NCBI GenBank assembly: GCA_046563655.1
Contig: CM102287.1
Location: 2,170,001-2,234,000, forward strand
Source: Yuukianura sp. NJ FZ-2021
Lineage: Eukaryota
Length of the DNA stretch: 64,000 nucleotides
Direction of reading: 5' to 3'
The position numbers were made by a program, and so were the translations under genes. Positions 1 to 64,000 of this stretch are shown one piece after another. Position 1 is the first letter of the stretch. Each line of letters begins with the position of its first letter. The notes beneath the pieces were generated by a model. The model was not told where the DNA came from and searched no databases. It saw only the letters and a list, made by a program, of their open reading frames with translations.

Positions 1-391
1 CAACTGATAACTGACGCTTTACATCCGCTGAAACATGTCCAGTCAGTACAAGAGGAAGAGGACCAGTGATAACGGAGACATTACTTTAAAACATCAATTT
101 AAACTGAAGTTCGGCTGAAGTGGTGCTAAACATCAGCGTTTCAGCGTTTGCGCTTCCAGCGTCTTCAGCAGACTCAAAATCACGAGGACAAAGCGGGTTT
201 CACGCTCAGTCTTCTCTCAAGACGGGCTCGTTTCGTTGTTCTTCTGGTGAGTGAAAGCAAACTTTCTCAAGTACAATCAACTTACACTTGTTGACAAGAT
301 GTGCTAAATTTCTAGTTTCAACCAAAATGGTAGAAAGTGGAGGTGAAGTCTAATTTTTGAAAGCTCAGGTCAAGGTCAAAGGTCAAGTGAC

Positions 392-3300
392 ATGGCCAAA
401 GGTCAAGGTCGGCCAAAGCCAAAAGACACTTTTTTGACAAAGTTGGAGGGAGATGAAGAGGACTCTGAACGTTTGTTTCTTTTGGAATCAAACTTTCCCG
501 CCAAGTTCGTCAATGGAATCCGGTGTTTCTGGAACTCCAAAAGTGCTAAATTGTTTTTCCTAACTGTGCTTGTTAGTGCGATTTTAATCACTGCAACTTC
601 TTTTCACTTTCGTCTGTCCTCGCTCGAAGAGCAAGTTAGAACAATTTCTGGTCAAGTGAAAGTTCAAGGTCAAAATATCACAGAAACTCCCGCCGAGAAG
701 CAGCCAATCAACAGAGTAAGTTCAAAGAAGAACTCCAAAATTTACAATCTAAACTAAAAATGAGAATGGGAGAAAAAATTAATGGTTATTTTTTTTTGTT
801 TATTGTTTACCCTACCCTACAACACTGCACGGGAGGAAATATTTTCAAATTTTCGATGAGTTTTGTAAAATTTCGTACGAGTTTTGCCACTTTTTGGAGA
901 ATTTCAAACAGAATTTGGATGTTTAGAAAGCAATTGAGGTGGAGACAGAACAAAAGTAATAGTTGAGGGTTGTAAATACGGAGAGTTGTAGTTGTTGCTT
1001 GGCAGAATCCAATTAGACTATCAAATTTCTGTGTTTGCGATTCTGAGGGAGAAAGTGGATGGTGGAGTGGAAATGAATGTGAATTTTGTGCCTAGGAACA
1101 CGTAGTAGTATTCTGCGTGCTCCTATAAACTAATTTCCACATGCAGCTCCTCCAAAAGAACAACTTTCTCCAGTTTAAACTCTCCACAATCTAGAGAGAG
1201 GGAATGGCATGGAATTTATCCCCGCCCATTGAAGAAAGCATCCTCATTGAACCGCCAAAGGGTGGAGAAAGGTGTTAATGAAAACTTTCTCTTCCCCTCA
1301 GCTCCCCCCCTTCTCCGATGATTACTCGGCCTCACGAGTTTCACCGAGTGGAGTGGGATTTTGGAATATGGGGTGATCACTGATATAGCTTAGGTGTAAT
1401 GTGGAGTGATTTCTCTTCCCGCCATCACCGGATATATGGTGATATATGAAGGCCGATTCTGACGCTTCGATTGGCTGTTGAGGCCGATTCTGACAACCTG
1501 ATTGGTTCCATATCTAAACCTACTTATAAAAACGCATTACGCGGGGGTACATGGGTTTGGCCTATCTACCTGCCCCGGCAGGCCGATTTCTTATCACTGA
1601 TCCCCGCCAATAAATTTTGTACCGGAATCCAAACAAGGAACTTGTTGGACTTCTGGAATTCAACAAATATTCACATACACAAAACAGAAAATTTCCAATA
1701 ACTTTTTCCTGGAAGTTCCACTTCGACTGTCCCAACTTTCTCCAAACGAAACGAGAACCGTAGTAACTTTTGTGTTATATTTGCAAATTGAATTAATTTT
1801 AATTATTTCCAACCAACTCAATCAAACCAACCCGACGTGGAAAGCGCGAGTTTTTTTTTTTCAAACAAAAACTTTCACTTTTCAGAACTAGAAAAAGTTC
1901 GTTCTTCTGTGTTTGCGAAACAGAAATTTGAAGCTTTTGAAACCAGCAGGATTCTTCTTTTGTTTTGAATTTTTAGAAAACAGCAGGATTTCACTTTAAG
2001 TGCGTGCTTGAAAACCACTTTCTTCCTTGTTTTTGATTTTTTGCACCAAATGTATCTCAGAGGTGGTAGCCTGCAACTATTTTCCCCAACCTGCCCCGCC
2101 TGCACTGCAGGAATTTTTAGCCTACACGCCTGCAGCCTGCAAAATTGTCGAAAATCGGCAGCCTGCACGCCTGCACCCGCAAGGCTCTTTGGCAGGCCAG
2201 CTTGCAGCCTGCGCAGGCTGCCTGCAGTTAGCCTGCAATTTTTTTATACGAACTGTAATCTGAAAATTTTTAATATACACTTACAACTACTGCGTAGATT
2301 CGTTTGCGTATAATGGCAATTACTCAATCACCCTCGATTATCTGTCGGTTGTCCTTTCCAAACACGTAGCGAGAAAAATTCCTTGTAATAAATTGTTCTA
2401 CGACACTTCTACCTTACTTTTGGTTAGACTTTCACGGCTCCGGCTCTTTGGCAAAGAGTCGAGTCGGAGTCGGAGCCGGAACCGACTCTCGACTCCCATA
2501 TTTTCAAGGAGTCGGAGTCGGAGTCGAATAGCCGACTCGGCTCTTTACTCAAGAGCCGAGTCGGAGCCGGAGTCGAGCCGGGAGCCGTGGCGCCCGGAGC
2601 CGGGTATTTTTATCATGAAAAAATCAGAAAAAATTTGCTACGCTGTACATTTCCAAGCCATTCGTACACAGACTTGTGGCGATTAACTAACGGATTAATG
2701 CAGTCATCAATGACGTTCAAAAAAGGTTACTGCTACTGTGCCTTAAATCAACAAAAATACATTTTATCTACTGTGAGAGAAATTAGGGAGACAAGAAACG
2801 ACTCTTGCATAGTAGCGAGCAACGATTTTGAGCAAGAAACAACAATTATTTTCGTAAAATTCGCTGAAAAGTCACGTTTTCGACTCCCGGCTCTTGGCCT
2901 AACAAGGAGCCGGAGTTGGAGTCGGAGTCGGTACCGACTCCCGACTCCCATATTTTTCAAGAGTCGGAGCCGGAGCCGAAGGTCCGACTCGGCTCTTTAA
3001 GGAAGAGTCGAGTCGGAGCCGAGCCGGGAGCCGCGGCTCCGGAGCCGTTGGAGAGCCGAGAGCCGTGAAAGTCTACTTTTGGTTTGTTTAACTTTTAAAA
3101 ATTCTTGATCCTTGCACATAAAAAAATCCGCAAAAGTTATACTGTCAAATCTTGCGTTGTCTACACGTGCAAGTGTAACGCCAACTTTACTTAACCATAT
3201 TTCTTCTGCCTCCGGATTCATTATTTATTGTTTAAAAGCCCTATAGTGCAACTAATGTGCAGCAAAAAGTTTGCATAGTTCCATTGACTTTAATTCTTCA

Positions 3301-6300
3301 ACATTCCAAAGTAATTTTTCTATTCGTTTCTATCTTTTCTTGAAGTTTCTGAGAATAAAACGCTCAAAAAATCACAACCCGCAGCCTGCAGGCCAAATGC
3401 AGGCGCCTGCAGAGCATTGAAGACTGAACCCGCCCGCCTGCAACATTTCCAAATAAAAACCTGCACGCCTGCAGCCTGCAAAAATCCACCGCAGGTTGAG
3501 CCCGCCTGCACGGGCTGCAGGTTGGCCTGCAACCTGCGCAGGTTTACCTGCAGGCTACCACCTCTGAGGTATCTTTTGAGTGTTTGAGTTAAACTTTTTT
3601 TGATTTCTTAGGTGAAACGAAGAGTAGATCAAGACAGACATGGACCAGGACGACACGCTTCGTCACGCGGAGGTCAAGGTCAAGGTCAAGGGGTCAGTGG
3701 TGACTCTTCACATTTTGAATTCATGTATTCACATCCAGGAAAAGGTACAGGCGAAAGTGGTGACAGTCCAGATTCCAACAACTCTGATTCTGTTCTCCTG
3801 ACGTCCGTGTCCAGAATTCCGGTAAGTGATCTGTAACTGAATTTCAGGAATTGATTGTTTTTGTTTATAGTTGAGAAGATCCGAGAGATCTTCTCTAAAG
3901 ATGAATTTGGGTTTGTGTTATTATGGTGGCGTGGGAATTGAAAGTTTTGACTTTGGGTGGGACCGGGACTCTTTGTGTAATAAATCTAGTGTGTGGCCTA
4001 TTCAACTCCACTCTGTCAGGCCTTAGCTCTGAATCCTTGTGACTCTTGGCATATTTTATGGGCGAGACATGTTCTGCATCCCAACAGGAATTACACGAGG
4101 TCAGAGGTCGTACACCACTCACACAAATATTACTCAATCCCAAACCTCTCCTTTGATGCTCCAAAAGTAAAAGCCAACAATAAAAGAAAGCAGGAGACTC
4201 AAGAATGGGTTCCTTTTAACACCCGCCTTCATCCACTCTCACACGCTTTTACATTTGCTTTTACTACTTTTTACTTTACACTCCACAAAAAAAAAGCAAG
4301 GAGGTCAAAAGGTCACAGTTTTTACTATACACGAAAATTCTTGTACTCAACCAATTTGGAATGCTGTTCCTTGTCACCGGTCAATTTTTTCAAAATTTGA
4401 CATTAGCATTTTTAATTGTGGAGAAAGTTTAATTTCCATATTTCTTCTTTTCTGTTTTCGTAAGTTACGCTGTGAATAGATAACTTGTGAACTCCTAGTC
4501 TGAGAATTGGAAAATTCACCACATTCACAATAGCATTTACATTATGATTGATAATAATCTACTTATATAAAATCGAGACCCTGTTTATCTGTGTGTGTGT
4601 TCCACTACTCCTCCGAAACTACTGGACCGATTTGGACAAATGAGGTGTCCTTTTCTTCGTGAGGTCACCCCGAAGAGCATAGGCTATGTCCCATCTTGAA
4701 TCTTGACCTGTGACCTTTGACCCTTGACCTGACGCGATGACCTCACAAAATCATCCCAAACACAGTCAAGTGACGCGTCATTCGAAAGCAGAGCTCAAAT
4801 GCAATCGATTGATGTATAGCACATTGACCTGTGACCTTTGACCCTTGACCCAGAGCCGTGACCTCATACAGAATTAAGCTGAACATGGGCAAGTGACACG
4901 TCATTCGAAAGCAGAGGTCTAATGCAGTCGATTGATGTATCACATTTTAACCTGTGACCTTTGACCCTTAACCCTGAGCGGTGACCTCACGTGAAATTTA
5001 GCTGAACATAGGCATGTAATATACCATTCGAAAGCAGATGTCTAATGTAGTTGAGTAAGGTATGACATATTGGCCTGTGACCTTTGACCCTTGACCCAGA
5101 TCTCACGTGGAATTAAGCAGAACATGGGCATGTGATACGTTGTTCAAAAGGGTAGGTTCAAAGTCAAATGCAGTCGATTGATATATGACATTGACCTGTG
5201 ACTTTTGACCGTTGATCTATGGCGGTGACCCCATATGAAGTACACACAAACATAGGCCTGTGATATATCATTCGAAAGAGGGGTGAAATGGACACGGTTG
5301 ACGTTTGTCGAGTTAATTCTGTCACCTTTGGCACCAAAAAAAAATAAGTTCCACAGTAAATTGTTCTCTAAATGTTAAACATTAATTGGATGGACGGGTA
5401 GTTTTAAGGGATTTCCGCCTAAGCAAAGGGTGGGGTAGGATATTTTCATAAAAATAGTCCAAGTGGGTCAGCATGTATCTTAAATGGGTAGCGGGTTCCC
5501 AAAAGTGAAACGTTTCTCTATGTTTGTTCGTATACACTACCACAAAAGCTAGCCCCGCTTTCACAAGCGGGTATCATACCTTGTGTATATATAAATAATA
5601 AAAACATAATGATGTTGTGAATACCTGTAACTGCTATGTATTGTGAAAAAATGCTAATAATCTCATGAACAGTTTGAATAGTGCACTAGAAAATGTTGCG
5701 AATGGTGTTGAGAACGATGTGACCAATGTTGTGAATGATGGATTGTGTTTTGGGGTGATTGTGTGTAAGTGTTAGTTTTAATTGAGAGTGAGGGATTGGG
5801 CTAATTGGAAAGCCCATTAGGCGCTGCATTTCAAACCCCGACTTTCTCCAGGGAAATATGCAGAGGAACCAGAGCACAACTTTCTCTTTTCTCTAACACA
5901 AACTGCTCAATTGGAAAACAAACGATCTAGACAGCCTTTTGGACGTTCGGGTAGGGGCCTAAGGTTAGGTTTAAGTTAGACTGGGACGTTAGATCAGAGG
6001 AGAAAGTGGTGGTTGCATGTTTAATCTGCATAGTAGTGTGTCCATTGGTTTGTGTCCTTTGGAAGCTGGTTGCTAGACAACAGGATCCATGTGCTCGTTG
6101 TGAGGGTGTGATAATCTAATAAGAGTGGGATCTAAGCAGGACTTGTGGTCTCATCTTGTTTCACCGAAACAACGGGAGTGTGCTCGTCTCCTCCTAGGTT
6201 CAACCGCATTTCTGCGTTTCTTCTAAAAACTCATTTAAAGCGTGTACAAAGACGCAGCGGGAGGGAGGCACTTCCAGTCTCTAAATCACACATCATCACA

Positions 6301-9300
6301 AATTGAACAAACACTGACAAGGGCACAGTAAAGTCCAAATTAAGAACAGACTTCCCCGGGAGGGTTTAACATTTTAGGAAATTGCAACTTCACAGGAAAT
6401 TGTAATATGACTTCGGGGAAACAGCTATAGGAAGGTTAGGGTATTAAATAAACATGTTGTAAACCGCGCATCTCTATATATAAAATCGAGACCCTGTTTA
6501 TCTGTGTGTGTGTGTGTGTGTGTGTCTGTTCCTCTACTCCTCCGGAACTACTGAACCGATTTGGACAAATGAGGTGTCCTTTTCTTCGTGAGGTCACCCC
6601 GAAGAGCGTAGGCTATGTCACATCTTGACCTGTGACCTTTGACCTTTGACCTAGCGCACTTACCTCACAAAATCATACCAAACACAGGCAAGTGACATAT
6701 CAATCGAAAGCAGAGGTCAAATGGAGTCGACTGTTACATGACATATTGACCTGTGACCTTTGACCCTTGACCCAGAGCGGTGACCTCATATAAAATTAAG
6801 CTGAACATAGGCATGTGATATATCGTTCGACAGGGGAGGTAGAATGCAGTGGATTGATCTATGACACATTGACCTGTGACCTTTGACCCGTGACCCAGAG
6901 CGGTGACCTCACATAAAATGAAGCGAAACATAGGCATGTCATATATCATTCGAAAGCAGAGCTCTAATGCAGTCGATTGATGTATGACATATTGACCTGT
7001 GACCTTTGACCCTTGAACCAGAGCGGTGACCTCACTTAGAATTAAGCTAAACATAGGCATCTCTATACTAAATAAAATCGAGACCCTGTTTATCTCTGTG
7101 TGTGTGTTCCACTACTCCTACGAAACTACCGAACCGATTTGGACAAGTAGGTGTCATTTTCTTCGTGAGGTCACCCTGAAGAGAATAGGCTATGTCACAT
7201 CTTTACCTGTGACCTTTGACCCTTGACCTAGCGCGTTAACCTCACAAAATCATACCAAACACAGGCAAGTGACATATCATTCGAAAGCAGAGGTCAAATC
7301 CAGTCGATTTATGTATAACGTATTGACCTGTGACCTTTGACCTTTGACGTAGGGCGGTGACCCCACGTAGAATTAAACTAAACGTAGACATGTGATACAT
7401 CGTTGGAAAGGGGAAGTCGTAGGCAGTCCATTGAAGCATGACACGGTGGCCGGTGACCTTTGACCTTTGACCCAGCGCAGTAACCTCATGCAAAATCAAA
7501 GAAAACATAGGCATGTGGTATATCAATTGGAAGAAGAATGCGAACAGAGTTGAATGACGTATAACAAGATGACGTGTGACCTTTGACCCTTGACCCAGAA
7601 AGGTGACCTCATGTAGAATTAAATTAAACAGGCATGTGATATACCGGTCTAATGGGGACATCCAATGGAGTCCATTCGTAACGGGATCCCCCAATTGGTA
7701 GCGGGTTTCCCATACTGGTAGCGGGTTTCCCGAATTGGTAGTAGGTTCTTTAGATTGGCAGCGGGTTCCCAAATTTGGTGGCGGGTTTCCAAAATTGGTA
7801 GCGGGTTCCCGTATTTGGTAGCGCGTTCGCAAAATTGGAAAAGGGTTTCAAAATTGGCAGCGGGTTCCCGAAATTGGTAGCGGGTTCCCGTATTTGGTAG
7901 CGGGTTCCCGTATTTGGTAGTGGGTTCTCCATATTGGTAGTGGGTTCCTTAGATTGGCAGCGGGTTCCCGTATTTTTAGCGGGTTCTCCATATTGGTAGT
8001 GGGTTCCTTAGATTGGCAGCGGGTTCCCGTATTTTTAGCGGGTTCTCCATATTGGCAGCGGGTTCCCGTATTTTTAGCGGGTTCCCGTATTTTTAGCGGG
8101 TTCCCAGAATTGGTAGCGGGTTCCTTAGATTGAGAGCGCGTTCGCGTATTTGGTAGCAGGTTCGCAAAATTGGTAGTTTTCAAATTGGTAGGGCATTGCC
8201 GGATTTGGCAGCAGGTTCCCGAATTTGGTAGCGGTCCCTTAAATTGGTAGAGCGTTCCCCATATTGGTGGCGGGTTCCCCGACTTGGTATCGGGTTGCTT
8301 AGATTGGCAGCGGTTTCCCATATTTGGTAGCGGATTTCCCAAAATGGTAGCGGGTTCCCAAAGTTGATAAGTTTTCCCTATTGTTCGCATACACTACCCC
8401 CCAAGAGCTAGCCCCGCTTTGACAAGCGGGCTTTTCAACCTTGTAACGAAATAGCTCAAGCCAATGGATGGTTTTCCCCCAGGCGGGGAATGTGGGGGGT
8501 GGGTACTCACTCTTTTCCCCGTATTCTTCCCCGTTTCCCCTACATTCCCCACCATTTTCCACACTCACACGCCTCTCCCCGGGGGAGTGGGGGTGGGTTC
8601 CCCCCACTTTCCCGCCCCCCCCCCGGGGGAGTGGGGGTGTTCCCCAACTTTTTCGCTCCGCACCCCAGGAAGCGCGGGTGTGTGTTCCGCCCACTTTCCG
8701 CCCCCCCCCCCGGGGGAGTGGGGGTGGGTTCCCCCCACTTTTCCGCCCCCCCGGGGGAGTGGGGGTGGGTTCCCCCCACTTTTCCGTTCCCCCCCCCGGG
8801 GGAGTGGGGGTGGGTTCCCCCCACTTTTCCGCCCCCCCCCCCCGGGGGAGTGGGGGTGGGTTCCCCCCACTTTCCGCCCCCCTGGAGGAGTGGGTGTGGG
8901 TTCCCCCCACTTCCTCCATCTAGGATGCCTGCCTTATGAGCGAATGGGCAAGGTAGCAGGCTTGCCTTGCCCATCTACACTGTCTGCTAATATGTTGACC
9001 TTTGATCCCGGTTTTGACCCCCTTGGAGGGGTCAGAGACCCATGGTTGATATACTAAAGTTGCTCCCCTCAATGAGAGGAACAACTTTTGTTAGGGTCAT
9101 TTTCCCGGTTTTATATTCAAAAGGTCAATGACCTTGACCTTTGACCCAGTAAAAGGTCACGGATCCGGATGATATTCAATAGTGAACAGGTCCGGGTCAT
9201 GACATGGTGACTGGTGAAAACCCGGTTGAAATTGGTCCAGTAGTTTCTGAGATAATAATTCGGGACAGACAGACAGACAGACATGAATCAGATTATTAAA

Positions 9301-12300
9301 TAGCTTTCGCTATTTAATAAATCCGGTCGTAACCCGGAGTATACGAAAGTAGCGAAGCACTTGACCTTTGACCCGGAAGGAGTTGAGCCACCGGGATAAT
9401 ATTCAATAGTGACCAGGTTGGGGTCATGGGATGTTGATTGGTGAAAACCGGAATCAAATCCGTCCAGTAGTTTCTGAGATAATTGAGCTGGACAGACGGA
9501 CAGACGGACAGACGGACAGACGGACAGACGGACAGACAGACATGAATCCGAACATAAAGTAGCTTCGCTACTTAATAAGGCGTTATGTTTAGGGTGTTAA
9601 AAAACAAAGCGTTAAAAGTTAACGAGCCATTGCGCCCCCTGGCGGGGCGCTAATGGCTCGAGGATTTCGTGTGTAACCAGATTGACGGACTAACTGGACA
9701 AAGAAATATATCAGAACCGTTAAGTACCATTTCAAAAAAATTAATCCGTTGGTGGGAACATACACCGTCGTTGATCTTACGTCAACCGAGTTCCAATCTT
9801 GCTCTAAACTAATGAGGTCTTATGGCGCCATCACCTTTTCAACCGGGGCCAAAATTAAGCCATGTCTTGAGATTGACATGCTCATTCCCTCTACTTACTA
9901 CTAATTATTCTCCGAAACTACCGATTTGAAATTTTGTTGCACTACTGATTAGCTTTTGTCAGATTTTGCTAAACCTAACCTATTCTTCCTCGCTCGAGTC
10001 AGCGATTCGCTCTTTAGCCAGACCCCTCTCACACGAATTTGCATAACTGGAAATCAAAAGGTTGGATTGACGGACGAAGTCGCCACAAAAATATCGCAGT
10101 CACCCTTCGCAAGGATACAGCGGATGCAATTCCGCTTTGCCGCATCCCATCCCTTGTGTTTTCTATTTTTTGCTCCAATTGGAGAGATAAGAGTGTGCGC
10201 CTTTCTCATGATGAATCAGAGGAGTCCGATATTCGAGCTTTAGCCAGACCACTCACACACGAAGAGGACAACCGAACGGCAAAGGGCTAAGGGGATTTTG
10301 TAATGTGGTATAGATTGCTCCGCACGAAGACTATAAGCCAGCAAGAGTAGTGCAGGTTAGGTATTAGGTATTTAATTGCAAAACGTACATTTTTTGAGTT
10401 GTACATGCTTACGGATCCAATAAGTAGGCAAACCGAAATGAAAGAGAACAATGACTCTGTACAATGTGCACTTAAACCCTCTTTCAGAGGAAAAGTTCTT
10501 TTCAGAGGAATAGTCATGCTAAAACCTCTACACTCAAGGTAGCATCACCTGGTTGTATCCCTCCCGAAGTTGTGTGATTTTTTTTGCCTAACCTAATACT
10601 AATCGAATTAAAGTAGGGTTATATGTTAGGTTAGTTAGCAAACCATAGACTTATTTGATTTTTGAATTGGCAGCCAGTGGGATACAATTAGTTTTGTACT
10701 CACCAAAGTATTGGTGCAGTACAATGACTCAGTGTAAAGTGTACGTCAGCCTTCGCAGCCTGACGGACATTGTGTTTTATGGTATAGATGTGTAGTTTTG
10801 GGGTTACAAGCCATTCAAAACGCCCCAAAAGTTTTAGGAGGAAGAAGTTGGGGGGGAAAGCAGGTTTTATTTTTAACCATCTCTGATCCGAACTTTCTCC
10901 ACTTCCGGTTTACTTTCTTCAATTTTTAAAAAACGAAAAGTTGCAGTTTATTTTCTGTAGTATTCCTGAAATTATTTGCGAAAATTTTAAACTCTGTTAA
11001 TTTTTTATTGGTTTTGTTGCAGGTGATGGCCATTCAAGACTTTTGTTCCAAAACGAAAGACTACTGTAAGCTATCCACAGTTTGATGATGAAGTGCTTCA
11101 ATTCGTCATGGTTTGAACTTTTGTGGTTTAGTCGAGATTGTTTTTTGTAGGCAAAGGAGAAATCGGGCTTCCAGGGGTCAAAGGTAGCATTCATGTTAGG
11201 TCAGCTTTTTTGGATAAATTTTAGTTTGTGCTTACTGATGTAGGTGAACGAGGTGACAAGGGTGGGCCTGGTGATCGCGGAGCTAGAGGACCAGTGGTTA
11301 GTTCAATTGTATTTGCAAAAAAAAAATCAAACTACAATTGTCAAGTTTAATTCAGGTAATCTATTTTAATTTAGTTGAAATTAAGTTTATTTTTGAAGGG
11401 GCCTACCGGAGCACATGGTTTCAAGGGCCAAAAGGGGGAACCTGGTAATGAAGTTCAAAACTTAAAAGTTAATTCAAAAAAGTATAATTTTACGTACTAT
11501 AATTTATAATTTTATAATTTTGGTAGTATTCTATTTACCTTGATAATTTTGTAATTTTATAATTTTATAATTTATAATTTTATAACTTTATAATTTTATA
11601 ACTTTATAATTTTATAATTTTTATAAATTACAAAATTATAAAATTATAAATTATAATCTATAATGTATAATTATAATCATTTAATAATCTATACAGGGAG
11701 AGGAATCGAGGGAAGAGACGGGTAAATCTCAAACTGAAGAAAAATCTAATTTTAAGGTTTGAATTATAATAATACTTAAAGTATTTTTCTTCAGGCTTCC
11801 GGGAGAGCCAGGTACATGATTTTTTTCAGTGCTTTCTTAAAATTTGAATTCAAATTTTTGGAATAACTTGACCTTTGACCTCTCTCTAGGTTTGGATGGT
11901 GTTCCAGGTGAGAAGTTCAACGTGATCGTTTTGTTTTTAAAGTTCTTTTTGTGAAGATGTACTTTTGTTTAAACAGGAAGGAACGGCGTGGATGGGATTC
12001 CGGGTAAGCCCGCTTTATTGTCCGACTCCTTAAATGCCCGCTTTTTGTACTCAATGCTCTGTGTGTATTCTGAAGGTTTGGAGGGTTTGCCTGGACCTGC
12101 TGGAAGGGATGGAACCAACGGAAAAGACGGTACAACTTTCACTTCGTTTTCACACTACTATTAGTCTAACGTTATTTAGGTTATGTTTAAGTTATGTTGC
12201 TGCTTTCCGGCGGAAGTTGAATCAGCCGAGGTCAGCGAGGTCATTAGAAGTGTTGTTGCAGAGGCTGCAGTCATTCACATCCGCCTTCGTTTTTAATTAG

Positions 12301-15300
12301 GCAGGACGACCCTAATGGAGCACATTTCCCACGCTTTCTCTTTTATTCAACAAACATCGCTAACATTTTCATCATTTTTTTCTATTTTAGGGAAAGCTGG
12401 CGCTAGTGGGCCAAAGGGGGACAAGGGCGAAAGAGGTCAGTAATCAGTGCTCACGTTCGGAAAAAAAATTGTAATTAACGTAACTTTTTGTGCTAATTGC
12501 GGTTTTTGTTAGGTTTTACTGGTTTGACTGGAACAGTCGGCCCAAGCGGCCGTGATGGCATTCCTGGTATTCCCGGAGTCAATACGACAGTATTCGTCGG
12601 AGGCGGAGTGGACACGGGAGCACTCAACACAACAATTCTCATCCCACCATCAATCATGGGTTATTTGACTCAAAATAGACTTGCTCTTTGATCTTGAATT
12701 GACCTTTGACCTTGACCTAGGGACTTTTCAGGGTCAGACACAAGAGTGCGTCCACTGGTGGTGATGGAGGGTGAGACAGTGCGACTGCGTTGTAGTGCCA
12801 CTGGCTCTCCAGTGCCTCGGATTACCTGGGCACGCGAAGATGGATTGCCGATTCATCAAGGCCTCATTGCATGTGAGCCACTTACACTTTGGTCCTATCC
12901 AATTGTAGTGAAACAAGGCCTTTCAGGCCTAAAATAAACGAAAACACACTACAAGTTTGTTTTGCCTTCCGTGGTGGAAGGTAGAAATGAACTTTTTATT
13001 CAAAGTAAATGAAATTGAAAAGTCCAGTTTGACCTCGCAGAGGTCAACCTGGCGAGTAGTAAAGGTGAACTCTGTCCAAGCGGAGCAGAGTCACAGTAGA
13101 GAATGAATTGTATGTACAGGCGGCGCTGGGTCCTTTTATAGGGCCCAGACCGGAAACTACGAGGAGTAAAAGAAAAGGAAATCTAACTCCAAATTAACAT
13201 GTTGGTAAACATAAGTCTAATTTTGCACACTAGGTCAATGACCTAACTAGTACAATCTGGTTTCTAGTTTACATTTTACAAAAAGACAAAAGATTTCTAA
13301 TTAGAAGATTTGCATGTTTCGATTATGTGAAGTTGGAGTCGCTGAGTTGGAACGGTCATTTCATGACACAATTAACTTTCTCTTTTAGTTCCCTTTGTTT
13401 AGCCCTTGGCCCTCATTTAGCCCGCTTCATCCCACAGGAGGCTAAATTAATTAGTCCAAAATCAATACAACTACGAAACCCACTCCATTGCACTCCAGCA
13501 CCACTTTTACAACAAACTTCAAAGCACAACTTTTACATGAACGCGCACTCACGCTCTAAGTCCCACAGGAAATGAACACTTCATCTTTACAAAAATAAAC
13601 AAAGATTCTACTCCCCTCGAGCTCCATGAACCATTGAACCGCATCTACTCCCAACCAATCAAAATTCGACCTTTGACCTCCTCTCATGAACTTCTAACCG
13701 ACTTTTGCTTTTTGCGTTTGTCAGATTCGGATATTGGTGACCCCCTGCTCAACTTCACCAAGGTCAACAGAATTCACATGGGGGTAAGCAAACCAAAAAA
13801 GCAGAACTTTTTTTTTGAAATTTTCAAAAGAAAATTTACAAAGTGAAAGTATTTCAATCAAGTTTGGAAGGATCGAAGTTCATTTTTTTTTAATTTTTAG
13901 CGCTATGTTTGTTTTGCGGATAATGCCGTGACCCCGTCTGCGTCTAGAACTCACGCCCTTCATGTCAATTGTAAGGCCGAAGCTTGTCATTTCGTTTACG
14001 AACTTTTGTGATGTGACCTTGAGGTCATATTTTTGTTAGTCGCTCCTAGAATTGTGGTGAGTAAGCATCAGGTTGGCGTCATCTTAGGAAGAACGATTGG
14101 GCTGGAGTGTGAAGTGGAAGCTTTCCCCAGAGGAGCCACGGCCTGGCAGACGCCGGAGGGAAAGTACATCACTTCAATCTCAAATGAAACCAAACACACC
14201 ACTTCCTCCGTGGAATACGACCTCTACAAGGTCACCATTTCATCAAAATACTGAAATTGTTTGACCTTTGGCCTCTTTGTATCTTGATTTGACCTTTGAT
14301 CAACACAGGTCAAAATGACTCTCACGGTGAGGTATACCACCCGAAATGACCTTGGTCTGTACTTCTGTATTGCCAAAAATACTTTTGACCTTGTCAAGGG
14401 CGAGGTCACTCTTGGCGGTAAGATCAATTTTTATTAAATTTTTCAAAAGTTAACTTTTGGAAAGTCATTTTTCTCAAAAATCAAAACCAAAAACTGAAAA
14501 AAATGTCGTTGATATTTGCCGTTCAACTTTTATAACACATGGGATGTAGGAAATTTCCTATCAAAAGTTTCCGATTTTTCGTACGTGGCGTGAAGCTGTT
14601 TTTAGTTTTTTTGAGTTTTTTTTTGGTTTTCCAGAGTTGCCTTCAAGTCATCCGACGCCTCCACCAGGATTCGAATCCACAACCGGGCCTCCAAAAGTAT
14701 TTGGGAAGGTGTGAAAACCATAATTAGCCATAAACACTTCCATAAATTAAACCTAATGGTTATTATACCCCAATTAACTTGTCTTTTGTATTGATTTTAG
14801 CCACAACCTGATCTGGAAGCAGAACAGGAACTCTGTCGGCCTCCACCTCCTTGCCCCAGTTGTCCCCCCAGAATAGAAGTGAGCAGTAGACTGTGCACTC
14901 CAAGTGGCTACCAACTCTTAGGTAACAAACAAGTTCTGTTCATTCAAAATTCCCAGGTCATTTGGAATGCCAAAGGTCAAAGGTCATTTGGTTTTGTTTC
15001 TAGATAAGTTTGCTTGGGACGTTTCTCGTTTAGGGAATTACTCCCTGCCGGACGATAGGAACAGAACTGACGAGGGAGGTGAGACCAGAAGTGGAAGCTA
15101 ATAAATCTACAACACTTTCACTTTTGTCTATCTTTTTGTTAAAGGTTTAGAACTTACGTAAATCTTCTGTTTTGGTTAGGTTGTGGCTTGTCAGCCGTGG
15201 GGAAGCCAGTGTTCCATGGGGAATTTAAGCACAATGGCAGTTGGATGCGTGATTCGTCGACGCAAACACCAGAATCTGAACTCTACTTTAAAACGCACAT

Positions 15301-18300
15301 GGATAGGACGTATGTGCTCTACGAGTATGTCAACAAAACGACTTTCACCAAGGAGCAAGTGGCTAACGAATACAATCCGGTCATTCCACACTTTCAGGTA
15401 AGAAAAAACTAATTTTAAATTTTATTTTAGTAAATTCAAAAACTTTTGAGAGAAAAGCTGGAGTCGTGATTCACGACTTTCTAATTGCAAAATGGCTAAT
15501 TTCAGAAACATAATTTCTTATGGTAATTTCAAAAACATATTTTTTGAAAAATTGGTCAAAATGCTTTTGGCGCAGAATGTTAGTGTTGAAACTGAGATTA
15601 AGGAACAATGTTCTTCTCAAACTGAGTCGTTAAGGGCCTGTTTCAAGAGAGTCCATGAAACTTTGTGCGTTAATAAACTTTGGAATGGGCCTTAGGAATT
15701 ATGAAAGAATGGAGTGGGGCCTCTCCCAACTTCAATTCAATAAAGTTTATACCCGGTACGCCGGAGTTCCTGGAAGGCTGCTTGTTCTGTAATGACCCTT
15801 AAGGGACGTTCTGGAACAGTTTAATGAGTCACGAGGGACAGCAGCTTCCCTGCAAGTATTCTGTTATGGCTTCTTGTCGATGTAGGCTTTTCGAAGGGCC
15901 AGTACTTTGTGGTGCATCGGCAGAAGTGTCCGAGTGTGCAGTTTCCCTGTGGCCATATCCACTTCCTATCAAATTCGGAATTGGTTAGCTAAGCTTAAGC
16001 TTCAATTAGTTTAGGCTTAGGTTTGAGTTAGGCTTAAGCTTAATTTAGGATATGTTAAGCCTAGGTGTTAATGAAGGGCGTTAATTACCTGGAGTAGAGC
16101 AGCATTTCGCTCAAGAGCTGTTTGGTGAAGGTGGGCGTGGATTAGAGCCAAGTCCCCCGGGGCCTTGATTGATCGCAGGTCAATCAATCTGCTGCCAAGG
16201 GCCCTCCGCCTCTCTTCTCTGCAAATTATCAAAGTGTCAATTAGGTTAAGGTTTTAATTTTGCCTAATTGTGTTAGTTCAGCGTCTTCCTCAGCTTGGGA
16301 GAAAGTTATTAGGTTAGGGTTTCAAAAGTTCCGCACAGTTGAGATTTAGAATTAGATTGAATTTGGATGTAAAAATAGAATTTTTGATTTTTAAAATTGT
16401 ATTTTTGAGTTGAAAAGAAGGAAATGGAGATAGGAGGATGAGTAATTGATTAGGTTAGGTTTTTTAGTGGAGTACGTTGGATTATGTTTGAAATGATTAG
16501 GAAAATTGAATTTGGAGATTGGGTCTTACAGAGCTGCTAGTCGAGCGTTGACTGCCTGTTCGTCAGCCACAACTTTCTCCATGATTTGTGTCAAACGAGG
16601 TCAAAGTCTCTGAGTACAAGAGTTGACTAGGACGAGAATCAGCAGGACACTACTGATTTGGAGCAGAATTGATTTTGATTGGGAGTGATGATTCTTCAAG
16701 AACTTTTTGTTTAGTCTCTGTTTTCATCATGTTTCCACGGAAACGTTTTTCTCCACTCACTTGCTTTCTCCACTTATGTCTTCCTTACCTCTTACCTGTC
16801 ATCGAGATGGAGAAAGTGAAAAGGGCTTTGGTTTTTTTTACAGGGTTTGCTTTTCACTCCTACTAAGGCTTAAAAAAATAAATTGAAACATGAAAACTTT
16901 GAATTTGGAAAAAAGAGTGCGGAAAATAGGAATTTCGCCTTTTTGTAGTAAAAAAAATTTTTTTTTTTCAAATTCGTGTCTTGTCTTTCCATTTGATACT
17001 TTAATTTATGAATCATAAATTGAGTATTGAGTGAATGTTGAAAAAAATATGAATTATCATCTTACTTGTGTTCACCCGAAGAGAAAAGAGATCTTGTCAG
17101 TGAAGTTTAGCACTCTTTTTTGAACAAAAATTTTTAGGAAACATTGAATTGTGACAAGTCAAAGAATTTGTTGCAATTCAAAAATAATAGTTATTTTTTA
17201 AATGTGGAAAGATTTTTACTGATTATGAATGGGTAAGATTTTAAATCAATTAGATTTTTAAAGTATAATTTCAGCGTATAAGGTAGAGAAAACTGATTCT
17301 GTGTGGATTCCAATTTCGAAATTACTTCCAAGTTGGTATTGTCGTTTGAAGTGTTTGGTGGAAATGGAAAAATGCGCTTGATAGAGATAGTGAAAGTGGG
17401 TTTTGAGTGGGAAGCGATTTTTGGTTGAGGATCGTTTTGTGAAGTGAGTCTGGTTGTGATTTGTATTGTACTGGGAGGATGGCACTGACACTTCCGCATC
17501 TCCACAAAAACCTAACTTGCAGCAGGGGTCCCTGTCTCGTCCTGGAAGAGTGACACACCGTGGCCATTCAGTTGACCTCATCCTACATCCCTTTATCCCT
17601 GTCCAGGGAGTGACAACTCTAATCCCATTAGGTCCACACACAAAAGTCACGACTTGTGGCAGATCGTGTCAGAGGTCATATAAAGTTACGTGAGGAGAGA
17701 GGGAGGAGTGACCTGAGTAGTTTACCTTTACGGGGAAACGGAGAGGGAGACTTCTGAGAATAGGGGGGACTTGAGGGAAAAGGAAGTTTGTTGTCTTTAA
17801 TTCTATTAGTTCTTTGTATGGGTTCCCCATTTCGGTCGAATGGAAAACAACTTTGTTCCCAGTGGAGACACTACGAGTCCACATCCCAGCAAATGGAAAA
17901 AAGACTCAAGTGACCACTTTCACCCCAACTGCCTTTGAAATCGGTTTCCAGAAACCGGGGGACGGTGGAGATCATTTTACCGCAGAAGCACACAAAAAAA
18001 AAACTCACTTTCTGCCGTCGGACCAAAAAATTGGGAGAGAGAAAGCGATTCGATGGAAAAATTTAGCGGAGAAAGCAATTAGAAAGTTTAGAAATCAAAT
18101 GTGTGCGTGACTGTGTATGTATTTTTAATTCTTTAGAATTGTAAAAAATTGATTATTTTTCAGGGAAATTTTCACGCTATTTTCAACGGAAGCTTCTACT
18201 ACGTCGCTGCTGAACCGGACAATGAGAACCGCCTTAGAATCATCCAGTATTCTCTGAATCAGCGCAAAAACGTTTCCGGTAAACATAATTGACCTTTGAC

Positions 18301-19692
18301 CTCAATGTGGAAAAGGAGCAAATGAATTGAAGTACTTTTTCATTTTCTTTTCGTTTGTTTTCATTTCCTAGAAATTTCGCTTCCGTACTCTTCTAATGCG
18401 TCAGCCCCACTCTACTCCCCCAGAAGTCCCGTCGCCTCCATCTCCAAAGTGGATTTGGCAGTAGATGAAAACGGACTGTGGGCCATCTACACCACTCCAG
18501 ACAGCACAAACACAATCGTCGTCAAGGTGAGGAGGTCAGAGGTCAACGACCTCTGCTTCTCAGGGGGTAAATGACCTGCATGATACAAATTGTAACGTTG
18601 GAGAATCTTGTGTTTGCTTTCAAGGACAAGTTGAACTTATTCTGGAGTTCTTGCCGTTTCACTTCGTTGGTTTGGTTGCCTTTGGAGTGGGACTGAGAGA
18701 AAGTGATGAAAGTGAAAGGTTGAAAGTCAACAAAGGAGCCTTTTAATTGGGAATTTTAAGCAAAAGAGTCCAATCCACACTTTCCTTTTGCATCTTCTGT
18801 TCTTTGAACAGTTCAACTTCCTTTGTTTTCTGTCACGAATTGGTCCACTAATTAAATCCAGGCTTCCACTAAACGTCAACAAATGAACGGAGTTTGATTT
18901 CAAAGTTAGATTCTTCTCTCACTTCTCCAATACTTCTACTTTTGCGAAACTTCACTTGCAATTTTATAGAATTTGACTTTTAGTTTTGTGAAATTGATTT
19001 GTGAGTTGTTCTGATGCTGGCGGCGCTGCTGGCATTGCCAAACGTGTGTATGCGTCCGTATCGTTTGTCCTTTTTGAAATGGAAAGCGATTCAGCGATTG
19101 TTTTGGAAGAAAATTAATGGTTGTTTTTGTATGTAAAATTAACCGATGTTGTGCAAATACTGTTGGCATTTTTTTTTAATTTGATCTGTTTTGAATCGTT
19201 TTCAGATTGAAGTGAAGGAGAACCGTCTGGAGATTGTGTATGGCTGGAACATCACAATCAGCCATCTCCATGCTGGCGATATGTGGATCACTTGTGGCAT
19301 CCTCTATGCAGGTAATACGCATCTGCTGGAAAATTAAAAATAACAAAACTGTTCAAAATAGAAAATTTTCAGAATAAAAATTGTAAAATTTTTCAGTGGA
19401 CAGTGTGAGGGAGAGGGACAGCAAAATCAGGTAAGCGAATTACATTCACTCTCACACAACTTTCAGTAAAAAGAAGCCGGAAATCACCGATTTTTGTTTT
19501 TGATACAGACTTGGCCTTGACCTCTACCGTCGGAAACTGCTGCACAAACTTGACCTCCAATTTACAAATCCCTTCATGCAAACATCAATGGTTTCGTACA
19601 ATCCCGGAGCCAAACAACTGTTAACACTAGATGCAGGGAACCTGCTCGTATACCCTGTCAAAGTCTCTTACCTTGTCCCCAACGAGCCCTGA
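392..19692 (+). CDS. Colmedin/gliomedin-like type II membrane protein (TM - furin site - collagen Gly-X-Y - 2 Ig domains - olfactomedin domain), about 27 exons
   Basis: Hand-spliced GT-AG exons stay in frame: 392-715 (TM LFFLTVLVSAILITA), 3612-3821, 11023-11065 (VMAIQDFCSKTKDYC), collagen exons 11151-12659, Ig1 12732-13970 (LRCSATGSPVPRITW...YVCFADN), Ig2 14040-14417 (LECEVEAFP...GLYFCIAKN), olfactomedin 15180-19692 (GKPV..GSWMRD, VDLAVDENGLWAIY, TCGILYAVDS, MVSYNP); TGA at 19690-19692. Architecture matches invertebrate colmedins (Drosophila CG6867 type). Confidence 0.92.
2058..3566. mobile_element. hAT-type MITE (outer element of a nested pair)
   Basis: TIRs CAGAGGTGGTAGCCTGCA / TGCAGGCTACCACCTCTG; 8-bp flanks ATGTATCT / AGGTATCT (7/8); many subterminal GCCTGCA repeats; no transposase ORF. 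Confidence 0.85.
2425..3075. mobile_element. hAT-type MITE nested in the 2058-3566 element
   Basis: TIRs TAGACTTTCACGGCTC / GAGCCGTGAAAGTCTA; perfect 8-bp TSD CTTTTGGT (2417-2424, 3076-3083); subterminal GAGYCG repeats. Confidence 0.92.
4558..5583 (+). mobile_element. Non-autonomous Helitron (Lep1-like) with internal ~123-bp tandem repeats
   Basis: 5' TCTACTTATATAAAA followed by a (TG)n tract and ACCGATTTGG; 3' hairpin CCCGCTT-TCAC-AAGCGGG then CTTG; lies between A and T with no TSD; about 4 units of a TGACCTTTGACC-containing 123-bp repeat. Confidence 0.78.
6471..8443 (+). mobile_element. Composite non-autonomous Helitron (two 5' ends at 6471 and 7060, one 3' end)
   Basis: Two copies of the 5' block TCTCTATA..AAAATCGAGACCCTGTTTATCT(GT)n; 123-bp repeats (anchors at 6748, 6871, 6994); 3' hairpin CCCGCTT-TGAC-AAGCGGG then CTTG at 8440-8443; A|T insertion site; same family as 4558-5583. 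Confidence 0.78.
7690..8362. repeat. ~20-bp minisatellite (consensus about ATTGGTAGCGGGTTCCCGTA), roughly 30 degenerate units
   Basis: Directly visible tandem units inside the Helitron; explains the spurious repetitive ORFs at 7242-8390. Confidence 0.9.
8575..8912. repeat. GC-rich ~43-bp minisatellite (CCCCCCCGGGGGAGTGGGGGTGGGTTCCCCCCACTTTTCCG), about 8 units
   Basis: Tandem units with G and C runs and internal dyads; explains the Pro/Gly-rich ORFs in all six frames. Confidence 0.9.
9315..9578 (-). mobile_element. Helentron-associated/DINE-1-like short element (second, adjacent copy)
   Basis: Read on the minus strand: palindromic subTIR AAGTAGCGAAGCTACTT, (GTCC/GTCT)n microsatellite, complementary subTIR GCTTCGCTACTT, stem-loop TCCGG..CCGGA and a T-rich end; homologous to about 9130-9320. 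Confidence 0.7.
11498..11690. repeat. AT-rich low-complexity 8-bp repeat (TAATTTTA)n followed by its reverse complement
   Basis: Visible in a colmedin intron. Confidence 0.75.
15864..16582 (-). CDS. CEP15/C3orf14 (DUF4570)-like small coiled-coil protein, 94 aa, nested antisense in a colmedin intron
   Basis: Exons 16582-16530, 16218-16089 and 15965-15864 with GTAAG/TGCAG and GTAAT/GATAG sites; phases match. Product: MEKVVADEQAVNARLAALEERRRALGSRLIDLRSIKAPGDLALIHAHLHQTALERNAALLQEVDMATGKLHTRTLLPMHHKVLALRKAYIDKKP*. The C-terminal half resembles the recalled C3orf14 segment [32 protein letters not shown]. Confidence 0.75.
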
Positions 19693-19910
19693 GGTCAACA
19701 AGGTCAGCCCGGGGTATCCTATCCTATATCTTATCCTAACCTGTCAAAACATTTCTTAGAACATAATCACCAGAGGGAGGAATTACTTTACTTTTAAAAC
19801 TTGTCAAAAGACATTAGGTTAGAAACTTAAATGTTATGGACTGGACAAATTCCGAGAATTAGGTTAAAATACTAGAAAAACTAGTTAGAAACAGAAAGGG
19901 AATAGGCAGT

Positions 19911-21222
19911 TCACTTTTCACTTATGACGACACTAAGGGTCCCCTTCAGTTCCCTCAGCAGTTTGTCATTTTCCAATGTCCCTGCTGCAATTCCTTCCTG
20001 GACAGCCTTGATGGCTCCGATCTCTGAGATTACTCCAGCGGCATGGCTATGAAGGTCTTTCAGAGCCTCAAATCGCTCAGACAGTTCAGGCAGAGCCTCG
20101 ATTGTAGCTGCAGAAGTCTCCAGAAGGTCGTACAGCGAAGACAACTGCAAATGACAAATCGATTATTAATTAGTTATGGTTAATTAAGTTATACGGTACA
20201 GTTAAGGGTAATTTAAGGATCAATTGACTGAATTTGAGAAGGAAATGTCACCTTCAAGTTCCGCTCCAGCTCCTGTACATCCAGTTTCTTTTCGACAATG
20301 CTGTTCACCTTTTGAAGAACGGAAGCAAGGCGTGACTCGATGATTTCAATGTGCGCAGGTTCCAGTAGTCCCAGTTTACTATGTAACACCGTCAAAGCAC
20401 CAAGGACGCTACTATGTCTCGATTGGAAGCCAAGAGGAGCCTAACAACAGGAAGGATTTTACAATTTGGAATGGATTGTTAATTAATAATTGAATAAGTT
20501 TACAATAAATATTGGTTTCTTACGAGGTTCTCCCTGCTTTGGCCTAATACGTGCTCCAGACGTTGGATACGAGCCTCCAGTTCAGTGGCCCTCTGTCCAA
20601 TGGATCCAGCGGAACTCAAGTTCAATGTCTTCTCCAAATGGAGTTCGTACTGAAGACCATTAGGATCCGACTCTGGCTTCTTGGCGTATCCCGCTAAACG
20701 TTCCTGGAGCACACTGGGATTCGGATGTCTACTTTTGATGAGCATCCCCATCTTCTTCTCCAGTTCCTGCAATTCATCTATTTGGTTCGGATCTGATGGA
20801 GGATTGGCCACCATTTCCTCAGCTAGCTCAGCCACCTCTAATTTGAGTCGAGCCAATTTCTCGGCTATGGTTTCCTTGCGTGGTTCGACTACAGGATCAT
20901 TGGAGTAGCCTTTGTAGAGGTCGAAGAAGTTGACGTTCCCATGCAGACGCTGTAGACGGAATCGCTCAAAGGCGGCTTCGACGCTGATCGATGGGGTTTC
21001 GATGCAAGGATTACTCACTTCATCATACCGCCCAAAATCGACGTATTGATCGGATTCTGGCAAGTCCGGTGTCTCGTACACGTCTGGCTGATCGTGAGCC
21101 TACAACAACAACAGTAATTAAATTACCGTTTAGTTAACATTAAGATTTTAGCAGCTTACGATTCCCGGTAGATTTTCATACTTGGAGTTGGAGGTGAATC
21201 CACCAGGTATTACAGATGACAT
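19911..21222 (-). CDS. DCTN2: Dynactin subunit 2 (p50/dynamitin), 4 exons
   Basis: KYENLPGI|AHDQPDVYETPDLPESDQ N-terminal signature, ETIAEKLARLKLEVAEL, LPELSERFEALKDLH; canonical introns; TGA at 19911-19913. Confidence 0.95.
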
Positions 21223-21756
21223 CTTCTAATCAAATCCACAGCTACACTTTTCGGGCTAAATTAATTGATTTGCCTGATTGAATTGATCACTAATCAATCA
21301 GTTCAACACTTGAAAAATATTAATTATTGAATTTTTAGAATTGAGGAGTTTGGAATTGAGAATTTGGAATTTCAATTTGATTTTGAATGAATTTTGAAAT
21401 TTTTTAAAATTAATTTTGACACTTTCAAAATGTTTTCCCGCAAATTCTCAAGTTACCCCAATAGCTGTACTGTCTAATTCACAGAAAAAGAAAAACGTCA
21501 GACAGACTTTTGGGGGAACCTTGAGACAAAGAGCGGGAACTTAATTTGAAAACAGTAAAAAAAAACACAAACACTGAATTTTAATTTGATTGAATTTCTT
21601 ATTTTCTTTCTTCAGTTCATCAGTGTTCGTTCGGTACTCTTCTCCAGTTCGTTCAGTAGTGCTTTCGGTTTCTGCATCTGATCTGGTTCCTCATTTCTGC
21701 TGAATTAATCAAGTAATCAGCAAAAGTAATCATCGATTAATCACCTATCAAGAGTT

Positions 21757-23871
21757 ATGGAATGTGAACCGGAGCCGCTGTCAGATTCCATGCCGCTGCT
21801 GGAAGTAAACATAACGGATGAAAACGAAAATGGAGAGTCGGTCGTTTCGAAACCAAAAGCTGGGCCATCGGAATCACAAGCAGAATCAAAGCCACCAGAG
21901 GCTGAAGAACCCAAGACACATGATCATGCAATCGTCACTGCAGTGAAGTCAAAGCCGCAGTTACAGTGTGTAAACTGTGACACAGTATTCACGAAACAAA
22001 ACCTCCGAATTACAGAGATCAGGCATCCGGAATCAGCTACCGACAATAGGATTTCGGCAGCTCTTTAAAAATTGTCGGTTTGTCAGCTACCGAAATCGGT
22101 AGCTGAAAAAGTAGAAAATTGAGTCTTTTTTTTACTCCAAAAACGAAAAATTTCGCGCGCCTACGGCGCGGGTGAGTCTACAGCTCTTAAACCAGATTTT
22201 CTTTCACGCCTAAGCTGCATTTCCAGGCCTCGCGACTACTACATCGATTTTTCCAAACAGTAAATCGTCTCCAGAATTCGATTTTCTCAGTGTTTTGGCT
22301 CCCTCCGGAAGACGATTTCTATGACGAGTTCGACTTCCGTAACCGATTTTTCCAATGCTCTTTGAATCTGGAAAAATATTTTTCGTAAAAGTTCGTTTTC
22401 AGTACTTCACGACTCCAGAAGACTAGTTTTTTCGGTTTGTTTTTCCCAGAAACCGAATTTTCTTCGCGCCTAAAACGCGGAGGAAAACTTCAAGTTACAT
22501 TTTGAAAGCTTTTCCAACCAAAAAAGACGGTTATCCTCTTATCCTGCCGTTTACATCGCATCACCTTCGAATACGGTCATGTAATCTCTTTTTAAAAAAA
22601 TGATTTTTTTTTATATCATGCGATAAAATTCACGTTTTTTTTTCGGCTCCGCCATTTTTAATCAGCTACCGAAATCGGTAGCTGAAATTTTCGCAAAATC
22701 GGTAGCTGATTCCGGGTTCATTCCGGATGTCTGACAGAGATCGAGGTAAATCTTTTTCATAAGGAAAGTATAAGAATGTGAGGCTAATTATCTTTTGTTG
22801 TTAGGTCGGTTATTGTGAGGAAGAGGAAGAGGATAAAGTAGATGATTGTTCTAAGATGTATCTGGTGGATGCCTTGTCATCTGTGTTTTCGCCAGGGACT
22901 GATCGTCAACAGGCCAGTAGGGATGAACTCCGGGAAGCTGGATTTTGCGTTAAATGCGCCAAGATTGCATCTCAGTTGTACGGGCACTTCAATACCCTCC
23001 TCAACTTCTCTACTCCCACTGCTCCAATAAGTGAACTCATTCCACAATTCAAAAACTTCCATACGAAGCATCCAAAACCGGAGTCCACCATTGTAAGCCT
23101 AAATGGAACTGAGGCTGAGGCTGAACAGAATGAAAGTAAGGAAGAAGTTCCAGATCAAAATACTTCCTCTGTCTCAGAAGTTCCTGAAGACAAGCTTGAA
23201 GAAGCTGCTGTAGAAGAGCCAAACAATCAAGAATTCAGCACTAACTCTGAAGTGGAGGTGGAAGAAACTCAAATGGAAGTCGTCGTGTCCGAAGTAACTG
23301 CAAGTGTCGACTGTGTCGAGATTGAAAAGCAAGAGGAACCAAAGAACGGCGGAGGAGATGATGATGAAACTGAAGATGAAACAATTGAGAAGAAAGATGA
23401 CGAACCGAAGAACGACGGAGATAACGAAGTTGATGATGAAGCAACCGAACCACAGGATGAAGATGAAGAAAAAGAGGCTTCTGCTACTGACGAGGAAGAA
23501 CCCGTTGGAGTTGTTACGACTTCTCCAGTCGTAATTGAGCTACGGAAGTCCGCAAGAGACCGCAAGAAAAGCCAAAGGTTTGGGGAGGATATGGAAGTGA
23601 CGCCAATTGTTGGTGCCAGAACCAAAAGCCAGCAGAGCCAAGCGACGAAAAGAGCGAATGCTGGAGATGATTTTGTCGTGGTTCCGAAAAAAACGGACAG
23701 TTCACGAACACCTTCACCCGTCAAGGCTAAAAGTCCACAGCGCAAGGTAAGGAATTCAAGAATTCTGAATGTTTGAAAACTTTGATGATTTTATTTAACA
23801 CTCTTCTTTTCAAATACTAGAGTACAGCTAACACCAATTCAGCATCGAAGCGCCGTAAGCGCAGGCGGTGA
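21757..23871 (+). CDS. Acidic low-complexity protein with a ZAD-like CxxC...CxxC motif and C-terminal basic NLS; exon 1 interrupted by a MITE in this sequence
   Basis: Removing 22020-22741 restores ...LQCVNCDTVFTKQNLRITEIE|VGYCEE...GFCVKCAKIASQLY (donor 22746, exon from 22805); last exon 23821-23871 STANTNSASKRRKRRR*. The ZAD call is from cysteine spacing only. Confidence 0.7.
22020..22733. mobile_element. hAT-type MITE inserted in a coding exon
   Basis: TIRs CAGGCATCCGGAAT / ATTCCGGATGTCTG; perfect 8-bp TSD ACAGAGAT (22012-22019, 22734-22741); subterminal TCAGCTACCGA repeats. Confidence 0.93.
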
Positions 23872-24449
23872 ACAAGTAATCATCGTAGTATTCACTCTGT
23901 CAGCCAGTCAGCGTAGTTAAGTCATCTGTTACACGAGTCATGTCAAAACAAACTGGAAGGCTACGAGCGTCTGCTGTTACTGCTTACTTTTCGTACTTAA
24001 TTGCATGCTACTAACTATATAATTTCTTCAACTATCGTTTCTTACTATGCTGCATTTTCAGTTGAGTCTGTTAATCTGTCGAGACAGCAGTGCAGAAGTG
24101 CAATACTAAGATCATTTCATTTTACTTTTATAGTGATAGGGATACGGATAACCATATTTTATAATCAGTTTTAATAATTTTATTTCCATGAACAACCTTG
24201 TATAAAGTAATCAAGTAGTAATCATTGCTAACTTCCTAAATTAATGAATTAATCGTAAGTGAGAGTTTTTGAAGTTTTCGAGGTAGACCCGGTAATGGTA
24301 CGGTGGTAAGATACATTTTACAGGATTTTCAATTAAAAATTAAGTCTGTACTGTCCAACTCTAACTTCATTTGGGTTTCACATTCATGAAATTCAAGTTT
24401 TTTTTTCGAGCAATCATATGATTTCTGATTTCGTCACAAACACAAGAAC

Positions 24450-26890
24450 CAGGGTTGGCAAAATGACGTCATTTTCACGAAAATGACATAAAAACGTTTA
24501 AAACGTTAAAAACGCGTCAGAAACGTCAAAAACCTTTCCTCCAAAAATTAAAATTTTTAATTCTAAATTGCTGTTAAATCTACATTGTAAACTTGCTAAC
24601 TATTAGCTTATAACGTATGCTGTCAGTTCTCACTGCTGTTTATTCAAAGTCCCCTTCGTCTTCCAATAGTTGTTCTACGCCGACGTTGTTGTCGTCGTTT
24701 TCGTCATCTTCATCGTCCTGTTCCTGTTCCAGTGGCTCATCTGGAATATTTTGATCCTCCCATACCCACTTTAGATTTGATTGTAGTTGCTCCTTCGACG
24801 CTTTGGAATTGAGGTACTTGTACATAAATGTCAGCTTTCCCGCTTTTGTATTTCCCAATCGATTCCGCAATTTTGAACGCACAAGTCCAAATTCGTTCCA
24901 GTCCTGCGGTTGAGGCGTTTGCAGAAAGATATTGAGCGCATAATTTAAGCCACGGCTCCTGTAACTTCCCCCAGTCGAAGATTAAATTGGGAGAAAGTTT
25001 GACGGATCTCCACCAAGTAAGTGGTGCAGTAGTAGTAGTGTCTCCAAAAATAGATATGAAGGACGGTGCAGCAGCTGAGCAATGTGACATCAATATTGGC
25101 AGGAATTCTTCGTTAATTTCTCTCTCAAACGTCCAAATCCGATTTCTTGTTCTTCTGGAGATCTCTCACACGGAAGGTCAAACAGATTGGCCAAAAAATG
25201 ATTTGGTGTCAGGCCATGATTGCGACGGATCAAGGCGGTTTTGACCGTATCAGGTTGATCCTTGAGGTCAGTCTCCAATTGGTGCCAAATTTCAACGGCG
25301 ACTGATATGGTACGTAATTCTCTGCGCTCTGATGCGCAATTGCGATTGGATTCGAGACTTGTAGTCCTCACAGTTGTTCGCTAAATTGACGTCATAACTA
25401 GTCTGGAAATTGCAGGATCGATTTCATTCGGTGGTCTTGGCAGACTTGTATCAGAGCTCCCCGATTTTTCAAAAAGTTCGAAGTGCGCGCAGTGTTCCAG
25501 CGAACGGTTGAAGGTAGGCACAGTTTTTTCCACCCACCTTGTACCAGGCTGCAGGGGAGGTGTGTGTACTTGAAGTATTTGATTATTTTTGTTACATGAG
25601 ATGAAATGTTGGACATTTGAACATCGTGAGAAAGTAGGTTCAAAACATGAGCAAGGCAGCCATATTGAATAATTGAGATGTCTTCATTTTTTTCAAGCTC
25701 ACGGCGCATTTTTGCAACGTTCCCTGTGTTATCAGTAACGAATGCTCTGACGCAGACGCCCCATTCCGTTTCACATCTGTCGATTTCTTCTTCCGCCAAA
25801 GTTCTCAAATATTCGGCTGTGTGCGCATGTCCTGATGTGTCAATACTGTTTGTTAAAGCTTGATTTCCTTCAGAATCAGCGATTGATATGCCGACAATTG
25901 GTTCGTTGTGGACGTTGGACCAACCATCAAGACACATTGTTACTGGTTTTTCTTTAAATTCCGTTTTGCATTCTTCAGAAATGTCCATGTGCACTTCATT
26001 CAAGAGATTACCTAATTAAATCAAAAATCACCATATAACCTCAATAGTTATTATTAGGATATATCATTCTATTGGAATATTTTGTTAATTTTTTAATCAC
26101 CTGAATCTCAGTAATGGAATAACGTACCCAGGCCTTAACATCTGAATCAGTTTGATGAACTCTGGGTGTTCAGCATGTAAGAATGGCGTATTCGTAGCGT
26201 AAAAATAACGAGCCAGTTGTTTGTCAATCCTTTTCTTATACTCAGTTGAAGTAAGTGTCAGGGATGAGTCTCTCGAAAGTTTGATTTTCTGCTAAGCCAG
26301 AGCCTGAACTTCCAATGGTTGATTAAGTCCTAATTAATACAATCAATATTTAAATTCTGGTTGAATTTCGAACTGAGTTTTAATGTTTTAATAACATTCA
26401 TTTTATTAGTGACTATGACCTGCTTAGGTTTTACCTACCTGAATTCGGCATCTGCACCGGATAGGTTAACGTCTTATGTGTACTGAAATGTGCACTCATC
26501 CGTGACACGCCAGCATGTCTCCACTTGCAACTTCGACATTTAACAATTGGGGTACTGGCTGCTGGATTGGGTTCTAGATCAAATTGTTCCCAGATTGGGT
26601 CTTTTCCCCGGGGCATAACGATAAAGTAATTACTACACAATTTACGATTGACGGAAAAGTCAAAAACAAAAGGAGAATTAAAACTATCGACGACAAAGTA
26701 ACGACTTCTTTTGTTTGTTGTAATTCCGCTTTCAAACCATCAAACCCCACGGGTTTTACTTAAAAATACGCGAATGCAAGGTTTTATAAAAAATGAATTT
26801 GACAAAAAAGACGTTTCTGACAAGGGGTCTTGTCATAAACGTTTTTGACAGACGTTTTTGACCGACGTCATTGTCATTTTGCCAACCCTG
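24450..26890 (-). mobile_element. hAT DNA transposon, near full length (2441 bp)
   Basis: 18-bp perfect TIR CAGGGTTGGCAAAATGAC; perfect 8-bp TSD ACAAGAAC (24442-24449, 26891-26898); internal transposase fragments. Confidence 0.95.
24640..26616 (-). pseudogene. hAT transposase, frameshifted (BED finger, DUF659-like catalytic region, C-terminal dimerisation region)
   Basis: MPRGKDPIWEQF..VKCRSC..MSAH (BED-like); CLDGWSNVHNEPI, FVTDN, GCLAHVLNLL, VRWN; LTWW..ASTAGLERIW; SKLRNRLG..KAGKL; split over several frames. Confidence 0.85.
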
Positions 26891-27067
26891 ACAAGAACAC
26901 AACACAACATTCATCAGTGACTCAGTTTTTTCGGTGGGGGATTCTGTGTAGTAACTTGGTACCAGTTGGCTATAAATTCTGTTTTAATTTCAGTTTAATT
27001 GAAGTTATATTCTCTTCTCATCTCAGTTCCAATCAGCTGGTAATCAATCAATTGGCTGAGCGCAAAG

Positions 27068-28242
27068 ATGTCCATTCCCGTACTTCCTCCGCAACTGAAA
27101 ACGTTGAACCACTGTCTCAAGATCGCTTCCGAACATGATGTTCGTGACCCCGTCGTCGCCTATTGGTGTAAGTTCAAATCAATTTTAACTACACTTTAGC
27201 ATTGTAGTGGACATGAAACTCATCAAACGTTTGGTGTTGCAGGTCGCTTCTATGCAGTTCAACAGGGATTGGCAATCGATAAAAGCTCAGCAGAAGCAAG
27301 AACGTTTCTATTGGCCTTGATGGACTGGCTGGAGAAACGTAAGAAGGAGATGAAGGACAACGAAGCCATAACCAACGAAGCAGTAGCGGAAGCACATATA
27401 GAGAACTACGCCCTCAGAATTTTCAACTGGGCTGACGGACAGGATCGTGCTGGAATATTTAACAAGTGAGTGGTTATACACGACTTTTATTTCCATATTG
27501 AACTGTCGTTTGATATAAATTCGAGAATTCTCGTTAATATTTTTCAGGAACGTTATAAAAACGTATTACACTGCTGGAATTCTCATTGATGTGCTGACAA
27601 ACTTCAACAAGGGGGAATTGTCTGAGGACCTTGTAGGAACAAGGAAGTACGCAAAATGGAAGGCAGCGTACATCAACAGTTGCCTGAAGAATGGTGAAAC
27701 GCCACATCCTGGACCATTTCCGGAAGAAGGAGAGGAAGAAGATTCCGATTCCAAATTCGACGAAGCATCTAACACTCAACAGCCTCCTCAGAATCAGCAA
27801 CAACACTCCAACTTGAGCCCAGGAAGCTCTGCTGCTGGTGCAGTTGGCGGATATTGGCCTAATATTGACAATTTTACTCAGCCTCAGCCTGTACCCCAAG
27901 CGAGACCCGCCGTGCCTTCACCTACAACTTCCGCTACGTTACAACCTGGAGGTGGGTTCAGTCCTCAAGTGAATCCCTACTCACAAATGGAATCGGCACA
28001 AGGTAAAGTACAAAGTTTTTGTTTACAAATGTTTTACTCATTATTCAATTACTCAATTAACTTAATAATAAACGTTGCTCTTGATTGTAGGTCCTGCCAA
28101 GCTATCAATTGCGGAGATGACCAAAGCACAAAAGTATTGCAAGTGGGCTGTGTCTGCCATTGACCACGAAGATGTACCGACTGCCATTCAGAACCTAGAA
28201 AGAGCCCTTCGCCTCCTTAAAACTGGCCACGACGATCCTTAA
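27068..28242 (+). CDS. VTA1: Vacuolar protein sorting-associated protein VTA1 homolog, 4 exons
   Basis: Exons 27068-27167, 27243-27465, 27548-28002, 28091-28242; EHDVRDPVVAYWCRFYA, RKYAKWKAAYINSCLKNGETPHPGP, and the VSL region KAQKYCKWAVSAIDHEDVPTAIQNL. Confidence 0.96.
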
Positions 28243-28560
28243 AAACCGAAATCCTCAAATTCCTTCAATCTAACTCCTGTAAGATCCACCAATACCCAAT
28301 TTACCTAAACTGTAAGTCCTACATGCTACTCCTTACGTCTAATACTGCCGATCAGTTAACTAATAACTGATCAGCCGTTAGTTGTGCAATGTTAAAAATT
28401 GATCAAATTAAAGGATACAAGCTTTTGCCAATTTGCTACGAATCAAAATCATGAACAAGATTCCTAAATTGCTTTTGCTTGCGGTGCTGGGCGTTGCTTG
28501 ATGCTTCCAATATAAGTTGCTTATAGAAGTGGGCGGAGTGAGTAAGCGGTGATGGAATGT

Positions 28561-29276
28561 TTACTCGATCTTTTCTCCATTTTCCTTGGATTTACTTGCC
28601 AGAAGAGCATCTTGCCTCAGTTTTCTGTCTTGTTGGTATTCCACGACTAGGCGACAGGATAACATAAAGAAGAAAACCTGCGCAACATTTGATAAGATTT
28701 TTAATTTTTTGAAGACATTTTTGAACTTTTTTAAAGTTTTGATCATTTTTAGATTACCAAGGCTGGAGCAGTTCGTTCAAACTTTTCATCTACTAGTAAA
28801 TGAGAGTAGACGTTGAGAAGCGTTAGGACGAACAGAATTCCATTCATGAGTCGCTTTGCTTGAGCTGAAATTGACAACGAATTGATCTTTGACGTGGCCG
28901 AATTAGGCGTTTTGGAAATCTTAATGTTCCGGTACGGTTTTCTTACGGTTCGGAGCAAAGGCAAGTAAGGCTCCGCATACAATTTCGAGTCCACCGATTG
29001 TTCTGCGGTACCATTTTGACGGTAACTTGAACCCTAAAGTTTGAGCGAGCGGAAATATTTTGGCATATTTCACAAATTCCTTCCTCTGAAAATTTTGGAG
29101 AGGTCAAATCAGAGGTCAACGCTTATTAAGGTTTTGCTGCTTTCTTGCTTTTTGCTTTTGCTTACCATGTCTTTGTGAAGGTCTTTATTGATGAAGGGAG
29201 TAATCTTAAGGATCCCAAGGAATATGAAGAAAATTCCTAACAGGATAGACAGACTTTTGAGAACGATTTGGGTCAT
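28561..29276 (-). CDS. TMEM35: NACHO / TMEM35 nicotinic acetylcholine receptor chaperone, 4 exons
   Basis: MTQIVLKSLSILLGIFFIFLGILKITPFINKDLHKDM|RKEFVKYAKIFPL..KWYRRTIGGLEIVCG..DEKFERTAPAL|VFFFMLSCRLVV; canonical splice sites. Confidence 0.93.
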
Positions 29277-29473
29277 GTCCAAAGTAATCAAAAACCTCCA
29301 CTTATTCCAAATTAGTTGAAGCTAATTAACTGTTGTGTTTGTTGTTTTTTAGTTTTACTACTCTGGCTCTTTGAAATTGAAACCTCGAAACATTTTAGAA
29401 AACTTTGGAATTCGATTACAAACCGGAGACCTGGCTTGGCTCCGCTCTACTACTACTATTCTTACATGTTCAA

Positions 29474-29896
29474 ATGAAAGCCATCAAGCGACCAAGAGAT
29501 GTTCAAATGGACCGTGCTCAGCTTCGTAGGGGGATTTGCATTCGGAGAAAAACCCGACGTCTCCCGGCTTCTACCTCGACGGAACTACTAGTTGCCTCTG
29601 CGGGACATGACATGGGTGTGTGGAGAAAGCGACCGAGAAAGTTAAACTGCCTTGGAAAGGAAAACACAGAGATGCATGCGAACTCAAATGATTCTGGAAA
29701 AATGGACACATCATCGGCCAGCGATGCACCCAACTGTTACTCGTCGGCGACCTTGGAATTTGCAAGGACTAAAGAAAGTTCTGGTACACCGATGGTCCCT
29801 CTCATGATGAACGCATCCTTAGAACAATCATCTTTAGATCCATCCAGCAAGTTACTGACAATGTGTAAGGCCATCCTTGAAGGAGGCTCCTTCTAA
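29474..29896 (+). CDS. Orphan 140-aa ORF (basic N-terminal half, Ser-rich C-terminal half), function unknown
   Basis: ATG 29474 to TAA 29896; coding-like GC relative to the flanks; divergent from NACHO; strong donor AG|GTGAGT 4 nt after the stop. No family recognised. Confidence 0.5.
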   Translation: MKAIKRPRDVQMDRAQLRRGICIRRKTRRLPASTSTELLVASAGHDMGVWRKRPRKLNCLGKENTEMHANSNDSGKMDTSSASDAPNCYSSATLEFARTKESSGTPMVPLMMNASLEQSSLDPSSKLLTMCKAILEGGSF

Positions 29897-30473
29897 TAAG
29901 GTGAGTTGACCTGCATTCCTAATCAATTCCAGCTTCTAATTAACGCTTCAATTACCTACATTGGCTGCGCAAAGTTTTGTTATTAGTCCGCTATTACTAT
30001 TTTTGACTTCTAAAAGCGGGTTAAATCGATATTAGGATGTTTACATTGCACGACGTCGGTCAAAACTTTGCGAATTGTTGGCTCGAGATTCAAAAAATGG
30101 GAAGATAAGAAAACAAAATTTTGTGTTTTTTTCTCCATTACTTCTTGTTCTCTACAATTTTAACGTTAACTTTTTAACTAATTATTTAAATTAATACCTC
30201 TTATTAACCCTGCAGACTTACACTGATTTTAAAGTGTAATTACACTTATAACCTTCCACTTATAACCGAAAAGTTAGTAACTAAAATTGGGAGTTACACA
30301 ACCAAATGCACTCCTATATAATTAATCGACTGTAATTGCATTCCCGGTTTTGTTTAATTTAGGAAGCGGACAAGCGGAGGAGAGAGTGTTTACGTTATGT
30401 GACCTTGCCGAACACTGTGATTAGCGTAAAACGACAATCTTGAATCAAGCAGGAAAAGGGTGATGCTTTCTTT

Positions 30474-33400
30474 ATGTCGCTGCTCAACGTTACGGAGTGG
30501 ACAGTTCAACAAGTGGTAGAATGGATTGGAGGTAACGATTTTCGCACCTTTGTTGCAATCTTACTTTTGCTAATTACAGTTGTTTCTGATGATTGACTTT
30601 AGGATTGGATCCCACAATTTGCAATTATGGAGCGCAGTTCATCCGGAAGCAAATCAATGGTGCCAGGTTACTCAATTTGATGGCTGGAGACTTGGCACTG
30701 ATCGGGATAAACAAAGTCGGTGATCAGTTGCTCCTCCACGATGCCATTCAGGCACTACGAGACGTAAGACTTTTTCGTTTTTTCTACGATTTCCAGTAAA
30801 TGTAACGTTCAAGCGATTTCTTTTGTTGTTACAGGAAATGGAGACTGATAGGATCACATTGCAAACATTGGCCTCAAATCTTAGGTAAGTATTCACATTT
30901 TCAATTTTGTTTACTGTTTTTATGGCTCTCATGACGTGTTTTGTATTTTCCAGCGTCCGCTGCAAGACGTATCGTTCAGAGTTGAGTGATTTACCAAGGA
31001 AGAACAAAATTCCGACGCAGTCACTCTCAACGGGAGCTTATTTGCTGGATGCAAGCAAAACCTTGGTCCGATGGCTGACTCGATATCCATTCCTAGGTGT
31101 GATAGAATATGACGAAATCACGAAGAAGCTAACGAGGCATTGTTTCGAATTGGCTGTACTCAGTCAGCGAGATTTATTTGCTGACAACGCCAGCGAGGTA
31201 CGTTCTAAGTTTGTAAAAATGTGTTGATGTAACCACGCTTTAGAATTCAATGAGTCTTTAGCTTATTGTTTTGTTTTTGTTGACAGGAAGTCCAGTATCT
31301 CTGCACCAAAATTATTGAACTCTGTGATTACATGATCCACACCAAGGATTCGCTAGCATATCAGCCAGCTGCTATTGACATTGTCAATATTCGAAAAAGA
31401 CATGAACAAGAACTCGTAAGATTTCCAAGAGTTATAACTTAAAAAATGCTTTCAAAAGTTACACCCTTATCATTGTGTTTTAGGGACTGGAGTTCGAGAC
31501 AAGTTATTTTGGACTGCACTTAGTTTCTGGAGTAGTAACGAACTCCCCAGCACAACAATCTGGTGGGACACAACATTTAGATCGAGGTGACGAAATTCTG
31601 CAGGTCAACTATCAAACCGTCGTGGGATGGGTTCAGAAGAATGTGATTTCCTTGTTACATGAAAATCCATGTGAAGTAATTCTGACAATCAAACGACGAC
31701 CTCGTCATGCCAGTAACCTCCTTGGACATATGTATCTCAAACCAAGCAGGGTCCCTGTTCGCAAAATTGTGAGTCCAGTGGCAGAGGAGGCAGGGGAACG
31801 TGAGTTTAGCGAAAAAGAAACTATGAAGTTTCCACTGGCGACGACTGGAAAAGACGTAGAAAATGAGGAGCCGACTTCCAGTGCTTCTTCGAATGCTGAG
31901 GCAAGATTCTGGAAATTGTATCCCACGAGGCCGCGTGGAGTTTTGCGACGGAGGGCTACTGTCAGCGGGACAAGTCCAATCAGTACTCGACCACCAGTTA
32001 CTTTTATTCAGGTAAATCAAACCACAGAAACGATTTTCTGACGTTTTCGTGTAACATTTTTATAACCAATTTCATCTTTCATTATTGCAGGATGACAATT
32101 ATGCGCACAAGAAACGTCCGCCACTGGACAAATCAAAGTCCGAATCCAATAAGCTAGACGTAGATGACCAGATTTTAAAATTGTTCGTAGGAGATACAAA
32201 TGTGAAGGGCTCCCGAGTGACACTTCCGTTTATGGAGAAGCTTTCCGGAGATACTACAGCCACAGCATCAGCTGTGTCGAGCCCTCAACAACCGACGAAG
32301 TCCCCAGTCAAGACCAAACCGATGGATACTCTTGGGCGGTCGAGCTCGAGTGCCGGTCAAAGAGCAGGAAATCCAAGTTCAGAAATCAAAGTGGTCAGTG
32401 CCACAAGTTCTTCTGCTCAAGTGGGTGCTGGTGCTGCCACATACTCTGGCTATCTCCATGAACGAGCTCACTGGAAGTTTGGTCCACGCTGGAATAGGCA
32501 CAAGTCAAGTCTCTACAGGAATCTGCTTGTGGTGGGATCACATTCCTTTGAGATCAACGTAAACGAGTACAGAGTGGCACCAGCAGTCGAAGTTCATTCC
32601 AGACCATTTGCCTTCAAGTTAGAAAAAGCCAAGGAGAACCAAGGTACAGCGGCTGTTCTAAAAAAGTAAATATGATGTGAGACAGTTGAAGATTTTCATT
32701 TTGAAATGTTGCTTCTGCTGTTGCAGAGAAATCTGTAGTTTACATTGCAGCGGAATCGGAGCGTGAGATGGAGATTTGGCTGAAACTGCTTTGTAAGGAG
32801 TGTGGACAAGCATATCCGTTTGAATCTTACGGTCACTTGGACTCCGTTTCGGGTGGAAAGCTGTATCGTCGAAGTTTCTCTCTTCAGTGTAAGTTTTACC
32901 TTCAATTTACTTTGTGAGTCAGGGTGCAGATCATCATCTTAAGGTGTTAACTTTAGCATGGTCATGAGGATATGCGGAACATGAAAATGGGTCTGGGTTG
33001 AGTCATTTTCTCGATAATTTGCAAACTAAAATAGTTGCGATGTGCATGTCAAATTAAGTGAAACTTTAGTTGGAAAGAGACAAAGGACAAGAACAATGTT
33101 TGGATGTTATTTTAGCAACGGGAGCACCCGAGAAGCCACCGCGCCGAAGTTCCCTTCCACCCAAGCATGAGTATAAAGTGTCTCCGAGGTATCGCGTGCC
33201 TCTCAGGACTGATATTAAGGTCAATCACTACTCAATTGTAAACAGTTGAATTGTTTGGAGAAACGTGAAATGCTTGCTTGAACTGAACAAGAAGCAAGGG
33301 GCTTTCCGCCTTACTAACAATCTAATTTCAATGGCTTCCTGCTTTTTTTAGACAAAACTTTTCAAAAACTTGGGATTTTTAACTAACTTTTCAAATATTC

Positions 33401-36400
33401 CTACTTTTACTTTATAGTAAACGTTAAGATCTGCGGAGATCCAGAAATGGAGTGGACAGTTTTTCTTTAAATGGTAATTTAAACCCATCATCATTTTTAT
33501 GACGCGGAAATACGATGCGTAGACAAAACAACAATGCTTCCGTGCTTTGGAAAAGTCATCGTGGGCTTTTGTTTGCCGTAATCGGTAAAGTTAGCTGAGT
33601 TATTTTGGTAAAAGTGTAGGGGTCAAATGCAATTATGATGCAATTTGGTGCTTGTAGTTGTGAAAACGGGGTCAAATAGATGCAGAAATCCACTTTCTAA
33701 GCTTATTTTTAGTTTTTTGGCGGAAATTGGGTCAAAGGTAAACGGAAATTGTGGTTTTTGGATGAATAAATGGAAATTTTGAGAGTTTCGCTTTCGGGGG
33801 AATATTTAGTCCGAATTTTTATAGGCTTCTTCAGACTCTAGAAATAGACTCTTATGCCCGGTTCTACCATTGCAGGTTAAATTTAAACGGAGTTTAAATA
33901 TTTAACCGGAGATTAAAAAATTTAACTGGAGAAAATCGGCCGGTTAAATTTAACCGGAGTTTAACCGGCGGAGGAATACAAGAATTTTGATACCTTGCAT
34001 GCCAGGATTAATTGACGCATAATTAAGTTAATTGAGTTTAAAGGTGGAACTAGTTTTCACTAAACTCAGTTTAACTTTAACCGGCAATGGTAGAACTGGC
34101 CATTAGACTCTGTTGTTTTTGCTTCTCTTTTGGTTTTCTCTAATGCCTAATTCCCAATGACTGCATCGCACGGACGGACGCTGCATGCGATTGCAGCGCG
34201 GACGTACGTCCGTGCAGTGCGAATTCGGAAGGTGATTCCCAATGGCTGCTCCAACGCATGCAGTTGCATCGCCCGACGTACGTCGGTGCGATGGTCCGAT
34301 TTTCTGCTGCAACCCGGTTCTCAATGCAATCGCAACGCTGCACCCAACCTATAAACAGCTGTTGCTTTTTTTATTTCAATTGTTGTTATTGTACATTCTG
34401 TTTCACTGTTTTAAATGTTAAAACTAATCTGGAAAACGCCAACATTGGTTCACGACTGAGTGTGTGGCTTTGGCTAACCTATAAAGTACCGAGTTTGGCC
34501 TAAACAGACAGACAGACAAATGAAGTACTGGTAATTAATTAATAATTAACTAATAATTAGATCTACTTAGTAAAGTAAATCTGATTTTGACTTTTGTAAT
34601 TTGAAGTTTTGTTTACATTTTTGGTTTTGCCGCCTGGACGAATGCGTCGACGGACGCAAAAGTTCAGATTTTTCAACTCATGCGATCTTGCGAAAATCGC
34701 ATGACGGATCGACGTATCCGATTTTCGCATGCGTCGATCGCATCCCGGTTCACAATTGCTGACTGTAAGAAATCGCATGCGTCAGCGATTTTCGCATGAC
34801 GCATGCAGTGGACGCAAACCGGTTCTCACACTTTCAATGCGAATTCGCATGCAGCATGCGAATTCGCATGCGATTGCAGTCATTGGGAATCAGACTTAAG
34901 CTGCTCTCAGCTCCTGACCAACTAATGCCTAATTCCCAATGACTGCATCGCACGGACGGACGCTGCATGCGATTGCAGCGCGGACGTACGTCCGTGCAGT
35001 GCGAATTCGGAAGGTGATTCCCAATGGCTGCTCCAACGCATGCAGTTGCATCGCCCGACGTACGTCGGTGCGATGGTCCGATTTTCTGCTGCAACCCGGT
35101 TCTCAATGCAATCGCAACGCTGCACCCAACCTATAAACAGCTGTTGCTTTTTTTTATTTCAATTGTTGTTATTGTACATTCTGTTTCACTGTTTTAAATG
35201 TTAAAACTAATCTGGAAAACGCCAACATTGGTTCACGACTGAGTGTGTGGCTTTGGCTAACCTATAAAGTACCGAGTTTGGCCTAAACAGACAGACAGAC
35301 AAATGAAGTACTGGTAATTAATTAATAATTAACTAATAATTAGATCTACTTAGTAAAGTAAATCTGATTTTGACTTTTGTAATTTGAAGTTTTGTTTACA
35401 TTTTTGGTTTTGCCGCCTGGACGAATGCGTCGACGGACGCAAAAGTTCAGATTTTTCAACTCATGCGATCTTGCGAAAATCGCATGACGGATCGACGTAT
35501 CCGATTTTCGCATGCGTCGATCGCATCCCGGTTCACAATTGCTGACTGCAAGAAATCGCATGCGTCAGCGATTTTCGCATGACGCATGCAGTGGACGCAA
35601 ACCGGTTCTCACACTTTCAATGCGAATTCGCATGCAGCATGCGAATTCGCATGCGATTGCAGTCATTGGGAATCAGACTTAATGACTACTTGTTGCAGAT
35701 TGCAGTGCCAGATTGCCAGAACTAACGAAGCTTTTTGAGGAAAAATGAAAGCAAAATGATGTAAAAAAGTGAAATTATTGTAATTTTAATTTTTTTTGTT
35801 TCTCGTCTACAGCTTAGATCCCAATCGACATCGGGGCTTGACGAACCACGGCGGGTGGTTAACCTCAATGAGGTCAAATCCAACATTTCCAGTATTACCA
35901 TCACGAGTGTGAAGAGAGAAACTTCGTTAGGCGGAAGATGCCATGGACACTCCCTAATCAAGAGTGACCCTGACACTGACCTCTCTTCCGCAACTGAACG
36001 TCATTTGCCAAATGATAGTGAGTTTCGCACATGCAAAAGAATATATGTAATTTCTCATTTATGCACAGCCAGTTACATTATGGTCATGTCATGTTTCACT
36101 AATCTTTGTGCTCTTCCGACAGGTCATGTGCAGGAGTCACACCCACCAACAACCAATCACCATCACCACCTCCACCACCATGCTAATAGTAATAGTCATG
36201 TCAAATCCAGGAAATCCTACTCCTTATCCCTTCCTAGACATTCTAGGCCACAAATACTGGAATCGCCCACGATGACAACACATAACGCTAACGCTGTTAC
36301 CAGAAAAGACTTAAACCGGAATGTGGATGAGATTTACTGTTGTACTGCCTGTGGCCGGGTCAGTGCTCCCCTGATGGATGCTAGTGTTCAAACAGATGAT

Positions 36401-36445
36401 AATCTCTTTCTACTAATCAAAGGTAATCACCAGAGCATTGTTTAA
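30474..36445 (+). CDS. cnk: Connector enhancer of KSR (CNK/CNKSR): SAM-CRIC-PDZ-PH scaffold
   Basis: MSLLNVTEWTVQQVVEWIGGLD..INGARLL..IGINKVGDQ (SAM); LVRWLTRYPF (CRIC); GDEILQVNYQTVVGW..ILTIKRRPRH (PDZ); RRRATVSGTSP; PH-like GYLHER..FAFKL..YIAAESEREMEIW. The 3' exons 33116-33219, 35813-36017 and 36123-36445 are phase-compatible but less certain. Confidence 0.9.
33855..34102. mobile_element. PIF/Harbinger-type MITE
   Basis: ~40-bp imperfect TIRs (TGCCCGGTTCTACCATTGC / GCAATGGTAGAACTGGCCA); 3-bp TSD TTA; empty site CTCTTAGAC resembles the PIF target CWCTTAGWG. Confidence 0.85.
34144..34896. mobile_element. PIF/Harbinger-type MITE, copy 1
   Basis: TIR core ATTCCCAATGACTGCA / TGCAGTCATTGGGAAT; TAA on both flanks; GCATGC/TCGCA-rich subtermini. 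Confidence 0.82.
34926..35679. mobile_element. PIF/Harbinger-type MITE, copy 2 (near-identical to copy 1)
   Basis: Same sequence as 34144-34896 apart from one T-run length and one T/C difference that I could see; has its own TAA flanks. Confidence 0.82.
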
Positions 36446-36882
36446 AATAACTTACACATTTTATTCCATATTCACAACTTTTCCTTCATTCCTTAAGTCC
36501 TTACTTTGACAAAATAGTTAGGTTAGACACTCTAACCTAACCATGAAACTTGAAAAATAACGTATTTTCCTACATTTTCTAAGTGTTATTCTACTGTTAT
36601 ACAAAGTAGTACTGAGTAGTCGTATCTCTTGTTGTATTATTATCTCTCTTGAGCAAAGTATAAAAATGTTTAATTAAAATTGCAAAAATATTGAGCGCTG
36701 GGATGTTGGGAGGCAGAGAAAAGTTGACAGGTTAGTGGAATGACATTACTAATTTCTAGTAGTGTGCTTGAGTTTAGGGATTTTGAGCCTACTTAACATT
36801 ATAATTACTGATATTCTCTTTAGAATAACAAAAGTGTTGAGATTAATCTAGATCTTGAGATTAGTATAGATTAGGTTTAGGT

Positions 36883-39800
36883 TTAGGCGGAGTCTAGACT
36901 TTGACACTCGCCGGTCCATTTTGCCTTGCCAAGTGTATGTGACTGAAAAGAGATGAGAAAAAGAGTTTAGAAATATTTTCTAAATCTTGAGAAGTTTTCG
37001 TGGCACTGATGAGGCTTAGTGGGTGTCACAAGAGTATTGAAAGTTGTAACACATCACTCAGCTCATCAGTGATCACTTGATCAGGAGCTCAGTCAGTGCT
37101 AAGCTGTTTGGTTAGTCACCTGGTCAAGGTTGCGTGTCCAGGTCGCGTGACATCTTCCATCACAGTCAGGGCAAGGTCGAGAGAGTGCATAGCCTCCACA
37201 TTCTGTACAGTCAAGTGAAGCCTGTTCCTCATGCCAATGGACTCCGCATCTAATGAACAAAACCAAAAATCAGTCAGTCATGAGATGCTAATTCTTCCTA
37301 GAATCTCAAATCTTGTCATATCCAGTCTTTCCAGTTTGAGTCAGACTGGAGAAGTAAAAAATTATGCTAATGATTATGCCTAAGTGAATAGGGTATTACG
37401 TGAAACAGGATCGAAGGTGAATCCGAAGTCCTTCAATTGTCATGTCTTCGAAGGATGAAGAATAGTCGTAAGGCTCGAATTCATCTTCCTCTTCACTGCT
37501 GCCCGAAAGGCTGTGATACATTGATGAAAGGTCAAAACAACGCCTTGTCCCTGAAAAACACAAAAACAGGTTAAAAATAGGGGGAAAGTTTCAGGAATAA
37601 CTTATTTGTTGAGGCTAAATTTAGACGATTTATACTACTTATAATAACTCAAATTTATAATTTTTCATATTCTCAACCTGCCATTGACAGATGCATGTTT
37701 TTTATTTGAATTTTAATATACAGTAAATTTTTAGGTTTCCTACTTATTTATGTAAAACTATTGAAAATGGGAAAAACAAAGTAAAGGGATTGGGAACTTT
37801 CGATCTCCGTTTGAACAAACACGGTGGTGACCTTGCTTGTTCAAACGGAGAGACACAAAGGGCAGCGGCCTTGTCTAACGCCTGCTACGGACTTACTGTG
37901 CTGCTGCTGTGCTGTTGCCGTGGCATCCCCTTGCTTTGCATTGTTAGCATCCTAACTTCCCAATTTTTTGCGCGAGCACAACATGCTCTCTGCTTACCGT
38001 GCTCATGCTCTGCGCGAATTCCTTGCGGTAAGTTAGGATCGGATCGGCAAGTTACGGGATGAAAAAACTTGTTCAAGCAAAATGGCTACATCAGAGTTCC
38101 TATTGGCTGTTAAGTTACTTGTGCTTCGCCGTATTCGAAATAATAACATTATAATAATTAGCACTGAAAATAATCTACAAAAAAGGATTAACTGAGTAAT
38201 TCGATTTCCGCTTGGTTAATAATTGAATTAATCTGAAGTTCCACTTCCAAAAACGATCGTCTGTTTTGTATTCCCAAATTCATGAAATCCGCACAAGACA
38301 CAAAAACATCCATCCACCACTATTTGAACAAACCCACTGCAAGGAATGCCTTCGCTACTTTTCTATGACGTATTTTTAAACTGGCTTTGACGATGTACTT
38401 GACTCAAAGGCAAAACAGAAATGAAGGAGCGTTCACTGCATTCACAGCATTCAAAACTAACTTTAAATTCGGTATTTTTTAACAAAAACAGCGCAGCAAA
38501 GCATCGTCAAGGCAGCAGCACGGTAAGTCCGTACCGAGCGTAAAACTCTTTTCTCGTTTCTCCCCTAGTGACCTTGGATTGTCATCGGAGGCAGTTAACC
38601 CGCAATATCTATTTTCTATTTTCTGTGTAGCTACGTCAATGAAACAAGTATAACAAGTGGTTTTAGATCCTAGACGAACCGTAAAACCTCATCAAATTTG
38701 CACGCGCTGACGCTCGGCCCTTTTGTTTAGAAAGTTTAATTGGGAAGTGTGTCGAAAATGAATGCAATTTAGTGTAACAGCTTAGACTTTATAGCTTAAT
38801 TTAACACGCCGCCGATGCGTTTAACATTTAAACATTTTAGAAAGCCAAATTATATGGAATAGTTTCGGGTTCTACGTACTTTACACAAGTTAAACTCGAA
38901 ATTCGGCTTAAGTTTGGGTTAGGAGTTAGGAGGACTAAATTTAGACTTAAAAATTCGGCCAACTTTAGGACTAACTTTAGGTTTAGGAGTTGAACTAAAG
39001 TTCATGCTGACTCATGACCTTCAACTTTTAACTTTAGAAAAGTTAATGCTCTACGTTGCGTAATTTGGGTCTTTGGGGCTGTTGTGAGTTAGAATTTCCT
39101 AAAGGTTTCTATTTCAATGCAATTTATAAGTCGAGTGAGCTGCAGGAGGTTAGGCGTTGCTAATCATTCACATGGTGACCATTTATAGCCCTCAGCCGAC
39201 CACTTTTCAAATCATTTGATTTTTAGTACTTTCGTACTTTTCATGCATCTTCAGTCGTTCCATTTGATGCTTTTGTGCTGATTGAAGGTCTTTTCAAATC
39301 TGAGAAGTTGCATGTTTCGGAATTTTGAAGACGAGGCATTAAATTTCGAGAGTCGGCTGAGAACTAAAAAGTGCTTTCTTTTTTTTGTAGTAAAAGTTTA
39401 TGGAAGCTGAGAGGTCATTCGTCTGAGATACACGACCCGTCGGAAATGTTTTAGTTTATGAGCATAGTAAAAAAACGGTTAAGCTGCGGTTCATTCGCAT
39501 TTAACTCGGTCGTTCATCTAACCCCGCCAATTCTGCAATTCTAGGGAACCATTACAGTTGTCTGTAAAATCTGACACTTCCCGAAGAAAAGACGGCACTT
39601 AAGTGGCCATGGAAGAGGAATGACCGATGACCTCAATTGAGTCATGGCCAGTCGCTCTCAATGTGCAATGGCTCCACTAGTTGAGTTAATGTTGTAAATA
39701 GACACTTAAGTTGTGTCTTATTTTTAGATGGGAATGCATTGTTAGACGGTGCAGAGACGCAGAAATTAGGAATTGAGGCGAGTGCCAAAAAATTGAACAA

Positions 39801-40868
39801 TTAGATGTTTATGTTTTGGTTTGGTTTCAATTCCAAAGATAGAATTGGATATGGCCGTAAAAAAATTTTCCTTTTGTGAATGAATGCAATTTTGAACCAA
39901 TTGCTTCATCTCTAACTGTTAACTGCTTAAAAGGCAAAGTATAAAACTAAAAGTGTGCACTGTAAAGTGTGTCTTTTGTTTATTTTGGTTAGGGTGTCAA
40001 CAAAAAATTAATTGAGATTCGTCAATTAAGGTATCGTCGAAGGTTCCTACTTATCGTCTACTTCATGAGGTTGCGTTAGCCATAACTTAACGAACCAAAA
40101 GTGACAAACTAACAGCAGGGTACCATCACCAACAGTAGTTAACATTGAAAGTCCAAATGTTTAAGCTTAAAATGGGAATGTCAAACTTTGTACTTTCAGC
40201 TGATCAAATATTAAGTAGAAAGATGTGAAATTTTAGGGATTCCAAATGTACTTTTGGGGATAATTTGTAGTATGAATGCGAACTATTGTTTTGTTAGCCT
40301 AGGCCTCCATTGTTACTGCTGTTAATGCATTCATGTGTATCATGTGCTTGAGTAATCGCTTGAGATAAATATGCAATTTACCAAGAATTGACTACAGTTT
40401 AGCTTCCTGGCGGAAGAAACATTAAGGCGAAGGTCAACTATGCTGTCTTCTTACAAGTAACGAAATAAGTAATTTTAGTGTTATACAGTTACAAGTTAAT
40501 CGAATAACTAATCTATTGTATTTGTTAATTCCAGAAGTTGACTTACGGTTGATGACCCTGCGAGCCTTTGGTTCAGACGTACAACTCGTCATGATGTCGA
40601 AGCTGAAGTTCTTTTGTGGTCGGATCCTCAAGATCTCTTCCCCATCGATATCAAATGTAGAGCCAAAGCAGTTGAACATGGACACCTTGACCTGGTTACC
40701 ATTGGCATCCTTCAGCCCATGTCCAATGGTCGCCCTGCTGCTCAAGTCGCCCGAGCACTTCTTGCTCTTGTGCAGACCCTTCATGGTCGGAATTGGGAGA
40801 AAGTTCTCTTCGTCGTCAAAACGGAAGATCTCTTCTCCGTCGACAGGATTCTGATGGCAGTCTAACAT
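36883..40868 (-). CDS. Pino: Protein pinocchio homolog (Cys-rich C-terminal domain)
   Basis: Exons 40868-40547, 37550-37400, 37249-37120, 36942-36883 in phase: TIEGLRIHLRSCFTCGVHWHEEQASLDCTECGGYALSRPCPDCDGRCHATWTRNLDQSHTLGKAKWTGEC. The first exon is less certain. Confidence 0.85.
37846..38567. mobile_element. Degenerate inverted-repeat element (old MITE?) in a pinocchio intron
   Basis: TACGGACTTACTGTGCTGCTGC (~37886) and GCAGCAGCACGGTAAGTCCGTA (~38512) are inverted with 21/22 matches; the termini are poorly conserved. Confidence 0.45.
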
Positions 40869-42944
40869 TGTGACCTCCTGACCTCTTGTCTTAGGAACTC
40901 TTGGATTGGCTAAAGTCTACAACAACAGTGTAGCGAAGATGCAATTTGGGAAACGAGTGACTCTTACGACCGTTGGAATGGAACTGTTGTCAATCCACTT
41001 CGCTCCCTCTCCTCTTGTAGTAAGTGCAAGAACAGATTATTTCTTTTGGCATTCCCCTTCGTGGTTGGTTTCCCAGCCCCACTCCCCCTATTAGTTGCAA
41101 AAAGTTGCAAAAAATTTGCAATTGTTTCCTCGGGGTACCAGGCAGAGTCACTCACATTGGTCTGTCTAGGCCCATGTCTCTTTCTTGTGGTCATTATTAG
41201 GATAATATCAATGACTTCGGGAAATTTTTGAGTCAAACTTTTTCAGCCATGCAAATTGAACCTAATTCTTGGTTTTTGCAAATTACTTATATCCTGGATT
41301 CCCAGTAAAAATTACGTGACGGAGGTGAGGTAATTTTCCTGCAAAACACAGATTTTGCAAAATGCGTTTCCTTATGTGTCCGGATTGGATTCGCTAATCT
41401 GTGGAAAACAGGGCAGGATAGGAAAATGCAGAAAGTTTGCAAACAATAAGGGATGAATGTCTGTTTGCAAAAATTTGAATCAAAAGTGGAAGGGGTACGC
41501 TACCAATACTGATTTCTAGGAAATTAGCTCATGTTTTTTTTTAGTTTTTGTTTGCTCAAAATGAGTATTTTTTTTTTCAGGTGAAAAGTGCAAATTGTTT
41601 GTGAAGTTCGAAGATTTATTTGGTTAATTAGTGGTTTGTAAGGCGTTTTAATCTCGTAGTTAAATCCACGTGGGTTCTCACGTCCAGTATTTCCCAGACG
41701 TAGCCATTTATTTACGAGCTTTTTTTTTACTTTGGAAAAGCCATCATCGTGCTAAAACTTGAATGAATCCGGACTGGATAATATCTAGTTCTTACGTGCA
41801 GGTCGCAGGTAGTATCAAAACAATACGTTTGCGAAAAAAAATTGCAAAAAATTTGGGGATTTCTCGTTTCTTACGTCGTTAGTTAGGGTTGTTTGTATTG
41901 TTTTTCAACCATTTTACGCTTTTACGTAAAAAAAAATCTCTTTGCAAAAACAGGGAAACTTTTAGGCGTGGATTCTTTTGCCAATTAATTTTACGAGTTT
42001 TGCATGGTTTTACTTTAAAAAACTCAATTTTCCCGTGATTTTTGCCTGGTTTTAGGAAATTCTCACGGTTAATCCCTACATAAAATTAGATAATCCGGTT
42101 CATTTGGGGGGCTGGAATTACTTTTTCCTCACATTGATGGAAGAGCGATTAAATGTGAATTGCTGTGTGCTTGACCAAAAGTCAAACCACAAATAGCAGC
42201 GTTGTCTGCTAGATAACAAGTGCCGAAAGGTCAATGGTCATTTGGTTTTAGTACGAAGTAGAAATAGTTCATGTTTTATGTTGAGTCTGTCCTATGTGGT
42301 CGACGTCAATTTGTTGATGTCATGCTGTGTAACATACGTCAATCAATTTGTTATCTATCAATAACCAATTAACTTGAAATTAACACCTCCGATTAAGCAG
42401 GGGCTAAACCACTACATGGAATTTGTCCATTCAAAGCCAGAAAGAACAATGCGCAGTGTTAGAGTAGTGGAATTCCCCGTAAACATAATTGTGCCGACAG
42501 TTATCTGGTGTGTATCAAATGAAAACTTGACAGCACAATGCATGTTGTTTTGCTGTTCATTCTGTTGTCACTTCGTATCGGTTTTACGCATCCGGTCGTC
42601 CAAAAAAAATGCACATTACGTCAGCATTAGCCAGAATTTTATGGGAGAGCGGATGAACAGTGGCGCCGGGAAGGCCGTAGGTCAAATGGCCCGTGCCGGA
42701 GACAAAAGCAGCGGCATGCTTAGCAATATGCTTCTAAGTATCTAAGTTTGGAGAAAACTGGACCGTTTTGATTTAGAACGCGTTTAGCTGACAGTGGTTG
42801 ATGGAGCGAGAGAAATGGGTGACTTGTGGCGTCCAAGAGTAGGTCTTTATTATTAGTTTCTCTTGCGTCAACTCTTCTGTAGTCAAATTGCTAATACTTG
42901 GGCTTAAGTAGTTGAGTATTTTGGGAGCTGGATAGTTTGAGAAC

Positions 42945-44788
42945 TTAAGACCCGTGATGTGTCCATATGAACCTCTCAGCGTCATAAATTTTGGCTAGAG
43001 TTAGATAGTCACGACCTAAAACGAGGCACAGATTCAAAAGACATTTTTAAAAGCTGGACGGGAGTGGGATTTTGGTCTTATGACTTTCTCGGTTACTTTC
43101 TCTCTTACCCAGCCTGATGTAGGTGTAGAAAGATGTGGTGATGATGGTGGAAATAGAAATTAGTTGATACCATTCCACGGTCCTAAGCAAAACGAGAATT
43201 CCGAGCAGAATAAGCGACGTCTGAAATGCTATGAGAAGCCGTGGGAACGAACTTCCGCTGAACAGCATCTGGAAATTAGGCAAAGTTGTAAGTTCTGAGT
43301 CGATATTGAGAAATTAGTGTGCAGTTTGATCGATTTACTTGAAACCGTTGGTGAATGGGGTTGCCAGGCTCGGAGGCCACGCAGAGCAAACCTTCAGCTT
43401 TGTAGAGTTCTCGCTGATGCTTGACGATCGATCCAGGAGTGAACAGGTTGTCATTGTACCATCTAAGAAAACGGGGTCAATGTTAGTTCTGGCAAGGTCA
43501 AAGAAACTTTAAGCCGGTTTAACTTTAAACTTTTAAGCTGAGCAGGTTTTAAGCTAAGACCTGCATTAAATTGGATTTCTAAGTTCTTGTTCTTACAATT
43601 GCGATGGTATGTGATTCGGTCTCAGGCGGGTCCAACTGCCGAGGTGACATGCCACTTTGTGCAGACCGTCGGAAAACTCGGGGCAGAAAGCTCGACTGAC
43701 CAGGAGGGAGAAGATGGTTAGCCAACAAAAGGCGAGGTGCTGAGAAACCCAGTATAAATCATAATGGACGTAGGGCTGCAATTCCAAGGCAAATATTCGA
43801 TTAGTTTCAGTTTCTACTGCTACTAATTTGATTTTTGATTTTAAGAATGTTTAGCAAACCTGAGCAAAACACCAGGGAATGAATGTTGCGTAGTAAGCTA
43901 TGATGGTGGCGGTGCAAAGAACCTTTCTCAGTCGGTTGTTGAATTCCATCCTCAGAGAATCTACTTGTTCTCGAATTACAAGGGCGTCGTTACTGCAAAT
44001 ATGGCATGGAAGTGATTCAGGATTGTCCAGCTCCTTCATTTCCCAAAGAGAGCGAACTGAAAATCCATACACGTAGGTGTACAGAAACATCCTGGAAACG
44101 AAAACAGAAGTTAGGTTTTGGATATGCTTTGGTAGTTGGACGTTGCATTAGATTTCGACTTCTTACGGCATAACTAAGTAGGAAATGTGGAGATAGGACT
44201 TGCGTTCTTTCCAGAAACAATATCCAGTCATGATCACCCACGAAAACATGTGGATTGTAAGTACGAACTGGAGAATTCGATGGCTGAATGGCGGCAGTAA
44301 CGTCTTCAGCATCAAATAGGGTAACCGTCGACATAACACGGCGAAAATGAACGCCACGATTTTGAAATCAATGAGGTGGAAGTTCTAAACCAACAAACGT
44401 AGGATCAGTTATGTGTTTTACTAGTGGCAATTGATTTTTAGTTTGTGTAGCTTTTACCACACCGGAATTGTTGAAACTTTGAGGCAACCACCAGACTGTT
44501 CTGTACAAATGAACAAACTGGAGACCAGTGAACAGCGCAATGTGAAGACAAAGAATGAGCTCAAAGATTTCCGTAGATTCTCTTGGCATGTGCGGTATCC
44601 GAATGTGTTTGACATCGTAGATGATTACTCTGCAATGAATCAATTGTTAAAAACGATTTTCATCAATAATTTATGTTTGATTTGTTCTGTATTGTCGTTT
44701 ACCTTTCGTCTTGGGCAGGACTGACAATGGGGTAGACAAGGTTCTGTTTCGACGTTATTGTTCTTCCCAATCGCCTCCCCCCGGCCAT
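42945..44788 (-). CDS. TMEM39: Transmembrane protein 39 (TMEM39A/B homolog)
   Basis: MAGGRR start; QFVHLYRTVWWLP; HICSNDALVIREQVDSLRMEFNNRL; AYYATFIPWCFAQ; LHKVACHLGSW; last exon from 43015 RDYLTLAKIYDAE..* (TAA 42945-42947). Confidence 0.94.
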
Positions 44789-45317
44789 ACTTGCAGAATT
44801 ACTCATTCAAAGTTAAAAAAATCGGTTATTTATTATTAATTGGTTATGGAAAAATCGTTTCTTGATTTCGGTCTGGAACTTGACCCAGTCTGTGCCTGGT
44901 TACCTGTCCCTGACATAAATTTGAAATTGGATTTTAAGATTTCGTAGATGTTGGACACAACTTACCCGCGCCATTTTCGAAGAGGATGGGCAAACCGTTT
45001 ATGGTTTACATGGTAGCTTTTGCCTTTCGCACGTGCGGTAACTTAATTTTGTTAGTTTGATTGTTAAGTATAATTGCAATAATTTAATTAGTGATAGAAA
45101 TATTAATTATCGACAGTTCTCTTTAATATATTGTAATAATTTTTACAATTAAATATTTTCTGCTGCCAACTCTGGTGGGTGGTGCTTCATGTCGGGAGTG
45201 TTTTAGTGTAACCCTTGTTTTGGGAAAAGGATGGAAAAGATAAACAACAAAAAAGGCGGCTCTTCTCCTCGCTCGCTCATCTGTTCAATATCAACTCAGC
45301 ACGGAGGATTGGGTCAA

Positions 45318-45550
45318 GGTAAGGATTAACGACCGTCATTGTAGCCGCACAGTGTAGCCGCTCCGCCATTTTTTGTGGCTACAATGGGTGGCTACACCTG
45401 AGCGGCAGCTTAAGTAGCCACTTTAACCTAACCTAACCTAACCTAAAGTGGCAACATAAGTTGCCGCACAGTGTAGCCACCCATTGTAGCCACAAAAAAT
45501 GGCGGAGCGGCTACACTGTGCGGCTACAATGACGGTCGTTAAAGCTTACC
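45318..45550. mobile_element. Fold-back MITE with a central (CCTAA)4 loop
   Basis: ~105-bp arms GGTAAGGATTAACGACCG... / ...CGGTCGTTAAAGCTTACC; TCAA directly repeated on both sides; superfamily unclear. Confidence 0.85.
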
Positions 45551-45826
45551 TCAACCGAGGATTGTTTACTTCTTGTTTGTAAGTTCTGAACAATTAATCG
45601 GGTTTAAATCGATTAGTTTAAGATCTTCAGCAGTTAACGTGAGGTAAGTTGGAGTGGAGCTGTTATAGTCAATTCTTTTCCTGATCAATCTGTGAATCGG
45701 AGATCAACCTTGTCTGTCAATTCTACCAAGTCCATTCTCTCTTTTTGTCTGGGCCACTGGGTCTGGCTCTGGGGGGACAGTCTTCGTTTTTTTATGGCGG
45801 CGCTTGTTACCGGCATCATTGCGTCA

Positions 45827-46635
45827 ATGTCAACACAAGAATTGCTTGACCCTTATTCTATGAGTGACGAATTACTTCGCTCAATTCTTTCAGAAGTAAT
45901 TTACTTATTATGAATGATATTCGTTTCTGTTTCAGCAGTAGAGTTTCATGGCAGGAGTAAGGCAGGCAACCCGTGTGCTAACAGGTCATATCCCCTCCCA
46001 TATCTCCTCCAGTACTACTGTTAACAGTGTTGCCGCGCCGAAGGCGCGGTGTTAGGTTTCTAATTTGACAATAGTGACTACGTTTGGAGGTTTGGTTGGA
46101 AGTGGCAACGCTGCTGCTAGTAGTACTGGAGGGGATACGGGAGGGGATATGACCTTTTAACACAGGGGTTCTCTGCCTTACTCCACCCGAGTTTCATCGT
46201 AATCAACTACCATCATTTTACTTATGCTTTGTGTTTTTTTTTTCGTTACAGCGTGGCCTGTTCACTGGAGATGAAGTTGGACGATGGCAGTTACTTGAAT
46301 TTTACAATACACTCGTCCTGCCTAAGCCAAAACGTGAACCGGATCCAAGAAGGCTGCGACATTCGCACCGCGATGTGTCTTCATCATCTGCCAATGTTGT
46401 ACTGTTTCCTGAGTCTAAACTGGATCACGGTCAAACAGGCAGCTGCTCTAAAAAGCAGCAAGCGAATACGGAGTCAACGGTAAAGAATTCTGCAGTAACT
46501 GTAACGTCGCAAGTGGTTCGAGTATCAGCAGATTCCAAGGAACGCAGCAGTCACAAAAGACCTCCCCCAGCATTTACGCCTGACGAGGAACCGCCGCCAC
46601 CTAAACGCAAAATTACTCCTATCACATACCCGTGA
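45827..46635 (+). CDS. Ashwin (C2orf49) homolog, tRNA-ligase complex subunit, 2 coding exons
   Basis: MSTQELLDPYSMSDELLRSILSE|RGL..LLEFYNTLVLPKPKRE and C-terminal KRKITPITYP* fit the Ashwin pattern (LLHPELLS..PLPQR..KIQHVTWP). Alternative in-frame ATG at 45794. Confidence 0.85.
45950..46188. mobile_element. Mutator (MULE)-type MITE in the Ashwin intron
   Basis: Perfect 9-bp TSD GAGTTTCAT (45941-45949, 46189-46197); ~85-bp imperfect TIRs starting with GG. Confidence 0.88.
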
Positions 46636-59500: not shown

Positions 59501-62500
59501 ATTTTCAAAAATCAAAATGTTAGGGAGTATGAACAAGGCTTAACAACAAAATTTTCAAAAATCAAAATGTTAGGGAGTATGAACAAGGCTTAACAACAAA
59601 ATTTTCAAAAATCAAAATGTTAGGGAGTATGAACAAGGCTTAACAACAAAATTTTCAAAAATCAAAATGTTAGGGAGTATGAACAAGGCTTAACAACAAA
59701 ATTTTCAAAAATCAAAATGTTAGGGAGTATGAACAAGGCTTAACAACAAAATTTTCAAAAATCAAAATGTTAGGGAGTATGAACAAGGCTTAACAACAAA
59801 ATTTTCAAAAATCAAAATGTTAGGGAGTATGAACAAGGCTTAACAACAAAATTTTCAAAAATCAAAATGTTAGGGAGTATGAACAAGGCTTAACAACAAA
59901 ATTTTCAAAAATCAAAATGTTAGGGAGTATGAACAAGGCTTAACAACAAAATTTTCAAAAATCAAAATGTTAGGGAGTATGAACAAGGCTTAACAACAAA
60001 ATTTTCAAAAATCAAAATGTTAGGGAGTATGAACAAGGCTTAACAACAAAATTTTCAAAAATCAAAATGTTAGGGAGTATGAACAAGGCTTAACAACAAA
60101 ATTTTCAAAAATCAAAATGTTAGGGAGTATGAACAAGGCTTAACAACAAAATTTTCAAAAATCAAAATGTTAGGGAGTATGAACAAGGCTTAACAACAAA
60201 ATTTTCAAAAATCAAAATGTTAGGGAGTATGAACAAGGCTTAACAACAAAATTTTCAAAAATCAAAATGTTAGGGAGTATGAACAAGGCTTAACAACAAA
60301 ATTTTCAAAAATCAAAATGTTAGGGAGTATGAACAAGGCTTAACAACAAAATTTTCAAAAATCAAAATGTTAGGGAGTATGAACAAGGCTTAACAACAAA
60401 ATTTTCAAAAATCAAAATGTTAGGGAGTATGAACAAGGCTTAACAACAAAATTTTCAAAAATCAAAATGTTAGGGAGTATGAACAAGGCTTAACAACAAA
60501 ATTTTCAAAAATCAAAATGTTAGGGAGTATGAACAAGGCTTAACAACAAAATTTTCAAAAATCAAAATGTTAGGGAGTATGAACAAGGCTTAACAACAAA
60601 ATTTTCAAAAATCAAAATGTTAGGGAGTATGAACAAGGCTTAACAACAAAATTTTCAAAAATCAAAATGTTAGGGAGTATGAACAAGGCTTAACAACAAA
60701 ATTTTCAAAAATCAAAATGTTAGGGAGTATGAACAAGGCTTAACAACAAAATTTTCAAAAATCAAAATGTTAGGGAGTATGAACAAGGCTTAACAACAAA
60801 ATTTTCAAAAATCAAAATGTTAGGGAGTATGAACAAGGCTTAACAACAAAATTTTCAAAAATCAAAATGTTAGGGAGTATGAACAAGGCTTAACAACAAA
60901 ATTTTCAAAAATCAAAATGTTAGGGAGTATGAACAAGGCTTAACAACAAAATTTTCAAAAATCAAAATGTTAGGGAGTATGAACAAGGCTTAACAACAAA
61001 ATTTTCAAAAATCAAAATGTTAGGGAGTATGAACAAGGCTTAACAACAAAATTTTCAAAAATCAAAATGTTAGGGAGTATGAACAAGGCTTAACAACAAA
61101 ATTTTCAAAAATCAAAATGTTAGGGAGTATGAACAAGGCTTAACAACAAAATTTTCAAAAATCAAAATGTTAGGGAGTATGAACAAGGCTTAACAACAAA
61201 ATTTTCAAAAATCAAAATGTTAGGGAGTATGAACAAGGCTTAACAACAAAATTTTCAAAAATCAAAATGTTAGGGAGTATGAACAAGGCTTAACAACAAA
61301 ATTTTCAAAAATCAAAATGTTAGGGAGTATGAACAAGGCTTAACAACAAAATTTTCAAAAATCAAAATGTTAGGGAGTATGAACAAGGCTTAACAACAAA
61401 ATTTTCAAAAATCAAAATGTTAGGGAGTATGAACAAGGCTTAACAACAAAATTTTCAAAAATCAAAATGTTAGGGAGTATGAACAAGGCTTAACAACAAA
61501 ATTTTCAAAAATCAAAATGTTAGGGAGTATGAACAAGGCTTAACAACAAAATTTTCAAAAATCAAAATGTTAGGGAGTATGAACAAGGCTTAACAACAAA
61601 ATTTTCAAAAATCAAAATGTTAGGGAGTATGAACAAGGCTTAACAACAAAATTTTCAAAAATCAAAATGTTAGGGAGTATGAACAAGGCTTAACAACAAA
61701 ATTTTCAAAAATCAAAATGTTAGGGAGTATGAACAAGGCTTAACAACAAAATTTTCAAAAATCAAAATGTTAGGGAGTATGAACAAGGCTTAACAACAAA
61801 ATTTTCAAAAATCAAAATGTTAGGGAGTATGAACAAGGCTTAACAACAAAATTTTCAAAAATCAAAATGTTAGGGAGTATGAACAAGGCTTAACAACAAA
61901 ATTTTCAAAAATCAAAATGTTAGGGAGTATGAACAAGGCTTAACAACAAAATTTTCAAAAATCAAAATGTTAGGGAGTATGAACAAGGCTTAACAACAAA
62001 ATTTTCAAAAATCAAAATGTTAGGGAGTATGAACAAGGCTTAACAACAAAATTTTCAAAAATCAAAATGTTAGGGAGTATGAACAAGGCTTAACAACAAA
62101 ATTTTCAAAAATCAAAATGTTAGGGAGTATGAACAAGGCTTAACAACAAAATTTTCAAAAATCAAAATGTTAGGGAGTATGAACAAGGCTTAACAACAAA
62201 ATTTTCAAAAATCAAAATGTTAGGGAGTATGAACAAGGCTTAACAACAAAATTTTCAAAAATCAAAATGTTAGGGAGTATGAACAAGGCTTAACAACAAA
62301 ATTTTCAAAAATCAAAATGTTAGGGAGTATGAACAAGGCTTAACAACAAAATTTTCAAAAATCAAAATGTTAGGGAGTATGAACAAGGCTTAACAACAAA
62401 ATTTTCAAAAATCAAAATGTTAGGGAGTATGAACAAGGCTTAACAACAAAATTTTCAAAAATCAAAATGTTAGGGAGTATGAACAAGGCTTAACAACAAA

Positions 62501-64000
62501 ATTTTCAAAAATCAAAATGTTAGGGAGTATGAACAAGGCTTAACAACAAAATTTTCAAAAATCAAAATGTTAGGGAGTATGAACAAGGCTTAACAACAAA
62601 ATTTTCAAAAATCAAAATGTTAGGGAGTATGAACAAGGCTTAACAACAAAATTTTCAAAAATCAAAATGTTAGGGAGTATGAACAAGGCTTAACAACAAA
62701 ATTTTCAAAAATCAAAATGTTAGGGAGTATGAACAAGGCTTAACAACAAAATTTTCAAAAATCAAAATGTTAGGGAGTATGAACAAGGCTTAACAACAAA
62801 ATTTTCAAAAATCAAAATGTTAGGGAGTATGAACAAGGCTTAACAACAAAATTTTCAAAAATCAAAATGTTAGGGAGTATGAACAAGGCTTAACAACAAA
62901 ATTTTCAAAAATCAAAATGTTAGGGAGTATGAACAAGGCTTAACAACAAAATTTTCAAAAATCAAAATGTTAGGGAGTATGAACAAGGCTTAACAACAAA
63001 ATTTTCAAAAATCAAAATGTTAGGGAGTATGAACAAGGCTTAACAACAAAATTTTCAAAAATCAAAATGTTAGGGAGTATGAACAAGGCTTAACAACAAA
63101 ATTTTCAAAAATCAAAATGTTAGGGAGTATGAACAAGGCTTAACAACAAAATTTTCAAAAATCAAAATGTTAGGGAGTATGAACAAGGCTTAACAACAAA
63201 ATTTTCAAAAATCAAAATGTTAGGGAGTATGAACAAGGCTTAACAACAAAATTTTCAAAAATCAAAATGTTAGGGAGTATGAACAAGGCTTAACAACAAA
63301 ATTTTCAAAAATCAAAATGTTAGGGAGTATGAACAAGGCTTAACAACAAAATTTTCAAAAATCAAAATGTTAGGGAGTATGAACAAGGCTTAACAACAAA
63401 ATTTTCAAAAATCAAAATGTTAGGGAGTATGAACAAGGCTTAACAACAAAATTTTCAAAAATCAAAATGTTAGGGAGTATGAACAAGGCTTAACAACAAA
63501 ATTTTCAAAAATCAAAATGTTAGGGAGTATGAACAAGGCTTAACAACAAAATTTTCAAAAATCAAAATGTTAGGGAGTATGAACAAGGCTTAACAACAAA
63601 ATTTTCAAAAATCAAAATGTTAGGGAGTATGAACAAGGCTTAACAACAAAATTTTCAAAAATCAAAATGTTAGGGAGTATGAACAAGGCTTAACAACAAA
63701 ATTTTCAAAAATCAAAATGTTAGGGAGTATGAACAAGGCTTAACAACAAAATTTTCAAAAATCAAAATGTTAGGGAGTATGAACAAGGCTTAACAACAAA
63801 ATTTTCAAAAATCAAAATGTTAGGGAGTATGAACAAGGCTTAACAACAAAATTTTCAAAAATCAAAATGTTAGGGAGTATGAACAAGGCTTAACAACAAA
63901 ATTTTCAAAAATCAAAATGTTAGGGAGTATGAACAAGGCTTAACAACAAAATTTTCAAAAATCAAAATGTTAGGGAGTATGAACAAGGCTTAACAACAAA
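53581..64000. repeat. Subtelomeric 50-bp satellite (AGTATGAACAAGGCTTAACAACAAAATTTTCAAAAATCAAAATGTTAGGG)n, about 200 units, continuing past the window end
   Basis: Directly visible; apparently invariant from about 57.2 kb onward, with homopolymer-type indels between 53.8 and 57.2 kb. Confidence 0.99.

What the first reader, a model, noticed from the sequence alone, without database searches (positions are those of the whole stretch)
15864..16582. Hidden nested antisense gene encoding a CEP15/C3orf14-like coiled-coil protein
Seen: three short exons (53, 130, 102 nt) with canonical, phase-compatible splice sites give a clean 94-aa ORF on the strand opposite colmedin, inside the intron that splits the olfactomedin domain; it is absent from the ORF track. 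From memory, TALERNAALLQEVDMATGKLHTR..KVLALRKAY aligns with human C3orf14/CEP15 (DUF4570), a poorly studied centrosomal protein that I do not recall being characterised in arthropods. It lacks the vertebrate C-terminal tail.
Basis: partly seen in the sequence, partly recalled or inferred. Interest (0 to 1): 0.7.

Follow-up and report, generated by a model that had tools for sequence, protein, structure and literature searches.

The report
Unannotated CEP15-like gene inside colmedin intron
A small three-exon gene very probably sits backwards inside an intron of a collagen-olfactomedin gene, and its 94-residue helical protein weakly but consistently resembles CEP15, a centriole protein that helps start cilium formation and is so far studied only in human cells.

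Summary
On the minus strand, ATG 16582, exons of 53, 130 and 102 nt, two GT-AG introns and TAA at 15864-15866 give a clean 94-codon frame.

Such a model alone is not above chance: 5,151 comparable three-exon models exist in the first 52 kb. This one stands out:
- Exon GC is 0.51-0.57 against 0.32-0.35 in the introns.
- Codon usage scores +19 bits in frame and is negative in the other five frames.
- A CTAAY branch motif lies 19-22 nt before both acceptors.
- At its own values on all three measures it is the only model to pass, against 0 in reversed and locally shuffled sequence.

The spliced protein could not be scored. Reading exon 2, the in-frame intron 2 and exon 3 through with X at stops gives one Pfam family only, PF15134 CEP15-like. 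The score is 13.5-14.0 bits (E 0.05-0.07), below the 27-bit cut-off. The hit appears only when exon 3 is included.

An X-box-like palindrome lies 149 nt upstream of the ATG.

No RNA or cross-species evidence could be obtained.

Verdict: probably a real, unannotated CEP15-like gene. It would be a new member of a known family, of modest interest.

The parts
16731..16744 (-). X-box-like perfect palindrome GTTTCC GT GGAAAC, 149 nt upstream of the ATG; candidate RFX site
   Evidence: Read. Both half-sites fit GTHNYY AT RRNAAC (consensus quoted in bioRxiv 10.1101/2020.08.21.260547, passage); the spacer is GT, not AT. The loose pattern has 9 matches at 7 sites in 64 kb, as chance predicts (mean 10.4), so this is a lead only.
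16530..16582 (-). Coding exon 1 (53 nt): ATG and 17 codons plus 2 nt; donor GTAAGA follows
   Evidence: GC 0.53; codon score +4.7 bits
16219..16529 (-). Intron 1 (311 nt, GT..AG), with CTAAT at 16240-16244, its branch A 22 nt from the acceptor
   Evidence: GC 0.315; branch-motif count
16089..16218 (-). Coding exon 2 (130 nt): 43 whole codons, helix-break-helix; its end carries the CEP15-like match
   Evidence: GC 0.57; codon score +5.5 bits; AlphaFold2 helices 2-15 and 20-42, pLDDT 83.6; Pfam stretch
15966..16088 (-). Intron 2 (123 nt, in frame, 6 stops, GT..AG), with CTAAC at 15984-15988, its branch A 19 nt from the acceptor
   Evidence: GC 0.35
15864..15965 (-). Coding exon 3 (102 nt): 33 codons and TAA; needed for the Pfam hit in long read-through constructs
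   Evidence: GC 0.51; codon score +8.5 bits; matched constructs
15820..15825 (-). ATTAAA, a possible polyadenylation signal 38 nt after the stop codon
   Evidence: motif only. GC stays near 0.5 down to about 15740, so the 3' UTR may run further.
15398..18163 (+). Host intron of the collagen-Ig-olfactomedin gene that contains the nested gene
   Evidence: Host donor cag|GTAAGA at 15398 and acceptor ttttcAG|g before 18164. Flanking exons match OLF profile 1-61 and 67-99.

Best explanation
This is a real, independently transcribed, three-exon protein-coding gene on the minus strand. It lies wholly inside the 2.8-kb intron that splits the olfactomedin domain of a plus-strand collagen-Ig-olfactomedin (colmedin-type) gene.

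Its 94-residue, basic, mostly helical product is a short member of the CEP15 (C3orf14, Pfam PF15134) family.

By analogy with human CEP15 (inferred, not shown here), it would join a coiled-coil bundle with CEP89 at the distal appendages, or transition fibres, of the mother centriole or basal body. There it would play a minor helping role in the early, vesicle-docking step of cilium formation. The X-box-like palindrome 149 nt upstream suggests RFX-driven expression in ciliated cells.

Shown here: the exon structure, the coding-like composition and codon usage, the splice and branch motifs, and the helical prediction for exon 2. Weakly shown: family membership. Inferred: transcription, partner, location and regulation.
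For: Gene reality:
- Exon GC is 0.53, 0.57 and 0.51 against 0.315 and 0.35 in the introns, and the shifts fall at the predicted junctions.
- A codon-usage log-odds score, trained on 1,120 codons from Pfam-matched exons of other genes in this window, gives +19.0 bits in frame. The other two frames give -6.0 and -30.5, and the three antisense frames give -11.9 to -15.4. Each exon is positive on its own.
- Only four places in 52 kb hold a model with a higher total score. Two of them are the real dynamitin and Vta1 genes.
- Donors are GTAAG and GTAAT. CTAAT and CTAAC lie 22 and 19 nt before the acceptors. Only 46 of 5,151 models have such a motif before both acceptors, in 13 1-kb bins; 6 of these bins (5 genes) lie in genes confirmed by Pfam.
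- Taking all three measures at the candidate's own values, 1 of 5,151 real models passes (this one), 0 of 1,564 in the reversed sequence, and 0 of 21,056 in shuffles.
- The start context is A at -3 and G at +4; ATTAAA lies 38 nt after the stop. The locus is single-copy in the window.

Family:
- PF15134 is the only family hit by any of the 13 locus queries.
- All 3 read-through constructs that include exon 3 hit it (91 aa 13.7 bits, 102 aa 14.0, 117 aa 13.5). All 3 with the same starts that stop at the end of the intron miss (58, 69 and 84 aa). Exon 3 therefore adds score.
- The match is co-linear: spliced residues 45-71 align with profile 43-69 of 110.
- None of the other 172 window ORFs scanned hit PF15134.

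Function:
- In human cells CEP15 is a stoichiometric partner of CEP89. CEP89 recruits it to distal appendages, it is modelled in a coiled-coil bundle, and its knockout gives a mild delay in ciliation (PMC11984960 and PMC11984956, passages).
- Flies have a Cep89 orthologue (PMC8353261, passage).
Against: - No query reaches the Pfam cut-off (best 14.0 of 27 bits). E-values of 0.05-0.17 are at noise level: 4 of 46 junk plus-strand ORFs from the same intron reach E <= 0.1 against some family. Thirteen related queries were tried.
- The aligned stretch runs about 10 residues into the intron translation. Exon 2 alone, exon 3 alone, and exon 2 plus 6 intron codons give no hit.
- An exhaustive phmmer search of the read-through against 1.84 billion representatives found 0 hits at E <= 0.001. 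Word-seeded searches found none either, although the host's own OLF exon also found none there.
- No match in PDB sequences.
- The X-box pattern is no more frequent in the window than chance. The odds of one falling within 300 nt upstream are about 0.03, and I noticed it after the fact.
- The thresholds were set at the candidate's own values.
- There is no evidence from transcripts or from other species.
Confidence: 0.6

Rival explanations
1. A real small spliced gene, but a lineage-restricted helical protein unrelated to CEP15. On this reading the Pfam hit is a chance resemblance between short helical segments rich in Ala, Leu and Arg.
For: All the gene-reality evidence applies equally. Pfam scores are half the cut-off and of a size that junk ORFs also reach. 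No homologue was found in 1.84 billion representatives.
Against: The only family ever hit is the one of matching size, at a co-linear position. Exon 3 raises the score in 3 of 3 matched comparisons. An X-box-like site fits a ciliary gene.
Confidence: 0.2
2. Not a gene: three GC-richer patches of an intron (for example old repeat debris or regulatory DNA) that happen to carry an open frame and splice-like motifs.
For: Thousands of three-exon models exist by chance. The locus-derived protein searches returned no protein, this one included. There is no evidence from other species. My composite thresholds were set after the fact.
Against: The codon signal is specific to one frame, with the other five frames negative. 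GC steps, donors, branch motifs and acceptors all coincide. Reversed and locally shuffled sequence gave 0 passing models. The locus has no repeat copies in the window.
Confidence: 0.13
3. A spliced antisense non-coding RNA of the host gene whose exons carry an open frame that is not translated.
For: Antisense intronic transcripts are common (general knowledge). Nothing here shows translation.
Against: The codon-usage signal is specific to one frame and positive in each of the three exons. Start context is good. There is weak family resemblance.
Confidence: 0.05

Closest known systems
Human CEP15 (formerly C3ORF14), Pfam PF15134 CEP15-like
   Same: It is a small helical protein and PF15134 is the only Pfam family hit. 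The match is co-linear, at profile 43-69 of 110. The expected role follows the human protein, which CEP89 recruits to centriole distal appendages and whose knockout mildly delays ciliation (PMC11984960 and PMC11984956, passages).
   Different: Scores are half the family cut-off. At 94 residues it would end near profile position 92 and so lack the family's C-terminal end (inferred from the offset). No partner, location or phenotype is known. It comes from a probable arthropod, where I found no paper on CEP15.
Genes nested in introns on the opposite strand, common in insects (recalled from general knowledge, not from a call)
   Same: The whole coding region, a candidate promoter motif and a poly(A) signal lie inside one host intron on the other strand.
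   Different: Nothing unusual. There is no exon overlap with the host and no sign of a functional link to it.
RFX/DAF-19 X-box-regulated ciliary genes
   Same: A 14-bp palindrome with both half-sites of GTHNYY AT RRNAAC lies 149 nt before the ATG. That is within the range used to call X-box genes (10.1101/2020.08.21.260547; PMC3245922; passages only).
   Different: The spacer is GT, not AT. The motif is at chance frequency in the window. No binding or expression data exist.
   Same: In human cells KIZ is modelled in the same coiled-coil bundle as CEP15 (PMC11984960, figure legend).
   Different: No Pfam family other than PF15134 was reported for any of the 13 locus queries.

Membership tests
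CEP15-like (Pfam PF15134) | Match to the family profile at or above the curated cut-off of 27 bits | tested here: inconclusive
   The best score is 14.0 bits, E 0.05, and only for read-throughs interrupted by 41 intron codons. The spliced protein could not be submitted, so the proper test was not run.
CEP15-like (Pfam PF15134) | Small protein of about the profile's length (110), aligned end to end in the same order | tested here: met
   The protein has 94 residues. Spliced residues 45-71 align with profile 43-69, an offset of 2.
CEP15-like (Pfam PF15134) | Helical, coiled-coil-forming chain | tested here: inconclusive
   Exon 2 folds as helix 2-15, a break, then helix 20-42, pLDDT 83.6, from a single sequence. 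In residues 1-32, 6 of 8 a/d heptad positions hold strongly hydrophobic residues. Amphipathic moments do not exceed shuffles.
CEP15-like (Pfam PF15134) | Recognisable orthologues in other species | tested here: inconclusive
   No hits. The word-seeded database also failed to find the host's OLF exon, so its coverage of this lineage is poor. No genome of a relative is available.
CEP15-like (Pfam PF15134) | Binds CEP89 and localises to centriole distal appendages | not testable with these tools
   Known for the human protein only (PMC11984960, passages).
Nested intronic gene | Whole coding region inside one intron of another gene | tested here: met
   The CDS 15864-16582 lies within host intron 15398-18163, on the opposite strand.
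Nested intronic gene | Own transcript with the predicted splice junctions | not testable with these tools
RFX X-box target gene | [quoted passage not shown] | tested here: inconclusive
   Both half-sites fit and the spacer differs by one base. Seven sites in 64 kb equals chance.

The most novel reading that the evidence does not exclude
This is an arthropod CEP15: a minimal form without the C-terminal tail, possibly RFX-driven, and missed by gene prediction because it is tiny, spliced and hidden in another gene's intron. If so, the CEP89-CEP15 part of the distal-appendage machinery predates vertebrates. It would also add a fourth protein to the three transition-fibre proteins (FBF1, Cep89, Cep164) said to have clear fly orthologues (PMC8353261, passage).
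Probability: 0.5. Interest if true: 0.45.

Novelty: new member of a known kind. Interest (0 to 1): 0.35.

Why it matters
If it holds, the gene extends a barely studied centriole and cilium protein family beyond vertebrates. It also gives arthropod cilium biologists a testable partner for Cep89.

It is a concrete example of a small spliced gene that ORF-based annotation misses. A codon-usage, GC-contrast and branch-site screen can recover such genes.

Nesting in an intron is in itself ordinary. The human knockout phenotype is mild, so the biological weight is modest.

Tried and rejected
- **RNA evidence:** no RNA holder listed, so no reads could be laid.
- **Whole genome:** none is held for this window, so conservation of the nesting could not be checked.
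- **Single exons against Pfam:** no hit.
- **Word-seeded protein search:** exon 2 against longer proteins found none, and the read-through found none. The positive control, the host's OLF exon, also found none, so these blanks carry little weight.
- **Exhaustive representative search:** 0 hits with the read-through.
- **ESM Atlas:** exon 2 gave only low-scoring bacterial clusters. Exon 3 gave no usable hit.
- **PDB sequences:** nothing relevant; one hit at E 1.5 to a TEF-3 peptide.
- **Metagenome contigs:** two loci, both in long bacterial ORFs, picked up through the forced word LIDLRSIK. I rejected them as chance.
- **Earlier notes of this scan:** nothing on this genome or sequence.
- **Rfam:** no RNA family in the window.
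- **Literature:** no paper held 'C3orf14 homolog', 'C3orf14-like', 'DUF4570' or 'PF15134'. Nothing useful linked C3orf14 to RFX or to evolution.
- **Plus-strand reading of the same GC-rich patches:** no Pfam hit and no protein-like sequence.
- **Repeat or transposon origin:** the locus is single-copy in the window.

Full report
**1. What is there**

On the minus strand an ATG at 16582 (A at -3, G at +4) opens a 53-nt exon that ends before GTAAGA. A 311-nt intron ends in tttgcAG. A 130-nt exon (16218-16089) ends in CAG before GTAATT. A 123-nt intron ends in ttgatAG. A 102-nt exon (15965-15864) ends in TAA.

Joined by coordinates in a script, these give 285 nt, 94 codons and one terminal stop. 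An in-frame stop lies 7 codons upstream of the ATG.

**2. The host gene**

The host is a plus-strand gene with Collagen, Ig and OLF exons. Its OLF domain is split. Profile positions 1-61 end at the donor at 15398. Positions 67-99 begin at 18164, 110-153 lie at 18326-18571, and 198-245 at 19504-19689.

The candidate therefore lies wholly within host intron 15398-18163, on the opposite strand.

**3. Is it more than chance?**

The bare pattern is not. I required an ATG, GTRA donors, YAG acceptors, introns of 50-400 nt and a CDS of at least 282 nt. That gave 5,151 three-exon models in the first 52 kb on both strands.

This model is unusual in three largely independent ways.

- **GC contrast.** Exon GC is 0.53, 0.57 and 0.51 against 0.315 and 0.35 in the introns, and the steps fall at the junctions. 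The model ranks 16th of 5,151 on this contrast. The 15 better models lie in two places: a tandem repeat at 34.1-35.6 kb, and 19.9-21.2 kb minus. Pfam later showed the second place to be a real dynamitin gene.
- **Codon usage.** I trained a codon log-odds score on 1,120 codons from Pfam-matched exon stretches of the other genes in the window. The null was the out-of-frame and antisense codons of the same stretches, so overall GC largely cancels. The candidate scores +19.0 bits in frame, -6.0 and -30.5 in the other two frames, and -11.9 to -15.4 on the antisense strand. All three exons are positive. It ranks 259th by total score and 55th per codon out of 5,151. Every model with a higher total lies in one of four places, two of which are dynamitin and Vta1.
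- **Branch motifs.** CTAAT and CTAAC sit 22 and 19 nt before the two acceptors. Only 46 of 5,151 models have CTRAY before both acceptors. Those 46 fall in 13 1-kb bins, and 6 of these bins (5 genes) lie in genes confirmed by Pfam.

At the candidate's own values on all three measures, it is the only one of 5,151 models to pass. None of 1,564 models in the reversed sequence passes, and none of 21,056 in ten shuffles that keep local GC.

The thresholds were set after the fact, so this is an upper bound on chance and not a P-value.

The locus is single-copy in the window. ATTAAA follows the stop by 38 nt.

I put the odds that this is a real spliced coding gene at about 0.8.

**4. What family?**

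The spliced protein may not be typed into a tool, so the proper test could not be run.

Single exons give no Pfam hit even at E <= 10. Intron 2 is in frame, however, so I read exon 2, intron 2 and exon 3 through by reference with X at the six stops. That 117-residue reading hits one family only: PF15134, CEP15-like. The score is 13.5 bits, E 0.073, against a cut-off of 27. Residues 27-53 align with profile positions 43-69 of 110.

Matched constructs show that exon 3 matters:

| Start of construct (residue of the 117-aa reading) | With exon 3 | Ending at the end of the intron |
|---|---|---|
| Residue 26 | 91 aa: 13.7 bits, E 0.065 | 58 aa: no hit |
| Residue 16 | 102 aa: 14.0 bits, E 0.05 | 69 aa: no hit |
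| Residue 1 (start of exon 2) | 117 aa: 13.5 bits, E 0.073 | 84 aa: no hit |

Short pieces that end 16 codons into the intron score 13.2 bits (33 aa) and 12.3 bits (59 aa).

In all, 5 of 13 locus queries hit, always PF15134 and nothing else.

My inference is as follows. A second separate stretch must pay the profile's entry cost again. A net gain from exon 3 therefore implies that it fits the profile. A contiguous spliced query should then score clearly higher, though I cannot say whether it would reach 27 bits.

The match is also co-linear. Exon 2 starts at spliced residue 19, so residues 45-71 meet profile positions 43-69.

**5. Against the family assignment**

- E-values of 0.05-0.17 are noise-sized. 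Of 46 junk plus-strand ORFs in the same intron, 4 reach E <= 0.1 against some family, though none against PF15134.
- About 10 aligned residues are intron translation. Exon 2 alone and exon 2 plus 6 codons fall below the reporting level.
- The exhaustive search of 1.84 billion representatives with the read-through found nothing at E <= 0.001.
- The two word-seeded searches found nothing. The same database also failed on the host's OLF exon, so it seems blind to this lineage.
- PDB sequences and the Atlas gave nothing.
- The two metagenome loci are bacterial chance hits.

**6. A functional lead**

A perfect palindrome, GTTTCC GT GGAAAC, lies at 16731-16744, 149 nt upstream of the ATG. It fits both half-sites of the RFX/DAF-19 X-box consensus GTHNYY AT RRNAAC. 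I saw that consensus quoted in a passage of bioRxiv 10.1101/2020.08.21.260547. The spacer here is GT.

Passages of PMC3245922 describe 14-bp X-boxes within 500 bp of the start codon as indicators of ciliary genes.

The loose pattern is no more frequent in the window than chance: 9 matches at 7 sites, against a chance mean of 10.4. A site within 300 nt upstream has odds of about 0.03. I noticed it after forming the ciliary hypothesis, so it is a lead and not proof.

**7. How it would work**

In human RPE cells, CEP15 (renamed from C3ORF14) is a stoichiometric partner of CEP89 and localises to distal appendages. It needs CEP89, but not NCS1, to get there.

AlphaFold2 places it in a coiled-coil bundle with CEP89, SCLT1 and KIZ. 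Its knockout gives a much milder delay in ciliation than loss of CEP89 or NCS1. I saw these points in passages of PMC11984960 and PMC11984956.

A passage of PMC8353261 says only FBF1, Cep89 and Cep164 have clear fly orthologues. The likely partner therefore exists in arthropods.

AlphaFold2 on the exon 2 peptide gives helix 2-15, a break at the Pro-Gly, then helix 20-42, with pLDDT 83.6. In residues 1-32, 6 of 8 a/d heptad positions hold strongly hydrophobic residues.

By inference, the product is a small helical adaptor that packs against Cep89 at the basal body.

**8. The organism**

A (CCTAA)133 array at 52921-53580 matches the arthropod telomere unit as I recall it.

**9. Verdict**

My odds are:
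- real CEP15-like gene: 0.6;
- real gene of another kind: 0.2;
- no gene: 0.13;
- non-coding antisense RNA: 0.05.

It would be a new member of a known family, in a common genomic arrangement. I found no paper on invertebrate CEP15 in the searchable library. I did not look at supplementary tables, which may list orthologues.

Noticed in passing
window 52714-64000: After a run of 100 N (near 52.8 kb) comes a (CCTAA)133 array at 52921-53580, then a 50-bp satellite repeated about 206 times to the end of the window. It looks like a contig that starts with a telomere and subtelomeric satellite and was joined to the gene-rich part by scaffolding, or else an interstitial telomeric array.
   Followed up: partly
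window 15966-16529 (both introns of the nested gene): The pentamer CCTAA occurs 10 times in 434 nt of the two introns on the gene's strand. CCTAA plus TTAGG together run at about 2.4 per kb over the first 52 kb. Some copies double as CTAAY branch-site motifs; the rest are unexplained.
   Followed up: partly
window 16738-16750 (-) and 18266-18278 (+): The 13-mer AAAAACGTTTCCG occurs twice only: once over the X-box-like palindrome upstream of the nested gene, and once, on the other strand, at the very end of the next host exon, just before its donor. It may be coincidence or a shared motif.
   Followed up: no
window 19914-21099 (-): A dynamitin (dynactin subunit 2) gene lies tail to tail with the colmedin-type gene. 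Three exons cover Pfam Dynamitin positions 1-375.
   Followed up: partly
window 27200-28160 (+), 30889-31224 (+), 43050-44646 (-), 48602-49138 (-), 25401-26015 (-): Other genes identified by Pfam: Vta1, CNK (CRIC domain), Tmp39, POPDC, and a DUF659 ORF that may belong to a transposon.
   Followed up: no
window 22805-23773 (+): A 323-codon open frame with no Pfam hit. Three-exon models in this place (span 22856-24164) score high on codon usage. It may be an uncharacterised gene.
   Followed up: no
window 34100-35600: Two near-identical tandem copies, about 780 nt apart, of a GC-rich unit with open frames on both strands and no Pfam hit. They top the GC-contrast ranking without other coding support.
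   Followed up: no
window 4703-8360: Arrays of a 123-bp tandem repeat (three blocks) and a 20/40-bp repeat, then a G/C-rich 45/86/131-bp repeat at 8577-8912.
   Followed up: no
L002 438-524: A bacterial metagenome ORF shares the exact word LIDLRSIK and about 53% identity over 30 residues with exon 2. From recall it looks like a 2-oxoacid dehydrogenase E1 beta or transketolase C-terminal region. I judged it a chance match produced by word-based preselection.
   Followed up: partly
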